NCBI GenBank assembly: GCA_009773805.1
Contig: WTXA01000004.1
Span: 295 to 64,294, forward strand
Direction: 5' to 3'
Origin: Fusobacteriota bacterium
Lineage (GTDB): Bacteria > Bacillota > TC1
Length of the DNA: 64,000 nt
Positions 1 to 64,000 of the stretch are shown here, one piece after another; within the stretch, counting starts at the first letter, position 1, and each line of letters starts with the position of its first letter. Both the position numbers and the translations under genes were made by a program. The notes beneath the pieces were generated by a model, which saw nothing but the letters and a program-made list of their open reading frames with translations, had not been told where the DNA came from and did not search any database.

Positions 1-2043
1 ATGACATTAAAATCAAAAAGCACAAATAGAATATTAAAGATATTGGGATTCATCTTCCTATCTATAACAGCAATAATATCAATACTAGTTGTGTTGACAA
101 CTCTATATGTTTCTAAAATAGCCAAGAACATCCCCGCTATTAGCCCTAAGGACTTCGATATACAATTAACTTCTGACTTCTATGATGATGCTGGAAGTTT
201 AGTTTCAAGTAGATACTACTCTGAAAACAGAGTATGGGTGAACTATGAAGAACTTCCTCAAAGTTATATTGAGGCTGTAGTGGCTATAGAAGATAAAAGT
301 TTTTGGGAACATGAAGGAATTGACTTATATGGATTAATGAGAGCAATCGTAGTAAACTACACAACTGATAGAACTGAAGGGGCTAGTACCATAACCCAAC
401 AGTTGTCCAGAAATCTATTAATAGATGCAGATGAAAGATTTTCGCAAAAATTATCAAGAAAAATACAAGAAGCCATAATAGCTCTTAATATGGAAGAAGT
501 TATGAGTAAACAAGAAATATTTACTTATTATTCCAATGTTATATACTTTGGACAAAGTGCATATGGTATAGATGCAGCGGCTCAAAAATATTTTGGCAAG
601 GAACTAAAAGACCTTACATTAGAAGAGTGTGCCACTTTAGCAGGTCTTCCACAATCTCCAATAAACAAAGATCCAGTAAATGATATGCCTAAGGCTGTAG
701 AAAGAAGAAATTCTGTTCTAAAGGCTATGTTTAAGGAAGGATACATTTCTGAAGAAGAAATGAAAACTGCCTTAGCACTTCCAATCACCCTTAATCCTTC
801 AATTAGTATAGTAGATAACAAGTATGGATACTTTATTGATACAGCTATCAAAGAAGCTGAAGAAATATTAAGAGAAGAAGGCCTACCATCACTATTTGTA
901 GGTGGTTATTCTATACAAACAACTATGGATACAAAGGGACAACAAATTCTTGAAACACTAGTTACCAACCCTGCAAACTTTCCAAAAGATGCTAACAATG
1001 AAAAATGTGAAGTAGCAATGGTAGTTTATGATCAGACCACTGGTGCTGTTAAAGCACTACTAGGAGGCAGAGATTATTCAGCCATGGGTCTAAATAGAGT
1101 CTACGCTAAAGGCAGACAACCAGGATCTACATTTAAGCCAATAGCGGCTTATGGTCCTGCAATTGAAATGGGTTTAACCGCTAATGATACCTATGTTGAC
1201 GGACCTATTAGTATTAGTGGCTATGAACCTAAAAATGCAGGTAGTTCCTATAGAGGTCAGGTAACAGTAAGGCAAGCTGTTGTCAATTCAATTAATACTG
1301 TTGCTGTACAAGTTTTATACGATATCAGTCCTAGAAAAGGCTGGGAATTTGCTACTAGGCTAGGAATCGAATTAGCAGATGAAGAGAAATACTATTTATC
1401 TATTGCATTAGGTGGAATTGAAAATGGTGTAACTCCATTGGAAATGGTTAGAGCCTATGGAGCTTTTGGAAATAAAGGTGTTCTGGAGGAACCACATCTA
1501 ATTACGAAAATAGTTAACAAGAATGGTAAAGTAGTATATAAATATGTACCTGAATCAAAACAAGTTATTACTCCAACTGTAGCTTGGTATATAACTGATC
1601 TATTAAAATCAGTAATATCTAGTGGTACAGGTACACAAGCTAGAATTAGCAATCTTGATATGGCAGGTAAAACTGGTACTTCTCAGTTACCAGGAGTAGA
1701 TAATGCTAATAAGGATATTTGGTTTGTAGGTTACACTCCAAATATTTCTGCATCTGTATGGATGGGTTTTGATATAGCTGATAAAGAAAACGGATTCTAC
1801 AATCAATATGGTGGTGGTTTCCCAGCAAGATTCTGGAAACTATTTATGCAACAATACTTAAATGGAGAAACTGTAGTTAAATTTGAAAAACCAAATCCAT
1901 TGGAAATCATTAGGAGAACTATTATTAAAAAGAATATTGTAACTCTACCAGAACCAGAACCTACTCCTACTCCAAAACCAGAACCTGAACCAAAACCAGA
2001 ACCAAAACCAGAACCAGAACCTACTCCAAAACCTAAGCCATAA
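1..2043 (+). CDS. Class A penicillin-binding protein (glycosyltransferase + transpeptidase) with Pro/Glu/Lys-rich C-terminal tail
   Basis: N-terminal TM segment. GT51 motifs EDKSFWEHEGID, GASTITQQL, RKIQE. Transpeptidase motifs STFKP (SxxK), SIN (SxN), KTGT. Confidence 0.9.
   Translation: MTLKSKSTNRILKILGFIFLSITAIISILVVLTTLYVSKIAKNIPAISPKDFDIQLTSDFYDDAGSLVSSRYYSENRVWVNYEELPQSYIEAVVAIEDKSFWEHEGIDLYGLMRAIVVNYTTDRTEGASTITQQLSRNLLIDADERFSQKLSRKIQEAIIALNMEEVMSKQEIFTYYSNVIYFGQSAYGIDAAAQKYFGKELKDLTLEECATLAGLPQSPINKDPVNDMPKAVERRNSVLKAMFKEGYISEEEMKTALALPITLNPSISIVDNKYGYFIDTAIKEAEEILREEGLPSLFVGGYSIQTTMDTKGQQILETLVTNPANFPKDANNEKCEVAMVVYDQTTGAVKALLGGRDYSAMGLNRVYAKGRQPGSTFKPIAAYGPAIEMGLTANDTYVDGPISISGYEPKNAGSSYRGQVTVRQAVVNSINTVAVQVLYDISPRKGWEFATRLGIELADEEKYYLSIALGGIENGVTPLEMVRAYGAFGNKGVLEEPHLITKIVNKNGKVVYKYVPESKQVITPTVAWYITDLLKSVISSGTGTQARISNLDMAGKTGTSQLPGVDNANKDIWFVGYTPNISASVWMGFDIADKENGFYNQYGGGFPARFWKLFMQQYLNGETVVKFEKPNPLEIIRRTIIKKNIVTLPEPEPTPTPKPEPEPKPEPKPEPEPTPKPKP
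1945..2040 (+). repeat. Low-complexity PEPEP/KPEP-encoding repeat forming the PBP C-terminal tail
   Basis: Translated tail reads LPEPEPTPTPKPEPEPKPEPKPEPEPTPKPKP. The DNA is reiterated ccagaacc/aaaacca units. Confidence 0.8.
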
Positions 2044-2055
2044 GAGACTACATAA

Positions 2056-2083
2056 AAGGTGCAATGTAAATACATTGCACCTT
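2056..2083. terminator. Bidirectional intrinsic terminator between convergent PBP gene and tyrS
   Basis: Perfect 13-bp stem aaggtgcaatgta / tacattgcacctt with a 2-nt centre. Flanked by an A-run upstream and a T-run downstream. Confidence 0.7.
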
Positions 2084-2108
2084 ATTTTATTTATATTTTT
2101 TTATCAAA

Positions 2109-3320
2109 CTATTTAATGATAATTTTAGCAAATTTTCTTTTACCGACCTGAATTACCATGGCATTTTCTACCTTAATATTAACCTCAGTAATTTTTTCAC
2201 CGTTAATCTTGACACCACTTTGATCAAACACTCTCTTTCCATCAGAGGTGCTATTAACAAGCCCAAGTATTTGTAATAATTTTGGCACCCAATAGTTACC
2301 ATCACCATCTACCATTAATTCTATTTCGTCTATATTTTCAGGCATTTGATTCTTAGAAAAGATATTAATAAATTCTTCTTCAGCTTTTATAGCATCACTA
2401 GCATTATGATATTGCCCAATTATAGTTTTAGCTAATTTGATCTTATAATCTCTTGGGTTCTTCCCTCTAGTCATTTCTTGTTCCATAATGTTAATCTCTT
2501 CATTAGATAATTGTGTTACTAATTTAAAATATCTAATAATAAGCTCATCTTTGATAGACATTACTTTACCGAACATTTCTTTTGGACTATCTTCAACTCC
2601 AATGTAATTATTCAAGGACTTACTCATTTTCATAATTCCATCTAGACCTTCCAATATTGGCATCATAAGAGCAATTTGCCCCTCTTGTCCATACTCTTTT
2701 TGTAGATTTCTTCCCATTAGTAGATTGAATTTCTGATCTGTCCCACCAAGTTCAATATCAGCTTTAAGTTCAACCGAATCATAACCTTGCATTAAAGGAT
2801 AAAAAAACTCATGTATCCCTATTGGTTGGTTGTCTTCATATCTTTTTTTAAAATCGTCTCTTTCTAATATTCTTGCAACTGTAGTTTTAGCTGCAAGACG
2901 TATAACATCCTCAAATTTAAAATTAGCTAACCAATGGCTATTATAGACCACCTCGGTTCTTTTTGGATCCAATATTCTAAAGATTTGTTTCTTATACGTT
3001 TCAGCATTTTTATTAATTTCTTCTTCGGTCAATTGCTTTCTTGTTGTTGACTTACCAGTAGGGTCACCAATTCTGCCTGTGAAATCTCCGATTATTAAAA
3101 TAATTTCGTGGCCTAAGTCTTGAAACTGTTTAAGTTTTTGTAGGACAACAGTATGACCTAAATGTATATCTGGTGCAGAAGGATCTAAGCCAAGCTTAAC
3201 CTTCAACGGTTTATTATTCCTTATGGATTTTTCAAGTTTTTTAACTAACTCATCCATAGGTAAAATTTCCACAGCACCTCTTTTTATAATATCCAATTGC
3301 TTTTCTAAAGACATTTCCAT
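2109..3320 (-). CDS. tyrS: Tyrosyl-tRNA synthetase
   Basis: Class I signatures HLGH and KMSKS. TyrRS-like GDFTGRIGDPTGKS block. C-terminal S4-like domain. Confidence 0.93.
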   Translation of the reverse strand: MEMSLEKQLDIIKRGAVEILPMDELVKKLEKSIRNNKPLKVKLGLDPSAPDIHLGHTVVLQKLKQFQDLGHEIILIIGDFTGRIGDPTGKSTTRKQLTEEEINKNAETYKKQIFRILDPKRTEVVYNSHWLANFKFEDVIRLAAKTTVARILERDDFKKRYEDNQPIGIHEFFYPLMQGYDSVELKADIELGGTDQKFNLLMGRNLQKEYGQEGQIALMMPILEGLDGIMKMSKSLNNYIGVEDSPKEMFGKVMSIKDELIIRYFKLVTQLSNEEINIMEQEMTRGKNPRDYKIKLAKTIIGQYHNASDAIKAEEEFINIFSKNQMPENIDEIELMVDGDGNYWVPKLLQILGLVNSTSDGKRVFDQSGVKINGEKITEVNIKVENAMVIQVGKRKFAKIIIK

Positions 3321-3373
3321 AAATATTTCTCCTTAACAATTAATGTCTCTAATTTTACCATAAAAAGAGAGTT

Positions 3374-3402
3374 TTGAAAATTGTTTGTTTTTTTGCTATA
3401 AT
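3374..3402 (+). promoter_or_regulatory. Sigma-A type promoter for the second PBP gene
   Basis: TTGAAA (3374-3379), 17-nt spacer, TATAAT (3397-3402), about 40 nt upstream of the ATG at 3443. Confidence 0.5.
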
Positions 3403-3442
3403 TAATAAGATATAAAACAATTAAGGAAGTGATCAAGAAATA

Positions 3443-5812
3443 ATGTCTTCATATAATAGAAGAGCAACAAGTAGTAATACTCGTGCAAAGAGACCAGGTA
3501 CACCAAATAAAAAACAGAATACTGGAATAAAATTTAAAAAGCCTCATAGGAGTACTATACTTAAGGCTTTGATTGGTTTTCTAATTTTTTCTATACTAGC
3601 AGCTGCAAGTGGAATAATTTATCTCACCTATCTTTCTAGGACTTTACCTTCTTGGGATGAATCTGCTTTCGATCAATCCACCACATCAAAGATATATGAC
3701 ATGAATGATAGTGTGGTTAGTATGAAATATAAGAATCAAAATAGAACTACAATTACCTATAGTCAAATGTCACCAGATTTTATTGCTGCTATACTAGCTA
3801 CTGAAGATGCAGATTTTTATGATCATAACGGTTTTAGTTTAAAGGGAATAATCCGTTCAACCTTAACAAATCTTTTCACAAACGGTCGTCCACATGGAGC
3901 TAGTACAATAACCCAGCAATTAGCAAGAGGTGTTTTATTAACTAATGAAGATACTACTTCTGTAAGCTATGTCAGAAAAATAAGAGAAATTCTTCTAGCA
4001 ATGCAAATAGAAGATAGATTGACAAAAGAAGAAATATTAACAAATTATGTAAATACTATTTCATTTGGACACGGTGCTTATGGCGTTGAAGCTGCAGCAG
4101 TTACCTATTTTAATAAACCTGCCAAGGATTTAACCATGGTTGAAGCCGCAATGATTGCAGGTCTTCCTCAAGCTCCAAGTAACTACGATCCATTTAAAGC
4201 CCCAGAAAAAGCCCTAGCTAGACGTAATATAGTTATTGATAGATTAGTGGCCGTTGACTATATTCCCAAAGCAGAAGCTGAGGAACTTAAGAAGATTCCA
4301 ATAACCTTAGTCGAAGGTATTCCAAACCAGGCAGTAAATGAGGAAAAAGACCTAGCTAACTACCAATATTTTGTAGATTATGTAACTTCTGTTGCAGATA
4401 ATATTATCACTGAAAAAAACTTAGAAAGCATTTACAATGGTGGTTATAGAATATATACCACTTTAGATACAACTGTTCAATCAGCTATGGAAACTGTCTT
4501 TAACGATGATTCTCTCTTTCCACAAGGAATGAATGGAGTTGAACCTGAAAGTGCAATGACAATTATTGATCCTAGTACAGGTGCTATAAGAGGCTTAGTT
4601 GGTGGACGTTCATATAGTGTAGAGATGGGTTTTAACAGAGCAGTAAGTGCAAAAAGAAGTCCTGGCTCAACCTTCAAACCAATAGTTGTTTATGGTCCAG
4701 CTTTTGAAAAAGGTATGCTCAGTCCTTCTATGATAGTTAAGGATACACCTGAACCAAAACTACTTGATGGTACTGGTAAAGTATATGAATTTAATAATTA
4801 TAGTGGTAATTTTGTTGGAAATGTAAATATAAGAACTGCTATAAAAAACTCAATCAATACTGTTGCTGTAAGAGTATTAAACGATATTACACCAAGATAT
4901 GGTTTTGAATTTGCAAAAAGACTTGGTATAACAAGCCTTAGTGAAAGTGAAAAAGATAATCTAGCCATGGCCTTAGGGGGATTGCAAAATGGTGTTACCA
5001 CACTAGAGATGGCTAGAGCTTTTGGAGTATTTGCTAATCAAGGTGTCATAGTAGAAAGTAACTCTATCAGAAGAATAGAAGATAGTTATGGTAATTTAAT
5101 CTTTGAAAGCAAACCTTCATCAAATCAAGTTATAAGTCCTGAAGTGGCTTTTATGGTCAATAATGTTCTGCTCGATGTTGTAAATAGTGGAACAGGAACA
5201 AATGCCAAACTATATAAGAGACAAGTGGCCGGCAAAACAGGTACAACAGATTTAGTTGTAAATGGTGCTAATATGAAAGAAGGCAATAGCGACTTGTGGT
5301 TTGTAGGTTATACCCCTCAACTATCAGGTGCAGTCTGGATTGGATACGATAAAAACAGCAGCACTTCTTACCTCCAAAAAGCTAAATACGGTAGTGGTAA
5401 AGCTGCTTATATATGGCATAAAATAATGGCTATCGCTTTACAAAGTAAGCCTTACTTAACATTTAATCAACCAAGCGGAATAATTGAAATGAATGTTGAT
5501 CCTATAACAGGACTACCTACAACAAATAATACAGGTAAAAGCGATCTTTTCATTAAGGGTCTCTTACCTTCTCAGCCAAGTAACACTTTAAATGTGCCTA
5601 GTGAAGGTAAAGCTGTTAAATCTGGCAACACATTCAAATTGTCTTGGAAAGGTGATCCTAACCTTGAATATGTAATTTATAGAATTGATGCACAAGATAA
5701 AGCTGTAGAAATTATAACTGTAAAAGGCAATGAATATACTGATGCTGAACCTGGTGATATTAAAGGCTATCGAATCAAGTCTTCAGATGGCGAAATAGTT
5801 ATTAGTTTATAG
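3443..5812 (+). CDS. Class A penicillin-binding protein, second paralog, with C-terminal beta-sandwich (FN3-like) extension
   Basis: Basic N-terminus plus TM segment. GT51 motifs EDADFYDHNGF, GASTITQQL. Transpeptidase motifs STFKP, SIN, KTGTT. About 110 extra C-terminal residues. Confidence 0.9.
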   Translation: MSSYNRRATSSNTRAKRPGTPNKKQNTGIKFKKPHRSTILKALIGFLIFSILAAASGIIYLTYLSRTLPSWDESAFDQSTTSKIYDMNDSVVSMKYKNQNRTTITYSQMSPDFIAAILATEDADFYDHNGFSLKGIIRSTLTNLFTNGRPHGASTITQQLARGVLLTNEDTTSVSYVRKIREILLAMQIEDRLTKEEILTNYVNTISFGHGAYGVEAAAVTYFNKPAKDLTMVEAAMIAGLPQAPSNYDPFKAPEKALARRNIVIDRLVAVDYIPKAEAEELKKIPITLVEGIPNQAVNEEKDLANYQYFVDYVTSVADNIITEKNLESIYNGGYRIYTTLDTTVQSAMETVFNDDSLFPQGMNGVEPESAMTIIDPSTGAIRGLVGGRSYSVEMGFNRAVSAKRSPGSTFKPIVVYGPAFEKGMLSPSMIVKDTPEPKLLDGTGKVYEFNNYSGNFVGNVNIRTAIKNSINTVAVRVLNDITPRYGFEFAKRLGITSLSESEKDNLAMALGGLQNGVTTLEMARAFGVFANQGVIVESNSIRRIEDSYGNLIFESKPSSNQVISPEVAFMVNNVLLDVVNSGTGTNAKLYKRQVAGKTGTTDLVVNGANMKEGNSDLWFVGYTPQLSGAVWIGYDKNSSTSYLQKAKYGSGKAAYIWHKIMAIALQSKPYLTFNQPSGIIEMNVDPITGLPTTNNTGKSDLFIKGLLPSQPSNTLNVPSEGKAVKSGNTFKLSWKGDPNLEYVIYRIDAQDKAVEIITVKGNEYTDAEPGDIKGYRIKSSDGEIVISL

Positions 5813-5819
5813 GTGTTAA

Positions 5820-7541
5820 ATGAATATTTTTAGATTAGTAGTCTTTTCTACCATAACATTTTTAATACTAGAATATTTAAGCAAGAAAAACATCAAGAAG
5901 ATATTGATGTTAAAGTCTTACGCCTTAGTACTCAATGTGTTGATATTGCTAGATATGCTTTTATTTTTTAGCCTATTAACAAAAAACTTCAATGGAACCT
6001 TAATCGTAATTACTATTTTAATAATCATTTTTGGTATAGCTAATAGAATCAAAATAGATTATCGCCAAACTGGCTTTACACCATTTGATTTCTTAATATT
6101 AAGAGAAGCTAAATCTATGGCCGTAGCTTTAAATAAAAAAAGTATGCTTAACCTAGTAGTGACTGCCATTATATCCTTGATAATACTACTAATGCTTACT
6201 CAATTTATTAAAGAACCTATATTAGACACTAATTTAAAAAACAGTATTATCATTATATCTATATTTATGCCTTTGCTATTTTATATAACAGGTCCTTTAT
6301 ATAATCAAAAAATAAGTGTATTCAAATTAGGATCCATTTTATATTTCTTTTCTTATCTTAATGATCCTCCTAAAATAAGGATTGCTAATAGGAAAAGAGA
6401 CTTAAAATCATCAATTTTAAGTATTAATAAGAAAGCCGAAGCGCCTGATGTTATTATTATACAAAGTGAATCTTTTATCGATCCATTTGTTCTAGGTCAA
6501 CATAATTTTAATAAGGATCCGCTTCCTTTCTATAGGAATCTTTTAAATGAAAGTTATTCCTTCTCTATGTCTACAAGAGCCTTTGGAGGGGGTACAGTAC
6601 ATACTGAGTATGAAATACTAACAGGATTATCTACTGTTTTTTTCCCTAGGGATACTACTGTTTTTTCACGCTATATTAAAAATTCACTACCTTCAATTGG
6701 CAGTATACTTCATCAACAAGGATTTAAATCCCTGTTGATACATCCTTATCTTGAATGGTACTATAACAGAACTAATGTTTACAGAAAACTTGGATTTGAT
6801 AGATTTTTAACATTGAAGTCCTTTGAATCAAAAACAAAAGAGTATGTTAAGGATATTGATGTTTTTAATAGAATTGTCCATGAATTAGATGAAGGTAATA
6901 ATTTAATAGTTGCAGTAACTATGCAAAATCATACACCATACAGTAATGATTTGTATAATAATGCTAATAGGTATCATGGTAGCTTTAGTAATCCTGATAC
7001 TAAAATACATTTTAATAATTTCTTAAATGGTCTGTCTGAAACTGATAAGTCTTTATCTTATCTAATTGATGAACTAAAAAAACGTGACAAGGAAACTATA
7101 TTGCTGTTTTATGGAGATCATCTACCAGTTATAAACCAAGATGCTACTTTTTATGAGGAGAGCTTATGGTCTAAAGCTAAATTTGATAGTTGGAAATATT
7201 ATTTCGATCTCAGTAAATCTCCTGGGTTCATTTGGTCGAATAAAAGAAATATTAATGGTAATATTAAGGATATTGATGCAACTGCTGTTCTACCAATATT
7301 ATTGAAAGAATTAAATTTAGATTTTCCTGATTATCTCAAGAAAATGGATACTCTTTTGATTAAAGATGGTATAAATGGTTTCTTTAGAGATTATCTTATT
7401 AAAGATGGTGAGTTCTATGGCTCAGTTCATCCAATTTATAAAAAGTTGTATAATAATATTAAGAATATAAATGAATCTGTATTTAATGATGCCAAATATG
7501 ATAAGTGGTGTTTTGATAATGAAACATATGAAGTTAACTAA
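5820..7541 (+). CDS. LTA synthase (LtaS)/sulfatase-family membrane protein
   Basis: About 5 N-terminal TM helices, then an extracytoplasmic alkaline-phosphatase/sulfatase-type domain (IIIQSESFIDP, GGGTVHTEYE, MQNHTPY, FYGDHLP). Confidence 0.8.
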   Translation: MNIFRLVVFSTITFLILEYLSKKNIKKILMLKSYALVLNVLILLDMLLFFSLLTKNFNGTLIVITILIIIFGIANRIKIDYRQTGFTPFDFLILREAKSMAVALNKKSMLNLVVTAIISLIILLMLTQFIKEPILDTNLKNSIIIISIFMPLLFYITGPLYNQKISVFKLGSILYFFSYLNDPPKIRIANRKRDLKSSILSINKKAEAPDVIIIQSESFIDPFVLGQHNFNKDPLPFYRNLLNESYSFSMSTRAFGGGTVHTEYEILTGLSTVFFPRDTTVFSRYIKNSLPSIGSILHQQGFKSLLIHPYLEWYYNRTNVYRKLGFDRFLTLKSFESKTKEYVKDIDVFNRIVHELDEGNNLIVAVTMQNHTPYSNDLYNNANRYHGSFSNPDTKIHFNNFLNGLSETDKSLSYLIDELKKRDKETILLFYGDHLPVINQDATFYEESLWSKAKFDSWKYYFDLSKSPGFIWSNKRNINGNIKDIDATAVLPILLKELNLDFPDYLKKMDTLLIKDGINGFFRDYLIKDGEFYGSVHPIYKKLYNNIKNINESVFNDAKYDKWCFDNETYEVN

Positions 7542-7554
7542 AGGAGTGAATTAA

Positions 7555-9408
7555 TTGTTTAAAAATAAATCAGAAAAATTTCAAATTATGTTGTTGGTAA
7601 TATATTTTCCAATCAGCATTTTTACTATAGAGATGTTAGCCCACTTAAATTTTTTTAGTGGATTTAATCTTTTGCTGAAGAATCCCTTTGCTTTTCTTCT
7701 AAATACTGTGCTTTTTGCTACTATTACATACTTCTTTTTAGCCTTATTCAAAAAGCAAACATTGGTTTTTACACTTATGACTGTAATTAGTTTTTTAATA
7801 GGACTCGGAACTAAATTGAAAATTGACTTTAGAGGTGTTGGCTTAAATATTCTAGATTTTTTAGTTATTCAAGAAGCAGGTGGCATGATAAATAACTTAT
7901 CTACATCCTTTATAATAACTGCATCCATAATGGTGCTAATACTTACAATTCTCTTTGTTTACATAATCGGAAATATGCCGAAAATAATGCTTAGTTCCAA
8001 AATTAGAAGAAATGGTATATTGGCCTTTATATTAGTTTCTTTGTTCTTATATTTTCTAGGGCCATACACAGTTACTATAAAAAGCGCAGGTATCAAAAGA
8101 AAATTATACATTGAAGAATCTGGTTCTCTCTACTATTTTGCAGCTCAGATTAAAAACACTACAAGTCTTAAATCTCCTAGTGAAGAAGAAGTAACTAATG
8201 TTTTAAGACCAATTATAGAAGCATCTCCTATAAAAGAGGATACAATAAAGCCTGATATTCTTATTATTCAAAGTGAATCATTTACTGACCCTACTTTAAT
8301 TGGTATGGAAAATTTTTCTGCTGATCCCCTTCCATACTTTCATAGTTTGCAAAAAGTTACAAACAGCTTTGGACTGTCTGTTCCAAGTTTTGCAGGTGGT
8401 ACTGCCAATACTGAATTTGAAGTTGTTACTGGTATGTCAACAATGTTCTTTCCAAGTGATGCTACTGTCTATGCTAACTATATGACCAAACCTACTATAT
8501 CTATAGGTAGTATATTAAAAAATAATGGTTATACTGCTAGTTTGCTTCATCCATTCCATAGTACTTTCTATAGTAGAGATAATGCATATAAATTACTTGG
8601 ATTCGATAAGTTTTATGGATTAGAATACTTAGCCGACTTTAAATCGGTTGATATAGATACAAGATATTGGGATTCTGTTGATGATTACATGACTGATTCA
8701 ATGTTATATCAACACGTAATTAAAGAATTAGAACAAGAAACTGATGAAAGTAAGTTCATATTAACTCTTTCCATGCAAAATCACACACCATTTGTAGTAC
8801 CTGAAGGATATGAAGATAGAATAACTTATACTGGAGATGGTTTAACCAACGATGTTGCAGTTAGAAAATATAATGCCTATCTTTCATCTTTAAAAGCCAG
8901 TGATGATGCACTTAGTGATTTAATCTCATATCTAAGTAAAAGAGAAAAACCTACTATTGTCTTATTTTATGGTGATCATTATCCAAAAGTAAATCAAAAT
9001 GGTAATGCTTATATTGATTTAGGATTAGTATCAGATTTATCATCACCTGAAAATGACTATATAACTCATGTAACTCCAGCATTTATTTGGAGTAATTATA
9101 AGGATGTAGGTAAATCTGATAGAGTTATTGATGGCAGTCTAGTCTCTGCAAAACTCCTAGCTTTAACTGGTGTTGAAGTTCCTAACTATATGAAGATAAA
9201 CAATTATCTAGAGAGTTTAAATATCAACTCTATGACAAATGCCTATATTGTAATGAATAATCAGTTCTATAACAACGTTACTGAAGAATACAAGCAAATA
9301 TACCAGTTATATTCAATGATAAATGGTGATATACTAGGGGACGATAAATTCCTTGAAACAAAAGAATGGTTCATCAAAGAAAATGAGAACTATATAAATC
9401 CTAAGTAA
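7555..9408 (+). CDS. LTA synthase (LtaS)/sulfatase-family membrane protein, tandem paralog
   Basis: Same architecture and motif set as the upstream gene (LIIQSESFTDP, GGTANTEFE, MQNHTPF, FYGDHYP). TTG start 8 nt after AAGGAG. Confidence 0.8.
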   Translation: MFKNKSEKFQIMLLVIYFPISIFTIEMLAHLNFFSGFNLLLKNPFAFLLNTVLFATITYFFLALFKKQTLVFTLMTVISFLIGLGTKLKIDFRGVGLNILDFLVIQEAGGMINNLSTSFIITASIMVLILTILFVYIIGNMPKIMLSSKIRRNGILAFILVSLFLYFLGPYTVTIKSAGIKRKLYIEESGSLYYFAAQIKNTTSLKSPSEEEVTNVLRPIIEASPIKEDTIKPDILIIQSESFTDPTLIGMENFSADPLPYFHSLQKVTNSFGLSVPSFAGGTANTEFEVVTGMSTMFFPSDATVYANYMTKPTISIGSILKNNGYTASLLHPFHSTFYSRDNAYKLLGFDKFYGLEYLADFKSVDIDTRYWDSVDDYMTDSMLYQHVIKELEQETDESKFILTLSMQNHTPFVVPEGYEDRITYTGDGLTNDVAVRKYNAYLSSLKASDDALSDLISYLSKREKPTIVLFYGDHYPKVNQNGNAYIDLGLVSDLSSPENDYITHVTPAFIWSNYKDVGKSDRVIDGSLVSAKLLALTGVEVPNYMKINNYLESLNINSMTNAYIVMNNQFYNNVTEEYKQIYQLYSMINGDILGDDKFLETKEWFIKENENYINPK

Positions 9409-9433
9409 TTGAAAAAATGAAATTAAAAGATAG

Positions 9434-9485
9434 ACAAAAAGAGAAGAAACAATGAAGTGCACTTCATTGTTTCTTCTCTTTTTGT
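9434..9485. terminator. Long bidirectional intrinsic terminator between convergent LtaS-family gene and gatB
   Basis: About 24-bp perfect inverted repeat (acaaaaagagaagaaacaatgaagt / acttcattgtttcttctctttttgt) around a tgca centre. T- and A-runs are part of the arms. Confidence 0.8.
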
Positions 9486-9521
9486 TCCTTATTCTTTATT
9501 CTATTTTCTCTTTTAAACTAT

Positions 9522-10967
9522 TTATGAATCCAGTTTACTTTTTAATAACTCATTAACAATACCAGGATTTGCTTTGCCTTTGGAAGCTTTCATAACCTGA
9601 CCTACCAAGAAGCCAATCGAATTACCCTTTCCACTTTTATAATCCTCAACTGCCTTCGGATTAGCCTCGATAACCTCGATAATTATTGCCTCGATAGCAC
9701 TAGTATCTGAAATCTGAACCAAGCCCTTCTCTTCGACTATAACTTTTGGATTTTTACCTTCCTTGATCATTACAGGAATTATATCCTTAGCCAACTTACC
9801 ACTAATAGTCTTATCTTGAAGCAACTTTAACAATTCAATAAAAGCATTAGTGCTAACAGGGCTATTTTTAAAATCCAGACCAGCAGCTGCTAACTCTCTA
9901 TAGTAGTCACCCATTAAATAATTAACTATCAACTTAGGATCATCGATATTCTTTCTGACCTCATCATAAAAATCTGCTAAAAATCTTTCAGCAATCACTA
10001 AATTAGCATCATACGCAGATAAATCATCAACCTCCATCAATCTCTTTTTCCTTGATTCAGGGAGTTCGGGAAGTGTCGCCTTTATGCCCGCTATATATTC
10101 ATCTGTTAGAATTATTGGTGGAAGATCAGGCTCTGGGAAATATCTATAATCATGTGCATCAGCCTTACTACGCATGGATAAGGTAATACCCTTCTCATCG
10201 TCCCAGGTTCTTGTCTCTTGCTCTATAACACCACCATCTTCAATCACCTCAATTTGTCTCTCAACCTCATATTCAATAGCCTTCTGCAATGCTTTCAAAC
10301 TATTTAAGTTCTTAGTTTCAGTTCTAGTTCCAAATTCCTTTGCACCTACAAGTCTTACAGATACATTGGCATCCGCCCTTATTGAACCCTCTTCCATCTT
10401 ACAGTCAGAAACATCAATATATGTTAAGATCTTCTTTAAGACCTCCACATACTCCTTAGCTTCTTCACTTGACCTAATATCAGGTTCAGAAACAATTTCC
10501 AATAAAGGAACTCCAACCCTATTATAGTCAACATTTGATGAATCTGAACTGCTAATAGTCTTGCCACTGTGAACCAACTTACCAGCATCCTCCTCCATGT
10601 GAGCTCTTGTTATTCCTATTCTTTTTACAATACCATCTACTTCAATATCAAGATAGCCATGTTCGCATATTGGAAGGTCAAACTGAGAAGTCTGAAAATT
10701 CTTGGTAAGATCAGGGTAATAGTAGTTTTTCCTATCAAACTTACTGTAATTTGGAACCTTGGCATTAATAGCCAATCCAGTTCTAACACCAAACTCTACT
10801 ACTTTTTCATTAACAACAGGAAGCACACCAGGAAGTCCTAGACAAACTGGACAAACATGAGTATTAGGAGCACCACCGAACTCGGTCTTACAACCACAAA
10901 AAATCTTAGTAGCAGTCTTTAATTCGACATGTACTTCAAGACCAATTACTACCTCATACTTGTTCAT
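9522..10967 (-). CDS. gatB: Asp/Glu-tRNA(Asn/Gln) amidotransferase subunit B
   Basis: N-terminus MNKYEVVIGLEVHVEL and CPVCLGLPG motif. Sits in the gatCAB order. Confidence 0.95.
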   Translation of the reverse strand: MNKYEVVIGLEVHVELKTATKIFCGCKTEFGGAPNTHVCPVCLGLPGVLPVVNEKVVEFGVRTGLAINAKVPNYSKFDRKNYYYPDLTKNFQTSQFDLPICEHGYLDIEVDGIVKRIGITRAHMEEDAGKLVHSGKTISSSDSSNVDYNRVGVPLLEIVSEPDIRSSEEAKEYVEVLKKILTYIDVSDCKMEEGSIRADANVSVRLVGAKEFGTRTETKNLNSLKALQKAIEYEVERQIEVIEDGGVIEQETRTWDDEKGITLSMRSKADAHDYRYFPEPDLPPIILTDEYIAGIKATLPELPESRKKRLMEVDDLSAYDANLVIAERFLADFYDEVRKNIDDPKLIVNYLMGDYYRELAAAGLDFKNSPVSTNAFIELLKLLQDKTISGKLAKDIIPVMIKEGKNPKVIVEEKGLVQISDTSAIEAIIIEVIEANPKAVEDYKSGKGNSIGFLVGQVMKASKGKANPGIVNELLKSKLDS

Positions 10968-12410
10968 TTATTTCACCTCCGGTTTTCTTAAATGAAAATC
11001 ATTGCTTTGTTCAAATTTGTGTGCAACATTAAATAACAATTCCTCACTAAAAGGCTTGCCCAATATTTGCATACCTACTGGCAATCCATCAACAAAACCA
11101 CAAGGAATAGCAATACCTGGAATTCCCACTAAGTTAATAGTAACAGTACAAATATCGCCAAGATACATAGTAATTGAATCCTTGATATTTTCACCAATTT
11201 TAAATGGTAATGTTGGTGCTATAGGAGTTATTAAAACATCATATCTTTTAAACGCTTCATCAAAGTCCCTCTTTAACAAAGTTCTCACTTTTAATGCCTT
11301 CAAATAATAGGCATCATAATAGCCGGCACTTAAGGCATAGGTTCCAATCATTATTCTCTTTTTAACTTCTTTTCCAAAAAATTTATCTCTAGTGGCGGAC
11401 ATCATATCAGTAACATCTTTTTGATCCCAGTCTCTAACTCCATATCTAACTCCATCAAACCTAGCCAGGTTTGAACTCGCTTCAGCCGATGCAATAATAT
11501 AATAGGCTGGCAAAGCATATTCTGTATGAGGCAAGGTTGTTTCTTCAACTATAGCTCCAAGTTCTTCAAACTTAGCCAATGCCTTCTTCAAAGTATTCAA
11601 TACCTTCTCATCACCGCCAAAATACTCCTTAGGCACTCCAATGCGTAGTCCCTTAATATCTTTACCAATTATATCTAAAGTCTTGGTAGAAGGCATATTT
11701 GCAGACGTAGAGTCCATTTTATCATATCCACTGATTACATCATGGACTATCGCACAATCTTCTACATTTTTAGCCATTGGGCCAATTTGATCTAAACTTG
11801 ATGCATAGGCAATTAATCCATATCTTGACACCCTGCCATATGTAGGTTTCATGCCAACAACACCACAAAAACCAGCTGGTTGTCTAACACTTCCACCAGT
11901 ATCAGATCCTAGTGAAAAAACAACTTCCTCAGCAGCTACACTGGCCGCAGATCCTCCACTAGAACCACCAGGAACTCTATCAAGATCCCAAGGATTTCTC
12001 ACCAACTTATATGCTGAATTCTCACTTGAAGAACCCATGGCAAACTCATCCATATTACACTTACCAAGAATTATTCCACCTGCATTGTATAGTTTATCAA
12101 CTACAGTAGCATTAAAAACTGGTTTATAGTTTTCTAATATTTTCGAACCACAAGTTGTCACTATTCCCTTTGTTGAAATATTGTCCTTGATACCCATTGG
12201 TATTCCAGCCAATAAGCCTATTTCCTCTCCACTAGCTATCTTTTCATCTATAACTTGTGCATCTTCTATGGCTTTCTCACCTGTTATACTTAAATAGGTC
12301 CCAAACTTACTACTAGAAATCTCAAGCCTAGCCAAATATTCCTTAGCAAGTTCTACTGCAGATATCTCCCTATTAATTAATTGTTTATGTATCTCTCTAA
12401 TCTTCACCAT
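10968..12410 (-). CDS. gatA: Glu-tRNA(Gln) amidotransferase subunit A
   Basis: Amidase signature GGSSGGSAA. Abuts gatB. Confidence 0.95.
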   Translation of the reverse strand: MVKIREIHKQLINREISAVELAKEYLARLEISSSKFGTYLSITGEKAIEDAQVIDEKIASGEEIGLLAGIPMGIKDNISTKGIVTTCGSKILENYKPVFNATVVDKLYNAGGIILGKCNMDEFAMGSSSENSAYKLVRNPWDLDRVPGGSSGGSAASVAAEEVVFSLGSDTGGSVRQPAGFCGVVGMKPTYGRVSRYGLIAYASSLDQIGPMAKNVEDCAIVHDVISGYDKMDSTSANMPSTKTLDIIGKDIKGLRIGVPKEYFGGDEKVLNTLKKALAKFEELGAIVEETTLPHTEYALPAYYIIASAEASSNLARFDGVRYGVRDWDQKDVTDMMSATRDKFFGKEVKKRIMIGTYALSAGYYDAYYLKALKVRTLLKRDFDEAFKRYDVLITPIAPTLPFKIGENIKDSITMYLGDICTVTINLVGIPGIAIPCGFVDGLPVGMQILGKPFSEELLFNVAHKFEQSNDFHLRKPEVK

Positions 12411-12419
12411 AATTCACCC

Positions 12420-12704
12420 CTATAAAATACTTGGAACTTTGAAGTAATCATCTTCCCTGTCAGGAGCATTAGCTAATACATCCTCTAAATCCAAGCTCTT
12501 TTCAATAATATCAGTTCTAAAAACATTATGAATATCCAAGACATGACTAGTAGGTTCAACCCCTTGGGTATCTAATTCATTTAACTTTTCCATAAAATTC
12601 AAAACATCATTTAGTTCTTCCTCATATTTTTGCAATTCTTCATCATTCAAGCCTAATCTTGAAAGTATGGCTACATGTTTAACATCGTTAATTGTTATAC
12701 CCAT
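12420..12704 (-). CDS. gatC: Asp/Glu-tRNA amidotransferase subunit C
   Basis: 94-aa acidic protein directly upstream of gatA. Typical GatC N-terminus (VKHVAILSRL). Confidence 0.9.
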   Translation of the reverse strand: MGITINDVKHVAILSRLGLNDEELQKYEEELNDVLNFMEKLNELDTQGVEPTSHVLDIHNVFRTDIIEKSLDLEDVLANAPDREDDYFKVPSIL

Positions 12705-14700
12705 CTTCGACCTGCCTTTCTCCTATCTTTTTTAGAAATTCTTTAATTTCTATTACATCAACCCCAAGTTCTCTAGCCTTGGTCAATTTACTACCAGGTT
12801 CATTCCCTGCAAGTACAAATGAAGTCTTTTTTGATACACTTGAACTAGCTTTACCTCCATGAAGTTCTACTAAATTAGTCAATTCCTTCCTGTCATAACC
12901 TGGAAAACTTCCAGTTATTACAAAGGTTTTACCTACCAAGTCCTCACTTAAATTCTTAGTATCATCTTCCATCACAATTCCCAGATATTTCAAATCGGTA
13001 ATTATTTCTAAGTTTCTTTTTTCTTTGAAAAAAGTTAATAAACTATCTGCCATCTTATCCCCAACAGTTTCAATAGCTAATAACTCTTCACTTGTTGCCG
13101 CCATCAGCCTATCAACAGTCTTGAAATTTTTAGCTAATATCTTGGCCCCTTTATTACCTATAAGTGGTATACCAAAGCCATATATTAGCGGTCCTAAACC
13201 TCTTGTTTTACTAGTTTCAATAGCTTCAATTATATTATTGGCTGACTTTTCACCTAATCCTTCTAGCACACTAATATCATCTTTAGTCAATTTATATATA
13301 TCAACAGGTGTACTTATTAAACCCTCTTTGACAAAATATTCTATATATTTCTCACCTAAACCATCGATATTCATAGCATCTCTTGATACAAAATGTATTA
13401 AACCCTTTATTAATTGTGCTGGGCAGTATAGTTCTCCCGTACATTTTATACTTGCATCCAGTTTTATTACCTCGGATCCACAAACAGGACATACTACAGG
13501 AAATTTAAACACTTCACTATAATAAGGTCTTTTCTCGACTATAACTCTCACAACTTCAGGTATTACATCCCCGGCCTTTTGTAAAACTATGGTGTCTCCA
13601 ACCCTAATATCTTTTTCAAGGATATAGTCTTCATTGTGTAAAGTAGCACGTTTAACCATACTTCCACCTATCAAAGTTTCCTTTAATTCAGCCATAGGCG
13701 TAAGGACACCAGTTCTTCCAACTGATATAGTAATGTTCTCTACAATTGTTTCTTTTTGCTCTGGTGGAAATTTAAAAGCTATTGCCCATCTCGGACTTTT
13801 TTCAGTGTAGCCCATTTCTATTTGATCAGCTAAGCTATTAACCTTAACAACCACACCATCAATTCCATATTCTAGATTATTTCTCTCCACTACCAATTTT
13901 TCGCAGAATTCTATAATATCTTCTATATTACCAAGAACAAATCTTTCATTAGTATTAAACCCATTATTATTTAGTAACTTAATAGCATCACTTTGTTTTT
14001 TATAATCTAATACATTACTGTAGGTAATCTCATATATAAAAGATTTTAAATGTCTTTCCCTCGTTACATCACTATTTAATTGTCGTATTGAACCCGCAGC
14101 GCCATTTCTAGGATTTCTAAAAAGAGGTAGCCCTTCGTTAAGTCTTGTCTCATTCAAATCATCAAAAGTCTTATTGTCCATAAAGACTTCACCTCTGACT
14201 TCAAATTCACCAGCAACATCTATTGTTTTTGGAATATCTTCCACTTTAAGAATATTGTGGGTTACATTTTCACCAGAATCTCCATCTCCTCTAGTTGCAC
14301 CAACTATTAACAAACCATCCTTAAAGATCAGGGCGATTGATAATCCGTCTATCTTTAATTCAGCTATATATTCTACATCTGCCTTGTTTAAGGCTTTCTT
14401 AACTCTATTATCAAAGGTTCTTAAATCTTCATATGAAAAAGCATTGCCTAAACTAAGCAATGGATACCTATGCCTATATGAATGGAACTTTTCACTCACC
14501 TTGCCACCAACAATTTTTGTTGGACTATCCTGACTTATTAGTTCAGGATTGTCTTTTTCCAATTGAAGTAGTTCCTTCATATATTGGTCATATTCACTAT
14601 CGGTTATTGTCGGCATATCTTTTTCATAATAGTCAGCATTAGCTTTTTCTAATATTTTTCTAAGTTCTTCTATCCTTAACTTAATTTCCTTAATATTCAT
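12688..14700 (-). CDS. ligA: NAD-dependent DNA ligase
   Basis: Adenylation motif ELKIDG. Cys4 zinc finger (CPVCGS...C...C). HhH region and C-terminal BRCT (GKTFVITG). Confidence 0.95.
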   Translation of the reverse strand: MNIKEIKLRIEELRKILEKANADYYEKDMPTITDSEYDQYMKELLQLEKDNPELISQDSPTKIVGGKVSEKFHSYRHRYPLLSLGNAFSYEDLRTFDNRVKKALNKADVEYIAELKIDGLSIALIFKDGLLIVGATRGDGDSGENVTHNILKVEDIPKTIDVAGEFEVRGEVFMDNKTFDDLNETRLNEGLPLFRNPRNGAAGSIRQLNSDVTRERHLKSFIYEITYSNVLDYKKQSDAIKLLNNNGFNTNERFVLGNIEDIIEFCEKLVVERNNLEYGIDGVVVKVNSLADQIEMGYTEKSPRWAIAFKFPPEQKETIVENITISVGRTGVLTPMAELKETLIGGSMVKRATLHNEDYILEKDIRVGDTIVLQKAGDVIPEVVRVIVEKRPYYSEVFKFPVVCPVCGSEVIKLDASIKCTGELYCPAQLIKGLIHFVSRDAMNIDGLGEKYIEYFVKEGLISTPVDIYKLTKDDISVLEGLGEKSANNIIEAIETSKTRGLGPLIYGFGIPLIGNKGAKILAKNFKTVDRLMAATSEELLAIETVGDKMADSLLTFFKEKRNLEIITDLKYLGIVMEDDTKNLSEDLVGKTFVITGSFPGYDRKELTNLVELHGGKASSSVSKKTSFVLAGNEPGSKLTKARELGVDVIEIKEFLKKIGERQVEDGYNN

Positions 14701-14707
14701 TCTTCAC

Positions 14708-16867
14708 CTACCGTGATAGTTTTTTAATTGGAGCATACATAGCAAGTAGTTTTTTAATTCCTGAATTTGGGAAAGCAATTGATAACAAAAGATCCTTGCC
14801 ATCCCCTTCAATTTGTACAACCACACCTTCACCAAATTTACTATGAAATACTTTGTCACCAAGTCTGAATCCAGTTAGTATTGGTTCTTCACTATTTGAT
14901 GTTCTAGACATAAAAGTATCTCGTTCATAGGTCTTCTTGGCTACTGCTTGTTCCTTATGAGGAAAATCCTTTAACGCTGAAGGTATTTCATTTATAAATC
15001 TAGACATTTCATTACCACGAGTTATTCCATATTGATTTCTTAAATAGGCTCTTGTTAAATAGACTTTTTCTCTACCTCTTGTTATGCCAACATAACAAAG
15101 CCTTCTTTCCTCTTCCATCTCTACAGAACTACCAAGAGATCTAAAATGTGGGAAGATCCCCTCTTCCATTCCGGCTATAAAGACTATCTTATATTCAAGT
15201 CCTTTTGCCATATGTAAGGTTATTAGTGTGACTCTATTATCATCATTTAATTCATCAGTTTCGCTATATAAGGCTATATTACCTAAAAATGAATCTAAAG
15301 TCTTTTCTTCATCATGTATATCAAATTCTTTTGTTTCTGATAATAGTTCCTTCACGTTGGCAATTCTATCTCTTGCTTCATCGGATCTTTCTAGTTCAAG
15401 CTCCTTAAGATAACCTGTTTTATTGATTATAGCTTCAGTTAGCTCAGTTAGACTACATCCTGCCATTAATCTAAACTCACCAATCATTTGCAAAAATCCT
15501 AAAACCTTCTTTGAGGTTCCAGCATTTAAGTATTCGGCAGCTCTTTTCATGCTTTCTTCAATACTGATTTCTTCACTAGCCACAAAATTCAATATTTTAT
15601 CAACTGTAGTAGAACCAATACCTCTTTTAGGTGTATTTATTATTCTTTCAAAGGCAATTTGGTCCTTCGGATTATTTAAGAATTGAAGATAAGCAATTAT
15701 ATCTTTGATTTCTTTTCTTTTAAAGAAACTAAGTCCTCCAAATAACCTATAGGCTATCCCATAACGGGCAAGACTTTTCTCAATGATACGAGACTGAGCA
15801 TTTGTTCTGTAAAGGATAGCTATATCTTGATATTTATACCCTTTTCTTTTCTGTCTTTCAATTTCTCTAGCTAGATAAACAGCTTCTTCACTTTCAGTTT
15901 CAGCTTCAAAACAAGTTATTAAAGCTCCATCTTTTTTATTAGTCCAAAGATCCTTTGGTTTTCTATCGCTATTATTTTTAATAACTGCATTAGCTGCAGC
16001 TAGTATTTGTTCGGTGGAGCGGTAATTTTGTTCTAAAAAGACTACTTTTGCTCCAGGATTATCTTTTTCAAAATTAAGAATATTCCCCATATCTGCCCCT
16101 CTCCAGCCATATATAGACTGGTCAGGATCTCCTACAACACAAATATTCTTATGTATTTCTCCTAGCATCTTACTTAGTAGATATTGTACATAGTTAGTAT
16201 CTTGATACTCATCAATAAAAATATATTTAAATCTATTTTGGTAATATTCTAATACTTCCTTTTTCTTTTTAAATAATTCTACAGTTAAATACATCAAATC
16301 ATCAAAATCAAGACTATCAACAGATTTTAACTTCTTTTGATAATGCTTATATATTTTGGCAACAGCTTCTTCGTAATAGTCACTAGCTTTTTTGTTAGCT
16401 TGTTCCGGGCTTATAAGATTGTTCTTTAAAATGCTGATAGCATAAATGACAGCCTTGGCTGTAAATTTCTTGTCATCAATGTTAAGTTCTTTTAAGACTT
16501 TCTTCATTAGGTTTTCTTGGTCACTTGAATCATAGATATTGTAGTGATTAGTGTAGCCTAAGGCCTCAATGTCTCTTCTTAAAATCCTATTGCACATACT
16601 ATGAAAAGTACTAACCCATAAGGCTTTTGTAGTAAAGTTGCTGGTAGCAACAGCTATTCTGTTTTTCATTTCTTCAGCAGCCTTGTTGGTAAAGGTAATG
16701 GCTAGTATTTCATATGGACTTACACCTTTTTCAATTAAATGAGCAATTCTATTGGTTAGTACTTTGGTCTTTCCCGAACCTGCTCCTGCTATAATTAATA
16801 GTGGACCGTCACCATAGGTAACAGCCTCTTTTTGTTTTTCGTTTAATCCTGATAAATGTTTTTCCAT
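14708..16867 (-). CDS. pcrA: ATP-dependent DNA helicase PcrA (UvrD family)
   Basis: Walker A AGAGSGKT and UvrD-family motifs (DEYQDTN, VGDPDQSIY). Start moved to the ATG at 16867, which follows GAAGGAG; the track ORF begins at an upstream TTG. Confidence 0.93.
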   Translation of the reverse strand: MEKHLSGLNEKQKEAVTYGDGPLLIIAGAGSGKTKVLTNRIAHLIEKGVSPYEILAITFTNKAAEEMKNRIAVATSNFTTKALWVSTFHSMCNRILRRDIEALGYTNHYNIYDSSDQENLMKKVLKELNIDDKKFTAKAVIYAISILKNNLISPEQANKKASDYYEEAVAKIYKHYQKKLKSVDSLDFDDLMYLTVELFKKKKEVLEYYQNRFKYIFIDEYQDTNYVQYLLSKMLGEIHKNICVVGDPDQSIYGWRGADMGNILNFEKDNPGAKVVFLEQNYRSTEQILAAANAVIKNNSDRKPKDLWTNKKDGALITCFEAETESEEAVYLAREIERQKRKGYKYQDIAILYRTNAQSRIIEKSLARYGIAYRLFGGLSFFKRKEIKDIIAYLQFLNNPKDQIAFERIINTPKRGIGSTTVDKILNFVASEEISIEESMKRAAEYLNAGTSKKVLGFLQMIGEFRLMAGCSLTELTEAIINKTGYLKELELERSDEARDRIANVKELLSETKEFDIHDEEKTLDSFLGNIALYSETDELNDDNRVTLITLHMAKGLEYKIVFIAGMEEGIFPHFRSLGSSVEMEEERRLCYVGITRGREKVYLTRAYLRNQYGITRGNEMSRFINEIPSALKDFPHKEQAVAKKTYERDTFMSRTSNSEEPILTGFRLGDKVFHSKFGEGVVVQIEGDGKDLLLSIAFPNSGIKKLLAMYAPIKKLSR

Positions 16868-16910
16868 TATATCTCCTTCATACAACGATAATTATATCAT
16901 TTTTAATAGG

Positions 16911-16935
16911 AAAAAGGCATCTCAAGATGCCTTTT
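16911..16935 (-). terminator. Intrinsic terminator downstream of lgt
   Basis: Stem GGCATC/GATGCC with a 4-nt loop, followed on the minus strand by TTTTT. Confidence 0.6.
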
Positions 16936-16958
16936 AGTATATATATTTATTAGTTTGA

Positions 16959-17756
16959 TTATTTCTTTTTCTTCTTCTTTTTCTTTGAAGGAAACATATC
17001 ATGTGTATACAGATAAAGTAGATAAAATAAAGACATGAATATAGCTAAGCCACCTAACAATTGTGCAACTTTTATATCACCAATCATTAAACTATCAGTT
17101 CGCAATCCTTCAATTACTATTCTAGCAATTGAGTTAACGATTACTGCCAAAGCTATAAATGTACCTTTCTTTAACTTTGTTAGCTTAAGTATAAGAATTG
17201 TTAGTACAATGAACCAAAATATACCATTAATTGATTCATACAGGAATGTAGGGTGATAATATTTTCCATCAATCAGCATACCCTTCTCAATGAAAGCAGG
17301 AAATTTTTCAATAAAACCTTTAGTTACTACACTTCCATGAGCTTCCTGGTTAAAGAAATTACCCCATCTGCCAATTGCTTGTGCTAAAAGAGTTCCAATA
17401 CCTATTATATCCATATATCGTAAAGTATCCATTTTTTTCCACTTAGTGTAAACACCAATTGCTATCAGTCCGAATATAACACCACCATGGAAAGCTAGTC
17501 CACCTTGTCGTATATTGATTACATCCAATATCGAATCATACATATCTAAATTAAAAAATACATAATATAGTCTAGCACCTATAAAGCCACTCACTATCAC
17601 TGCAATAATCAGCCCAAAGAAATCATCCTCATTATAGATGCCTTCTTTTTTTAATATTAGACTTGAATATACAATTGTTGCTAAAACACCAATCGATATA
17701 AAAATCCCATACCACATAATACTTACTCCAAAAATTTCAAATGCTACTGGATTCAT
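16959..17756 (-). CDS. lgt: Prolipoprotein diacylglyceryl transferase with octa-lysine C-terminus
   Basis: Polytopic membrane protein with the Lgt signature GRWGNFFNQEAHG. C-terminus is SKKKKKKKK. Confidence 0.9.
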   Translation of the reverse strand: MNPVAFEIFGVSIMWYGIFISIGVLATIVYSSLILKKEGIYNEDDFFGLIIAVIVSGFIGARLYYVFFNLDMYDSILDVINIRQGGLAFHGGVIFGLIAIGVYTKWKKMDTLRYMDIIGIGTLLAQAIGRWGNFFNQEAHGSVVTKGFIEKFPAFIEKGMLIDGKYYHPTFLYESINGIFWFIVLTILILKLTKLKKGTFIALAVIVNSIARIVIEGLRTDSLMIGDIKVAQLLGGLAIFMSLFYLLYLYTHDMFPSKKKKKKKK

Positions 17757-18620
17757 CTACTCACTCCTTAATTTTGTTAATTTTGTAAATTCTTCTATTG
17801 AAAGGGTTTCAGCCCTTCTTTTACCATCTATTTTTGCCAAGTCCAGAAAATCTTGGACGGCACTCTTTTCTCCGCCAAAAATCCCTGCAAAAGAATTTAG
17901 CATATTTTTACGCCTCATGGCAAATCCACTTTTTATAAATTGGAAGAAGACTTTTTCAAGATCTTTTTCTAATAATTCTGATTTGTCTTTTAAATATAGC
18001 TTTATTACAACGGAATCAACTTTTGGTACAGGAAAAAAATTCTCCTTACCAACCTGAGTTACCAGGCTTGCTTCAGCATAGTACTTGACCGCAAGAGTCA
18101 ATACGCCATAGGCTTTAGTTCCAGGGGTTGCTAAGATTCTTTCTCCAACCTCTTTTTGGACCATTACTGTAATGCTTTCCATTCCAAAGTTATTTTCCAA
18201 TAAATGCATCAGTATAGGTGAAGTTATATAGTAGGGTAGATTTGCAACCACTTTAATACCACTTTGTCCTTCAAAAACTTCAGCTAGATCCACCTTCAAA
18301 ATATCGGCGTTCATTATTTCTAAATTATCGAATTCCCTAGTATTGTTTGTTAACAAAGGGATAGCATTTCTATCCAACTCAACAGCCACAACCTTTTTAG
18401 CTCTTGCTAAAAGATACCTGGTTAATGAACCTACTCCTGGACCAATTTCTAATACTATATCATCACTACCAACATCAGCACCATCAACTATTTCTAAGGC
18501 AATGCTCTCATTTACTAAAAAGTTTTGTCCTAAACTCTTCTTTGTATGAAAACTATTTCCGCCTAAGTTGGCTTTAAGATTCTTTAATTCACTTAATTTA
18601 CTTTCAACATCTTTTTTCAT
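17757..18620 (-). CDS. rsmA: 16S rRNA (adenine1518/1519-N6)-dimethyltransferase
   Basis: KKSLGQNFL motif, SAM-binding LEIGPGVGSLT, NLPYYITSPI. Confidence 0.93.
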   Translation of the reverse strand: MKKDVESKLSELKNLKANLGGNSFHTKKSLGQNFLVNESIALEIVDGADVGSDDIVLEIGPGVGSLTRYLLARAKKVVAVELDRNAIPLLTNNTREFDNLEIMNADILKVDLAEVFEGQSGIKVVANLPYYITSPILMHLLENNFGMESITVMVQKEVGERILATPGTKAYGVLTLAVKYYAEASLVTQVGKENFFPVPKVDSVVIKLYLKDKSELLEKDLEKVFFQFIKSGFAMRRKNMLNSFAGIFGGEKSAVQDFLDLAKIDGKRRAETLSIEEFTKLTKLRSE

Positions 18621-19198
18621 TCATGTCCTGCTTTTTCCAAGCTGATTAATAATTCATCAATATATTCATTTATATCTTCTCGTTCACTATTGATAACAAT
18701 ATCGGCTTTACTAATTCTTTCTTCTCTTGGCATTTGACACCTTATTATATCAAGAACTTCCTCTTGTGACAAATTACTTCTTTCACAGACTCTTTTAATT
18801 TGAGTTTTATCGCTACAATCCATTACCCAGGCCTGATCAAAATATGATTCAAGATTTTCTTCAAATAATAGGGGAACTTCTATAAAATATGTATCAGTCC
18901 CATCACTTACTTCCATAGCTTTTTTCATTATATTTGGGTGAGTTATGCTATTTAGGAGTTGTCTCTTAATATCATCTTGAAATACTATATTTCTTAACTT
19001 GGGCCTGTCTATCTCCCCATCAAATTTCAATATATCATTACCAAAACTATCAATAATATTTATATAATTACTGTTTCCTTTTTCCATTAATTCTTTAGCA
19101 ATTATGTCAGTATCGATTACTTTGTATCCCTTGGCTTTAATATAATTGGCAACATAGGACTTTCCACTTCCAATTCCACCTGTTATGGCTATTCTCAT
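18617..19198 (-). CDS. coaE: Dephospho-CoA kinase
   Basis: MRIAITGGIGSGKS P-loop at the trimmed start. The track ORF's 18 extra N-terminal residues overlap mutM and are rejected. Confidence 0.88.
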   Translation of the reverse strand: MRIAITGGIGSGKSYVANYIKAKGYKVIDTDIIAKELMEKGNSNYINIIDSFGNDILKFDGEIDRPKLRNIVFQDDIKRQLLNSITHPNIMKKAMEVSDGTDTYFIEVPLLFEENLESYFDQAWVMDCSDKTQIKRVCERSNLSQEEVLDIIRCQMPREERISKADIVINSEREDINEYIDELLISLEKAGHE

Positions 19199-19202
19199 AT
19201 TT

Positions 19203-20006
19203 TCACCTAATCCTTTGACAAATAGGACAGTAAACAGTTGTTCTGCCAGCAACCTTTATTTTCTCCAAGGTACAACCACAACAAATACATTCCTTACCAC
19301 CACGTCCATAAACCTGATGAGCATCTTGAAAACCACCTGCCGTGCCATCACCATTAACATAATCCCTAATAGTTGAGCCCCCAGCCAATATGGCTTTTTC
19401 AAGTATCCCTCTAATATTATCAAATAGAATAATATAGTCTTCGTCTTTCAACTTACTTGTTTCTGTAAGAGGATGAATTCCTGATGCAAATAGTATTTCG
19501 TCAGCATAGATATTTCCAATACCGGCAATGACAGTTTGATCTAGTAATATTTTTTTTAATGGTCCTCTTTTATTCATTAGTTTAGTTTTAAAAGCTTCTA
19601 ATTCCATCAAACCAGGTTCAAGACCTACTTTTGTCTTTAAATATATATTAAGTTCATCGTTACTTAAATAGTTTATTCTGCCGAATTTTCTAACATCGTT
19701 GTATATTAGGTAATTCCCATCAGTAAAATCAATTTTTAAATGTGTATGCTTGCCTATTTCTCCATTAAATAACAACTTGCCTGTCATTCTTAAATGAATC
19801 AACAGATTACCTTCATCAAGTCTTATAATGATGTATTTCCCTCTTCTTTCAAGGGTTACAATAGTTTTATCTTTTACTAGATCAATAAAGTCAGTTCTTT
19901 TATATACAATACTTGGAGTTATAATCTCTACAGATGCAATCTTTTTCCCTGAAACCTTATTAACCAAACTTCTAATAACATTTTCTACTTCTGGTAATTC
20001 TGGCAT
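19203..20006 (-). CDS. mutM: Formamidopyrimidine-DNA glycosylase
   Basis: N-terminal MPELPEVE and a C-terminal CxxC...CxxC zinc finger. Confidence 0.93.
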   Translation of the reverse strand: MPELPEVENVIRSLVNKVSGKKIASVEIITPSIVYKRTDFIDLVKDKTIVTLERRGKYIIIRLDEGNLLIHLRMTGKLLFNGEIGKHTHLKIDFTDGNYLIYNDVRKFGRINYLSNDELNIYLKTKVGLEPGLMELEAFKTKLMNKRGPLKKILLDQTVIAGIGNIYADEILFASGIHPLTETSKLKDEDYIILFDNIRGILEKAILAGGSTIRDYVNGDGTAGGFQDAHQVYGRGGKECICCGCTLEKIKVAGRTTVYCPICQRIR

Positions 20007-22577
20007 TTATACCTCCTCGACCATGTACCAATTCTCACCGACTTTTAAATCTACTACTAATGGTACACTTAAGTCCATGGCTGATGCCATTTCAACTCTG
20101 ATTAGGTCCTTGATAATTTCTAATTCATGATCCTCAACTTCAATGATTAATTCGTCATGAACTTGAAGTACTACCTGGGATTTCAAGTTTTCTTTCCTTA
20201 AGCGTTCATCCACCCTAATCATGGCAATTTTTATCATATCCGCAGCTGTACCTTGGATAGGTGCATTCATTGCCATTCTTTCTGCAGCAGACCTTACTTG
20301 ATACTGACTGCTTTTTAAATCTGACAATAGTCTGTATCTTCCAGTCAAGGTATATACTTTTAAAGTATTCTTGGCTTCTAAAATTGTATTTTCAATCCAA
20401 GTTCTAATCTTAGGATATCTGGAAAAGTATCTTTCAATATACTCTTTAGCTTCAGCCATAGGTATATCCAAGTCTCTACTTAATCCAAAATCACTTAAAC
20501 CATAGACAATGCCAAAATTTACTGCTTTTGCTTTCCTCCTCATATCACTGTCTACACTATCATAGTCAACACCAAATACTTCACTTGCTGTCTTTCTATG
20601 AATATCTTGACCGCTTTTAAATGCAGATATCATACCTTCATCACCAGACATATGAGCTAGAATTCTTAATTCAATTTGAGAATAATCGGCACAAAGAAAT
20701 ACATTCCCATCATTGACAGGTTTAAATGCCTTCCTTATCAACCTGCCTTCAGTCAACCTTATTGGTATATTCTGAAGATTAGGATTTTCACTAGACAAAC
20801 GACCAGTAACTGCAACTGTTTGGTTATATGTTGTATGTACTATATTATTATCCTTGGTTATTGCTAATAATCCTTCAATATATGTACTGTGTAACTTTGT
20901 AAGTTTTCTATATTCAAGAAGTAATGGTATTATTTCATGTTTATCATAAAGTTTTTCAAGCACCTCTTGATTAGTAGAAAAACCTGTCTTAGTCTTTTTC
21001 CAAGCAGGGAGCTTTAAATTTTCAAATAGGATCTTACCTAATTGTTGGGTGGAATTAATATTGAATTCAGATCCTGCCATCTTCCATATATTATTGGTCA
21101 AATAACCAATCTTCTCTACTACTTCTTTCTCCATAGTCTTCAGGTACTCTCTATCTAGTCCTACGCCATGAACTTCCATCTTGGCAAGTATAGGGCTAAG
21201 TGGTTTTTCAATATCCTTATAGACCCCATAAACGCCTTCCTCTACAGCTTTCTTATTTAGCAGTTCGAAAATTATATGTAGTTGTTGGCAGTAGAATTGA
21301 TTATCTCCATCGCTACCAATAAATTCCTTGACCACATTATCTCTTGTAAAATTTCGTTCAGGATAGATAACATAAGCTAATAAACTAATATCTTCAAATT
21401 CTAAATTATATATGTCTTTATTGTTATTTAATAATAGATGATAAATGGTTTTAGTATCAAAGAATACATACTTACATTTCTTATTGATCATTGCTTCTAA
21501 AAATAAATCGGTTGTGAGAGGATTGATGAAATCTACATCGTATTTTAGGTGTTTCTCCCCATCAAAGGCTTCCACGCTTAAAATATCATGATTATCAATT
21601 CTAATATCTAAGATAACTATATCACCTTTGATTTTATTAAAAGCTTCTAAAAATTCTGCTTGTCCATAACAGGTTTCACAGTTCTTGTAAGTTGTTTCTT
21701 CTTTTTCTTCTTCAACCAAATCCTTAAACACATTATTAAACTCCAAGCGCTTAAAAAGTTCGATTAACTTTACCTTGTCACCAAGTTCATCTATGGAATA
21801 TTCCAAATGATTGTAGTCAATAGGAACATCTTGGTTAATAGTTCCAAGGTGTCTACTGAAGTAAGCTTCTTCCTTGTATTTAATCAAGTTTTCTTTGACC
21901 TTGCCTTTTAAATCCTCAATATTTTCATAGATACCTTCTATATCTCCATACTCTTGAACCAGTTTTAAGGCAGTTTTGGCACCTACGCCTAGAACTCCTT
22001 TAATATTATCTGAGGGATCACCTTGTAATCCTTTTATATCTATTGCTTGTTTTGGAGTAAATCCATAATCATCCATAAGTTTTTCTGGATTGAGCTTTTC
22101 AATTTCTGACAAGCCTTTCCTAGTTAGGTATAGAGTTGTATAGTCATTTATTAATTGAAAGGCATCTTTATCTCCAGTAACCAGGATTATATTGTCCTTA
22201 TTCTCTGTTCCCAACTTACCTACAGTACCTAAAATATCATCAGCTTCAAAGCCTTCAGCTGCTAAAACTGGAATACCCATATATCTTAGTGCTTCCTTAA
22301 GAAGAGGAAATTGACTTTTAAGTTCAATATCTGTTTCTTTTCTTCCGGCCTTATAGTAGTCACATATATCGTGTCTGAAAGTTCTGCCTACGTCAAAGGC
22401 TACTCCTAGACCGTCTGGTTTCTCATCTTTTACCAAGCTTTCTAGCATTCTTAGAAACCCATAGATTCCATGAGTATATTCACCGTCTTTGTTTGTAAGT
22501 GGTCTCATGCCATGATAGGCTCTATGGAGCAAGCTATTTCCATCAATTATTATTATCTTCTTATTCAAGCACTTCAC
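20007..22577 (-). CDS. polA: DNA polymerase I
   Basis: 5-prime nuclease N-domain. Family A polymerase motifs DYSQIELR and QVHDELI. Confidence 0.95.
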   Translation of the reverse strand: MKCLNKKIIIIDGNSLLHRAYHGMRPLTNKDGEYTHGIYGFLRMLESLVKDEKPDGLGVAFDVGRTFRHDICDYYKAGRKETDIELKSQFPLLKEALRYMGIPVLAAEGFEADDILGTVGKLGTENKDNIILVTGDKDAFQLINDYTTLYLTRKGLSEIEKLNPEKLMDDYGFTPKQAIDIKGLQGDPSDNIKGVLGVGAKTALKLVQEYGDIEGIYENIEDLKGKVKENLIKYKEEAYFSRHLGTINQDVPIDYNHLEYSIDELGDKVKLIELFKRLEFNNVFKDLVEEEKEETTYKNCETCYGQAEFLEAFNKIKGDIVILDIRIDNHDILSVEAFDGEKHLKYDVDFINPLTTDLFLEAMINKKCKYVFFDTKTIYHLLLNNNKDIYNLEFEDISLLAYVIYPERNFTRDNVVKEFIGSDGDNQFYCQQLHIIFELLNKKAVEEGVYGVYKDIEKPLSPILAKMEVHGVGLDREYLKTMEKEVVEKIGYLTNNIWKMAGSEFNINSTQQLGKILFENLKLPAWKKTKTGFSTNQEVLEKLYDKHEIIPLLLEYRKLTKLHSTYIEGLLAITKDNNIVHTTYNQTVAVTGRLSSENPNLQNIPIRLTEGRLIRKAFKPVNDGNVFLCADYSQIELRILAHMSGDEGMISAFKSGQDIHRKTASEVFGVDYDSVDSDMRRKAKAVNFGIVYGLSDFGLSRDLDIPMAEAKEYIERYFSRYPKIRTWIENTILEAKNTLKVYTLTGRYRLLSDLKSSQYQVRSAAERMAMNAPIQGTAADMIKIAMIRVDERLRKENLKSQVVLQVHDELIIEVEDHELEIIKDLIRVEMASAMDLSVPLVVDLKVGENWYMVEEV

Positions 22578-22670
22578 CGTTACCTTATCTGTTAAATATT
22601 AATAATAATAATTCTTAACTTATTATTAACTAATTCCAATTATATCATATTAATCTTTACTTTTATGACT

Positions 22671-22709
22671 AAAAAACAAATAAGGATTGACCAATTATGA
22701 TCAATCCTT
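22671..22709 (-). terminator. Intrinsic terminator closing the long minus-strand operon
   Basis: 9-bp stem aaggattga/tcaatcctt with a 10-nt loop, followed on the minus strand by ATTTGTTTTTT. Lies about 150 nt past the stop of the last operon gene. Confidence 0.6.
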
Positions 22710-22861
22710 ATCATCCAATAGCATGGAATAAATACTGAAGGAATAAAGCCTAAATTAGATTTTGATTAATAATATAAGTATGTTGGATATACTTTTATGG
22801 AGGATATTAAACATTATCGAGTATGTTCAATTTGGACTTTAGCCCTTCAGATATTATCAAT

Positions 22862-23476
22862 TTATTTAATACCTTTTATCAACTTTAGAGTTTCCCCTAC
22901 TTTCCTTGTTAATGTTTCAAGATTCTTAATCCCATATTCATCAACTTCTTGTGTAAAAGGTACCGTGTCCTTACTCCAGATTGCAGCTCCACTATATACT
23001 CCCATGGAAGCACCAATTGGAATAATACCGTTTGTATGGAAGAAACCATGAAGTGAGCTAATAGTCATTTCCTGACCACCATTTCTTGCACCACCAACAG
23101 CTATTGCCATTCCCAACTTGTCATAAAAAACGTTAGGATTTTCTTTCAATGCATTGTAGTTTGGTCTAGTTCTACTTAATATAGCACTCATTTGAGGTGA
23201 CATCCCCATTTCATATATTGGAGAGCCCAATACTATAATATCACTAGCTAAAAACTCTTCATTGATATGCGAAATATCGTCTTGAAAAATTGTGCAGGTC
23301 TTAGTATTTTTCTTAACACAATCATTACAATGAATACACATGTTAATTTTCTTGCCTCTAACAGTAAAATATGTAGTTTCTACTCCATATTCCTTTTCAA
23401 GTATTTCTAGAGCTCGTCTAACTGCAAAGTCTGTAGCGTTTTTTCTAGTACTTCCGCAAATTCCTATTGCTTTCAT
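22862..23476 (-). CDS. NADPH-dependent FMN reductase-fold protein with iron-sulfur flavoprotein (Isf)-type cysteine cluster
   Basis: Flavodoxin-like N-terminus (MKAIGICGSTRKN). Compact motif C-x2-C-x2-C-x7-C (CIHCNDCVKKNTKTC), as described for Methanosarcina Isf. Starts 2 nt after the stop of the upstream gene. Confidence 0.7.
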   Translation of the reverse strand: MKAIGICGSTRKNATDFAVRRALEILEKEYGVETTYFTVRGKKINMCIHCNDCVKKNTKTCTIFQDDISHINEEFLASDIIVLGSPIYEMGMSPQMSAILSRTRPNYNALKENPNVFYDKLGMAIAVGGARNGGQEMTISSLHGFFHTNGIIPIGASMGVYSGAAIWSKDTVPFTQEVDEYGIKNLETLTRKVGETLKLIKGIK

Positions 23477-23478
23477 AT

Positions 23479-24459
23479 TTATACCTTCTTCCTTTTGTTC
23501 TTAAAGAAGCTACTGGAGATTATGTCTTCCCTAATATTTCCTTGTGAGAAAATATTACCTGTATTCATGTTGAAAATTTCAACTCTAGCAGGAGAATGAA
23601 TGTTTAGATCCATTTTGTAGTATGTTCTATCTGCTTCTAAATACAGCTCCCTAAATGATCTGCCATAGTCTTTTGAATATTCTGTTACCAATTTTGGTAA
23701 AATTCTGGTAATTTCTTCATCACTCTTACACTTAACCCAGTATTGTGATCTGCCACCATATAGTAGTGAATCGTTTATCTTGCCCATCGCTTCATCATCA
23801 TCTAAAGTAACTGGAGCTACCAAGGCAAAACCTCTTGCAAATTCCAAGGCATATTCTATGCTTTGGTCTTCTTGCATCATGATTTTATGTAGTGTTTGTT
23901 CCAAAATACGAGCAGCTACTTGAACTGCAGCTACTATTGAAGTATTGTTATGAACCAGCAAATATATATTATCAGGACTCATATTACATTCTTCTGCTAT
24001 TTTCATAGCAATTTCATCATCTGGAACTCTTTGTCCTTGTACTCCAAGTACAACTAATTCTGCTTCAGTATCCCTGTAACTATCAGGAATATCAAAACAA
24101 TAATCTTCCTTATTTCTAGCTACAGCCCTTCCAGGGCCTGAACCAATCATACCATCCCCAATAGGATAAGAGGCAATTTGGCTGTACCTCAGAGCCAAAA
24201 TCGGCTCTGAAGTCATAACCTCAACAGCTAAACAGCTGTGTCCATCTTCAAGTACATAGTCTCTATAGGTTACAGTTCCAAGATCAGCCATATTTATTTC
24301 AGTAAATAGTCTAGCTGCCTCAAAGCTGCCTTTAGCCTCAATTCCCATGTCGATTATATTTGCTCCGCATGGTAATTTATAGCTTTTACATGATAATGCT
24401 TCATAATTATCTAAAATGAATTGTAATTTTCTTTTTACGTTGTTGTTTAAACTAATCAT
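23479..24459 (-). CDS. Methenyltetrahydromethanopterin cyclohydrolase (Mch, PF02289)-like protein, paralog 2
   Basis: About 320 aa. Blocks recalled from archaeal Mch: GANIIDMGIEAKGSFEAARLF, GSGPGRA, IVAAVQVAARILEQTLHK, AMGKINDSLLYGG, and a C-terminal ...NIREDIISSSF. Collinear with the ORF at 27985-28947. Confidence 0.7.
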   Translation of the reverse strand: MISLNNNVKRKLQFILDNYEALSCKSYKLPCGANIIDMGIEAKGSFEAARLFTEINMADLGTVTYRDYVLEDGHSCLAVEVMTSEPILALRYSQIASYPIGDGMIGSGPGRAVARNKEDYCFDIPDSYRDTEAELVVLGVQGQRVPDDEIAMKIAEECNMSPDNIYLLVHNNTSIVAAVQVAARILEQTLHKIMMQEDQSIEYALEFARGFALVAPVTLDDDEAMGKINDSLLYGGRSQYWVKCKSDEEITRILPKLVTEYSKDYGRSFRELYLEADRTYYKMDLNIHSPARVEIFNMNTGNIFSQGNIREDIISSSFFKNKRKKV

Positions 24460-24466
24460 GTTTCAC

Positions 24467-25993
24467 CTATATTTCGTTAATTAATTCTTGAATTCTGTTT
24501 AAGAACCTTGCTGCTGGAGCACCATTAATCACTCTGTGATCATGTGTCAAGCTAAATGACATTAGATTCTTTTTATAGAATCCACCATCTCTTACAGCTA
24601 ATTCTCTTCTGATAGCACCTAGTCCTAGAATAGCACTTTCACCAATATTTAATACAGGAGTGAAATATTTGATACCAAACATTCCTAGGTTAGTCATGGT
24701 AAATGATCCATAACTTAAATCGTTTTCAGTCAATTTACCTGCTTTAGCTTTTTCAGCCAACTGTGCTAGTTCAGTAGCTACAGCAGAATAGAATTTCTTG
24801 TCGGCATTTTTAATGTTAGGGACAAAAAGTCCACCTTCTACATCAATTGCTATACCAATATTTACATCAACAAGTTCTTTGAACATATTGTCTTCTATAA
24901 CTGTTCTCATGATTGGATACTCTTTTAAAGCTTTTGCAATTAGATTTACCAATACTGAAGTGTAACTTAATTTTACTCCCATAGCAGCATAATCTGTTTT
25001 GTTAGCCTGATAGAATTCAACTAGATTATCAACATCCATATCCATAGTTATAGTAGTTTGGGCAGTTTCTTGTAGACTCTTATACATTCCTGACGCAATG
25101 GCTTTTTCCATAGCTGTCATTTTTCTGTTAATAGGTGTTGGCGCTAAAGCAACATTTTTAAGAAGTCCTAGATCATAGGCTTTCTTAATATCTTCTCTAG
25201 TTACCATATTATAGTAACCAGTTCCCTTGATTCTTGTAGCATTTACTCCAAGCTCATCAGCTAGTTTTTGTGCCTTTGTTGTTAGAACTGAAGAACCATA
25301 AGAGTTTGAATCAGCAGCAACTTCTTCATTAACTTCTACAACTTCCACTACTGGTTTATTGTTTTCTACAACTTCCATTTCAGAAGGAGAACATTGTGAA
25401 AAAACTTCACCTTCAGCTGCAACTTCACCTTCTCCGATTTTAGCGATTGTCTTACCACAGTTAACTGTAGCACCTTCTTCTACTAAAGGATAAAAAGGTC
25501 CAGCTACTGGAGCCATTAATTCATTTGTAAGTTTTTCTATTGCTATTTCTGCGATTACATCGCCTTCTTCAACCATATCCCCTGCAGAGAAGAACCATGT
25601 TGAAACAGTTCCTTCTTCCATATTAGCACCATATCTTGGCATTACTACAATTGTTGCATCACTTGAGGATACTACATCTGCAACTTGCTTTTGATCTTGT
25701 ACAATTTCAGGTGATTTTTCTTGTACAGTAGGTGTCGACTCTTCAATATCTTCACCTTGTTGTCCTATATAGGCTATTGGAGTTCCACAATCATATGTTT
25801 CACCCTCAGCACCTACTAATTTTAATATTATTCCATCTTCAGGTGCAAGAAGCTCATTACTTAATTTTTCGATAGCTATTTCAGCTATCGCCTGGCCTTT
25901 TGTTACAGATTCTCCCTCTTCAACAAACCAGGTAGCAATAGTCCCTTCATCCATGTTAGCCCCATATCTAGGCATTTCGATTACAGTAGACAT
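24467..25993 (-). CDS. 2-oxoacid/acetoin dehydrogenase E2 (dihydrolipoamide acyltransferase) with two lipoyl domains
   Basis: Two N-terminal lipoyl-type domains (MPRYGANM[DE]EGT...AEIAIEKL[ST]NEL). E1/E3-binding domain (KAQKLADELGVNATRIKGTG). Catalytic domain with DHRVINGAPAARFL. Confidence 0.88.
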   Translation of the reverse strand: MSTVIEMPRYGANMDEGTIATWFVEEGESVTKGQAIAEIAIEKLSNELLAPEDGIILKLVGAEGETYDCGTPIAYIGQQGEDIEESTPTVQEKSPEIVQDQKQVADVVSSSDATIVVMPRYGANMEEGTVSTWFFSAGDMVEEGDVIAEIAIEKLTNELMAPVAGPFYPLVEEGATVNCGKTIAKIGEGEVAAEGEVFSQCSPSEMEVVENNKPVVEVVEVNEEVAADSNSYGSSVLTTKAQKLADELGVNATRIKGTGYYNMVTREDIKKAYDLGLLKNVALAPTPINRKMTAMEKAIASGMYKSLQETAQTTITMDMDVDNLVEFYQANKTDYAAMGVKLSYTSVLVNLIAKALKEYPIMRTVIEDNMFKELVDVNIGIAIDVEGGLFVPNIKNADKKFYSAVATELAQLAEKAKAGKLTENDLSYGSFTMTNLGMFGIKYFTPVLNIGESAILGLGAIRRELAVRDGGFYKKNLMSFSLTHDHRVINGAPAARFLNRIQELINEI

Positions 25994-26005
25994 ACAATTT
26001 CCTCC

Positions 26006-26983
26006 TTAATATGCCATTACTTCATTACAAGCGGTAATTACATCCTCATAATGTGGCAAGACATAATCTTCCATTCCTGGAGCAAAAGGTACTGGTGTAT
26101 CAAGAGATGTAACCCTCTTAATTGGAGCTTTTAGATATTCGAATAATTCTTCACCTAACATAGCACCAATTTCAGCACCATAACCCATTACTTTAGGACC
26201 TTCTTGAACTACAACTAGTCTACCAGTCTTAGCAACTGACTTCTTAATTGTTTCTTTATCTAATGGGAAAATTGTTCTTGGATTAATAATTTCAACAGAA
26301 ACTCCTTTAGCAGCCATTTCGTCAGCTGCTTTATGAGCAAATTTCAACATACTCATTGCCGCAACTATTGTGATGTCTGCTCCTTCTCTTGCTACATGTG
26401 CCTCATAAAGTGGTATTTCATATAGTTCTTCAGGAACTTCACCTTTAACATTATATAAATGTTTGTGTTCTAGGAAAACAACTGGATTATTATTTCTAAT
26501 TGAAGCAACTAAAAGTCCTTTTGCTTCATATGGAGTAGCAGGAGCAACAATAACAAGTCCTGGTATATTCATCAACCATGGCTCGATACATTGTGAGTGA
26601 TGATAGGCACATCTGATTCCACCACCAGTTACAGCTCTTACTACCATTTGAGCGCTAGCTTCACCTTGATACATATAGTTTAATTTTGCTGCATTATTTA
26701 CTAACTGGTCATAACATACTGTTATAAAGTCAGCGAACATTAATTCAGCTACTGGTCTTAGACCGCAAACGCTTGCACCACATGATAAACCTGTAATTGC
26801 AGATTCTGACAAAGCAGTATCAAATGCTCTATCTGGCCATCTATCCCAAATTCCACTTGTTATTCCAAAGTCGCCACCCATTTTGGCAACGTCTTCTCCT
26901 AATATAAAAACGCTATCATCACGTTCCATTTCTTGCATCATAGCTTCGTTAAGAGCCTTGCTAAATGATATAGTTCTAGCCAT
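26006..26983 (-). CDS. Thiamine-diphosphate-dependent dehydrogenase E1 beta subunit (AcoB/PdhB-like)
   Basis: Typical E1-beta length and blocks (FILGEDV...GG, DTALSESAI, transketolase C-terminal-like domain). 1-nt overlap with the E1 alpha gene. Confidence 0.88.
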   Translation of the reverse strand: MARTISFSKALNEAMMQEMERDDSVFILGEDVAKMGGDFGITSGIWDRWPDRAFDTALSESAITGLSCGASVCGLRPVAELMFADFITVCYDQLVNNAAKLNYMYQGEASAQMVVRAVTGGGIRCAYHHSQCIEPWLMNIPGLVIVAPATPYEAKGLLVASIRNNNPVVFLEHKHLYNVKGEVPEELYEIPLYEAHVAREGADITIVAAMSMLKFAHKAADEMAAKGVSVEIINPRTIFPLDKETIKKSVAKTGRLVVVQEGPKVMGYGAEIGAMLGEELFEYLKAPIKRVTSLDTPVPFAPGMEDYVLPHYEDVITACNEVMAY

Positions 26984-27969
26984 TATCTTCCCTCCACTTC
27001 TCTGTCAGTGTATACATATTTAACCGCATCTTCTGGTTTTGGAACTGGAGATTCTAGTGAGAATTTTACATACTCAGCTATTTCAGTTTCTACTCTTTCA
27101 GAAATCGCTTCAATTTCAGCATCGCTAACACCATGATTTTCTTGTAATCTTTGTTTAGTTATTTTTAATGGATCTTTTTCTTTCCAAGCTTCTAATTCAC
27201 CATCAGGTCTGTAAGCTGCTGGGTCTCCTGAGAAGTGACCTTGCCACCTATAGGACATCATTTCAATCAATGTAGGTCCTTCACCACGTCTTGCTCTATC
27301 AACAGCTTGTTGGGTAACTTCAATAACTTCCTCAATGTCGTTTCCATCAATTGTCATACTAGGAACTTCGTAACCTAGGCCCCAAGTTGAAAGTTGTTTT
27401 TGTGGATGTGCTTCTGTATAGTGAGTTGAAATTGCATATTGATTATTAATCAATACATAAATTAAAGGTAACTTCCATGTTGCTGACATATTTAAACTCT
27501 CGTGACATGTACCTTCACCTAGTGTTCCATCTCCCATAAATACAACTGTTACATCATCATTTTTTCTGTAAACAGAATTGAAAGCAGTTCCTAAAGCAGT
27601 AACAACAGTTGACCCTTGGATTCCATTGAAGCCCATGTTTCTTACTGATAAATCGTGAACGTGCATACTTCCACCTCTACCTCCATTGATACCTGTAGCT
27701 TTAGCGAAAATCTCTGACATACATCTTTTTCTTTCCTCAGGTTTGCTTGATAACACGATAGCACCGTGTCCTCTGTGATCTGGGAACTTGTAGTCTGTAT
27801 CTTTCAAAACATCGACAACTCCAGCTTGCGCTGCTTCTTGTCCAATGCTCAAATGTATAAATCCTGGTATAGTTCCATTTTTTGCATATACTTCAACTTC
27901 TTCTTCGAAGCGACGTATAAGCAACATGTCCTCGTAAACTTTTAATAAATGTTCTTTACTTAATGACAT
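26983..27969 (-). CDS. Thiamine-diphosphate-dependent dehydrogenase E1 alpha subunit (AcoA/PdhA-like)
   Basis: IRRFEE, GFIHLSIGQEA, and ThDP motif GDGTLGEG...NNQYAIS. Confidence 0.88.
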   Translation of the reverse strand: MSLSKEHLLKVYEDMLLIRRFEEEVEVYAKNGTIPGFIHLSIGQEAAQAGVVDVLKDTDYKFPDHRGHGAIVLSSKPEERKRCMSEIFAKATGINGGRGGSMHVHDLSVRNMGFNGIQGSTVVTALGTAFNSVYRKNDDVTVVFMGDGTLGEGTCHESLNMSATWKLPLIYVLINNQYAISTHYTEAHPQKQLSTWGLGYEVPSMTIDGNDIEEVIEVTQQAVDRARRGEGPTLIEMMSYRWQGHFSGDPAAYRPDGELEAWKEKDPLKITKQRLQENHGVSDAEIEAISERVETEIAEYVKFSLESPVPKPEDAVKYVYTDREVEGR

Positions 27970-27984
27970 TATTTGTCCTCCTTT

Positions 27985-28947
27985 CTAATTTAAGAAGCTT
28001 TTTCTTATAACTTCTTTATTTATCTCACCAGCTGTAAAGCATTTTCCGGATCTTATACTTTGCAACTGAATACGAGCTATTGAATGAAAATCATGGTCTA
28101 CTTTATAGAAGTCACAACCACAATCTTCGAACACTTTTGCAAAAGGTTCTGGATAATATGGTGATGAAGTGCTTGATACTAGTTGATGAACAACTTTTTG
28201 ACATTCTACATCATCTGCATCTACCCAAAATTCTGTGGTACCACCATAAAGGATGGCATCATTGATTCTGCCCATAGCTTTTATTTCGTCATTAACTAGT
28301 GGTGCAATCGGAGCAATACCTCTACAATTAACTACTTTACTAACTTCAAAACCTTTTTCATGCATTTTATGACAAACTTGTTCTAATAACCTAGCAGCTA
28401 CTTGAACACTACCAACTATGCAAGCACTAGGTGCTAGCAGAAGATATACATCCTTAACATCAACTTTACAAGCTGCTGCTACTTCTTTGGCAATTTCATC
28501 AGATGGATATTTGATGTCCTGGATACAAAGAACCACTTCATCGTTTCTATCTCTGTATGGAGTCATATCAAGATACATATCTGTAGGTACTACAGCTTGT
28601 GCTCTTGCTGGTCCTGATCCAATTGTTGCGAAGTTACCTTCACCTAATTGCCAACCGGCAATTTGTGAGCCTAAACATGTAATTAATGGTTCGGTTACAA
28701 ATAGTTCTACAGCGCTAAATGATATTTCTTCATCAAGTTTCCAAGAACCTAATTGAACAGTACCAGTGTTACCCATTGTAACTTTAGTGAACATAATCCC
28801 CGCTTCATAGGAGCCTTTAGCCTCTAGTCCACAGTCGATTAGCGTCGCGCCACAGTCCATTTTAACAACCTTAACGCCAATTTTATCGCAATCTTCAATC
28901 ATTTCTCTGACTACTTTCATAGCCTCTTTGTTAATACTTAAAGCCAT
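27985..28947 (-). CDS. Methenyltetrahydromethanopterin cyclohydrolase (Mch, PF02289)-like protein, paralog 1
   Basis: GATLIDCGLEAKGSYEAGIMF, GSGPARA, VYLLLAPSACIVGSVQVAARLLEQVCHKMHEKGF, IAPIAP, AMGRINDAILYGG, DFYKVD, EINKEVIRKSF. By recall this closely mirrors archaeal Mch sequences along the whole length. Confidence 0.75.
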   Translation of the reverse strand: MALSINKEAMKVVREMIEDCDKIGVKVVKMDCGATLIDCGLEAKGSYEAGIMFTKVTMGNTGTVQLGSWKLDEEISFSAVELFVTEPLITCLGSQIAGWQLGEGNFATIGSGPARAQAVVPTDMYLDMTPYRDRNDEVVLCIQDIKYPSDEIAKEVAAACKVDVKDVYLLLAPSACIVGSVQVAARLLEQVCHKMHEKGFEVSKVVNCRGIAPIAPLVNDEIKAMGRINDAILYGGTTEFWVDADDVECQKVVHQLVSSTSSPYYPEPFAKVFEDCGCDFYKVDHDFHSIARIQLQSIRSGKCFTAGEINKEVIRKSFLN

Positions 28948-28958
28948 TTTATTCCCTC

Positions 28959-29690
28959 CTAATATCTGTTGCCGAATACATCTATTGCGGCACCTTTGAT
29001 TGGAGAAGCATCGTCAGAAACCAAGAATAGTACAACCTTTGATACTTCAGGTGGTTGTAGCATTTCTTCTAGCGGAATTACTACCGCTGCGTCAGAATCA
29101 ACTCTCTCTCTTGTCTTTTCAGTGTTTACCATTCCTAAATATATTGAATTAACATTAATGTTATCGTATTTAACTTCTTCTGATAAAATATTTGAGAAGG
29201 TTATAATACCTCCTTTTGAAGCACCATATGCTGCAAAGCCTGGGAAGAATACTTTAGCTCCAGCAGATGCTATATTAAGAACTTTTCCATATTTCTTTTC
29301 AAGCATATATGGTATAACGGCTTTGGTAAAATAGAAAGTTCCATTTAGATTGATATTTATTTGTTTTTCCCAATCTTCAACAGAAGTTTCAACGACTGGT
29401 TGTCCTTTGTAATAGGCTGCATTATTAATTAAAATATCAATACCACCAGCATTTTTCACTATGTCATCTACACAAGCTTGTACAGCTTTTGCATCGCTAA
29501 CGTCAACTTTATAAGTAATAGCCTTAGCACCTGACGCTTCTATAGTTTTTTTCATGTTTTCTAATCCAATTACATCCATGTCGATTAAGGCAACAGTTGC
29601 ACCTTCATTAGCTAAATCAATTGCATACTGTGCTCCTAGTCCTCTGGCTGCTCCAGTTACTATCGCTACCTTGTTTTCAAATCTTCTCAT
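28959..29690 (-). CDS. Short-chain dehydrogenase/reductase (SDR)
   Basis: TGAARGLG cofactor motif, NNAA, catalytic S...YxxxK (YGASK). Confidence 0.88.
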   Translation of the reverse strand: MRRFENKVAIVTGAARGLGAQYAIDLANEGATVALIDMDVIGLENMKKTIEASGAKAITYKVDVSDAKAVQACVDDIVKNAGGIDILINNAAYYKGQPVVETSVEDWEKQININLNGTFYFTKAVIPYMLEKKYGKVLNIASAGAKVFFPGFAAYGASKGGIITFSNILSEEVKYDNINVNSIYLGMVNTEKTRERVDSDAAVVIPLEEMLQPPEVSKVVLFLVSDDASPIKGAAIDVFGNRY

Positions 29691-29697
29691 TTTACAC

Positions 29698-30354
29698 CTA
29701 ACTTTCTAAAACTTTCTCCAATATTGTATAACAATGGAGTTCATGTTCCTCAATAATATCTCTCATTTTTTTCTTATCTTTTGTAATGATACATTCCAAT
29801 ATTTTAAAGTGATCCTCTGCAAGTAAATTAGCATCATCAGGACATTTACCTACTCCAGCTATATATAGTGACTTATGTAAAAAAGTGTGATCATTCAAGA
29901 TGTCTTTTACACTAGGCAAATTTACCAAGGCATATAACTCTTCGTGATACTTCTCTGCGAAATCGACATATTTTTTTCCATCACAACTATTTATAGCCTT
30001 TTGACTGCCATTTACATATTCTTCTAATAATTTTCTTTTACTGTCAGAAATCGCACTATTGTCAATAATATAGTCCATGGCAACAATTTCCAAGGCTCCA
30101 GATATTAGCAAACTCTCTTTAATCTCGCTAAGGGATAAATCCTTTATTCTGAAACCAACTCCAGGATACATTGTTATATAACCTTCAGATTCTAGAATTT
30201 TAATTGCACCACTAACCGGTGTTCTACTTACTCCAATTTCATTAGCTACATCGACAATAGTGTAAAGATGATTCTTCTTATAGAGTCCCTGTCCAATTTT
30301 GTCTTTTATCTCATTGTAAGCAAATTCAGTTTTTGTAATGAACTTTCTAACCAT
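29698..30354 (-). CDS. GntR-family transcriptional regulator (FadR/FCD-type C-domain)
   Basis: N-terminal wHTH (VDVANEIGVSRTPVSGAIKILESEGYI) plus an all-helical C-terminal domain. Embedded mid-operon. Confidence 0.8.
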   Translation of the reverse strand: MVRKFITKTEFAYNEIKDKIGQGLYKKNHLYTIVDVANEIGVSRTPVSGAIKILESEGYITMYPGVGFRIKDLSLSEIKESLLISGALEIVAMDYIIDNSAISDSKRKLLEEYVNGSQKAINSCDGKKYVDFAEKYHEELYALVNLPSVKDILNDHTFLHKSLYIAGVGKCPDDANLLAEDHFKILECIITKDKKKMRDIIEEHELHCYTILEKVLES

Positions 30355-30370
30355 TGTTCCTCATTTCCAC

Positions 30371-38861: not shown

Positions 38862-38904
38862 ATTTGTTTCATATCTATTTTTATTAATTCGATGCTATTT
38901 CTTT

Positions 38905-39405
38905 TTATTTACTATTTAACAGCTCTTTAATATATTCTTCTAAGCTCTTCCCTTCAATCTTAACTTCTCCAGTTTCAAAATCAGTGGCCAACTTAAAGAA
39001 ATTTATGAAAAGCTGATTATCCGCCCAATAATAGGTCTCCAAATGACCAGGGATGAAATTGATAGTTAAATCCTTGTCAACTAATGATTCAAACTGTTCA
39101 CCATTCAATTGCTTGATTGGTGTCATCATACCCATAGTTATTCCCAAATCTTCAAGCACCCACATATTATTATTCCAAAAGCGCCCTTCAGCCTTTGTCT
39201 TAACTGAAAGTATTTCCCTATTTGTAATGCTACTCAAAACTTTTCTAATAGAATCACTAGTAAACTCATCATTAAACAAAACTTTAAGTTCTTTTCTACT
39301 AGCTAATTCAGACAAAAATATATCACTAACCTTTTCCCTATCTGCAGTAGCTTGCCAGTAATAGATAAATAACTCTAAGACCTCTGTATTTATTTTAACA
39401 TTCAT
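38905..39405 (-). CDS. Hypothetical protein, translationally coupled to asnB
   Basis: 166-aa ORF with no motif I recognise. Its start overlaps the asnB stop by 4 nt (ATGA). Confidence 0.6.
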   Translation of the reverse strand: MNVKINTEVLELFIYYWQATADREKVSDIFLSELASRKELKVLFNDEFTSDSIRKVLSSITNREILSVKTKAEGRFWNNNMWVLEDLGITMGMMTPIKQLNGEQFESLVDKDLTINFIPGHLETYYWADNQLFINFFKLATDFETGEVKIEGKSLEEYIKELLNSK

Positions 39406-41243
39406 ACCTTTACACTCTCCTTTTCAAAAAAGACTTCATACCATAACAAGAAAATATAGATAGTCCATATTTTCCTACTATTGTCTTTCTTCCCTTTATA
39501 GTGTCCATCTAAAAGATCCATTAATTGATCATAAACAAAAAGCTCTTTAGCTATTGGTTTATTGAAATAGCCTTTAACCTTTTCATAATACTCCTTCTCC
39601 TTTAACCATACTCTAATCGGTACAGGAAATCCAAGTTTTTTCTTATCTGCTACTTTTTTAGGTATGACCCTTCTTGCCGCAAGTCTTAAAGCATACTTGG
39701 TATTTTCTTTATTCACCTTATACTTCAATGGTATAGTTCTGGCCAATTTGAAAACTTCCTTATCCAAGAAAGGCACTCTAAGTTCAAGAGAATGAGCCAT
39801 ACTCATTTTATCAGCCTTAAGTAATATATCTCCTATCAACCAGGTATTAATATCTACTAATTGCATCTTAGTAGTGTCATCATAATCTTTACCTAGTTCG
39901 AAGAAATCCTTAGTTACCATATTTGTGGCTGGTGCAGTAGTCTTAATCCTTAAAAGTTTTTTTCTTTCCTTGTTTGAAAATACTTTTGCGTTGCCTATAT
40001 ATCTATCTTCTATCCTTTGCCCAGCTCTTTGTAAAAAAGATTTACCTTTTATGTCAGGTAAAATATCGGCGATAGCACCAATTAATTTTCTCAATCCATA
40101 TGGAATTTTACTAAAACCAGCCAAACTAAATGGTTCTCTATAAATATTATAGCCACCAAATAATTCATCGGCTCCTTCACCAGATAAAACCACTTTAACG
40201 TAATTACTTGCAAGTTCACTAACGAAATACAAGGCTATAGCTGATGGATCAGCCAGGGGTTCATCCATATGATATTGAACTTTTGATAGTGAATCCCAAT
40301 ATTCCTTATCACCAATCAATTTGCTTTCATTTTTTATGCCTATTAACTGTGATAGTTCTTTTGCATACTCTACTTCATTATATTTATCATAATTGAATCC
40401 AACAGTGAAAGTCTTATCACCTTGGAATACTGTAGCAGCATAACTTGAATCTATACCACTAGAAAGGAAGGAACCTACCTCTACATCACTGATTTTATGA
40501 GCTTTTATCGAATCGATAAAAACCTCTTCAATTTTATCAACTAAAGGTTCAAGCTCCATATTCTCATCATTATCAAAAGTGGCTTGAAAATATCTATTAA
40601 TATCTATTTCCCCATCTTTGTATATCATATAGTGTCCTGGAGTTAATTTGTATATTCCCTTAAAGAAAGTTTCAGGCAAACTTGAATACTGGAAGCTTAA
40701 ATAGCTTTCCAAAGCATCAAAATTTAATTCCTTATTGAAATCTGGGTAGTCAAGAAAACTTTTTATTTCTGAACCGAAAAGCAGGCTATTACCAGCCATT
40801 CCATAATATAGAGGTTTGATACCAAAATAGTCTCGTGCTATAAACAAGCTTTGATCTTTCTTATTATATATTGTAAAGGAAAACATACCTCTTAATTTAT
40901 TTAGCATATCCTTTCCATATTGTTCATATAAATGTATTAAAACCTCTGAATCAGAATGGGTGTAGAAAACGTGCCCTTGATCTATCAAATCAGCCTTAAG
41001 TTCTTGATAATTATATATTTCTCCATTAAAAAACAGTACTAAGTTTTTATCTTCATTGAAAATTGGTTGCATACCATCTTCTAGACCAATAATACTTAGT
41101 CTTCTAAAGCCAATAGCAACAAATTCGTCTATATAGACACCTTCGCTGTCTGGTCCCCTATGGATTATTCTATCCATCATCTTTTTGATGATTGGTTCTT
41201 TTGTAACAATATTACTATTTACAAAGCCTACATAACCACACAA
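39402..41243 (-). CDS. asnB: Asparagine synthase (glutamine-hydrolysing)
   Basis: N-terminal MCG nucleophile (Ntn amidotransferase). PP-loop SGGIDSS-like FLSSGIDSS. 613 aa. Confidence 0.9.
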   Translation of the reverse strand: MCGYVGFVNSNIVTKEPIIKKMMDRIIHRGPDSEGVYIDEFVAIGFRRLSIIGLEDGMQPIFNEDKNLVLFFNGEIYNYQELKADLIDQGHVFYTHSDSEVLIHLYEQYGKDMLNKLRGMFSFTIYNKKDQSLFIARDYFGIKPLYYGMAGNSLLFGSEIKSFLDYPDFNKELNFDALESYLSFQYSSLPETFFKGIYKLTPGHYMIYKDGEIDINRYFQATFDNDENMELEPLVDKIEEVFIDSIKAHKISDVEVGSFLSSGIDSSYAATVFQGDKTFTVGFNYDKYNEVEYAKELSQLIGIKNESKLIGDKEYWDSLSKVQYHMDEPLADPSAIALYFVSELASNYVKVVLSGEGADELFGGYNIYREPFSLAGFSKIPYGLRKLIGAIADILPDIKGKSFLQRAGQRIEDRYIGNAKVFSNKERKKLLRIKTTAPATNMVTKDFFELGKDYDDTTKMQLVDINTWLIGDILLKADKMSMAHSLELRVPFLDKEVFKLARTIPLKYKVNKENTKYALRLAARRVIPKKVADKKKLGFPVPIRVWLKEKEYYEKVKGYFNKPIAKELFVYDQLMDLLDGHYKGKKDNSRKIWTIYIFLLWYEVFFEKESVKV

Positions 41244-41364
41244 ATGATAATCCTCCTTTTTTATAACTACTTCATTATATCTTAATTTTAAAAAAATAGG
41301 AACATCAATTGGATTTTTAAAGGTATTCTGTGATATAATCTACCTAAGTTAGGAGGGTTGTAGA

Positions 41365-41511
41365 ATGACAAATAAACATATAATTACATTAGCTAAACCT
41401 TTGCTTCAAGAAACTAAGGAAACAGGAGGCTGTGGGAATTGCCAATCAGCGTGCCAGTCAGCTTGCAAGACTTCTTGCACTGTAGCAAATCAATTGTGCA
41501 TTAATGAATAA
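41365..41511 (+). CDS. SCIFF (six cysteines in forty-five residues) ribosomal peptide precursor
   Basis: 48-aa ORF absent from the track: MTNKHIITLAKPLLQETKETGGCGNCQSACQSACKTSCTVANQLCINE. AGGAGGG RBS 7 nt upstream. Matches the SCIFF (TIGR03973) pattern GGCGxCQxSCQSACKTSCTVxNQ. Confidence 0.9.
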   Translation: MTNKHIITLAKPLLQETKETGGCGNCQSACQSACKTSCTVANQLCINE

Positions 41512-41520
41512 ATAACCCCT

Positions 41521-41543
41521 AAAGGTCCTTCGAGGGCCTTTTT
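41521..41543 (+). terminator. Partial terminator/attenuator hairpin between precursor and maturase
   Basis: AAAGGUCC-UUCGA-GGGCCUUU (one G-U pair) running into a U-tract. Located 10 nt after the precursor stop. Confidence 0.5.
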
Positions 41544-41557
41544 ACTTGGAGGAAAAT

Positions 41558-42925
41558 ATGAAAGACATTAAAATAATAGAAAAGAACGGGATGAATATCA
41601 TCCTCGATGTAAATAGTGGATCCATCCATATTTTTGATGAGTTAGGCAAAAATACTCTACTAAAATATATCAACAATGAAGATATTAAAGATAATGATGA
41701 ATTAAATGTCTTGAAAGAAATCAATATCCTCATAAATGAAGGTAGCCTACTTTCTAAAGATAGTGGTGAATTACCTAAAGTAGTAAATAAAAGTCTGAAG
41801 TCAATATGTTTGAATGTAGCACATATCTGCAATCTAGCTTGTCCTTATTGCTTTGCATCAGGTGGCAGCTATAAGGGCAATGAAGCCTTAATGAGTCTTG
41901 AAGTTGGTAAGAAAGCCATCGATTTCCTGTTTGAAAACAGCAAAGGTCGCAAAATTGTCGAAGTGGATTTTTTCGGTGGTGAACCACTACTAAATTTCCA
42001 ACTAATCAAGGATGTTGTTGCTTATGGTGAAGAAAAAGCCAAGGAGTTAAATAAATCCATCAAGTGGTCAATGACAACTAATGGTGTACTTTTAGATGAA
42101 AAAGTTTGTAAGTTTTTGAAGGATCATAATGTAGGTACAGTCTTAAGTATAGATGGTCGCAAAGAAATTCATGATAAATATAGATATTTCAAGGATAAGT
42201 CAGGCAGTTATGACAAGATTGTTAAAAACTATCAAAGATTCAAGGAATATAGTGATGACTATGTAGCTAGAGGTACTTATACTAAAGGTAATCTTGATTT
42301 CTATAATGATATTGAAGTCTTAAAGTCACTTGGTTTTGAACATTTATCAATGGAACCCGTCATAGGAGGAGACTTAACCTATGATGATCTTGAAACTATA
42401 AGAGAAAGTTACGATATATTAGCAGATAAATATTTAAAATGGCTATCTGAAGATAAACCTTTGGACTTTTTTCATTTTAATATTAATTTAAAGGGTGGTC
42501 CTTGTATTTATAAGCGTATTACAGCTTGTGGTGCAGGTTTTGAATATCTGGCAATAACACCTATTGGTGATATCTTTCCATGTCATCAATTAATAGAAAA
42601 TAAAGACTATCTCCTAGGGAACATTATGATAGAAACCTACAAGGATGAACTTAGTAAAGTTTTCCAAGATATAAATATATATACTAAGGAAAAGTGTAGC
42701 AATTGTTGGGCTCGGTTCTATTGTAGTGGTGGTTGTCATAGTAACAACTTAAAATATGGTGGAGACTTAAGTAATCCCGATGATTTAAGTTGTGAATTAC
42801 AAAAAATAAGATTAGAATCAGCAATTTATGTTCAAGCTCAAAAATTACTTAGAGAATATTCTAAAAATAACTTTAAAACAAGTGATGAAATCACTAAGGA
42901 AAAGATAATAGATATGTTAAAATAA
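41558..42925 (+). CDS. SCIFF radical SAM/SPASM thioether-forming maturase
   Basis: CNLACPYC radical SAM cluster motif. C-terminal SPASM cysteines (CGAG...C, CSNCWARFYCSGGC). Start set to the ATG after GGAGG; the track ORF starts at an upstream TTG. Confidence 0.88.
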   Translation: MKDIKIIEKNGMNIILDVNSGSIHIFDELGKNTLLKYINNEDIKDNDELNVLKEINILINEGSLLSKDSGELPKVVNKSLKSICLNVAHICNLACPYCFASGGSYKGNEALMSLEVGKKAIDFLFENSKGRKIVEVDFFGGEPLLNFQLIKDVVAYGEEKAKELNKSIKWSMTTNGVLLDEKVCKFLKDHNVGTVLSIDGRKEIHDKYRYFKDKSGSYDKIVKNYQRFKEYSDDYVARGTYTKGNLDFYNDIEVLKSLGFEHLSMEPVIGGDLTYDDLETIRESYDILADKYLKWLSEDKPLDFFHFNINLKGGPCIYKRITACGAGFEYLAITPIGDIFPCHQLIENKDYLLGNIMIETYKDELSKVFQDINIYTKEKCSNCWARFYCSGGCHSNNLKYGGDLSNPDDLSCELQKIRLESAIYVQAQKLLREYSKNNFKTSDEITKEKIIDMLK

Positions 42926-42995
42926 TAGTATTAAGTATACAATTAATATTATATAGTAATTGATAAAATTTAATAAGAAGATTAGGAGTGATAAT

Positions 42996-43910
42996 ATGCT
43001 AGATGTAACAATTATAGGAGCAGGTCCTGCTGGAATGACAGCTGCCCTTTATGCTTTAAGAAGTGGTCTTAATGTTTGTGTAATGGAACAAGGAGCACCT
43101 GGTGGACAATTATTAAAAACAGAAAAAATAGATAATTATCCAGGATTTGCTGATGGGGTTCTTGGTATGGAGCTTGCTACCAATATGTTTACGCAAATAA
43201 GTTCTTTTGCTAATTTTTCCCTGATTAATGAAACTGCTAAAAAAATAAGAAGAAAGCCTAACGGTTTTACAATTGATATTTCAACAGGCACAGTTGAAAC
43301 TAAGTCTGTTATTATAGCCACAGGAGGATATCCAAGAACTTTAGATATACCTGGTGAAAGTGAGTATTCTGGTAAAGGTGTTTCTTATTGTGCAATATGT
43401 GATGGTTTCTTCTTTAAAGATAAGATTGTTTCTGTTATTGGTGGCGGTAATACAGCTCTTGAAGATGCGGTGTACCTTGCTAGTATTGCCAAGGAAGTAT
43501 ATTTAATTCATAGAAGAAAAGCTTTTAGAGGTAGTAAAATATTAGTTGATAGATTGAAGGAACATAAAAATGTACATTTAGTTTTGGAGAAAGTTCCTGT
43601 GGAAATCAAAGGAGAAACAAAGGTTTCTGAAATAGTTATTAAGGATACTGAAACAGAAGAAATTACTAGTCTTTTTGTAAACGGAGTTTTCTTGGCAATA
43701 GGTCAAATAATGAATAGTGATTTTGTAAAGGATATATTAGCAATAGATGATACAGGTCATATAGTTGTTGATGAAAAGATGGAATCTGTTATTCCCGGTC
43801 TATTTGCTTGTGGAGATATTATTTCCAAGGATTTGAGACAGGTATCTACAGCTGTTGGTGATGGTGCTATCGCCGGACAAATGGCTTATGAATATTTAAG
43901 CAAACTGTAA
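42996..43910 (+). CDS. trxB: Thioredoxin-disulfide reductase
   Basis: GAGPAG FAD motif, redox-active CAIC, GGGNTA NADPH motif. Start trimmed to MLDVTIIGAG after AGGAG. Confidence 0.9.
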   Translation: MLDVTIIGAGPAGMTAALYALRSGLNVCVMEQGAPGGQLLKTEKIDNYPGFADGVLGMELATNMFTQISSFANFSLINETAKKIRRKPNGFTIDISTGTVETKSVIIATGGYPRTLDIPGESEYSGKGVSYCAICDGFFFKDKIVSVIGGGNTALEDAVYLASIAKEVYLIHRRKAFRGSKILVDRLKEHKNVHLVLEKVPVEIKGETKVSEIVIKDTETEEITSLFVNGVFLAIGQIMNSDFVKDILAIDDTGHIVVDEKMESVIPGLFACGDIISKDLRQVSTAVGDGAIAGQMAYEYLSKL

Positions 43911-43924
43911 AAGAGGTGGATAAT

Positions 43925-44983
43925 ATGAAGGATTATTTAAGACTCATTTTAGCTGGTATTATTGGGGCATTGATTGCAATTGTCCTTTATACCGGTATTA
44001 TTTCCATTAATGAAAGATATCAATTGGCAAATAACAATGAAGGCGGAGCTGTAAATGAAGTCTTGATAGGTGAAAATATATCAATACCCGATATTGTCAG
44101 CGAGACCTCTCCTTCTGTAGTTCAAATTTCTAAAAGTTCAGGTCTAAGTTCTTCATCATTAGGCTCTGGGGTAATTATTGATGCTGCTTTGGGTTATGTG
44201 GTGACTAATTTTCATGTGGTAGGTGATGATGGTGATTTAACCGTTACACTTCTTGATGGCAGAGTAACTAAAGCAACAAGAATAGGTGGAGATGCTGATT
44301 TAGATATTTCTGTAATTAAATTAGAAAACACAATAAATCTGACCTCGATCGAACTTGGTGATTCTAGTGTTTTAAAAGCAGGACAGATGGCTATTGCAAT
44401 TGGTTCACCTCTTAGTTCTGAATTAGCAAATACTGTAACTGTTGGTGTAATAAGTGCAATTTCAAGAGAGCTTACCTATACTGCACCTAGTGGTAATGTG
44501 GTAGTAGTTAGAGTACTACAGACTGATGCTGCGATAAATCCAGGAAATAGTGGTGGTGCTTTGATTAATTCTTTAGGGCAACTTATTGGTATTAATAGCA
44601 TCAAGGTAGCACAAGCTGGTGTTGAAGGATTAGGTTTTGCAATTCCAATTAATGATGTTAAGCCTATAATTGAAGAGATTATTAGAACTGGTACAGTGGT
44701 TCACCCTCAGTTAGGTGTTAGTAATCTTACTAATATCACAAAGGATATGTCAGATTACTACAAAGTTCCTGAAGGTGTTTTAGTTGGAGATGTTAGTGAT
44801 GGTTCTAATGCTAGTAAAGCTGGTATGAGAGCTAATGATATTATTGTAGCTATTAATCAAACTGAAATAAAGACATCTGCTCAATTAAGATCTGCAATGT
44901 ATAGATTGGATTTTGGTGATGACTTAAGAATAAAATTATATAGAGACAGTGGTTATTTAACCCTTTATGTAGTTGTTAAATAG
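43925..44983 (+). CDS. htrA: HtrA/DegP-family serine protease with one PDZ domain
   Basis: N-terminal TM segment. Catalytic His (TNFHVV) and Ser (GNSGGAL). C-terminal PDZ. Confidence 0.88.
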   Translation: MKDYLRLILAGIIGALIAIVLYTGIISINERYQLANNNEGGAVNEVLIGENISIPDIVSETSPSVVQISKSSGLSSSSLGSGVIIDAALGYVVTNFHVVGDDGDLTVTLLDGRVTKATRIGGDADLDISVIKLENTINLTSIELGDSSVLKAGQMAIAIGSPLSSELANTVTVGVISAISRELTYTAPSGNVVVVRVLQTDAAINPGNSGGALINSLGQLIGINSIKVAQAGVEGLGFAIPINDVKPIIEEIIRTGTVVHPQLGVSNLTNITKDMSDYYKVPEGVLVGDVSDGSNASKAGMRANDIIVAINQTEIKTSAQLRSAMYRLDFGDDLRIKLYRDSGYLTLYVVVK

Positions 44984-44997
44984 TAATATAAATAAAG

Positions 44998-45031
44998 AAC
45001 TCCTCATTTCAAAATATTGAAATGAGGAGTT
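44998..45031 (+). terminator. Intrinsic terminator after htrA
   Basis: 15-bp perfect stem aactcctcatttcaa/ttgaaatgaggagtt with a 4-nt loop. The T-tract is short. Confidence 0.6.
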
Positions 45032-45180
45032 TCATTATATATTATTATGTAATGATTATATAGAATAGTAAAATATTTGAATAATTCAACCTATCAGCTA
45101 GGTTGTATTGTCTATCTTAAACTTTAAGACAAAGTATTATTCTAAGAAGTATATACTTAAAATCATTAATATAATACTAA

Positions 45181-47139
45181 TTAATAAGACAAAGCTCTAT
45201 TTCCTATAGTATTCCAAGCCGTATTGAATGCTGAATTATTTATATATGCATTTTTTTTACCAGTCCAAGGGTCATTATAATAAAACCCATCATTATTATA
45301 ACCTGTTATTACAACAGCATGAAGATAAAAACCACTTAATCTAGCCCAAACTAAAACAGGTTTGCCTTGATTGATACTATTTTTTATCCCAATGGTTCCA
45401 CTACCTGTCAAATTAACTGCTGATCCTGCATATTTTTCCATTATATTCATTAATGCAGGAGGAAAAATGGTATAACCATATGAATTAAAAGGAGATCCAA
45501 CAAACCCTAAATCCGGATTAGTTTGATGATAAGGTATTTCATTAGCAAGTTGAATCTTCGTCACATTTACCCCAAGATAATTTAATATCATAGCTAGAGA
45601 AGTCACCTCACAACCGGTTGGCAATTCTGGTCTTTGACTTATTATAGGTACATTTAAAGGGTTTGTTAAAACAATATAACTTCTCAAATTATCAGGTGCC
45701 GCTGCTCCCTTTTCCACCAAAACTACTTTCATTGCTTCTATTCTATACCCATATCCTGACGTGCCTGCATTTTCTCCGTTTTTTGCCCAGCCCATCCAAC
45801 CTATATTTTGCACATGAACACTGTAATATGTTGGCTGATATTGCTCCTTCAAGACCAATATTTATTCTCTCTACTCTTTTGTTAAGCTCTCCACTTTCTG
45901 TGCCATTAACCTTCCAGTCCTGCCATCCACTTCCTTCTATATATGATCTATATTTTATGCTGCTACCAGCCATGTCTCCTTCAGTCATTTTTGTTCCAAG
46001 TTTTAACATCCAGGCTTCTAGTCTTAAAGACATACCTGTTATTCCTGATATTGCTCCATCTGTTTTCCAGGGTTGATATCCATAGGATTGTACAGAACTC
46101 TTATATGCCACATTAACTTTACTTAAATCTACATATGCTCCAGTAGTAGCTCCTGGTGCCGCTGCTCCCTTAGTTACCAATACAACTTTCATTGCTTCTA
46201 TCCTATAGTCGTATCCTGATGTACCAGCGTTTTCTCCATTTTTAGCCCAGCCCATCCAGCCTATATTTTGCACATGAACACTGTAATATACATCATAGTT
46301 GGCTGCTATTGGTCCTTCTAGACTTATGTTAATTGTCTCTACTCTTTTGTTAAGCTCTCCACTTTCTGTGCCATTAACCTTCCAGTCTTGCCATCCACTT
46401 CCTTCAACATATGAACGATATTTTATATTGCTACCTGCCAAATCTCCACTGTTCATCCCTGTTCCAAGTTTCAACATCCAGGCTTCCATTCTTAAGGACA
46501 TACCTGTTATTCCTGATATTGCTCCATCTATTTTCCAGGGTTGATATCCATAGGATTGTACAGAACTCTTATATGCCACATTAACTTTACTTAAATCTAC
46601 ATATGCTCCAGTATTAGCTCCTGGTGCTGCTGCTCCCTTGGTTACCAATACAACTTTCATTGCTTCTATCCTATAATCGTATCCTGATGTACCAGCGTTT
46701 TCTCCATTTTTAGCCCATCCCATCCAACCTATATCTTGCACATGAACACTGTAATATACATCATATTTGGCTGCTATTGCTCCTTCAAGACTTATGTTAA
46801 TTGTCTCTACTCTTTTGTTAAGCTCTCCACTTTGTGTGCCATTAACCTTCCAGTCCTGCCATCCACTTCCTTCTATATATGATCTATATTTTATGCTACT
46901 TCCAGCCATGTCTCCTTCAGTCACTTTTGTACCAAGTTTCAACATGACATACCTGTTATTCCTGCAATCTCTCCATCACTAACCCATGGCAAATAACCTT
47001 TTGTTTGCATATAGTTACTATAAATTACACCATCGTTGCTTAAATCGACTATAGCTGCAACAGGTTTACTAACAATAATTGGCAATATCAATATTCCAAT
47101 TAGCACTATCAATCTGTAGATTATTTTTTTATTTCTCAT
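45181..47139 (-). pseudogene. Secreted ChW-repeat protein with C-terminal C39-like (YvpB-type) cysteine peptidase domain, disrupted by two frameshifting deletions
   Basis: Three overlapping ORFs in different frames. (a) Signal peptide MRNKKIIYRLIVLIGILILPIIVSKPVAA. (b) ChW repeats (YSVHVQNIGWMGWAKNGENAGTSGYDYRIEAMKVVL). (c) Peptidase_C39_2-like domain (PTGCEVTSLAMIL...LHAVVITGY). Compared with the sister repeat units, 19 nt are missing at 46945/46946 and 8 nt at 45829/45830. Confidence 0.7.
45745..46945. repeat. Tandem 468-bp (156-codon) repeat units, about 2.6 copies, each encoding three ChW modules
   Basis: Near-identical protein blocks recur every 156 aa. Spurious plus-strand ORFs at 46299 and 46767 are exactly 468 nt apart with near-identical sequence. 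Confidence 0.85.
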
Positions 47140-47200
47140 CAAACTTTTCCCCCATAAAAAACACAAAAAACATATAACATAAAACTTCTTATATACTATC

Positions 47201-47229
47201 ATTATAGTCTTAAATAAAAAAGTTGTCAA
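47201..47229 (-). promoter_or_regulatory. Consensus sigma-A promoter of the ChW/C39 gene
   Basis: The minus strand reads TTGACA, 17-nt spacer, TATAAT. About 60 nt upstream of the ATG at 47139, which follows GGGGGAA. Confidence 0.6.
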
Positions 47230-47253
47230 AATTGTTCAAATCTCAACAACTAA

Positions 47254-48462
47254 TTATTTTCTATTTTTTTTAATATCAATTTTTACTTTAGCTTTATCGC
47301 TATCAAATATCAATAAAAAACACCCAATAGCCATGATAATTCCCAAAACAATAAAAGCATTAGCATAACCTAATAGCAAGGCAACCCAGCCAAATATGAA
47401 ATTCCCAATTGCATTACCACCATCAATGGAACTTTCTTGAATAGAAAATGAGGTTGCTTTCAACTTCTTAGATGTAAAACTATCCACCCCTGATACAGCA
47501 CAAATAACAGCGCTATTATTGCCAATTCCAAATAATATCCCTACAGCCACGACTGCAATGTTACCCATCCAACTAATTGTTGACATCCCCAACATACCTA
47601 TAACTGCCAGTGTTATTGCAGGAATAATTATATTTTTAATACTGAATTTATCTATCAGCCAACCTACAGACATAGATGCAACCATACCAGACGACATTAA
47701 TAGAAAAATAAAAAAACTAGCAGATAAATCTGTATCAAGGCTATTTAAATAATTTGTAGCATTAGCCATAACAGTACCATAACCACCAGCTAACATTATA
47801 GTTAAATAATAATATTTTCTTAATCTACGATCACCTAAAAGCCCCTTATAATCTTTAAATAAGTTTTTACTATCATTTGTTTTATGATATTTACATGTTT
47901 CCTGGACCTGATACAATAATATAAAAGCAATGATCGAAATTAATATATTAGCTAAAAACATGGCATCATAACTAATTTCTATCATTGCTAGTGAAAAAAT
48001 CGGTCCAATCATAAAACCTAAGCCAAGTAATGCTCTATAAATGCCCATAAATGTACTCAATATTTTTTCTTCAGCTAAATCACTAATAACTGAACTTCCA
48101 GTCGACATAAACAATGCTAGACTAATTGCTTGTATAGCACGTGCAGCTAAATGCCAACCAAAACTTGGAGCCAGCCAAATAAATATCGTGCCTATTAAAA
48201 AAGCAACTGTACTTGCCAACATTGAAAATCTTCTACCCTTATTATCAGCAACGGGACCAAGAAATATTCGTAAAATAACAGCAACAATACTGTAGAAAGC
48301 TGTTGACATACCTACTTGAGCTACTGAAGCACCTGTAGAAACAAGATACACTGGTATAATCATATAAGCCATTGACATATTCAACATCATGAAAAATGTT
48401 CCTGTAAGGAATAACCATACTATTTTGCTACTAAAAAAATCTTTGATATTATTGATTTTCAT
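47254..48462 (-). CDS. MFS transporter
   Basis: About 12 TM segments and the MFS loop motif GPVADNKGRR. Start set to the ATG after AAAGGTGA. Confidence 0.85.
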   Translation of the reverse strand: MKINNIKDFFSSKIVWLFLTGTFFMMLNMSMAYMIIPVYLVSTGASVAQVGMSTAFYSIVAVILRIFLGPVADNKGRRFSMLASTVAFLIGTIFIWLAPSFGWHLAARAIQAISLALFMSTGSSVISDLAEEKILSTFMGIYRALLGLGFMIGPIFSLAMIEISYDAMFLANILISIIAFILLYQVQETCKYHKTNDSKNLFKDYKGLLGDRRLRKYYYLTIMLAGGYGTVMANATNYLNSLDTDLSASFFIFLLMSSGMVASMSVGWLIDKFSIKNIIIPAITLAVIGMLGMSTISWMGNIAVVAVGILFGIGNNSAVICAVSGVDSFTSKKLKATSFSIQESSIDGGNAIGNFIFGWVALLLGYANAFIVLGIIMAIGCFLLIFDSDKAKVKIDIKKNRK

Positions 48463-48512
48463 TACTATTTCACCTTTCAAGCTACAATCATCAGTATATT
48501 GTATTATTCAGA

Positions 48513-49718
48513 TTAGTAATTGTCAACAGAATTCTTACTAAACACCAAGTCCGATAAGAATATAGTCAGATAACTAAGACCCATCAATATTCCAATAATC
48601 AAAAAACTATAACTATACCCTAAAGCAATAACTAAAAATCCAAAAATGAAATTCCCTATAGCAAATCCTCCATCATAGGCACTTTCTTGTATTGAAAAAG
48701 ATGTAGCCATTAAATCTTTTCTTGTTCCTCTTTCAATTCCAGTTATTGAACTAATTACTGTACTATTAGTTCCAAATCCGACAGAAATAATTACAAATAA
48801 TATAGCAATATTTCCAACATTTCCGATTAATGCCATTGCAAGGAAGCCGGCCAACGCTAACATTACTGCTGGAATAATTACTCTCTTAATCCCGATCTTA
48901 TCGACCAATCTGCCACCAAGAAAAGAAGCTATCATCCCTACACTAGCAAGTGAGAATAGAAATAAACTTGGAGATATCACTCCTTCTAAGCCACTTAAAT
49001 ATATTGCTGAATTTGTTGATAATATTCCAAATCCGCTAGTTATAGTTACCACTAATAAATAATATCTTAGTAAATTATGATTTCTTAATAATTCAAGATA
49101 GTTTGAAAAATAATTCGTCTTCTTAACAATTTTCTCGTTGCTTATCAATCCAGTTTCTTTAATAAATAACAATAGTAGTAGAGAAATGGTAGCAAAAGCA
49201 ATATTGCCTAAAAACATAGCAGAAAAACTGATTTCTATCAATTTGAAGGCAATGACCGGACCGAGTACAAAGCCAAGTCCTAAAAACCCTCTATATAAAC
49301 CCATACAGGTTCCAAGGATTTTAGGTTCAGCTACATCACTTACTACAGAACTTCCGGTAGACATATATAGTGCCACACCAATAGATTGAATAATCCTGGC
49401 TATAATATGTATTGAAAATGAAGGAGCTAACCAAATTAGTATCCAGGATAAAATGAAAGAAACCGCACTTATTAAAAGTGAAAACTTTCTTCCTTTTTTA
49501 TCTGCTAACGGACCTAGAAAAATCCTAAGTGTTATTGCTGATAAACTATATATCGTACTAGAAATGCCAACTTGTGCTAGAGTAGCATGCTGACTAATCA
49601 AATATACAGGTACAATTGATATAGAAACTGCTATATTAATCATAAAAAAGAATGTGCCAAATAAGAAAAACAACATCCTTCTGTCCTTCAAAAATTCCCG
49701 TGAACTAGTAAATTTCAT
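48513..49718 (-). CDS. MFS transporter, tandem paralog
   Basis: Collinear with the neighbouring gene (GPLADKKGRK; SFSIQES near the C-terminus in both). AGGGGG RBS. Confidence 0.85.
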   Translation of the reverse strand: MKFTSSREFLKDRRMLFFLFGTFFFMINIAVSISIVPVYLISQHATLAQVGISSTIYSLSAITLRIFLGPLADKKGRKFSLLISAVSFILSWILIWLAPSFSIHIIARIIQSIGVALYMSTGSSVVSDVAEPKILGTCMGLYRGFLGLGFVLGPVIAFKLIEISFSAMFLGNIAFATISLLLLLFIKETGLISNEKIVKKTNYFSNYLELLRNHNLLRYYLLVVTITSGFGILSTNSAIYLSGLEGVISPSLFLFSLASVGMIASFLGGRLVDKIGIKRVIIPAVMLALAGFLAMALIGNVGNIAILFVIISVGFGTNSTVISSITGIERGTRKDLMATSFSIQESAYDGGFAIGNFIFGFLVIALGYSYSFLIIGILMGLSYLTIFLSDLVFSKNSVDNY

Positions 49719-49737
49719 TGTTTACCCCCTTAATATA

Positions 49738-49775
49738 AAGAAGCCTTGTCTAGATTACACTAAACAAGGCTTCTT
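49738..49775 (-). terminator. Probable intrinsic terminator
   Basis: 12-bp stem aagaagccttgt/acaaggcttctt with a 14-nt loop. Weak U-tract. Confidence 0.45.
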
Positions 49776-49790
49776 AGCATCCAACTTATA

Positions 49791-50645
49791 TTATTTTTTA
49801 TTCATTCCTTCAATTATATTAACTATTTTCTCATCTTGTATAAGAAGTTTTCTTGTTACATCTAAATAGTTTGATATTGATCTAACCTGTTCATTTTGAA
49901 TAATCAGCTTTTCTTTTAAAGCTTTAACATAACCTTCCAAAGTATAATCATCAACACTAGCTGATTTGATTTCTTTAACTACAGGATTTTCGAAATTCAA
50001 GAATTTGCTATCATCTATAGGTTTATCGCTGAAAAAATCATCATGAGCTGTATCATCATAAATACTAACGTTAACCTCTTCAGTTTCCTCCATATCTTCA
50101 ACCGGCACAACTGCATCTTGAAAAATCAAACCTTCAGAAAAATCTGTTTCAAGTTCAATTTGAGGTTCTTCTTCTTCTTCCTTATAATCAATATCGATGT
50201 TTGAGAAAAAACTTTCTTCAGGTTGTAATGATGAAACTGTTTCTTTTTCATCTTCAACATCAAAGAATGATCCACTTGTGTTGAATGCATCAGCAAACAA
50301 ATCTATATCTTCATCATATTCCTTACTTGTTTGTTTTACTTCAAGCTCTTTCATTTTAGGTTCAGGCACTGCTGCAACTTCCTTATTATCCATTGCTTCC
50401 TGAGCTTCTATATTTTCCTTTTTTAAGATAATTGTATTATTATCTGCCAAAGTAGCTGGAGTCTTGTCTTTTGGTTCTTTTGAAGTATGTTTTAATAGTA
50501 TACCAATTCCTTGTTCATTTATTTGTAAAACACCTTCCATTGATTTGAAATATTGTCTTAATTCAGGTTCTTGTGTAATTAACTTATAGACTGATAGTTT
50601 ACTTAAACCGTATTTTTCCTCTAATTCATCTAATTTATACCACAT
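49791..50645 (-). CDS. Hypothetical acidic protein with a possible N-terminal HTH and C-terminal coiled coil
   Basis: N-terminal about 50 aa look HTH-like (LSKLSVYKLITQ). Long D/E-rich low-complexity centre. Heptad-like C-terminus. Start set to the ATG after GGGAGG. Confidence 0.6.
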   Translation of the reverse strand: MWYKLDELEEKYGLSKLSVYKLITQEPELRQYFKSMEGVLQINEQGIGILLKHTSKEPKDKTPATLADNNTIILKKENIEAQEAMDNKEVAAVPEPKMKELEVKQTSKEYDEDIDLFADAFNTSGSFFDVEDEKETVSSLQPEESFFSNIDIDYKEEEEEPQIELETDFSEGLIFQDAVVPVEDMEETEEVNVSIYDDTAHDDFFSDKPIDDSKFLNFENPVVKEIKSASVDDYTLEGYVKALKEKLIIQNEQVRSISNYLDVTRKLLIQDEKIVNIIEGMNKK

Positions 50646-50714
50646 ATAAAAACCTCCCATATTCATCTAATAACAACCTAAGAATATCACAAATATTCTA
50701 TTAATTCAAACCAA

Positions 50715-52616
50715 TTATTTTTTCTCACTATTCTCTGTTACTAACATCTCAATAACCTCGGAAAGTGGCTTAGAACCAAGATCTCCAACAGATCTTTTTC
50801 TTACAGCAACATGACTATTTGCAGTTTCATTATCACCCACAACAAAAGTATAAGGAATCTTTTGCATTTGGCTTTCTCTTATCCTATAGCCAAGTTTTTC
50901 GTTTCTTGCATCCACATTTACTCTAATACCAGATCTTTTTAATTCTGCAGCAACCTCATATGCATATTCATTATGAACTTCTGCTACAGGAATAATATTA
51001 ACTTGCATTGGAGCCAGCCATAAAGGAAAGGCACCTGCATAATGTTCTATTAAGATTCCAATGAATCTCTCAACAGATCCAAAAATTGCTCTATGAATCA
51101 TTGCAGGTCTGTGTTTAGCTCCATCTTCACCAATATAGTTAAGATCGAATTTTTCTGGCATTTGGAAATCTAACTGTATAGTTCCACACTGCCAAGTTCT
51201 TCCAATAGAATCCTCTAGATGGAAATCAATCTTCGGTCCATAAAAAGCTCCATCACCTTCGTTTAATTCATAGTCTATTTTCAAGTCATCTAAGGCATCC
51301 TTCAACGCCTGAGTAGCTTGATCCCACATTTCTACAGAACCCATAGCTTTTTCTGGCCTAGTTGAAAGTTCAACATTGTATTTAAAGTCAAAAGTATTAT
51401 ATACTTCATCGACCATTTCAATTACTTTTTTAATCTCATCTCTAATTTGATCATAGAGCATGAAAATATGAGCATCATCTTGTGTGAAAGCTCTAACTCT
51501 CATCAAGCCATGTAGAACCCCTGATTTTTCATGACGATGAACTAAGCCCATTTCAGCGTATCTAATAGGAAGTTCCCTATAGCTATGTTGGTTGTGTCTA
51601 TAGACCAACATACATCCAGGACAGTTCATCGGTTTAATTGCATAATCTAGTTCATCTATTTTTGTAAAATACATGTTTTCCTTATAATGATCCCAATGTC
51701 CTGATTGTTCCCACAATTTTCTATTAAGAATAATAGGAGTCTTAATTTCTTCGTATTCCCACTTGTTATACAAGCCACGCATAAAGTCTTCAAGCTGATT
51801 CCTAAGAACCATACCTTTTGGAAGAAAAATTGGAAAACCAGGTCCCTCTTCTTCTATAGTGAATAACTCAAGTTCAGCTCCAAGTTTTCTGTGATCTCTT
51901 TTTTTAGCTTCTTCAAGTCTATGTAAATATGCCTCTAAATCCTTTTTATTAGGAAATGAAGTTGCATATATTCTTTGTAGCATCTTATTCTTTTCGCTAC
52001 CTCTCCAATAGGCACCTGCCAAAGTCATCAACTTATAGGCTTTTAAATAACCAGTAGAAGGCACATGAGGTCCACGACATAAATCTAAGAAACCACCTTG
52101 TTCATAAACACTGATTTCTTCACCAGCTGGTAAGTCTTGGATTAACTCGACCTTATACTTCTCCCCTTTTGCCCCAAAATATTCCAACGCATCTTCTTTC
52201 ACAAGTACTTTTCTTACAAATGGTGTATTTCTTTTAACTATATCAGCTATTTTGCTTTCTATCTTTTCTAGGTCTTCTGGTGTAAAAACATGTTCAGTAT
52301 CAAAATCATAGTAAAAACCATCTTTGATAACAGGTCCAATACCAAATTTTACATCAGGGAATAATTCCCCAACCGCTTCGGCCATAATGTGAGCACTACT
52401 ATGTCTATATGTATCAAGACCTTCTTCACTATCTAATGTGAATATCTCGACAATATCTCCATCATTTGCTTTCGTGCTCATATCGACCATTTTGCCGTTA
52501 ACCTTAGCTACTATGGCTTCTTTTTTCAATCTATTGCTAATTTTGCTTGCTACATCAAATAAGTTGCTATCTGAATCTACGTCTAATACCTTGCCATCTT
52601 TTAATTTAATTTCCAT
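50715..52616 (-). CDS. thrS: Threonyl-tRNA synthetase
   Basis: TGS N-domain, class II core, anticodon-binding C-domain, about 633 aa. Start set to MEIKLKDG after AAGGAGG. Confidence 0.95.
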   Translation of the reverse strand: MEIKLKDGKVLDVDSDSNLFDVASKISNRLKKEAIVAKVNGKMVDMSTKANDGDIVEIFTLDSEEGLDTYRHSSAHIMAEAVGELFPDVKFGIGPVIKDGFYYDFDTEHVFTPEDLEKIESKIADIVKRNTPFVRKVLVKEDALEYFGAKGEKYKVELIQDLPAGEEISVYEQGGFLDLCRGPHVPSTGYLKAYKLMTLAGAYWRGSEKNKMLQRIYATSFPNKKDLEAYLHRLEEAKKRDHRKLGAELELFTIEEEGPGFPIFLPKGMVLRNQLEDFMRGLYNKWEYEEIKTPIILNRKLWEQSGHWDHYKENMYFTKIDELDYAIKPMNCPGCMLVYRHNQHSYRELPIRYAEMGLVHRHEKSGVLHGLMRVRAFTQDDAHIFMLYDQIRDEIKKVIEMVDEVYNTFDFKYNVELSTRPEKAMGSVEMWDQATQALKDALDDLKIDYELNEGDGAFYGPKIDFHLEDSIGRTWQCGTIQLDFQMPEKFDLNYIGEDGAKHRPAMIHRAIFGSVERFIGILIEHYAGAFPLWLAPMQVNIIPVAEVHNEYAYEVAAELKRSGIRVNVDARNEKLGYRIRESQMQKIPYTFVVGDNETANSHVAVRKRSVGDLGSKPLSEVIEMLVTENSEKK

Positions 52617-52629
52617 TTTTTCCTCCTTG

Positions 52630-52864
52630 AATATAAAAAGTACTATCATCACAAGAGACGATAGTACCGTGGTTCCACTCTATTTCTAAAAACAAATGTT
52701 TTTACTTTACCTCTTAACGCAAGGTTGACGTGTCCCTTAATAAATTCAGGTCCCTCTCCTAGGTGGTTTTCTTTTAGTCTTTCTTAGGAAGTTTCCAGCT
52801 ACCTTCCCTCTCTGTTAAGATTATCTTAAAATACTCGTCCTAGTCATCGATTTTATCAATACTT
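52630..52864 (-). promoter_or_regulatory. T-box leader (Thr specifier) controlling thrS
   Basis: On the minus strand: stem I elements (AGAGAG, GGTAGCTGGAAAC), candidate specifier region GAAAACCACCTAGG (ACC = Thr), conserved T-box sequence AGAGTGGAACCACGGTA (about 52664-52683), then a terminator GTACTATCGTC...GATGATAGTAC + TTTTT (52635-52668). Confidence 0.8.
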
Positions 52865-52870
52865 ACACTA

Positions 52871-52899
52871 ATTATCTAAAAATTATCCCTATTTGTCAA
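52871..52899 (-). promoter_or_regulatory. Sigma-A promoter for the thrS leader
   Basis: The minus strand reads TTGACA (52894-52899), 17-nt spacer, GATAAT (52871-52876). Confidence 0.6.
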
Positions 52900-52902
52900 T
52901 GA

Positions 52903-53355
52903 TTATTTTAAAGAAGCAACAAATTCATAAACCTCTCCTGCATGGCCTTCGACCTTGACATTTCTCCATTCTTTGATAATTTCTCCTTTTTCATCTAATA
53001 AAAAGGTGCTTCTTTCAACACCTAAATATTCTTTGCCATAGTTTTTCTTAAGTTTAAGTACCTCAAAACACTCACATAAGATACTTTCTTTGTCACTTAA
53101 TAACAATACATCCAACTCTTGTTCTTCTATAAATTTTTGATGTGATTTAATACTATCTCTACTTACCCCGATAAGAACAACATTTAACTTTTCAAAAGCC
53201 AACCTGGCTAATGTAAACTCTTTAGCTTCTTTGGTTCATCCTGGTGTATTATCTTTAGGATAAAAAAACAAGACAACTTGCTTGCCAACAAAATCCTTTA
53301 GACTATACCCATTACCATCAGTAGTAGCTAATTTTATATTTAAACAATTCATCAT
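52903..53355 (-). CDS. Bcp/PrxQ-type peroxiredoxin with in-frame TGA (probable selenocysteine) at the peroxidatic position
   Basis: Reading through the TGA at 53236-53238 gives a 150-aa protein: MMNCLNIKLATTDGNGYSLKDFVGKQVVLFFYPKDNTPG-U-TKEAKEF... This is collinear with E. coli Bcp (FYPKAMTPGCTVQA). GAGGGAG RBS upstream. The track shows only the C-terminal 99 aa from an internal TTG. Confidence 0.7.
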
Positions 53356-53476
53356 TTATTCATCTCCCTCATTAATCAAAATCAATATATGATATCAATA
53401 TAGAATATCTATATACATATTAGCATAAAATATTGTAAACTTTAACTAATAAATAAAGAAACGAGGTTCAACATTT

Positions 53477-54919
53477 ATGAACTTACAAGACTTAACCAAA
53501 GAAGATATATTTAAATATTTTAATGAAATATCAAAAATCTCAAGATGCTCTCATAGAGAAGATAAAATTGCCGATTATTTAGAACAGTTCGCGAAAACTC
53601 ATAAGTTAGTCTATCTAAGAGATAAAGAAAATAATCTCATAATAAAAAGAGATATTGGTAGCAAGCCAACTGTTGCCTTGCAAGCTCATGTAGATATGGT
53701 GTGTATAAAAACTAATGATTCAATCCATGATTTTTCTAAAGATTCAATATCTCTACAACTAAACAAAAGTCTCTTGTCAGCCAAAAATACCACCCTAGGA
53801 GCTGACAACGGGATTGGGGTAGCCTATATGCTTGCACTACTGGCAGATGCGAATTATGAGGGCCCTAATTTAGAATGTATCTTCACTACTAATGAAGAAG
53901 ATGGAATGACTGGAGCAAACAACCTGGACATATCAAACCTTAATTCTCAATACTTATTAAATCTAGATAGTGAAGAAGAAGGAAAACTATATGTTTCTAG
54001 TGCAGGTGGGGTTGTGTGTAATTTACTTATTCCTATCAAATATAAGTTAAGAGATGGCTATATATATAGTGTTAAAATCTTTGGTTTAAAGGGTGGACAT
54101 TCTGGACTTGAAATTGATAAAAAAAGAGGCAATGCCATTAAACAAGCAGCAAGAATATTGAACTACCTTCAAGAAGAATCAATAGCCTTTAGATTGATTG
54201 AAATTGATGGGGGTAAAAAACATAATGCAATACCTGAAGAAATTGCTATGAAAATATTATTAAAAAATAAGGACCAGTTTGAAGCTTTAGATGCCTTGAT
54301 AAATAATTGTCAAAATATTTTCCAAAAAGAGCTAAGGCACCAGGATCCTGATGTAAAAGTAACCTTAACCTATTTAAGTAAAGGTATGATCAATACCCTT
54401 AGTAAAAGTACTACTATAACCTTAATAGGTGTCTTAAACCTACTTCCTGACGGTGTCATCAAAATGAGTGAGGAAATTCCCCAATTAGTAGAAACCTCAG
54501 CTAATGTGGGAAAAGTTATCCAAGAAAAAGATATACTAAAAATAACAACTTCATTAAGAAGTTCTAAGGATGAAAATCTAGACTCATTAATCGAGATGTT
54601 TAATCAGTTAAAGACTGCTTTTAACCTTCAATTTACAACTGAGTATTCATATCCTGGTTGGGCTTATGACAAAAACTCAGTATTAAAGGAAATTGCAAAA
54701 GAAGTCTACAATAATTTATTCAATGAAAAACTAGAGGAAATTGCAATACATGCTGGATTGGAATGTGGCTTTTTTAAAAACAAAAAAGCTGATTTAGATA
54801 TAATCAGCTTTGGGCCTAATATAAATAAGATTCATACAATAGATGAATCCGTTGATATTAATTCAGTAAGAAAAGTATATGCATTCCTTAATACCTTATT
54901 AAATAGTTTAGATAGTTAA
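53477..54919 (+). CDS. pepD: Aminoacyl-histidine (Xaa-His) dipeptidase, M20C
   Basis: QAHVDMVC, GADNGIGVA, TTNEEDGMTGA, about 480 aa. Confidence 0.88.
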   Translation: MNLQDLTKEDIFKYFNEISKISRCSHREDKIADYLEQFAKTHKLVYLRDKENNLIIKRDIGSKPTVALQAHVDMVCIKTNDSIHDFSKDSISLQLNKSLLSAKNTTLGADNGIGVAYMLALLADANYEGPNLECIFTTNEEDGMTGANNLDISNLNSQYLLNLDSEEEGKLYVSSAGGVVCNLLIPIKYKLRDGYIYSVKIFGLKGGHSGLEIDKKRGNAIKQAARILNYLQEESIAFRLIEIDGGKKHNAIPEEIAMKILLKNKDQFEALDALINNCQNIFQKELRHQDPDVKVTLTYLSKGMINTLSKSTTITLIGVLNLLPDGVIKMSEEIPQLVETSANVGKVIQEKDILKITTSLRSSKDENLDSLIEMFNQLKTAFNLQFTTEYSYPGWAYDKNSVLKEIAKEVYNNLFNEKLEEIAIHAGLECGFFKNKKADLDIISFGPNINKIHTIDESVDINSVRKVYAFLNTLLNSLDS

Positions 54920-54930
54920 TTTAAATTAAC

Positions 54931-55566
54931 TTATAATAACTCATCATCTTGAAGAAATTGAGTAATCTTTTTTCTGCTTCTATCTAACGCATTATAAATG
55001 GATTTAATAGGCATCTGTAAATCTTTACTGATGTCTTCAAAACTTGTCCCACTTAAATACTCATAGAAAACAATCCATTCCAAGGAGCTAAGTTTTCCTT
55101 TAATCTCCCTTTCCATTTGGTTGAGACGCTCTTTTCCTAGAACAATATCTTCAGGACTATAGGCGACTTTAGTACCTACTAAATCATCCATAAGTCTTGT
55201 TTCTTCATCTTTTGTAGATTCATTTAAGGAAATTGAGTTATTTAAAGGTTGATTTTTAAATCGATTTGCTGTTCTGATTGCGCTAATTACCTGTCTTTTT
55301 ATGCAGATATCTGCAAATCCTCTGAAAGTTGTATTTTCCTTATTGTTGTAGCTATGTATCCCTTTGTATAGACCAATCATTCCTTCTTGGATAAGATCAT
55401 CTAAGTCTCCACCTTGGAGATAAAAGCCATTAACTTTTGATATGACGAATCTATGATACTTCATTAATATGAACTGTTCAGCATCCTTGTCGCATCCTTG
55501 TGCTAATTCAACTAACTTATCATCTTCTAAATTTCTATATCTTTCATCAAGAAAATTAAATACCAT
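54931..55566 (-). CDS. sigH: RNA polymerase sigma-H factor
   Basis: Sigma-70 region 2 (DLIQEGMIGLYK) and region 4. Conserved position next to rlmB-thyX-cysS. Confidence 0.85.
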   Translation of the reverse strand: MVFNFLDERYRNLEDDKLVELAQGCDKDAEQFILMKYHRFVISKVNGFYLQGGDLDDLIQEGMIGLYKGIHSYNNKENTTFRGFADICIKRQVISAIRTANRFKNQPLNNSISLNESTKDEETRLMDDLVGTKVAYSPEDIVLGKERLNQMEREIKGKLSSLEWIVFYEYLSGTSFEDISKDLQMPIKSIYNALDRSRKKITQFLQDDELL

Positions 55567-56272
55567 CTATACACCTTTGCTTAAAAATTTCATAAATTAT
55601 GATTCCTGTTGCAACACTAACATTCAATGATCCTACAGGACCGACTTGAGGTATCATTACTAATCCATCACAATTTTTTTTAACCAATGGACTAAGCCCA
55701 TTACCTTCATTACCAACAACAAGACAGATATTACCATCCAGTTTAGTTTTAAATACATCACTGGCACCCTTCATATCAGCGCCATAAATCCAATAACTCT
55801 TTTTTTTCAAATTATCTATTACCTTGTTAATATTAGTTACCTTTATTATTGGCATATAGAAAATTGCACCTGCTGATACTTTAAAAACTGTGCTTGTAAC
55901 CCTAACGCTTCTATCATCTGGAATAATTATCGCGTTAACACCTGCACATACAGCCGTTCTAATAATTGCTCCTAAATTATGTGTATCTTCAAGATGATCT
56001 AAAATTAAAATTAAACCATCACCTTTTATTTTCCCAATTATTTCATCTAAATCTCTATAATTGAAATCAGCAATACTAGCTAGATAACCTTGATTTATTT
56101 CTCTTGTATCTCTTAATTCTGCAGGAATATCTTTAATATCAATATGTCTTGTATTAGCAAGTTCTTGCATTTCCTTGTCTACAGTATTCAAATTTTCACT
56201 ATAAATATTATATACTTTGTATCCACTTTTCAATGCTTCAATTATTGTTTGTTTTCCACCTATAAGTTCCAT
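55556..56272 (-). CDS. rlmB: 23S rRNA 2-prime-O-methyltransferase, SpoU/TrmH family (RlmB-like)
   Basis: SpoU motifs (DHLEDTHNLGAIIRTA, LVVGNEGNGL, IPQVGPVGSLNVSVA). Confidence 0.85.
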   Translation of the reverse strand: MELIGGKQTIIEALKSGYKVYNIYSENLNTVDKEMQELANTRHIDIKDIPAELRDTREINQGYLASIADFNYRDLDEIIGKIKGDGLILILDHLEDTHNLGAIIRTAVCAGVNAIIIPDDRSVRVTSTVFKVSAGAIFYMPIIKVTNINKVIDNLKKKSYWIYGADMKGASDVFKTKLDGNICLVVGNEGNGLSPLVKKNCDGLVMIPQVGPVGSLNVSVATGIIIYEIFKQRCIDGI

Positions 56273-56970
56273 TATATCTCCTCAAAGAAATCATTTGTTT
56301 CAATGATTTCGGCATAATCCTTTTCAGGAAAATCTGTGTCATAACCGATATCAGCAAATAAAGGTTCTAGTTTATTTTTTAGATAGAGAAGAAGTGGAAT
56401 AGCTACTTCCTTTATCTGAGGATGAGCTGACTTGCTACATCTTAATTCTAGAAAATTTCTTAAAGATCTCATATTCATAGTAACTGCTATTTCAGTTTTC
56501 AAACTATTTGGCAAAATACTTCTAGCTTCTTGTGGAGTTGCACCAAGTTCTAATAGATGAAAATAGTTTTTCTCTATCATTTCTATGGTATACTCCCATA
56601 TTTTTTTTCTTTCACCATTGAAAAAGATAGGTTCTATAACTGTTATTTCATTACCAAATTTATCTTTGCTATAATTACAATATCTTGTTGACTCCTGACT
56701 GTAGCTAGCTATTCTATGTCTTACTAGTTCATGACTCACACCTCGGTCAATGACAAAAAGCATCGTCATTTTTTCATGTTCAAGCACAGACTCATGATTT
56801 TTTTCTATAATAGTTTTCAACATTCCACTAGTACCTGTTTTCTTAAATACATCTTCTGACTTGTAACAGACTCTACCGTATCTTTCCAATTTTTTTAGCA
56901 ACAAGTCACTATTAAATTCTGGGATTAATACCCTAGCTTTCTCTATTTTCAATTGACTCACTCCCTTCAA
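56272..56970 (-). CDS. thyX: FAD-dependent thymidylate synthase
   Basis: ThyX motif RHRIASYSQESTRY. Confidence 0.9.
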   Translation of the reverse strand: MKGVSQLKIEKARVLIPEFNSDLLLKKLERYGRVCYKSEDVFKKTGTSGMLKTIIEKNHESVLEHEKMTMLFVIDRGVSHELVRHRIASYSQESTRYCNYSKDKFGNEITVIEPIFFNGERKKIWEYTIEMIEKNYFHLLELGATPQEARSILPNSLKTEIAVTMNMRSLRNFLELRCSKSAHPQIKEVAIPLLLYLKNKLEPLFADIGYDTDFPEKDYAEIIETNDFFEEI

Positions 56971-57331
56971 TGGTTATAATTATATAATTTACTAATTCCT
57001 TGATTCTATCATTGTCACCTTTTAAGAAAAGATATCCTAGTAATGCCTCAACACCAGTACTTTTTCTGTAATCTACCATTTCTACATTCTTTGGTATATT
57101 TTTTTTGGCATTTCTTCCTTTTCTCAAGATAACCATTTCATCATCTTTTAATAAGCTCTGAATACTGTCATAGACTTTGCTTTGTGCTTTGGCATTAACA
57201 AACTTAACAGCACTTCTGTGTAACTGATCAATTTTTGTTTTACCTATTCTAATAACATAATCCCTTATATGTATCTCTAATACTGCATCACCTAAATAGG
57301 CCAAGGCCAAGGAGCTTACTTCTTTTTCCAT
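56933..57331 (-). CDS. mrnC: Mini-ribonuclease 3
   Basis: 132 aa with LAYLGDAV RNase III-like signature. Conserved position after cysS. Confidence 0.85.
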   Translation of the reverse strand: MEKEVSSLALAYLGDAVLEIHIRDYVIRIGKTKIDQLHRSAVKFVNAKAQSKVYDSIQSLLKDDEMVILRKGRNAKKNIPKNVEMVDYRKSTGVEALLGYLFLKGDNDRIKELVNYIIITIEGSESIENRES

Positions 57332-58740
57332 GTGCTACCTTCTTTAGTATCAATTATTTCTATATCGAGTTTAGTAAGTTCATTTCTTATTAAATCCCCA
57401 TAAGCAAAATTTTTATCTTTTCTAGCCATGTTTCTAACATCTAATAATATTTCCATAACTTTATTAAACGTACCATTATCATCTCCTTCAAGAACTTCTT
57501 CCTCCACCTTTTCAAATGGTAGAACAGCTAAAATATCAACTAGATACTTCTTGAAGATGCTGAAGGCTTTTTCCAAACCCTTTTGATTATATAAATTTTC
57601 CTTAATTGCCTTTGTGACTATCTTGCTACCATCAAAGAAGAAACTAAAAGCTAATGCTGTATTAAAGTCATCTTGTAATGCTTTTTCTATTTTTTCTTCG
57701 ATTTTAGTAAATTCATTTTCTAGAATATCATTTTGATTATCTCTATTATCATTAATCAGTTTTTCTAGATTATTATAAGCAGTCATCAACTTAGTCAATG
57801 ATTTCTCACTTTCAACCAAGGCACCATCATTGAAATCAATTGGATTTCTATAGTGTGAGGACAAAATGAAGTATCTGATTACTTCACCACTGAATTTCTC
57901 TAAAATTTCTCTTACTAAAAAGAAATTACCTAAAGACTTGCTCATTTTCTCCTTATTTACGGTAATAAAACCATTATGCATCCAGTAATTAACAAATGGT
58001 TTTCCTGTATAACCTTCAGATTGAGCAACCTCATTCTCATGATGTGGGAATATTAAGTCTTGACCGCCACCATGAATATCTAAAGTTGGACTTTTTGTAT
58101 ATTTCATGCTCATTGTTGAACATTCAATGTGCCAGCCTGGTCTGCCATTTCCCCATGGGCTGACCCAATTGATTTCACCCTCTTTGGCAGTTTTCCATAA
58201 GGCAAAATCAAGTGGGCTTCTTTTTTTATCCCCAATTTCAACTCTTGCTCCAGATTTTAAATCATCAATATTCTTGCCTGAAAGTTTTCCATAAGGTTTA
58301 TAGTTCCTTACATCGAAGTAAACATCACCTTCTACCTCATAAGCAAATCCTTTTTTTATCAATGTATCTATAAATTCAATAATTTCTTCAATATTCTCAC
58401 TAACTTTAGGATGAAAAGTTGCTTCTTTTACTCTAAGACTATTAGCGTCTTTTCTATATTCTTCAATGTATTTAGCAGCTAATTCCAAAGGTCCTATTCC
58501 CTCTTCTTTACTTTTATTAATGATTTTATCATCAACATCAGTATAGTTTTGAATATAATTAACTTGATAACCGATTGAGGCCAAATAATTTCTAAAAGTA
58601 TCAAAAACCACCATAGGTCTAGCATTACCAATATGGATGAAATTGTATGTAGTAGGCCCACATACATACATATTGACTATACCCTTATGAATTGTATTAA
58701 ATTCTTCTTTTTTCCTACTTATGGTGTTATATATTTTCAT
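57316..58740 (-). CDS. cysS: Cysteinyl-tRNA synthetase
   Basis: HIGNARP (HIGH) and KMSKS motifs. Confidence 0.95.
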   Translation of the reverse strand: MKIYNTISRKKEEFNTIHKGIVNMYVCGPTTYNFIHIGNARPMVVFDTFRNYLASIGYQVNYIQNYTDVDDKIINKSKEEGIGPLELAAKYIEEYRKDANSLRVKEATFHPKVSENIEEIIEFIDTLIKKGFAYEVEGDVYFDVRNYKPYGKLSGKNIDDLKSGARVEIGDKKRSPLDFALWKTAKEGEINWVSPWGNGRPGWHIECSTMSMKYTKSPTLDIHGGGQDLIFPHHENEVAQSEGYTGKPFVNYWMHNGFITVNKEKMSKSLGNFFLVREILEKFSGEVIRYFILSSHYRNPIDFNDGALVESEKSLTKLMTAYNNLEKLINDNRDNQNDILENEFTKIEEKIEKALQDDFNTALAFSFFFDGSKIVTKAIKENLYNQKGLEKAFSIFKKYLVDILAVLPFEKVEEEVLEGDDNGTFNKVMEILLDVRNMARKDKNFAYGDLIRNELTKLDIEIIDTKEGSTWKKK

Positions 58741-59219
58741 TATGATTTCCTTTCTTCAAGCAAGACTACAACTTGACTCTTGATGCCTTCAAGATTCCCT
58801 GTAAAACCAAGATATTCCTCAGTTGTTGCCTTGATACTTACTTGTTCAATATTTAAATCTAGGACATCGCAAATATTCTTAATCATTTCAGGAAGATAAT
58901 CCTTCAACTTTGGTTCTTGAGCTATTATTATTGAATCTATATTTACTATTTCAAAGTTTTTTCCCTTGATGATATCATTGACTCTAGTTAATAACTTTAA
59001 GCTATCTGCTCCTTTATATGTATCATCATTATCAGGGAAATGCTGACCTATATCACCAAGAGCCAGAGCTCCAAGCATAGCATCCATCAAAGCGTGTACT
59101 AGTACATCAGCATCAGAATGACCAAGAAGACCAAGTTCAAATGGCACTTTAACTCCACCAAGTATCAAAGGTCTATCTTTTATTAATTTATGAACATCAT
59201 AACCTATTCCAATTCTCAT
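58740..59219 (-). CDS. ispF: 2-C-methyl-D-erythritol 2,4-cyclodiphosphate synthase
   Basis: [12 protein letters not shown] and GHSDADV motifs. The track ORF's 24-aa N-terminal extension is rejected. Confidence 0.92.
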
Positions 59220-59895
59220 TTTGCCTCCCAAGTAAAAATTCAAATAAAGCAAGATCCATAGAATCAGTGATTTTAAAAGCTTCTTCATCACCTTCCATTA
59301 CACCAACAAAACTACCATTCATTTCTAATATACTTGCATCATCAGTGGCTAATTTAAGCTTATCTCCAATATTTTTTATTGCTTCTAGATAATCCTTAAC
59401 CTTTACCAGCTGAGGTGTGCCTACCCTTCTTATATTTGCCCTGTCAATCGTCTTATCAACCATACCGTCCTTAACTAATTTAACAGTATCTTTTACTGGT
59501 AGTATTGGTACAATTCCACTTATATCATTATTTATAATACCTTGTGCTAGCACCTCAACCATATTCTTACTGACAAGTGGTCTTACACTATCATGAATAG
59601 CTACATAATCATCTTCCTTGTTAAGACAATTAATACCATTTAGGACTGATTCATAACGTTCCTTGCCCCCATTTGCATATTGAATACTTACTTTAAAATT
59701 TTCTAAGTGTTTTTTTAAATATTCTTGGTATTGCATATCAATCACAATTATAAATCTTTTAACACCAGCCTTAACTAAATTGGATATTGTGTAATAAATT
59801 AAAGGTTTTCCCTTAATCTCTATATATTGTTTTGGTATATTTGCTCCCATTCGCAGGCCTTTACCTCCTGCAACTATAATATAGGGAATATCCAT
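59197..59895 (-). CDS. ispD: 2-C-methyl-D-erythritol 4-phosphate cytidylyltransferase
   Basis: [11 protein letters not shown] motif. Directly precedes ispF. Confidence 0.92.
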
Positions 59896-60956
59896 TAGAT
59901 TTCTCCTTTTATCTTGGCAAAGATTAACCTTCCAGCCGAAGTTTGCATAACACTTGTAACTACAAGAAACACATCTTTGCCGACCATGTTCTCACCATTT
60001 TCAACTATTACCATAGTACCGTCATCAAGATAGCCTACACCTTGCTTATTTTCCTTGCCTTTTTTTAATAAATTCAGATAAAACTCTTCTCCAGGTATAA
60101 GTATTGGTTTCAAAGAGTTGGCTAGTTCATTAATATTCAATACCTTCACACCTTGAACTCCAGCTACTTTATTTAGATTAAAATCATTGGTCAATAATTT
60201 TCCACCATTGATTTTTACTAGTCTGACAATCTTACCATCTACCTCAGGAATATCATTTATAGTGACATCTTCTGTTTTAGGTATTAGAATTTTAATATAG
60301 CTTTCGCTTTGCATAGTTTTGATAGTATCTAGACCTTGACGACCTTTAACTCTTTTTAAATCATCAGCTGAATCTGCAAGTTTTTGTAGTTCATCGATAA
60401 CAAAATCAGGAATTATTAAAGTGCCATCAATAAAACCAGTTTTTGCCAAATCAGCAATCCTACCATCAATTATTACACTGGTATCAACATATTTATAACT
60501 TGAGAAATCATCTTTTTTCCCTTTGCCTATAAATGCTAGAATTTCATCTTTTCTTTTAATAGATTCTATCCAACCGACAACTCCAAGGATAATACTTATT
60601 AATACTAATAAAAAATTGCCAACTACAGGTATTTTAACAAAAATGAATTCCATAACCCAAGCAATTCTCAAACTGATTATTACTCCAATAATACCGATTA
60701 TACCTTCAGTCAAAGTATAGTTTGACATGAATTTCATCAAACCTTTTATGAGTCTTATTATTAGATAAATCAACAAAATAGCTAAAATGATATTTACAGC
60801 AATTATAATAAATATATTTAATACAGAAAATTGCATTGTGAAAATATTGCTTAAATATTCATCGTAGAAATAGACTGTTAAAATCCATAATGAGCCAGCA
60901 AGTATCAAGGTTGCCAAAGCTATCATGACTCTAATTATCAAGTTATTGTTTTTCAT
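59895..60956 (-). CDS. yacL: PIN/TRAM-domain membrane protein (YacL-like)
   Basis: N-terminal TM helices, PIN domain, C-terminal TRAM. Conserved position between radA and ispD. Confidence 0.8.
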   Translation of the reverse strand: MKNNNLIIRVMIALATLILAGSLWILTVYFYDEYLSNIFTMQFSVLNIFIIIAVNIILAILLIYLIIRLIKGLMKFMSNYTLTEGIIGIIGVIISLRIAWVMEFIFVKIPVVGNFLLVLISIILGVVGWIESIKRKDEILAFIGKGKKDDFSSYKYVDTSVIIDGRIADLAKTGFIDGTLIIPDFVIDELQKLADSADDLKRVKGRQGLDTIKTMQSESYIKILIPKTEDVTINDIPEVDGKIVRLVKINGGKLLTNDFNLNKVAGVQGVKVLNINELANSLKPILIPGEEFYLNLLKKGKENKQGVGYLDDGTMVIVENGENMVGKDVFLVVTSVMQTSAGRLIFAKIKGEI

Positions 60957-62334
60957 TATTGCCTCCTTTATTGTAGCTTAAGAAAATATTAACTGCTTCT
61001 TTTATATTGCTTACTTCAATAATTTCTATATTCTTATTAGCCTTCTTCAAACCTTTTGTTTTAGGAACAATGATTTTTTCAAAACCAAGTTTTTCACTTT
61101 CTTTTATTCTTTGTTCTAACCCAGATACGGTTCTAATTTCTCCTGTTAGTCCGATTTCACCAACTACTAGAACATTCTTATTGATAGGTATGTTATATAA
61201 ACTGGAAATTAATGCTATTACTACACCTAAGTCAAGGCCTCTATCCTCGATTTTTAAACCACCGACTATATTGAAATAAATATCCTTCTTACCCATAGAA
61301 AGCTTCATATTCTTTTCTAAGACTGCTATCAGTAAAATAATTCTATTTAAGTCAATCCCCGTCGATAGTCTTCGCGGAACTGGAAAACTACTATCTACTG
61401 TTAATGATTGTATTTCAAGCAGCAAAGTTCTAGTGCCCTCTATTACTGGTACAATAATTGAACCAGGTACTACTTCAGACATATGTGTTAAGAAATATTT
61501 GCTAGGATTAATAACTTCAACAAGTCCCTCTTCCCCCATTTCAAATACACCAATTTCCTGGGTACTACCAAAACGGTTTTTAGCACTTCTTAAAATCCTG
61601 TAACTATGATCCTTTTCACCTTCCAGATAAAGTACTGTATCTACCATATGTTCCAGGACTTTAGGTCCTGCAATATTTCCTGACTTAGTAACATGCCCTA
61701 CAATCAATACAGAACGACCCTGTCCCTTGGCTATTTTCATAAGCGTAAGAGTAGCCTCTCTAACTTGTCCAACACTACCTGGCGTGCCTGTCATTTCATT
61801 TTGGTATACAGTCTGTATAGAGTCAATAATAATATATAAAGGGTCTATATCATTAATTGTAGCACAAATATCATCCATATTGTTTTCTGCTAAAATGTAA
61901 ATATTTTCTTTAGGCAGGCCTAGTCTTTCTACTCTCATCTTAATCTGCCTTGCAGACTCTTCCCCTGAAACATAAAGAACTTTATTTTCTGAACCTAAGG
62001 ATGAGGCTAGTTGCATTAATAGAGTAGATTTACCAATTCCAGGATCACCTGCTATAAGTGTTAATGAGCCAATTACCAAGCCACCACCAAGAACTCTATC
62101 AACTTCTTGATTGCTTGTTTTCACTCTTCTAAAATCTTCTATTAAAACATCTTCCAGCAAAGTTGCCTTAGGATATTCTTTAGCTTTTATACTATGTTTT
62201 TTCTTATCATCAGCAACATCATGATTCATTTCTTCAATATAAGAATTCCAACTTGAACAAACTGGGCATTTCCCCAACCATTTCCCTGACTGATTTCCAC
62301 ATTCATTACAGACAAAGTGAGTCTTGTTTTTCAT
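60943..62334 (-). CDS. radA: DNA repair protein RadA
   Basis: N-terminal Cys4 zinc finger (CNECG...CPVC), Walker A GDPGIGKST, KNRFG motif, Lon-like C-domain. Confidence 0.95.
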   Translation of the reverse strand: MKNKTHFVCNECGNQSGKWLGKCPVCSSWNSYIEEMNHDVADDKKKHSIKAKEYPKATLLEDVLIEDFRRVKTSNQEVDRVLGGGLVIGSLTLIAGDPGIGKSTLLMQLASSLGSENKVLYVSGEESARQIKMRVERLGLPKENIYILAENNMDDICATINDIDPLYIIIDSIQTVYQNEMTGTPGSVGQVREATLTLMKIAKGQGRSVLIVGHVTKSGNIAGPKVLEHMVDTVLYLEGEKDHSYRILRSAKNRFGSTQEIGVFEMGEEGLVEVINPSKYFLTHMSEVVPGSIIVPVIEGTRTLLLEIQSLTVDSSFPVPRRLSTGIDLNRIILLIAVLEKNMKLSMGKKDIYFNIVGGLKIEDRGLDLGVVIALISSLYNIPINKNVLVVGEIGLTGEIRTVSGLEQRIKESEKLGFEKIIVPKTKGLKKANKNIEIIEVSNIKEAVNIFLSYNKGGNNEKQ

Positions 62335-62336
62335 TT

Positions 62337-63317
62337 TTATCCTTCCAATACTGTTTTAATCAAATCTTTTAATACATCTACTTGAGTACAGCTATTAATT
62401 ATATTTCTATAATAGGAACCGTTTTTAATACCCTTTAAGTACCAACCAAAATGTTTTCTCATTTCCCTGACTGCAATGATTTCTCCCTTATCTTCTATTG
62501 TATAATCAAGTTGTCTAATTGCCATCATAAGTTTTTCTTCATTACTAGCCAAGGTGAATTTACCTGTATTAAAATATTCCATAATCTCTTTAAATAAAAA
62601 AGGGTTTCCTAGAAAGCCTCTACCGATTAAAATACCATCACAACCTGTTTCTATTAGCATCTTTTCTGCACTATATGGATCATTTACATCACCATTACCG
62701 ATAACTGGTATAGAGACATTTTCTTTGACCATTTTTATATAATCCCAATCAGCTTTTCCACTGTAATATTGTTCTCGGTCTCTTCCGTGGATGAATATCG
62801 CTTCAACTCCAACCTTTTCAGCACCTTTAATAATTGGCATTGCGTCGTGATTTCCTTCACTAAAGCCTTTTCTTATTTTTAAAGTTACTGGTACATCAAC
62901 GCTTTTAACTAGACCTTCTAAAATACTGATTGCCTTTTCTGGTTCCTTCAACAATGCTGATCCTTCAAAATTCTTAACGATTTTAGGTGCAGGACAACCA
63001 ATGTTGAAATCTATAATATCTGCACCAATACTTTCAAGATATTTAGCGCTTTCTGTAATTTCCTTTATATTGTTACCAAATAGCTGCATGCCAATCGGTT
63101 TTTCTTCTCCACTGATATCAACAATTTTTCTGCTTTTCTCATTTTCATAGATAAGTGCTTTAGCACTTACCATTTCGGTAAATACTAAAGGCACTCCATT
63201 TTCTTTTAATACTCTTCGGTATGCTTTATCACTAACACCTGCTAATGGAGCAGAGATTATTGGATTATCTATTTCTATTTTTCCAATTTTAAGTGATTTC
63301 ATATCTATTTTTGTCAT
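62337..63317 (-). CDS. dusB: tRNA-dihydrouridine synthase
   Basis: TIM-barrel Dus blocks (APLAGVSD, DFNIGCP, NGDV). Confidence 0.88.
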   Translation of the reverse strand: MTKIDMKSLKIGKIEIDNPIISAPLAGVSDKAYRRVLKENGVPLVFTEMVSAKALIYENEKSRKIVDISGEEKPIGMQLFGNNIKEITESAKYLESIGADIIDFNIGCPAPKIVKNFEGSALLKEPEKAISILEGLVKSVDVPVTLKIRKGFSEGNHDAMPIIKGAEKVGVEAIFIHGRDREQYYSGKADWDYIKMVKENVSIPVIGNGDVNDPYSAEKMLIETGCDGILIGRGFLGNPFLFKEIMEYFNTGKFTLASNEEKLMMAIRQLDYTIEDKGEIIAVREMRKHFGWYLKGIKNGSYYRNIINSCTQVDVLKDLIKTVLEG

Positions 63318-64000
63318 AAATTATCTTTAGTCCTTCTAATGTTAAATTAAAATCTGCATAATGTATTTCTTTTTTCAAATACTCACTAAAGTATCTTGAT
63401 ACTCCTCCTGATAATATAACTATAAGGTCATTACCGTAATGTTCTTTAATTAAAGAAATATAGCACTTGATTGAACAAGCATAGGAATAGAATAAACCAC
63501 TAGAAATTGAATCAACTGAGTTTTTTCCTATTGGATCCTTTGGCATTTTCAAACCTACATCCGGTAACTGAGCAGTTTTCTTAAACAAACCTTCACTACC
63601 AATTTGAAAACCAGGTGCAATGGCCACTCCTATGAATTCACCATTTTCAGTAACTACTGAATATTTTGTAGCAGTTCCACAATTTATTATCAATAGATTC
63701 TTTTTGTATTTAACATGTCCCGCCAAAGCATCTGCAATTAAATCAGCTCCAACCTCTTTTGGATTATCTACTTTTAGTTTAATCCCAGTTTTTATCCCTG
63801 GTTCAACCAATATTGGTTTAATATTGAAATATGTATCCAAAGCTTCAGATAAGGCATTATTGATGCTTGGCACTACTGATGCAATAGAAGCTCCTGTTAT
63901 GCTTGTCTTATCTATATTATTAAGGTTAAGTATACTAATTAGATAAAGAGCAAATTCATCCTTGGTCTTTATTTTTTTTGTTTCCATTGTAAATGTTTTT
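63289..64000 (-). CDS. coaX: Type III pantothenate kinase (5-prime end beyond the window)
   Basis: NCGTATK and ILSGG blocks. The reading frame stays open upstream of the track's Met to the window edge, so the N-terminus is missing. Confidence 0.85.
   Translation of the reverse strand, partial: KTFTMETKKIKTKDEFALYLISILNLNNIDKTSITGASIASVVPSINNALSEALDTYFNIKPILVEPGIKTGIKLKVDNPKEVGADLIADALAGHVKYKKNLLIINCGTATKYSVVTENGEFIGVAIAPGFQIGSEGLFKKTAQLPDVGLKMPKDPIGKNSVDSISSGLFYSYACSIKCYISLIKEHYGNDLIVILSGGVSRYFSEYLKKEIHYADFNLTLEGLKIIYDKNRYEIT

Follow-up and report, generated by a model that had tools for sequence, protein, structure and literature searches.

Two Mch-family proteins in a shared bacterial operon that appears built for the import and breakdown of a purine- or pteridine-like compound

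Two open reading frames that resemble methenyl-tetrahydromethanopterin cyclohydrolase (Mch, EC 3.5.4.27), an enzyme of one-carbon metabolism in methanogens, flank the genes of a dehydrogenase complex in a 64,000-nucleotide stretch of contig WTXA01000004.1 (hereafter the window). What are such proteins doing in this setting? An earlier note suggested that the Mch fold was recruited here for hydrolysis of a different cyclic amidine/imidazoline-type ring, with the two paralogues acting on two intermediates or forming a heteromer. The genes belong to a 15-gene, roughly 15.8-kb operon-like cluster (about 22,680-38,460, minus strand), comprising the following features:

37288..38247 (-), Rib7/RibD_C-like NAD(P)H pyrimidine reductase homologue (319 aa), first gene of the cluster
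35765..37162 (-), cog0402-type amidohydrolase (465 aa), a deaminase or ring amidohydrolase
34609..35658 (-), BMP/PnrA-family substrate-binding protein of an ABC importer
33024..34547 (-), ABC transporter ATPase with two ATP-binding cassettes
31021..33034 (-), two BMP-type ABC permeases (31928-33034 and 31021-31935)
30371..31018 (-), lipoate-protein ligase catalytic-domain protein (215 aa)
29698..30354 (-), GntR/FCD transcriptional regulator
28959..29690 (-), classical short-chain dehydrogenase/reductase, SDR (243 aa), 11 nt upstream of MchA
27985..28947 (-), MchA, Mch-family protein (320 aa), predicted ring formamidine/imine hydrolase
26983..27969 (-), E1alpha, thiamine-diphosphate subunit (328 aa)
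26006..26983 (-), E1beta (325 aa)
24467..25993 (-), E2 acyltransferase with two lipoyl domains (508 aa)
23479..24459 (-), MchB, second, more divergent Mch-family paralogue (326 aa), 7 nt downstream of E2
22862..23476 (-), FMN_red / iron-sulfur-flavoprotein-like protein (204 aa), last gene of the cluster
22679..22712 (-), terminator-like hairpin closing the operon, ahead of polA

The observation of two full-length Mch-like paralogues around a dehydrogenase complex was confirmed. In profile searches MchA matched PF02289 with E=1.4e-105, covering profile positions 1-311 of 311, and TIGR03120 with 330 bits (cutoff 228.8), while MchB matched PF02289 over its full length (E=6.7e-78) and TIGR03120 with 234.3 bits, only just above the cutoff. 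The two proteins are collinear over 322 columns at 37% identity (E=6e-71), and both align end to end with solved archaeal Mch: MchA is 42% identical to Methanopyrus kandleri Mch (PDB 1QLM) and 35% to that of A. fulgidus (4GVQ), and MchB is 36% and 30% identical, respectively. The motifs GSGPxRA, VQVAAR and AMGxIND..LYGG, which the earlier note had listed, are present. The AF2 model of MchA (pLDDT 92.8) was compared with solved structures by Foldseek and matched 1QLM and 4GVQ with a TM of 0.92, with no other fold matching; placement in a different fold family had been named beforehand as an outcome that would overturn the assignment. The closest public relatives of the locus are Bacillota/Eubacteriales MAGs, so that its attribution to a Firmicute is reasonable.

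The genes between the two paralogues encode E1alpha (PF00676, E=2.9e-74; best PDB match human PDH E1alpha), E1beta (PF02779 and PF02780; NF006667 330 bits, cutoff 321) and an E2 with two copies of PF00364, PF02817 and PF00198, in which the catalytic DHR motif is visible. E1alpha and E1beta are 66-78% and 67-82% identical across phyla, respectively. The intergenic gaps between SDR, MchA and E1alpha and between E2, MchB and FMN_red are 2-15 nt, and the terminator-like hairpin, a 15-bp stem followed by a T-run on the minus strand, follows the last gene. No purine, FMN, THF or other riboswitch was found.

The remaining genes of the cluster were assigned as follows. The reductase homologue matches PF01872 (E=2.8e-11) but scores below the NCBIfam cutoffs; its AF2 model (pLDDT 80.6) best matches Rib7/RibD reductases and Rv2671, with a target-normalised TM of about 0.72-0.74. 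The amidohydrolase matches PF01979 (E=5e-61); its best NCBIfam match is 8-oxoguanine deaminase, with 297 bits (cutoff 532), SsnA scores 176 bits, and the best PDB matches, 3HPA and 7WW2, are 8-oxoguanine deaminases. The substrate-binding protein (PF02608, E=7.4e-40) has Med, purine/nucleoside-binding BMP proteins and AtzT as PDB relatives. The ATPase is 40-43% identical to the proteins with two PF00005 domains next to the cassette in L001, L015 and L016 (L numbers denote the neighbourhoods of Mch relatives that were compared), and the permeases are 37-39% identical to the PF02653 permeases of the same loci. The lipoate ligase-type protein matches PF21948 (E=2.9e-23), the regulator carries PF00392 and PF07729 and occupies the same position in L001, L012, L013, L015 and L016, the SDR matches PF00106 (E=1.1e-54), and the flavoprotein-like product matches PF03358 (E=1.5e-22) and carries a Cys-rich CxxCxxC motif.

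Forty-one ORFs of the window were scanned against Pfam and/or NCBIfam, while four ORFs were named from their sequence only and four transporter ORFs by BLAST to annotated loci. Among the scanned ORFs, which leave out nine of 120 aa or more (45181-45858, 45663-46076, 54931-55566, 56272-56970, 56933-57331, 58740-59291, 59197-59895, 63289-63987, and 13025-13522, which lies antisense inside the DNA ligase gene), there is no Fae, Mtd, Ftr, Fhc/Fwd or H4MPT-biosynthesis gene. Outside the cluster the window is housekeeping (PBPs, GatAB, LigA, PcrA, PolA and aminoacyl-tRNA synthetases).

Is this arrangement peculiar to one genome? The cluster is one version of a cassette shared among anaerobes of several phyla, present in Anaerolineaceae, Spirochaetia, Christensenellaceae, Peptococcaceae and other Bacillota, in 80 metagenome loci, and in Clostridioides difficile, Pseudoflavonifractor and human-gut bacteria. 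Over 21 dereplicated lineages (Bacillota, Anaerolineae, Spirochaetia, C. difficile, Pseudoflavonifractor), E1alpha was found next to the Mch gene in 18, and the other partners were E1beta in 17, E2 in 15, SDR, adjacent to the Mch gene, in 14, the cog0402 amidohydrolase in 13, E3 in 8, BMP-ABC in 8, an LplA-type gene in 7, the Rib7-like reductase in 6 (including C. difficile), an XDH-like gene in 5 and an FMN_red homologue in 5. The accessory genes are patchy; this window has neither an XDH-like gene nor E3, and the C. difficile version lacks the SDR. MchB is missing in about half of the lineages, including C. difficile and the human-gut form. In none of these lineages does this kind of Mch lie next to fae, mtd, ftr or fhc genes, unlike a canonical Azospirillum mch, which sits among fae, fhc, mtd and RFAP-synthase genes. 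More distant Mch relatives are also linked to lipoyl/E1 genes.

The sequences also set these proteins apart from ordinary Mch. In the phylogenetic tree the monophyly of MchA and MchB has 84% bootstrap support and the MchB clade 95%, although the superclade that unites all non-canonical Mch has only 52%. Both proteins retain the catalytic residues Arg183 and Glu186, along with most invariant residues (GSGPxR, Q179, N226, D227). However, all cassette copies carry Gln140 and His280 in place of Glu and Phe, found in archaeal Mch and in the Azospirillum protein, at two positions that are over 90% conserved in canonical Mch; these differences are known from the alignment alone. MchA has in addition Ile in place of the archaeal Lys94 (K94I), and MchB carries W97Y, P210L and G176A. 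On the other hand, both proteins pass the NCBI 'equivalog' cutoff for true Mch, and MchA is as similar to archaeal Mch (42%) as proteobacterial Mch is.

The interpretation offered in the earlier note is thus partly supported. The ORFs are true Mch-fold proteins in a catabolic and transport-related context that is not linked to H4MPT and is conserved across phyla, and they form their own clade with clade-wide substitutions; these points fit recruitment of the fold to a different cyclic C=N substrate, although retention of methenyl-pterin chemistry, for example on tetrahydrofolate, is not excluded. The absence of MchB from about half of the lineages disfavours an obligate A/B heteromer, while action on two intermediates remains possible where both paralogues are present. 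The database name of these proteins is probably wrong.

What, then, could the cassette do? The best reading, held with no more than even confidence, is an uncharacterised anaerobic catabolic cassette for a purine/pteridine-type heterocycle, in which the Mch homologues do not work in tetrahydromethanopterin one-carbon metabolism. In this view a purine- or pteridine-type N-heterocycle, as base or nucleoside, would be imported, here by a BMP-type ABC system and elsewhere by a xanthine-permease-type NCS2 carrier, and then trimmed by the cog0402 amidohydrolase and reduced by the Rib7/RibD-like NAD(P)H reductase, with an XdhA-like molybdenum enzyme also acting on it in some lineages. The Mch homologues would use the retained Arg183/Glu186 machinery to add water to a ring N=C-N (formamidine) or C=N bond and open the ring. 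The ring-derived 2-oxo-acid or alpha-ketol would be oxidatively cleaved by the thiamine/lipoyl E1alpha-beta/E2 complex, with E3 encoded in cis in other genomes, to give an acyl-CoA, which could yield ATP, since PduL is encoded in the gut version. MchB would perform an accessory second hydrolysis in the lineages that keep it. Family membership, fold, retention of the catalytic residues and conservation of the gene neighbourhood are established by the analysis, whereas the activity of the proteins, the substrate and the import, trimming, reduction and cleavage steps are inferred, the import step from homology and the substrate only from the families of the neighbouring genes. A more specific version, preferred here but speculative, is that the reductase dearomatises an 8-unsubstituted purine such as xanthine, Mch hydrolyses the resulting imidazoline N7=C8-N9 to a 5-formamidopyrimidine, the direct analogue of the conversion of methenyl-H4MPT to N5-formyl-H4MPT, and the C4-C5-C6 unit ends up as a 3-ureidopyruvate-type 2-oxo-acid for E1.

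Besides the amidohydrolase and the reductase, several partners point to such substrates. In the C. difficile and gut versions the permeases are closest to PbuX and the Mo subunit to XdhA. The cassette locus L061 adds YgeY (above cutoff), a PreA/PydA-like protein and a carbamoyltransferase (OTCase), together with XDH genes; YgeY, PydA-like and carbamoyltransferase proteins are enzyme types of the reductive urate pathway (PMC12507026). L019 adds two FolB genes, one fused to an arylformamidase-like domain. Some neighbourhoods hint at other substrates, namely FolB (pterins), an ECF-riboflavin-type S component, sugar kinase/isomerase genes, a stand-alone trpB, and opine/sarcosine-oxidase-like genes. 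Literature searches found no paper describing this cassette and no biochemical or genetic data for any member.

Among the alternatives, an unlikely one that survives best keeps the architecture but takes a pteridine or ribityl-lumazine/flavin-derived compound as the substrate. Hydrolysis of, for example, the pyrazine-ring C=N bonds of a dihydropterin or 6,7-dimethyl-8-ribityllumazine would release an alpha-dicarbonyl or alpha-ketol (diacetyl/acetoin-like), which the SDR and an acetoin-dehydrogenase-like E1-E2 would convert to acyl-CoA, while the Rib7-like enzyme would act on the ribitylamino/ribosylamino-pyrimidine remnant. Characterised Mch binds a tetrahydropterin, the Rib7/RibD and Rv2671 fold binds ribosylaminopyrimidines and dihydropteridines, and SDR together with E1alpha-beta/E2 resembles butanediol/acetoin dehydrogenase systems. 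The two FolB genes lie next to an Mch relative in L019, an ECF transporter with a PF07155 riboflavin-type S component lies next to another relative in L022, FMN_red occurs in the cassette, and pentose isomerase/kinase genes occur in L003, L071 and L079. However, the riboflavin-type S-component match is weak at NCBIfam level (20 bits), the SDR is absent in C. difficile, the permease and Mo enzyme in the C. difficile and gut versions look closest to xanthine-type proteins, and the YgeY, PydA-like and OTCase partners point to ureide/purine chemistry.

Only slightly less likely is that the proteins are methenyl-tetrahydrofolate cyclohydrolases processing the C1 units (formimino/formyl groups) released during purine fermentation, with E1-E2 simply being a pyruvate dehydrogenase for the same fermentation. 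A precedent has been proposed for Haloferax HVO_2573 (PMC8305020), the catalytic residues and most pocket-wide conservation are retained, the context is related to purine catabolism, and E1beta passes a PDH E1beta subfamily model. Against this, no FolD, Fhs, FtcD, GlyA or glycine-cleavage gene appears in any of the neighbourhoods examined, the tight linkage to E1alpha is not expected for a generic C1 enzyme, Clostridia already have FolD/FchA, and two sister paralogues would be redundant.

It is doubtful that the Mch homologues open a cyclic alpha-imino acid, such as a pyrroline- or piperideine-2-carboxylate made by an amino-acid/opine oxidase, with the link to nucleobases being secondary. Opening a ring C=N that bears a carboxylate would directly create a 2-oxo-acid for decarboxylation by E1-E2, and DAO, Fer2_4 and Pyr_redox (opine/sarcosine-oxidase-like) genes flank the cassette in L005 and L015. 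These oxidase genes, however, occur in only 2 lineages, the frequent partners are deaminase-type amidohydrolases, a Rib7-like reductase and nucleobase/nucleoside transporters, and Mch chemistry is amidinium hydrolysis, not ketimine hydrolysis.

Least likely, bona fide methenyl-H4MPT cyclohydrolases, serving an H4MPT-dependent C1 pathway encoded elsewhere in the genome or using methanopterin scavenged from methanogens, would agree with the equivalog scores, the identity of MchA to M. kandleri Mch, the shared fold and catalytic pair, and the reported H4MPT-linked genes of some Firmicutes and Chloroflexi (PMC5020050), but are opposed by the changes at E140 and F280, by the absence of H4MPT or methanofuran genes among the scanned ORFs of the window and in any of about 100 neighbourhoods, and by the occurrence of the cassette in C. 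difficile and Pseudoflavonifractor, which are not known to make H4MPT.

The locus can be compared with several known systems. Canonical Mch (PF02289/TIGR03120; PDB 1QLM, 4GVQ, 4FIO) shares full-length homology and, for MchA, the predicted two-domain fold, but differs in clade, in the substitutions described above, in gene neighbourhood and in occurrence. The haloarchaeal HVO_2573 is likewise an Mch-family protein in an organism without H4MPT, with a database annotation considered wrong and a non-H4MPT substrate proposed (PMC8305020); that proposal, also on present evidence only a proposal, keeps the protein in C1 metabolism, whereas here the gene is embedded in a catabolic operon with a thiamine/lipoyl complex and nucleobase-type enzymes. 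The reductive (2,8-dioxopurine) uric-acid degradation cluster, with XdhD, YgfK/UacX, SsnA, HyuA, YgeW, YgeY and YgeX (PMC12507026), is an anaerobic nucleobase pathway built from the same kinds of parts: an XDH-family Mo enzyme, a reductive dearomatisation step, SsnA-type amidohydrolase ring opening and ureido-group removal. In the cassette neighbourhoods examined no hydantoinase (HyuA) and no diaminopropionate ammonia-lyase (YgeX) was seen, and instead there are an Mch-type hydrolase, a Rib7-like reductase and a 2-oxo-acid-dehydrogenase-type complex. All three known purine pathways are stated to open the pyrimidine ring first (PMC12507026), while an Mch-type step would suggest attack on the C8 formamidine.

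Acetoin and pyruvate dehydrogenase complexes (heterotetrameric E1alpha-beta, E2, E3) have the same domain set, PF00676, PF02779/PF02780 and a lipoyl domain plus PF00198, and E3 and LplA are encoded in cis in other lineages of the cassette. However, E1alpha and E2 of this locus score below every curated equivalog cutoff, the complex is bracketed by Mch homologues, and its E1beta is unusually conserved across phyla. The proposed reaction, hydrolysis of a ring formamidine carbon to an N-formyl group, is also that of ring-opening cyclohydrolases of purine-related metabolism (GTP cyclohydrolase II/III, IMP cyclohydrolase). Those enzymes have unrelated folds, act on nucleotides in biosynthesis and mostly use metal ions, whereas Mch is metal-independent, so that the analogy is mechanistic only; the trio of cyclohydrolase, deaminase and Rib7-like reductase mirrors the first steps of riboflavin biosynthesis.

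Both Mch-like ORFs described in the earlier note exist, and both are encoded on the minus strand: MchA at 27985–28947 (320 aa) and MchB at 23479–24459 (326 aa). Both match the family model PF02289 end to end, with 353 bits (E=1.4e-105) for MchA and 262 bits (E=6.7e-78) for MchB against a cutoff of 25, and both exceed the cutoff of 228.8 bits of the equivalog model TIGR03120, with 330 bits for MchA and only marginally, with 234 bits, for MchB. The two proteins are 37% identical over their whole length (E=6e-71). MchA is 42% identical to the Mch of M. kandleri and 35% to that of A. fulgidus, while for MchB these values are 36% and 30%, respectively. An AlphaFold model of MchA (pLDDT 92.8) superposes in Foldseek on the two-domain alpha/beta Mch structures 1QLM, 4GVQ and 4FIO with TM 0.90–0.92, and no other fold scores E<0.01. 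The catalytic glutamate could be located objectively, as PDB entry 4GVQ and its E186Q variant 4GVR differ at one aligned position. Glu186 and Arg183 (A. fulgidus numbering) are present in MchA (AARLLEQ), in MchB (AARILEQ) and in all copies of the cassette. The observation made in the earlier note is therefore confirmed, and the placement of these ORFs in a different fold family, which had been named beforehand as a refuting outcome, is excluded.

The two genes are part of a tightly packed run of 15 minus-strand genes extending from about 38,460 to 22,680. In order of transcription, these are:

37288–38247, minus strand: Rib7/RibD_C-like reductase
minus strand: cog0402 amidohydrolase
minus strand: BMP-family substrate-binding protein
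minus strand: ABC ATPase
minus strand: first ABC permease
minus strand: second ABC permease
minus strand: LplA-type lipoate ligase domain
minus strand: GntR/FCD regulator
minus strand: SDR
27985–28947, minus strand: MchA
minus strand: E1alpha
minus strand: E1beta
minus strand: E2 with two lipoyl domains
23479–24459, minus strand: MchB
minus strand: FMN_red/iron-sulfur-flavoprotein-like protein

Intergenic gaps around the Mch genes are 2–15 nt, and a T-tailed hairpin with a 15-bp stem follows the last gene. A perfect palindromic hairpin with a 16-bp stem (34568–34603) lies between the BMP substrate-binding gene and the ABC ATPase gene, and could be an intra-operon attenuator that raises expression of the binding protein relative to the membrane components. 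The rest of the window is housekeeping: two class A PBPs, a TyrS/TrpS-type synthetase, GatA/GatB, LigA, PcrA, Lgt, PolA, AsnB, ThrRS with a T-box, CysRS, RadA and Dus. No Fae, Mtd, Ftr, Fhc/Fwd, RFAP synthase or other H4MPT-biosynthesis family was hit among the scanned ORFs of the 64-kb window, a set that left out nine ORFs of 120 aa or more.

The genes between MchA and MchB encode the domains expected of a 2-oxo-acid or acetoin dehydrogenase complex: PF00676 in E1alpha, PF02779/PF02780 in E1beta, and two copies of PF00364 together with PF02817 and PF00198 in E2, in which the DHR motif is visible. This complex could not be assigned to a known substrate class (pyruvate, 2-oxoglutarate, branched-chain or acetoin), since E1alpha and E2 fall below all equivalog cutoffs and only the E1beta subfamily model is passed, at 330 bits against a cutoff of 321. 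There is no E3 gene in the cluster, and the only Pyr_redox_2 protein of the window (42960–43910, 316 aa) is thioredoxin-reductase-sized, whereas E3 is encoded in cis in other lineages, including C. difficile.

The arrangement is conserved. MchA has 2,299 relatives at E<=1e-10 in a large protein collection. The closest are from uncultured Clostridia, Anaerolineae, Spirochaetia and Christensenellaceae, and all that carry a name are annotated as Mch. Neighbourhoods retrieved by exact-protein look-up show the same core, SDR-Mch-E1alpha-E1beta-E2-Mch, in an Anaerolineaceae MAG, a Spirochaetia MAG, a Christensenellaceae MAG, two complete-size genomes and Peptococcaceae/Clostridia MAGs. A scan of genome contigs with the single protein gave only 8 loci, while a metagenome scan with an alignment was far more productive and added 80 loci, many of them from human-gut assemblies. 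ORFs were called, clustered by all-against-all BLAST and dereplicated at 85% Mch identity, leaving 21 lineages with at least 6 kb of context.

Partner genes of Mch in the 21 dereplicated lineages (number of lineages)
E1alpha: 18
E1beta: 17
E2: 15
SDR: 14
cog0402 amidohydrolase: 13
Second Mch: 10
E3: 8
BMP-type ABC transporter: 8
LplA: 7
Rib7-like reductase: 6
XDH-family Mo enzyme: 5
URO-D-like protein: 5
TIGR03792-like small protein: 4

The possibility that the Mch genes are hitch-hikers next to an ordinary PDH or acetoin operon was rejected, because the linkage holds in 18 of 21 lineages across phyla. More distant Mch relatives keep the link to lipoyl enzymes: one (P0122) is followed by E1alpha-beta, a second (P0123) follows a free lipoyl protein and an SDR, and a third (P0129) lies near E1, FMN_red and BMP genes. 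E1beta is 67–82% identical between phyla and is thus more conserved than MchA, at 56–72%, which fits lateral spread of the whole cassette. The small TIGR03792-family (ABM-like) protein of unknown function, 113–118 aa in length, recurs next to Mch homologues or inside the cassette in four independent lineages, represented by the loci L005 (8497–8838), L021 (1303–1656), L042 (18280–18627) and L061 (1620–1976).

A cluster look-up showed that members of this clade, 57–59% identical to MchA, are encoded by Clostridioides difficile, in many assemblies (for example AXU76729.1), and by Pseudoflavonifractor species. The C. difficile version is compact, comprising a xanthine-permease-type NCS2 carrier, a [2Fe-2S] (Fer2_2) subunit, an XdhA-like Mo subunit, Mch, E1alpha, E1beta, E2, the cog0402 amidohydrolase, the Rib7-like reductase and E3, without SDR and MchB. 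In assemblies GCA_045896135.1 and GCA_045862535.1 it occupies locus coordinates 5280–18225, and a Peptidase_M19 gene, a DUF5058 gene and a gene for a 533-aa Amidohydro_3 protein lie just upstream. The gut (Pseudoflavonifractor-type) form adds LacI, FMN_red, LplA, SDR, a TIGR03792-like protein, an MBL-fold protein and the phosphotransacylase PduL. The permeases score best against the PbuX xanthine-permease subfamily (354 and 317 bits, cutoff 414), and the Mo subunit against XdhA (633 bits, cutoff 780); its closest solved structure is 4-hydroxybenzoyl-CoA reductase, a reductive dehydroxylase.

Several results indicate that these proteins are not canonical Mch. Plasmid or phage carriage was considered, but a search of plasmids returned only canonical proteobacterial and haloarchaeal mch at under 36% identity, and one of these served as a control: the mch of an Azospirillum brasilense plasmid, 35% identical to MchA, lies among fhcA/C/D, an NAD(P)-dependent methylene-H4MPT dehydrogenase, RFAP synthase, ATP-grasp genes and fae. 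None of these genes occurs in any of about 100 cassette neighbourhoods, including the 21 dereplicated ones. In an NJ tree of 137 family members drawn from a search of 1.84 billion representatives, MchA-type and MchB-type proteins are sister clades, apart from the clade that holds the three solved archaeal enzymes. Bootstrap support is 95% for the MchB clade and 84% for A+B, but only 52% for a larger "non-canonical" superclade. Thirty-two positions are at least 85% conserved in 99 canonical representatives, and nearly all of them are kept. However, position 140 is Gln in 100% of A and B clade members and in 95% of the other non-canonical members, against Glu in 92% of the canonical ones, and position 280 is His in 100% of A and B, against Phe in 91% of the canonical ones. 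The archaeal Lys94 is Ile. Glu140 and Phe280 are present in the three PDB proteins and in the Azospirillum protein. These differences are read from the alignment alone, and the idea that the change from Glu to Gln reflects a switch from a 2-amino to a 2-oxo pyrimidine ring is speculation.

MchA-type genes sit immediately upstream of E1alpha in almost every lineage, while MchB-type genes sit after E2 and are absent from 11 of 21 lineages, including C. difficile and the gut form. MchB keeps the catalytic pair but changes further conserved positions (W97Y, G176A, P210L/M/V). This argues for an ancient duplication inside the cassette, with MchB predicted to carry out an optional second hydrolysis, and makes an obligate MchA/MchB heteromer unlikely. 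Three lineages (L005, at 219–1948, L034 and L065) carry yet another pair beside the cassette: a divergent Mch of about 321–335 aa (TIGR03120 201 bits, below the cutoff), followed by a short protein of about 236–254 aa with only a faint PF02289 signal. This pair could be a heteromeric or degenerate partner arrangement.

The partner genes give indirect evidence on the substrate. The amidohydrolase is closest to 8-oxoguanine/isoxanthopterin-type deaminases (PDB 3HPA and 7WW2; NCBIfam 297 bits) and is also related to SsnA, the ring-opening amidohydrolase of the reductive urate pathway (PMC12507026), although its SsnA score is 176 bits against a cutoff of 444. The predicted structure of the reductase clearly matches the DHFR-like Rib7/RibD fold, which binds 5-amino-6-ribosylaminopyrimidines and, in Rv2671, dihydropteridine, but its sequence scores are far below the curated cutoffs (TIGR00227 48 bits against 150), it carries about 100 extra residues, and two segments (68–93 and 274–292) are modelled with low confidence. 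The importers are of nucleoside/base type (BMP) or of xanthine-permease type. One locus (L061) embeds the cassette among a YgeY-family hydrolase (402 bits, cutoff 321), a PreA/PydA-like flavoprotein with ferredoxin domains, a carbamoyltransferase (OTCase), a three-subunit XDH and a second amidohydrolase, which is a uricolytic-type gene set. The complete reductive 2,8-dioxopurine degradation cluster (XDH-family Mo enzyme, YgfK/PydA-type reductase, SsnA, HyuA, YgeW, YgeY and YgeX) is, however, not present: the window has only the SsnA-related amidohydrolase, XDH-like genes occur in 5 of 21 lineages, YgeY, PydA-like and OTCase genes were seen only in L061, and no YgeX or HyuA was seen in the neighbourhoods examined. 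A PLP enzyme beside the cassette in L011–L014, a group of Clostridia/Peptococcaceae MAGs, was considered as a possible diaminopropionate ammonia-lyase linking the cassette to the urate pathway, but this was rejected because the protein is a stand-alone tryptophan synthase beta (TrpB; TIGR00263, 585 bits). Its gene (in L012 at 7011–8243, minus strand; also found in L034) is transcribed divergently from the GntR-SDR-Mch cassette, which may reflect lineage synteny or indole salvage.

Other neighbourhoods hint at other substrates, such as pterins or flavins. Locus L019 (15771–17455) has two FolB dihydroneopterin-aldolase genes next to an Mch homologue and a BMP transporter, one of them fused to an arylformamidase-like ("cyclase") domain, and the same contig carries a frameshifted E1/FMN_red/BMP copy upstream. 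Locus L022 has an ECF transporter with a riboflavin-type S component (a weak match), an amidohydrolase and an HTH-cupin regulator. Three lineages have xylose-isomerase-like and FGGY-kinase genes nearby. The presence of PduL, LplA and E3 suggests that the complex is a working catabolic acyl-CoA generator. Together these partners point to a fused-pyrimidine heterocycle, purine or pteridine, sometimes carrying a sugar or ribityl group, without identifying the compound. The accessory genes are patchy, and the window itself lacks an XDH-like gene as well as an E3. Rfam searches for a riboswitch that would name the ligand, at the gathering threshold on the window and seven loci and at E<=1 on the leader regions of the window and the C. 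difficile locus, found nothing relevant.

The interpretation of the earlier note, that the Mch fold was recruited for a different cyclic substrate with two paralogs acting on two intermediates or forming a heteromer, is thus partly supported. The analysis itself establishes the family and catalytic residues of both Mch paralogues and their fold (for MchA from the predicted structure), the operon organisation, the conserved linkage of Mch with E1/E2 and the absence of H4MPT genes nearby, within the scope of the ORFs scanned. It is an inference from the neighbouring genes that the Mch homologues hydrolyse a ring N=C-N or C=N bond of an imported heterocycle after its deamination and reduction, that E1/E2(/E3) oxidatively cleaves the carbonyl compound exposed by ring opening to give an acyl-CoA, and that the Mch homologues do not work in H4MPT one-carbon metabolism.

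The preferred concrete version of this scheme is speculative and unlikely to be right. In this view, the Rib7-like enzyme would dearomatise an 8-unsubstituted purine such as xanthine by reducing C4=C5. The non-aromatic imidazoline N7=C8-N9 would then be the structural analogue of the N5=CH-N10 amidinium of methenyl-H4MPT, the carbon being attached in both to the 5-amino nitrogen of a 5,6-diaminopyrimidinone. Mch would convert it to the 5-formamide, exactly as canonical Mch hydrolyses methenyl-H4MPT, and loss of ammonia followed by amidohydrolase action would release the C4-C5-C6 fragment as a ureido-/amino-pyruvate-type 2-oxo-acid, such as a 3-ureidopyruvate-type compound. A dedicated lipoyl E1E2E3 complex would oxidise the latter to CO2 and N-carbamoylglycyl-CoA for ATP synthesis, and the scheme would be redox-neutral, as NAD(P)H is consumed by the reductase and NADH is regenerated by E3. 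All three known purine pathways are stated to start at the pyrimidine ring (PMC12507026), and a route attacking the imidazole ring first, through its C8 formamidine, would therefore be a fourth, previously undescribed anaerobic one. Because the cassette is present in C. difficile and gut Pseudoflavonifractor, it would represent a new gut-microbial sink for host and dietary purines.

Among the alternatives, all of them doubtful, the breakdown of a pteridine or ribityl-lumazine with release of an acetoin-like unit fits the SDR and the acetoin-dehydrogenase-like complex. Slightly less likely is a methenyl-THF cyclohydrolase acting beside a PDH, for which a precedent has been proposed in haloarchaea (PMC8305020). 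Opening of a cyclic imino acid is improbable, and true H4MPT chemistry, although some Firmicutes and Chloroflexi do have H4MPT genes (PMC5020050), is the least likely.

Full-text literature searches on Mch in Clostridia, gut bacteria and C. difficile, on Mch-like (PF02289) proteins, and on purine and lumazine/pterin catabolism found no publication on this cassette, although papers outside the collection searched cannot be excluded, and two papers on purine pathways and one on lumazine in Cupriavidus do not mention Mch, lipoyl or 2-oxo-acid enzymes. While the Mch fold and its catalytic pair are known, a subfamily with a probable new substrate, embedded in a catabolic cassette, appears undescribed. 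Proteins of this clade, including those of C. difficile and Pseudoflavonifractor, are systematically named methenyltetrahydromethanopterin cyclohydrolase by automated annotation because they pass an equivalog cutoff, and in metagenomes they may therefore be counted as markers of methanogenesis or methylotrophy although they come from fermentative bacteria. If the inferred function is correct, it would show that the Mch fold, so far tied to one reaction, has a second and widely distributed function, and that a thiamine/lipoyl dehydrogenase complex is wired directly to a ring-opening hydrolase. The gene set points to an uncharacterised way for anaerobes, including human-gut species and a pathogen, to harvest carbon, nitrogen and ATP from purine- or pteridine-type compounds, which bears on urate/purine homeostasis and possibly on the turnover of pterins or riboflavin precursors. 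Cultured and genetically tractable hosts exist, making the question directly testable.

The Rib7-like protein of the window (37288–38247) is 100% identical to a protein of an NCBI MAG labelled "Fusobacteria bacterium", whereas the nearest cassette relatives, at 98% for MchA, are labelled Bacillota/Eubacteriales, and the window also encodes a clostridial ChW-repeat protein (45743–46945). The "Fusobacteria" label is probably a binning or taxonomy error. A T-box leader (52651–52856, minus strand; 121.8 bits, gathering score 93) lies directly upstream of the threonyl-tRNA synthetase gene (50715–52652), which is an ordinary arrangement. A radical SAM/SPASM-domain protein, a thioredoxin-reductase-like flavoprotein (316 aa) and an HtrA-type protease form a small plus-strand island (41546–44983) between minus-strand genes. 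Two paralogous class A penicillin-binding proteins (1–2043 and 3443–5812) and two paralogous LtaS-like sulfatase-family proteins (5820–7541 and 7555–9408) are encoded close together in the region 1–9408.

What the first reader, a model, noticed from the sequence alone, without database searches (positions are those of the whole stretch)
41365..42925. Unannotated SCIFF six-cysteine peptide with its radical SAM/SPASM maturase
A 48-codon ORF below the track's size cutoff encodes MTNKHIITLAKPLLQETKETGGCGNCQSACQSACKTSCTVANQLCINE. It has six Cys in the C-terminal 26 residues and a strong RBS. A leaky-looking terminator hairpin follows (41521-41543), and then a radical SAM enzyme with CNLACPYC and SPASM cysteine clusters. 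This matches the described SCIFF precursor/maturase pair (TIGR03973/TIGR03974). Homologous maturases such as CteB and Tte1186 install Cys-Thr thioether links. The biological role of SCIFF peptides is still unknown. No dedicated exporter or protease is adjacent. The nearest neighbours are trxB and htrA, which may be co-transcribed.
Basis: partly seen in the sequence, partly recalled or inferred. Interest (0 to 1): 0.6.

Follow-up and report, generated by a model that had tools for sequence, protein, structure and literature searches.

The report
Ordinary SCIFF peptide and its maturase
This is a genuine but entirely typical copy of the SCIFF six-cysteine peptide gene and its radical SAM cross-linking enzyme, a pair that most Clostridia-type bacteria carry once per genome.

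Summary
The observation and the interpretation both hold. The ORF at 41365-41511 (+) encodes the quoted 48-residue peptide. It scores 72 bits against TIGR03973 (cut-off 50) and 72.9 bits against PF13165. The next gene, 41558-42925 (+), scores 498.8 bits against the SCIFF maturase model TIGR03974 (cut-off 425). It stays below the "not_ScfB" exception model. It aligns end to end with the crystallised ranthipeptide synthase CteB (5WGG, E 1e-115), and all 11 cluster cysteines match. The peptide fits the 80% consensus of 36 relatives and is under strong purifying selection. Each gene occurs once in this 1.68 Mb genome. SCIFF passes its cut-off in 164 of 201 sampled genomes of the phylum. A weak hairpin with a T run (-10.7 kcal/mol) lies between the two genes. 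A similar element occurs in 39 of 67 SCIFF loci, against 1.3 expected by chance, which fits attenuation. The genes scfA-scfB-trxB-htrA look like one transcription unit that ends at a strong terminator (44997-45032). NCBI already names a >=90% identical cluster mate "six-cysteine ranthipeptide SCIFF". The one mildly new point is an old gene order in Clostridia, scfAB-(M23 peptidase)-trxB-(MBL)-htrA. Interest is low.

The parts
41331..41339 (+). Candidate extended -10 promoter element, TGaTATAAT
   Evidence: Read directly from the sequence. The TGnTATAAT element is kept at the same distance from the start codon in genus relatives L004-L008. It was not found by the -35/-10 consensus scan. This is an inference and no transcript data are available.
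41351..41357 (+). Ribosome-binding site AGGAGGG of scfA
   Evidence: Lies 7 nt upstream of the ATG at 41365 and is conserved in relatives.
41365..41511 (+). scfA, the SCIFF precursor peptide (48 aa; leader about residues 1-20, GG at 21-22, Cys-rich core at 23-48)
   Evidence: TIGR03973 at 72 bits (cut-off 50) and PF13165 at 72.9 bits (cut-off 27). It matches the 80% consensus KHI.T..L..GGCG.CQ..CQSACKTSCTV.NQ.C of 36 relatives. It is under purifying selection and is single copy in the genome.
41521..41543 (+). Weak intrinsic-terminator-like hairpin with a T run between scfA and scfB (probable attenuator)
   Evidence: 9-bp stem, 3-nt loop, -10.7 kcal/mol. Within the genus the stem is invariant while the loop varies, and family members L057 and L030 carry longer, different stems. 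A hairpin with a T run is present in 39 of 67 SCIFF loci, against 1.3 expected from shuffles.
41558..42925 (+). scfB, the radical SAM/SPASM SCIFF maturase (ranthipeptide synthase), 455 aa
   Evidence: TIGR03974 at 498.8 bits (cut-off 425). The exception model NF040492 not_ScfB scores 435 against 855, so it is not met. PF04055, PF13353 and PF13186 match. CteB 5WGG aligns at E 1.2e-115 over residues 9-429. The motifs are CX3CX2C at 91-98, CX12GX4C at 324-342 and CX2CX5CX3C at 380-393, plus Cys316 and Cys412.
42996..43910 (+). trxB, thioredoxin-disulfide reductase, probably co-transcribed
   Evidence: TIGR01292 at 358.7 bits (cut-off 343). It is the only copy in the genome over that cut-off. It lies 70 nt after scfB here and 10-37 nt after it in most family relatives (76 nt in L027), with no terminator between.
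43916..44983 (+). htrA, membrane-anchored HtrA/Do-type serine protease with a PDZ domain, probably the last gene of the unit
   Evidence: The best NCBIfam matches are the Do/HtrA serine-protease models TIGR02037 (273 bits, cut-off 416) and NF047968 (244 bits, cut-off 470), both below their curated cut-offs. The Pfam domains Trypsin_2 and PDZ_2 pass. It lies 5 nt after trxB, and the same order is found in all family relatives with enough sequence.
44997..45032 (.). Strong bidirectional terminator that closes the scfA-htrA unit and the convergent ChW/C39_2 gene
   Evidence: 16-bp stem found on both strands, -22.0 kcal/mol.

Best explanation
This is the organism's single, canonical SCIFF (ScfA/ScfB) ranthipeptide locus.

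Inferred mechanism, by homology with CteA/CteB and Tte1186a/Tte1186:
1. The N-terminal RRE-type domain of ScfB binds the conserved leader of the 48-residue precursor (the KHIxT motif).
2. The CX3CX2C [4Fe-4S] cluster reductively cleaves SAM to a 5'-deoxyadenosyl radical.
3. That radical abstracts a hydrogen from a threonine side chain in the core.
4. A cysteine thiolate, held by an auxiliary SPASM cluster, closes a non-alpha (C-gamma) thioether. By alignment this is most likely Cys34 to Thr36 or Thr39. Cys34 is the fourth Cys and corresponds to Cys32 of CteA.

Inferred expression:
- Transcription probably starts at an extended -10 promoter 26 nt upstream of scfA.
- The weak hairpin with a T run after scfA probably stops part of the transcripts. 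That would give more precursor than enzyme mRNA.
- Read-through continues into scfB and probably into the housekeeping trxB and htrA, up to the strong terminator at 44997-45032.

Shown here: gene identity, motif completeness, single copy, purifying selection, conservation of the hairpin, and gene order. Inferred: the chemistry, the cross-link position, the attenuation and the co-transcription.
For: - Both equivalog HMMs are over their cut-offs, and the Pfam models SCIFF, Radical_SAM and SPASM match.
- The maturase aligns full length with CteB, and every cluster cysteine is matched.
- The peptide is identical to the family consensus at all conserved positions.
- Both genes are single copy in the genome.
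- SCIFF is present over its cut-off in 36 of 41 relatives and in 164 of 201 genomes of the phylum, one match each. [quoted passage not shown]
- Of 177 nucleotide differences in the family, 146 are at third codon positions.
- A hairpin with a T run lies between scfA and scfB in 39 of 67 loci, against 1.3 expected, and the stem sequences are unrelated in distant genomes.
- The order scfA-scfB-trxB-htrA is kept in all 8 other genomes of the family, with intergenic gaps of 10-76 nt (mostly 10-37) and no terminator.
- The chemistry of the homologues is taken from PMC8326336.
Against:
- The hairpin is weak. The fold z-score is -0.93, the generic scan did not list it, and no compensatory base changes are seen within the genus.
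- The acceptor residue, and how many of the six cysteines become cross-linked, are disputed even for the characterised homologues (PMC8326336).
- The 70-nt scfB-trxB spacer in this genome could hold a promoter that the scan missed.
Confidence: 0.93

Rival explanations
1. The SCIFF pair is functionally integrated with its neighbours rather than merely next to them. Under this reading, scfA-scfB-trxB-htrA is a dedicated module. In other Clostridia the module would be scfAB-M23 peptidase-trxB-MBL hydrolase-htrA. The extracytoplasmic protease (HtrA, or the Gly-Gly-specific M23 enzyme) would remove the leader at the conserved GG. Thioredoxin reductase would keep the remaining five cysteines reduced, or would respond to them. 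That would tie SCIFF to thiol-redox or envelope homeostasis.
For: - Sampling one genome per family gave 50 families outside the window's own with at least 4 kb of sequence after scfB.
- In 21 of them a LysM+G5+M23 peptidase gene follows scfB on the same strand.
- In 9 of them trxB follows within about 2.6 kb on the same strand.
- MBL hydrolase and/or htrA follow in several.
- Chance adjacency of one particular gene would be about 0.1% per genome.
- In the window's family the gaps between the genes are 5-76 nt.
Against: - The trxB is the genome's only thioredoxin reductase over the cut-off, so it is a housekeeping gene.
- About half of the sampled families have none of these neighbours.
- The own genome keeps its three M23 genes on another contig.
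- Conserved order among relatives can be inherited synteny with no shared function.
- M23/LysM/G5 and HtrA proteins have well-established cell-wall and protein-quality-control roles (general knowledge).
- None of the papers I read mentions such a link.
Confidence: 0.1
2. The small ORF is a chance or decayed reading frame, and the radical SAM enzyme is an orphan ScfB-like maturase (the NF040492 type) that acts on some other substrate.
For: - ScfB-related orphan maturases exist as a curated exception family, and this protein scores 435 bits against that model.
- The peptide is not in the NCBI gene calls for this exact sequence.
Against: - The 435 bits are far below that model's 855-bit cut-off, while TIGR03974 is passed.
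- The peptide passes both SCIFF models.
- It has a strong RBS.
- It is invariant in its core across a family with about 25% nucleotide divergence, and the changes are almost all synonymous.
Confidence: 0.01

Closest known systems
CteA/CteB of Clostridium (Acetivibrio) thermocellum (PDB 5WGG, 5WHY): SCIFF precursor and ranthipeptide synthase (product thermocellin)
   Same: The maturase aligns over residues 9-429 at E 1.2e-115. It has the same three-domain layout (RRE, radical SAM barrel, SPASM), and all 3 + 8 cluster cysteines match. The peptide shares the core CQSACKTSCTV.NQ.C and the GGCG motif. The precursor gene lies directly upstream of the maturase gene.
   Different: The maturase is only about 40-45% identical to those of the distant relatives sampled. 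It has a 26-residue C-terminal tail beyond the end of the CteB alignment. The peptide is 48 residues with positions shifted by +2 (Cys34/Thr36/Thr39 for Cys32/Thr34/Thr37), and it has Asn rather than the common Glu between the first two cysteines. No biochemistry exists for this copy.
Tte1186a/Tte1186 of Caldanaerobacter subterraneus (the first SCIFF maturase studied in vitro)
   Same: It belongs to the same TIGR03973/TIGR03974 families, with a single Cys-to-Thr thioether reported from the fourth cysteine (PMC8326336).
   Different: It was not compared by sequence here. The relationship rests on shared family membership and the literature.
Other radical SAM/SPASM peptide maturases: PapB (freyrasin), QhpD, the nif11-peptide maturase, CcpM
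   Same: The same superfamily and SPASM architecture. They give partial HMM scores of 298, 235, 259 and 197 bits.
   Different: All of these scores are below the respective curated cut-offs (340, 453, 519, 500). Their substrates differ from the SCIFF peptide.

Membership tests
SCIFF precursor (ScfA; TIGR03973 / PF13165) | Score over the curated equivalog cut-off of the family model | tested here: met
   TIGR03973 at 72 bits against 50. PF13165 at 72.9 bits against 27.
SCIFF precursor (ScfA; TIGR03973 / PF13165) | About 45 residues with six cysteines in the C-terminal half, and the conserved core GGCGxCQxxCQSACKTSCTVxNQxC | tested here: met
   48 residues with Cys at 23, 26, 30, 34, 38 and 45. 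It is identical to the 80% consensus of 36 relatives at every conserved column.
SCIFF precursor (ScfA; TIGR03973 / PF13165) | Encoded next to (within 500 bp of) a radical SAM maturase of the ScfB family | tested here: met
   There are 46 nt between the scfA stop and the scfB start, on the same strand. The criterion is taken from PMC5300114.
SCIFF maturase (ScfB; TIGR03974) | Score over the curated equivalog cut-off, and not captured by the ScfB-related orphan exception model | tested here: met
   TIGR03974 at 498.8 bits against 425. NF040492 at 435 bits against 855.
SCIFF maturase (ScfB; TIGR03974) | Radical SAM CX3CX2C motif plus the SPASM seven-cysteine motif for two auxiliary [4Fe-4S] clusters | tested here: met
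   C91-x3-C95-x2-C98, C324-x12-G-x4-C342, C380-x2-C383-x5-C389-x3-C393 and C412, plus C316. All are aligned to cysteines of CteB.
SCIFF maturase (ScfB; TIGR03974) | N-terminal RRE (peptide-recognition) domain | tested here: inconclusive
   Residues 9-80 align with the N-terminal region of CteB, which forms its RRE (PMC8326336). No structure was predicted and no RRE-specific model was run.
Ranthipeptide (radical non-alpha thioether peptide) | A Cys sulfur to C-beta or C-gamma thioether installed in the peptide | not testable with these tools
   This needs co-expression followed by MS/MS or NMR. It is inferred only from homologues (PMC8326336).

The most novel reading that the evidence does not exclude
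SCIFF may not be a free-standing RiPP pair. It may be the head of an ancient Clostridia gene block, scfA-scfB-(LysM/G5/M23 Gly-Gly endopeptidase)-trxB-(MBL hydrolase)-htrA. Within that block, the M23 or HtrA protease would be the long-missing leader peptidase that cuts at the invariant GG. The sole thioredoxin reductase would be functionally coupled to the peptide's remaining cysteines. The window's family would carry the minimal form, scfA-scfB-trxB-htrA, as one operon.
Probability: 0.08. Interest if true: 0.6.

Novelty: already known. Interest (0 to 1): 0.12.

Why it matters
For this genome it matters only as an annotation fix. A 48-codon gene below size cut-offs should be called scfA, and the next gene scfB. 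The family has been described since 2011. It has curated equivalog models and a crystal structure, and it occurs once per genome in most Clostridia. Another copy therefore teaches little.

Two by-products may be of modest use to people working on the unsolved biology of SCIFF. First, an attenuator-like hairpin between precursor and maturase recurs across the family. Second, the neighbourhood (M23 peptidase, trxB, MBL hydrolase, htrA) recurs in many families. That gives concrete candidate partners to knock out in a tractable Clostridium.

Tried and rejected
- Rfam scan of 41000-45300: there was no family match. The only hit was a sub-threshold PyrG-leader match on the terminator at 44990-45068 (28.8 against 65 bits).
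- The generic promoter/terminator scan found no -35/-10 promoter for scfA and did not list the scfA-scfB hairpin. The hairpin was recovered only by folding and by my own looser scanner.
- A second SCIFF or ScfB copy in the genome: none. The only other TIGR03974 hit is a 31-bit generic radical SAM match on contig C1.
- The convergent ChW/Peptidase_C39_2 gene (45181-46945, minus strand) as a SCIFF leader protease: rejected. It is on the opposite strand behind a strong terminator. It is split into two ORFs. It is seen next to scf only in this genus. Its domain is the C39_2 (YvpB-like) type, not the transporter-linked C39 type.
- The antisense ORFs overlapping scfB (41519-41629 and 41542-41832, minus strand): treated as spurious, because scfB fills the region with a 499-bit family match.
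- Earlier notes of this scan held nothing on this locus.

Full report
**Observation.** The window holds a 48-codon ORF at 41365-41511 (+) that encodes MTNKHIITLAKPLLQETKETGGCGNCQSACQSACKTSCTVANQLCINE.
- Its six cysteines are at residues 23, 26, 30, 34, 38 and 45.
- AGGAGGG lies at 41351-41357, 7 nt before the ATG. A TGaTATAAT extended -10 element lies at 41331-41339.
- After the stop codon comes a 9-bp hairpin (arms 41521-41529 and 41533-41541) whose 3' arm runs into TTTTT. It folds at -10.7 kcal/mol.
- A GGAGG at 41548-41552 precedes the ATG at 41558 of a 455-residue ORF that ends at 42925.

**Identity.** Both genes pass their curated family models.
- The peptide scores 72 bits against NCBIfam TIGR03973, "six-cysteine ranthipeptide SCIFF" (equivalog, cut-off 50). 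It scores 72.9 bits against Pfam PF13165 (cut-off 27).
- The enzyme scores 498.8 bits against TIGR03974, "thioether cross-link-forming SCIFF peptide maturase" (cut-off 425).
- The enzyme scores 435 bits against the exception model NF040492 for ScfB-related orphan maturases, whose cut-off is 855, so it is not one of those.
- Every other radical SAM/SPASM maturase family (PapB, nif11, QhpD, CcpM and others) is below its cut-off.
- Pfam sees the Radical_SAM, Fer4_12 and SPASM domains.
- The best solved structure is CteB of C. thermocellum (5WGG/5WHY), at E 1.2e-115 and aligned over residues 9-429.
- The CX3CX2C motif (C91, C95, C98) and the SPASM cysteines (C316, C324, C342, C380, C383, C389, C393, C412) all align to cysteines of CteB.

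**Is the small ORF real?** Eight other genomes of the same family carry the ORF.
- Of 177 nucleotide differences to the window, 146 are at third codon positions.
- At 86% nucleotide identity there are 20 synonymous codon changes and 1 non-synonymous change.
- The core from G21 to C45 is nearly invariant, with a single N25S change in L057, even at about 75% nucleotide identity.
- An alignment of 36 SCIFF peptides from relatives gives the 80% consensus KHI.T..L..GGCG.CQ..CQSACKTSCTV.NQ.C. The window's peptide matches it at every conserved position.
- This is a textbook member with no unusual residue. The only small variation is Asn25, where many relatives have Glu.

**Distribution.**
- The window's genome has 1.68 Mb in 4 contigs and is 98.5% complete. 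It has exactly one SCIFF gene and one ScfB gene.
- SCIFF passes the cut-off in 36 of 41 nearest relatives and in 164 of 201 evenly sampled genomes of the phylum, always as one match.
- The 14 control genomes outside the group have none.
- This matches the literature. SCIFF is widespread in Clostridia (PMC8326336) and occurs at most once per species (PMC13673991). [quoted passage not shown]
- The closest public relatives are uncultured Bacillota and "Eubacteriales" metagenome-assembled genomes.
- The exact peptide is already in ENA/Logan gene calls. NCBI names a cluster mate at >=90% identity "six-cysteine ranthipeptide SCIFF".

**Hairpin between the genes.** On its own the hairpin is unimpressive. 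The z-score of the 56-nt stretch is -0.93, and the generic scan missed it. Comparison with other loci makes it credible.
- Within the genus the stem GGTCC/GGGCC and the T run are invariant, while the loop varies (TCG, ATA, ATTAA, ATAAA, TCA).
- Two more distant family members have longer stems of different sequence (L057, L030).
- Unrelated, often much stronger, GC-rich hairpins with T runs sit at the same place in distant genomes, for example L010 and L012.
- With one simple scanner, 39 of 67 SCIFF loci have such an element between scfA and scfB. For loci outside the family the figure is 32 of 59. Base shuffles of the same spacers give 1.3 expected.
- The relatives are not independent, but the sequences are not homologous.
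- The reading I prefer is a partial terminator that sets a high precursor-to-enzyme transcript ratio, as is common for RiPP operons (general knowledge). This is an inference.

**Neighbours and transcription unit.**
- Downstream lie trxB at 42996-43910 (TIGR01292, 358.7 bits against 343) and htrA at 43916-44983 (Trypsin_2 + PDZ). The htrA NCBIfam matches are Do/HtrA models below their cut-offs.
- Both are on the same strand. The gaps are 70 nt and 5 nt, with no terminator between.
- A 16-bp, -22 kcal/mol bidirectional terminator follows at 44997-45032.
- Upstream, asnB and a TDE2712-family gene are transcribed divergently.
- All eight other genomes of the family keep asnB<- ->scfA-scfB-trxB-htrA. 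The scfB-trxB gaps are 10-76 nt, mostly 10-37.
- A four-gene transcript is therefore likely.
- This trxB is the only copy in the genome over the family cut-off, so it is the housekeeping enzyme, not a dedicated paralogue.

**Wider synteny (by-product).** I fetched 8-9 kb around scfA in one genome from each of many families.
- 50 families outside the window's own had at least 4 kb of sequence after scfB.
- In 21 of them a LysM+G5+Peptidase_M23 gene follows scfB on the same strand.
- In 9 of them trxB follows within about 2.6 kb, always after the M23 gene.
- An MBL-fold hydrolase and/or htrA come next in several. In a few, a molybdopterin oxidoreductase is inserted.
- The window's family thus looks like a shortened form of an old block, scfAB-M23-trxB-MBL-htrA. 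Its three M23 genes lie in tandem on another contig.
- This can be inherited gene order without shared function, and about half of the families have none of these neighbours.
- I give the functional reading (a protease of the block as the missing leader peptidase at the invariant GG, or TrxB coupled to the free cysteines) roughly 8-10%.

**Mechanism.** The mechanism is inferred by homology with Tte1186 and CteB (PMC8326336).
- The leader binds the N-terminal RRE.
- The radical SAM cluster generates a 5'-deoxyadenosyl radical.
- A Thr side-chain hydrogen is abstracted, and the fourth cysteine is joined to it as a non-alpha thioether.
- In this peptide that is Cys34, joined to Thr39 (the in vitro result for homologues) or to Thr36 C-gamma (the E. 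coli co-expression result).
- How many of the six cysteines react in vivo is open for the whole family. So are how the leader is removed, whether the peptide is exported, and what it does.
- The only functional report is a quorum-sensing and sporulation phenotype of knockouts in solventogenic clostridia (Chen et al. 2020, cited in PMC8326336 and PMC8102284).

**Limits.**
- No structure prediction was run, because sequence evidence was already decisive.
- The RRE domain is supported only by alignment to CteB.

**Verdict.** This is an ordinary copy of a well-described, near-universal Clostridia RiPP pair, so it is already known in kind and of low interest. The attenuator statistics and the recurring M23-trxB-htrA neighbourhood are minor leads.

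Noticed in passing
window 42996-44983, and loci L031-L034, L044, L045, L070, L071, L074, L083, L091 (downstream of scfB): There is a recurring gene order after scfB across Clostridia families: a LysM+G5+M23 peptidase in 21 of 50 families, then trxB in 9 of 50, then an MBL-fold hydrolase and/or htrA. The window's family has the short form scfAB-trxB-htrA. I did not find this discussed in the papers I read.
   Followed up: partly
window 45181-46945 (-): A convergent gene with seven or more ChW repeats and a Peptidase_C39_2 domain is split into two overlapping ORFs (45743-46945 and 45181-45858), probably by a frameshift. It shares the bidirectional terminator at 44997-45032 with htrA.
   Followed up: partly
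G000:C3:37380-39517 (own genome, another contig): Three Peptidase_M23 genes lie in tandem (open frames of 399, 369 and 256 aa). They are the only M23 matches in the genome.
   Followed up: no
window 38905-41243 (-): asnB (TIGR01536, 504 bits) overlaps by ATGA a TDE2712-family gene (NF051430, 196 bits). The pair is divergent from scfA and is conserved with the scf locus throughout the family. AsnB-type enzymes also act as lasso-peptide cyclases, but here the score for that model is far below its cut-off (195 against 525).
   Followed up: partly
L037, L039, L054, L073 (downstream of scfB): In four families a molybdopterin oxidoreductase gene of about 660-690 aa (Molybdop_Fe4S4 + Molybdopterin + Molydop_binding) sits directly after scfB, ahead of the M23 or MBL genes.
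   Followed up: no

Follow-up and report, generated by a model that had tools for sequence, protein, structure and literature searches.

A Bcp/PrxQ-class peroxiredoxin gene with a conserved in-frame TGA at its catalytic site, a probable selenoprotein gene of an uncultured Clostridia-like lineage

The window analyzed here, a 64-kb stretch of DNA with a GC content of 33%, carries on its minus strand a peroxiredoxin gene (prx) whose frame is interrupted by a single TGA in the context FFYPKDNTPG-TGA-TKEAKEF (Table 1). Read through the TGA, the product begins MMNCLNIKLATTDGNGYSLKDFVGKQVVLFFYPKDNTPG-U-TKEAKEF, where U is the putative selenocysteine (Sec). The original prediction had described this gene as a selenoprotein gene missed as a truncated open reading frame. 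All of its coordinates proved correct (the ATG at 53355, the TAA stop, the single TGA at codon 40 and the Shine-Dalgarno sequence GAGGGAG), and the list of open reading frames indeed holds only a 99-aa piece started from TTG (52903..53202). A second ATG (53352), with a GGAG-type Shine-Dalgarno sequence 11 nt before it, is the start common to all relatives. Because this ATG is the shared one, the conserved product is 149 aa long with the predicted Sec at residue 39. When all six frames of the 64-kb window were surveyed for open frames that are split by TGA and have no enclosing long ORF, prx was the only case; therefore, it is not one among many chance cases.

Table 1. Features of the prx locus and of a thioredoxin reductase gene in the same window
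Feature	Position	Strand	Remarks
Probable Sec-containing Bcp/PrxQ peroxiredoxin CDS	53355..52903	minus	150 codons from the first ATG (53355)
Start common to relatives	ATG 53352	minus	Product 149 aa, predicted Sec at residue 39
Stop codon of prx	TAA 52905..52903	minus	Read-through translation
In-frame TGA, putative Sec codon	53238..53236	minus	Peroxidatic (C_P) position, codon 40 from 53355
Shine-Dalgarno sequence GAGGGAG of prx	53370..53364	minus	Equally spaced GGAG-type motif in all relatives
Sigma-70-like promoter match, weak	53411..53384	minus	TAGATA-16-TATATT, 9/12; consensus match only, upstream of prx
Apical SECIS-like hairpin AGCCA-GGU-UGGCU	53209..53197	minus	5 bp, loop GGN at 53204..53202
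Possible extended SECIS stem	53213..53193	minus	C53213-G53193 and A53212-U53194 under a 2x2 internal loop
TrxB, thioredoxin-disulfide reductase	42960..43910	plus	TIGR01292, 358.5 bits vs cutoff 343.45; about 9 kb from prx

The ThrS protein is 100% identical to a protein that NCBI assigns to a 'Fusobacteria bacterium', and its nearest named relatives are those of Clostridia, namely Zhaonella (69% identity), Desulfitibacter (65%), and Thermincola and Carboxydothermus (both 64%). The gene order radA-ispD-ispF-cysS-mrnC-thyX-rlmB-sigH is also Bacillota-like. The prx gene marks an uncultured, Clostridia-like lineage, carrying the NCBI label 'Fusobacteria bacterium', as a probable user of selenium.

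Family searches were carried out with the product in which Cys was put in place of the TGA. Residues 6-127 matched the Pfam family AhpC-TSA (PF00578) with 103.7 bits against a gathering cutoff of 26 (E = 8.7e-30), and the top NCBIfam models were PrxQ (126 bits) and Bcp (PRK09437, 110 bits), followed by AhpC (33.6 bits) and Tpx (24 bits). Since the PrxQ and Bcp scores are under the equivalog cutoffs (260 and 140, respectively), they indicate membership at the level of the class and not of an equivalog. The top PDB matches, at E = 5e-39 to 1e-37, were all BCP proteins of the Burkholderia, Xylella and Xanthomonas type; the alignments are collinear, and the catalytic Cys of these proteins aligns to codon 40. 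The assignment to Bcp/PrxQ made in the original prediction is consequently upheld by Pfam, NCBIfam and PDB alike, and the placing of the TGA at the peroxidatic Cys agrees with the structural alignments. Full-length alignments were obtained with BCP of Xanthomonas campestris (3gkk and 5iiz, among others) and of Xylella fastidiosa (3ixr) and with 5enu, in which the Pro, Thr, C_P and Arg residues of the active site align; the solved proteins have Cys at the position where the window protein would have Sec. The PxxxTxxU motif and the Arg residue (P33, T37, U40, and R115 in ERSTF) are the same in all 14 sequences of the clade to which the window gene belongs.

Both canonical positions of the resolving Cys are occupied by other residues in all of the clade members: Lys45 is found at the E. 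coli-type position (+5), and Ile76 at the Xanthomonas-type position in helix alpha-3. At the latter, the Xanthomonas protein has a Cys at chain position 84 ('NFCAKQ'), its resolving Cys, and some of the Cys-form outgroups also carry a resolving Cys of this type. Because the lack of a resolving Cys fits the 1-Cys-type BCP variants, it does not exclude membership in the BCP/PrxQ class. Furthermore, all 14 clade sequences have Cys96, whereas the outgroups have Ala (5 of 6) or Ser (1 of 6) at this position.

A peroxiredoxin family with a TxxU motif, 'Prx', is listed under COG1225 (Bcp)/PF00578 in the catalogues of prokaryotic selenoproteomes by Zhang, Gladyshev and co-workers (PMC1088965, PMC1794560, PMC9312934, PMC13188914). 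The Sargasso Sea data contained 43 sequences of this family, and a genome survey of 2006 contained 12 (PMC1088965, PMC1794560), and WP_011365628.1 is its catalogue representative. Since the window protein has exactly this domain and motif, it is regarded as a member of this known selenoprotein family. The likeness extends to the Pfam domain and class, to the place of the predicted Sec in P-x3-T-x2-U, to the widespread Cys homologs and a sporadic distribution suggestive of repeated Cys-to-Sec conversion, and to a SECIS (here a candidate) within the coding sequence with G in the first loop positions. The window gene differs from the catalogued members in that it belongs to an unannotated clade of an uncultured Clostridia-like lineage, in that its SECIS-like hairpin is very short (5 bp), and in that its clade is without both canonical resolving Cys residues and has the clade-specific Cys96. 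The Prx TxxU selenoprotein family has been known since the early 2000s, and the window prx is not a new kind of selenoprotein; it adds a member and leaves the knowledge of selenoproteins unchanged. A literature search gave nothing specific on a selenocysteine-containing PrxQ or bacterioferritin comigratory protein; the family goes there by the name 'Prx, COG1225'.

The comparator chosen in the original prediction was another one, PrxU of Eubacterium (Peptoclostridium) acidaminophilum, which was reportedly described as a Sec-containing peroxiredoxin by Sohling et al. in 2001. PrxU and the window protein are alike as thioredoxin-fold peroxidases of anaerobic Gram-positive hosts with Sec (predicted in our case) at the peroxidatic site. 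However, PrxU belongs to another Prx subfamily, and the window protein, with 150 aa, is Bcp/PrxQ-like. The PrxU model NF040737 (233 positions) gave 33.5 bits against a cutoff of 270, with residues 18-86 matching model positions 59-126. The comparison with PrxU was thus misplaced, and the fitting comparator is Prx (COG1225/Bcp, TxxU).

In the 13 related loci that we examined, prx always lies between the gene for an M20 peptidase and a thrS gene led by a T-box. Because of the internal TGA, the annotation pipelines have split prx in two. At most loci, the gene callers report an N-terminal ORF of 38-44 aa together with a piece of 99-102 aa; the N-terminal ORF is 59 aa long in L086 and L087, and is uncalled in L083. 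The NCBI entry 'MAG: peroxiredoxin Q/BCP [Fusobacteria bacterium]' is a call of the 99-102-aa type, 99% identical to the 99-aa call of the window. Full-length calls of 149 aa, with 'PGWT' at the catalytic site, come from short AT-rich contigs called under genetic code 4. The C-terminal piece has no conserved start, being read from TTG in the window and from an ATG lying three codons before it in others; a Shine-Dalgarno sequence is lacking. The calls for this clade in NCBI, ENA and Logan are therefore to be corrected, as fragments or as proteins with a wrong catalytic Trp; the true product would be a selenoenzyme of 149 aa.

Of 16 distinct orthologs compared, 15 have the TGA at this codon, the exception being L091, which has TGT (Cys). 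Ten of the TGA orthologs are relatives read as DNA, and five were inferred from the code-4 'PGWT' translations; the equivalence of W and TGA was confirmed on the DNA of L092/P0006. When 12 distinct coding sequences, the window included, were read in frame, 11 had the TGA. The orthologs come from independent samples and assemblers, and are 70-91% identical to the window gene in protein and 75-90% in DNA. Variable alignment columns at the first, second and third codon positions number 18, 12 and 36 in the 38 codons upstream of the TGA, and 48, 26 and 100 in the 110 codons downstream, and neither half of the orthologous coding sequences has a frameshift or an extra stop. Among the distant homologs, 157 of 159 loci have a Cys codon (TGC or TGT) at this position. 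The replacement of Sec by Cys, on which the original prediction was built, is thus reflected at three distances: TGA in the relatives, TGT in L091, and TGC/TGT in nearly all distant loci.

Two hairpins downstream of the TGA had been proposed as candidates for a SECIS, and both are found at the offsets given for them. The first, GCUAA-N10-UUAGC, did not stand up to comparison: in most relatives (6-7 of the 11 sequences), two of the five pairs cannot form, and the hairpin performed no better than shuffled sequences. The second, AGCC-AGGUU-GGCU, is invariant in its stem and is retained here as AGCCA-GGN-UGGCU. It spans +29 to +41 from the U of the UGA, its loop being separated from the UGA by 31 nt, and is also readable as a 4-bp stem with the loop A-GGU-U. 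Its five apical pairs are formed in all of the 11 sequences, and the two lower pairs (C-G and A-U) in 9 of 11; within the 13-mer, the sole variable base is the third of the loop (U, C, G or A).

In the 12 distinct coding sequences, 33 codons of 4- or 6-fold degeneracy encode the same amino acid throughout, and only three of them, codons 50 (GCC), 51 (AGG) and 53 (GCT), are frozen to one codon. All three form the hairpin stem, and their clustering inside four codons has a probability of 0.0016. In this genome, both GCC (14%) and AGG (16.5%) are minor codons. Codon 52 varies among Leu, Met and Val, yet its second and third bases (UG) stay the same, and the two arms of the hairpin are the longest stretches of nucleotides without variation in the prx coding sequence. 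From this pattern of substitution, we conclude that the hairpin is under selection at the RNA level. The motif was not found in the 159 distant homolog loci, and a simplified test for bSECIS-like hairpins gave any matching hairpin in only 5 of the 79 distant loci tested.

The established SECIS elements of E. coli fdhF (...GCAGGUCUGC...) and Moorella thermoacetica fdhA (...UGCCGGUCUGGCA...) have a GC-rich short apical stem with a small GGU or GU loop, and these apical hairpins bind SelB. The window element, AGCCAGGUUGGCU, bears a likeness to them, and differs from them in that it is without an evident bulged U and has a longer spacing from the UGA, 31 nt to the loop. Thermodynamically, the local 22-mer of the window has a minimum free energy (MFE) of -7.4 kcal/mol; the relatives range from -5.0 to -7.8 kcal/mol, and the equivalent 22-mer of the distant control loci lies at -1.8 +/- 1.9 kcal/mol. 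According to a published bSECIS consensus, the loop has 3-9 nt, follows N1-G-[G|U]-N-N2 and carries G in its first two positions, the upper stem has 4-16 bp, the MFE is -7.5 kcal/mol or lower, and the distance from the UGA to the loop is 16-37 nt (PMC13188914). The geometry of the window hairpin agrees with this consensus (5 bp with GGN, or 4 bp with A-GG-U-U, at 31 nt), and its energy is borderline.

Other analyses of the RNA did not lend support to the SECIS reading. The 49-mer that begins at the UGA folds at -9.0 kcal/mol, an unrelated 5' hairpin included, which does not differ significantly from shuffled sequences (z = -0.77). No compensatory change was observed in the 5-bp apical stem among the 11 sequences; the sole variation noted in the tested stem pairs is A to G, giving G-U, in two sequences. 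In a tested 9-pair helix, one change on both sides was found, within the poorly paired lower extension (29-43). The shuffle controls were uninformative. Since the apical stem never varies, covariation says nothing on the SECIS-like hairpin. On the 63-nt alignment, RNAalifold favoured another, less conserved pairing over this hairpin (columns 9-16 with 38-45); this alternative has no compensatory pairs, is broken in up to 3 of 11 sequences and was rejected. A search of positions 52800-53500 against Rfam, with gathering thresholds and with E <= 10, gave no SECIS match, but only the T-box of thrS and noise.

Neighbour-joining placed the TGA sequences together in one clade. The TGT-bearing L091 is nested in this clade on a terminal branch, as the sister of the TGA-bearing L086 (81% identity), and keeps the hairpin; therefore, Cys was acquired inside the clade. 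The most fitting interpretation of L091 is a reversion from Sec to Cys that left a remnant SECIS behind, as has been documented for other recent converts (PMC1794560, Fig. 4). The nearest outgroups, which are about 50-60% identical, are all Cys forms, so that the clade looks like the outcome of one Cys-to-Sec event. The TGA clade with its one nested TGT sequence may thus be a clean example of Sec/Cys turnover. Furthermore, a full-length PrxQ ORF with TGA in the same FFYPKDNTPG-TGA-T context occurs in Clostridium argentinense CDC 2741 (L029) and in the JGI contig Ga0209145_1060870 (L144). These two, each a single sequence, are 45-52% identical to the window prx and have a different downstream RNA without GCCAGGNUGGC; they probably go back to Cys-to-Sec events of their own. 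Their TGA with a different RNA accords with the repeated conversion reported for the Prx family, in which 5 Cys-to-Sec events were counted among 12 Prx selenoproteins (PMC1794560, Table 1). A scan of metagenome contigs listed matches of 55% identity or less in all cases, and these were used as a second control set. In more distant members of the lineage, whose ThrS proteins are 76% and 72% identical, prx is missing beside thrS, and the prx series is therefore not extendable to them.

The gene, its conserved TGA, the coding-type evolution on both sides of the TGA and the conservation of the hairpin at the RNA level are established directly. Judging from these comparisons, we consider it very probable that the locus is one full-length gene for a thioredoxin-fold peroxidase of 149 or 150 residues with Sec at the catalytic site. 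One could instead regard prx as a Cys-type PrxQ gene that has become a pseudogene, or in which the TGA is a nonsense mutation or an error of sequencing or assembly, as gene callers do truncate it and the TGT of a close ortholog is one base from TGA. However, the TGA is shared by 15 distinct orthologs of independent origin, third-position-biased substitution without frameshifts or extra stops continues in both halves, and the tree places the Cys form within the TGA clade. Because of the conserved TGA, the coding-type substitution on both sides and the conserved Shine-Dalgarno sequence and ATG, we hold this explanation, which the original prediction had named as its own alternative, to be excluded for practical purposes and scarcely credible as an account of the locus. 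Even less can be said for a genome-wide sense reading of TGA, as Trp (code 4) or Gly (code 25). The genome is AT-rich, and six public protein calls give W at this codon, but 4 of the 50 long ORFs of the window end in TGA and have additional stops 2-21 codons beyond it, all of the 121 Trp codons in these ORFs are TGG, and no other gene in the 64 kb needs read-through of TGA. Moreover, the marker protein ThrS places the organism in Clostridia, a group that is not known for recoding. By the established chemistry of peroxiredoxins, a Trp or Gly in place of the peroxidatic residue would abolish catalysis. The probability of this reading is virtually negligible.

Two further explanations accept the TGA as genuine and concern how the UGA is read and what the hairpin does. 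The UGA might be read without Sec machinery, by suppression with a near-cognate Cys- or Trp-tRNA, perhaps aided by the hairpin, or the gene might give two polypeptides. In line with this, selA, selB and selD were absent among the approximately 40 annotated ORFs of the window (NCBIfam) and in the fetched flanks, and ARAGORN found no tRNA-Sec (selC) within the 64-kb window or the 13 related loci; the hairpin is small and energetically unremarkable, and persists in the Cys ortholog. On the other hand, the hairpin matches the SelB-type consensus in geometry and loop motif, the protein belongs to a family in which selenoproteins are known and conversion from Cys to Sec has recurred, and Carboxydothermus, a distant relative in Clostridia, is listed with SelD and several selenoproteins (PMC1794560). 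The idea of two polypeptides is further opposed by the unconserved starts of the C-terminal piece, which have no Shine-Dalgarno sequence. We regard decoding without Sec as quite improbable. A very unlikely alternative is that the hairpin has another role in the RNA, such as mRNA stability, ribosome pausing for folding, or regulation, and lies at a SECIS-like distance by coincidence. Its persistence in L091 and the lack of covariation in the stem would suit such a role, and because L091 keeps the hairpin with Cys, the hairpin alone is no proof of current SECIS function. However, the hairpin is confined to the TGA-bearing clade and occurs in 0 of the 159 Cys-type or other homolog loci, and as the Cys of L091 arose within the clade, beside TGA-bearing L086, its hairpin can be understood as a remnant of the kind documented in other recent converts (PMC1794560, Fig. 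4).

If prx is a selenoprotein gene, as we prefer, the AGCCA-GGN-UGGCU hairpin inside the coding sequence would act as a bacterial SECIS, its loop lying 31 nt past the UGA. The hairpin would recruit SelB with GTP and Sec-tRNA(Sec), and Sec would be inserted instead of termination. In the protein, the selenolate in the pocket of P33, T37, U40 and R115 may reduce peroxide and be converted to a selenenic acid, which may then be recycled by a thiol partner, presumably thioredoxin/TrxB. Because both canonical resolving Cys residues are absent, the recycling would be either 1-Cys-like or by way of the clade-specific Cys96. A bolder proposal is that the clade represents a recently evolved Sec-PrxQ that would function unlike the catalogued members, with a Cys96-Sec40 selenenylsulfide, a minimal SECIS of 13 nt and, given at least one reversion to Cys in which the SECIS is kept, a natural series of Sec/Cys exchanges; we give this combination only a slim chance of being right. 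Its more radical version, a lineage without selABCD in which the UGA is decoded by a non-canonical route, is unlikely. Since the candidate SECIS is unusually small and sharply delimited, it could serve in studies of SelB binding. The TrxB gene in the window is presumed to provide the upstream electron supply, by way of thioredoxin, for a peroxidase of the PrxQ type.

The only ortholog of the window's peroxiredoxin gene (prx) with a Cys codon at the selenocysteine (Sec) position is L091, from an ENA scaffold; it is nested within the clade of TGA-bearing orthologs and is 81% identical to the related locus L086. L091 keeps AGCCAGGCUGGCU, and its stem is longer still (7 bp, -7.8 kcal/mol). This hairpin looks like a remnant SECIS left by a Sec-to-Cys reversion.

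Two further PrxQ genes with a TGA codon were found, in Clostridium argentinense CDC 2741 (L029), which, unlike the source of the other, is a cultured isolate, and in a JGI sequence (L144). Their FFYPKDNTPG-U-T context is identical, and the RNA downstream of the TGA is unrelated; they are probably independent Sec-PrxQ genes. In six public protein calls from short AT-rich ENA contigs (P0001-P0006), the Sec codon is given as Trp ('PGWT') because gene calling used genetic code 4. Such calling masks selenoprotein genes, as the proteins seem intact yet catalytically dead.

Downstream of prx, a near-consensus promoter begins directly past the stop codon, and therefore prx and thrS, which has a T-box leader, appear to be separate transcription units. 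Among named organisms, Clostridia have the ThrS proteins closest to that of the window (64-72% identical), and the order of genes is Bacillota-like; thus, the NCBI name of the source MAG, 'Fusobacteria bacterium', is probably wrong. L093 (ENA ERZ25074341 contig_2, 888 kb) belongs to the same lineage but is less closely related, with a ThrS 76% identical, and neither the prx nor the M20 peptidase gene is present beside its thrS. Formate dehydrogenase is often a selenoenzyme, and the fdhD gene of L093 is a weak hint of this enzyme in the wider lineage.

Features of the window and of the related loci (window coordinates unless a locus is named)
Feature	Position	Strand	Remarks
Mch-like gene 1	23479-24459	-	TIGR03120
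2-oxoacid dehydrogenase E1alpha/E1beta/E2 set	24467-27969		between the two Mch-like genes
Mch-like gene 2	27985-28947	-	TIGR03120
BMP-family ABC transporter	31021-35658		near Mch-like genes
Amidohydrolase	35765-37162		near Mch-like genes
96-aa ORF (MVKHIVLFKF...)	38539-38829	+	in 658-nt gap otherwise empty
SCIFF precursor peptide	41365-41511	+	48 aa, ...GGCGNCQSACQSACKTSCTVANQLCINE
Radical-SAM maturase of SCIFF	41546-42925	+	TIGR03974, 498.7 bits
Overlapping ORFs, 225 and 400 aa	45181-46945	-	same strand
ThrS	50715-52652	-
T-box leader of thrS	52651-52856	-	Rfam RF00230, 121.8 bits
Promoter TTGACA-17-GATAAT	52871-52899	-	11/12 match
L091 prx ortholog	ENA ERZ28614959 scaffold_198204, CDS 234-683		TGT (Cys) at Sec position
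L029 PrxQ gene	NZ_AYSO01000002.1, TGA at 2672
L144 PrxQ gene	JGI Ga0209145_1060870		TGA
L093 FdhD (formate dehydrogenase accessory) gene	507-1256		after sigH

Elsewhere in the window, the two overlapping ORFs had no NCBIfam match. At the corresponding place (16064-20300) in L081, a 99.8% identical ENA contig, there is one gene of 1535 aa with ChW-repeat, glucosaminidase and amidase_3 domains; blastn revealed internal repeats, and collinearity stops at window position 45695. The gene probably encodes a cell-wall hydrolase, and the likely cause of the discrepancy is that its repeats were collapsed or that the assemblies differ here. Homologs of Mch (methenyltetrahydromethanopterin cyclohydrolase) are not expected in a Clostridia-like genome; the two Mch-like genes scored 234 and 330 bits (cutoff, 228.8). 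An SDR gene also adjoins the Mch-like and 2-oxoacid dehydrogenase genes, and the region may be a catabolic cluster with a ring-opening hydrolase of the Mch fold. The 96-aa ORF, judged by eye, looks like a putative Dabb/stress-responsive alpha-beta-barrel protein. The gene for the precursor of SCIFF (six-Cys-in-forty-five) lies directly 5' of that for its own maturase.
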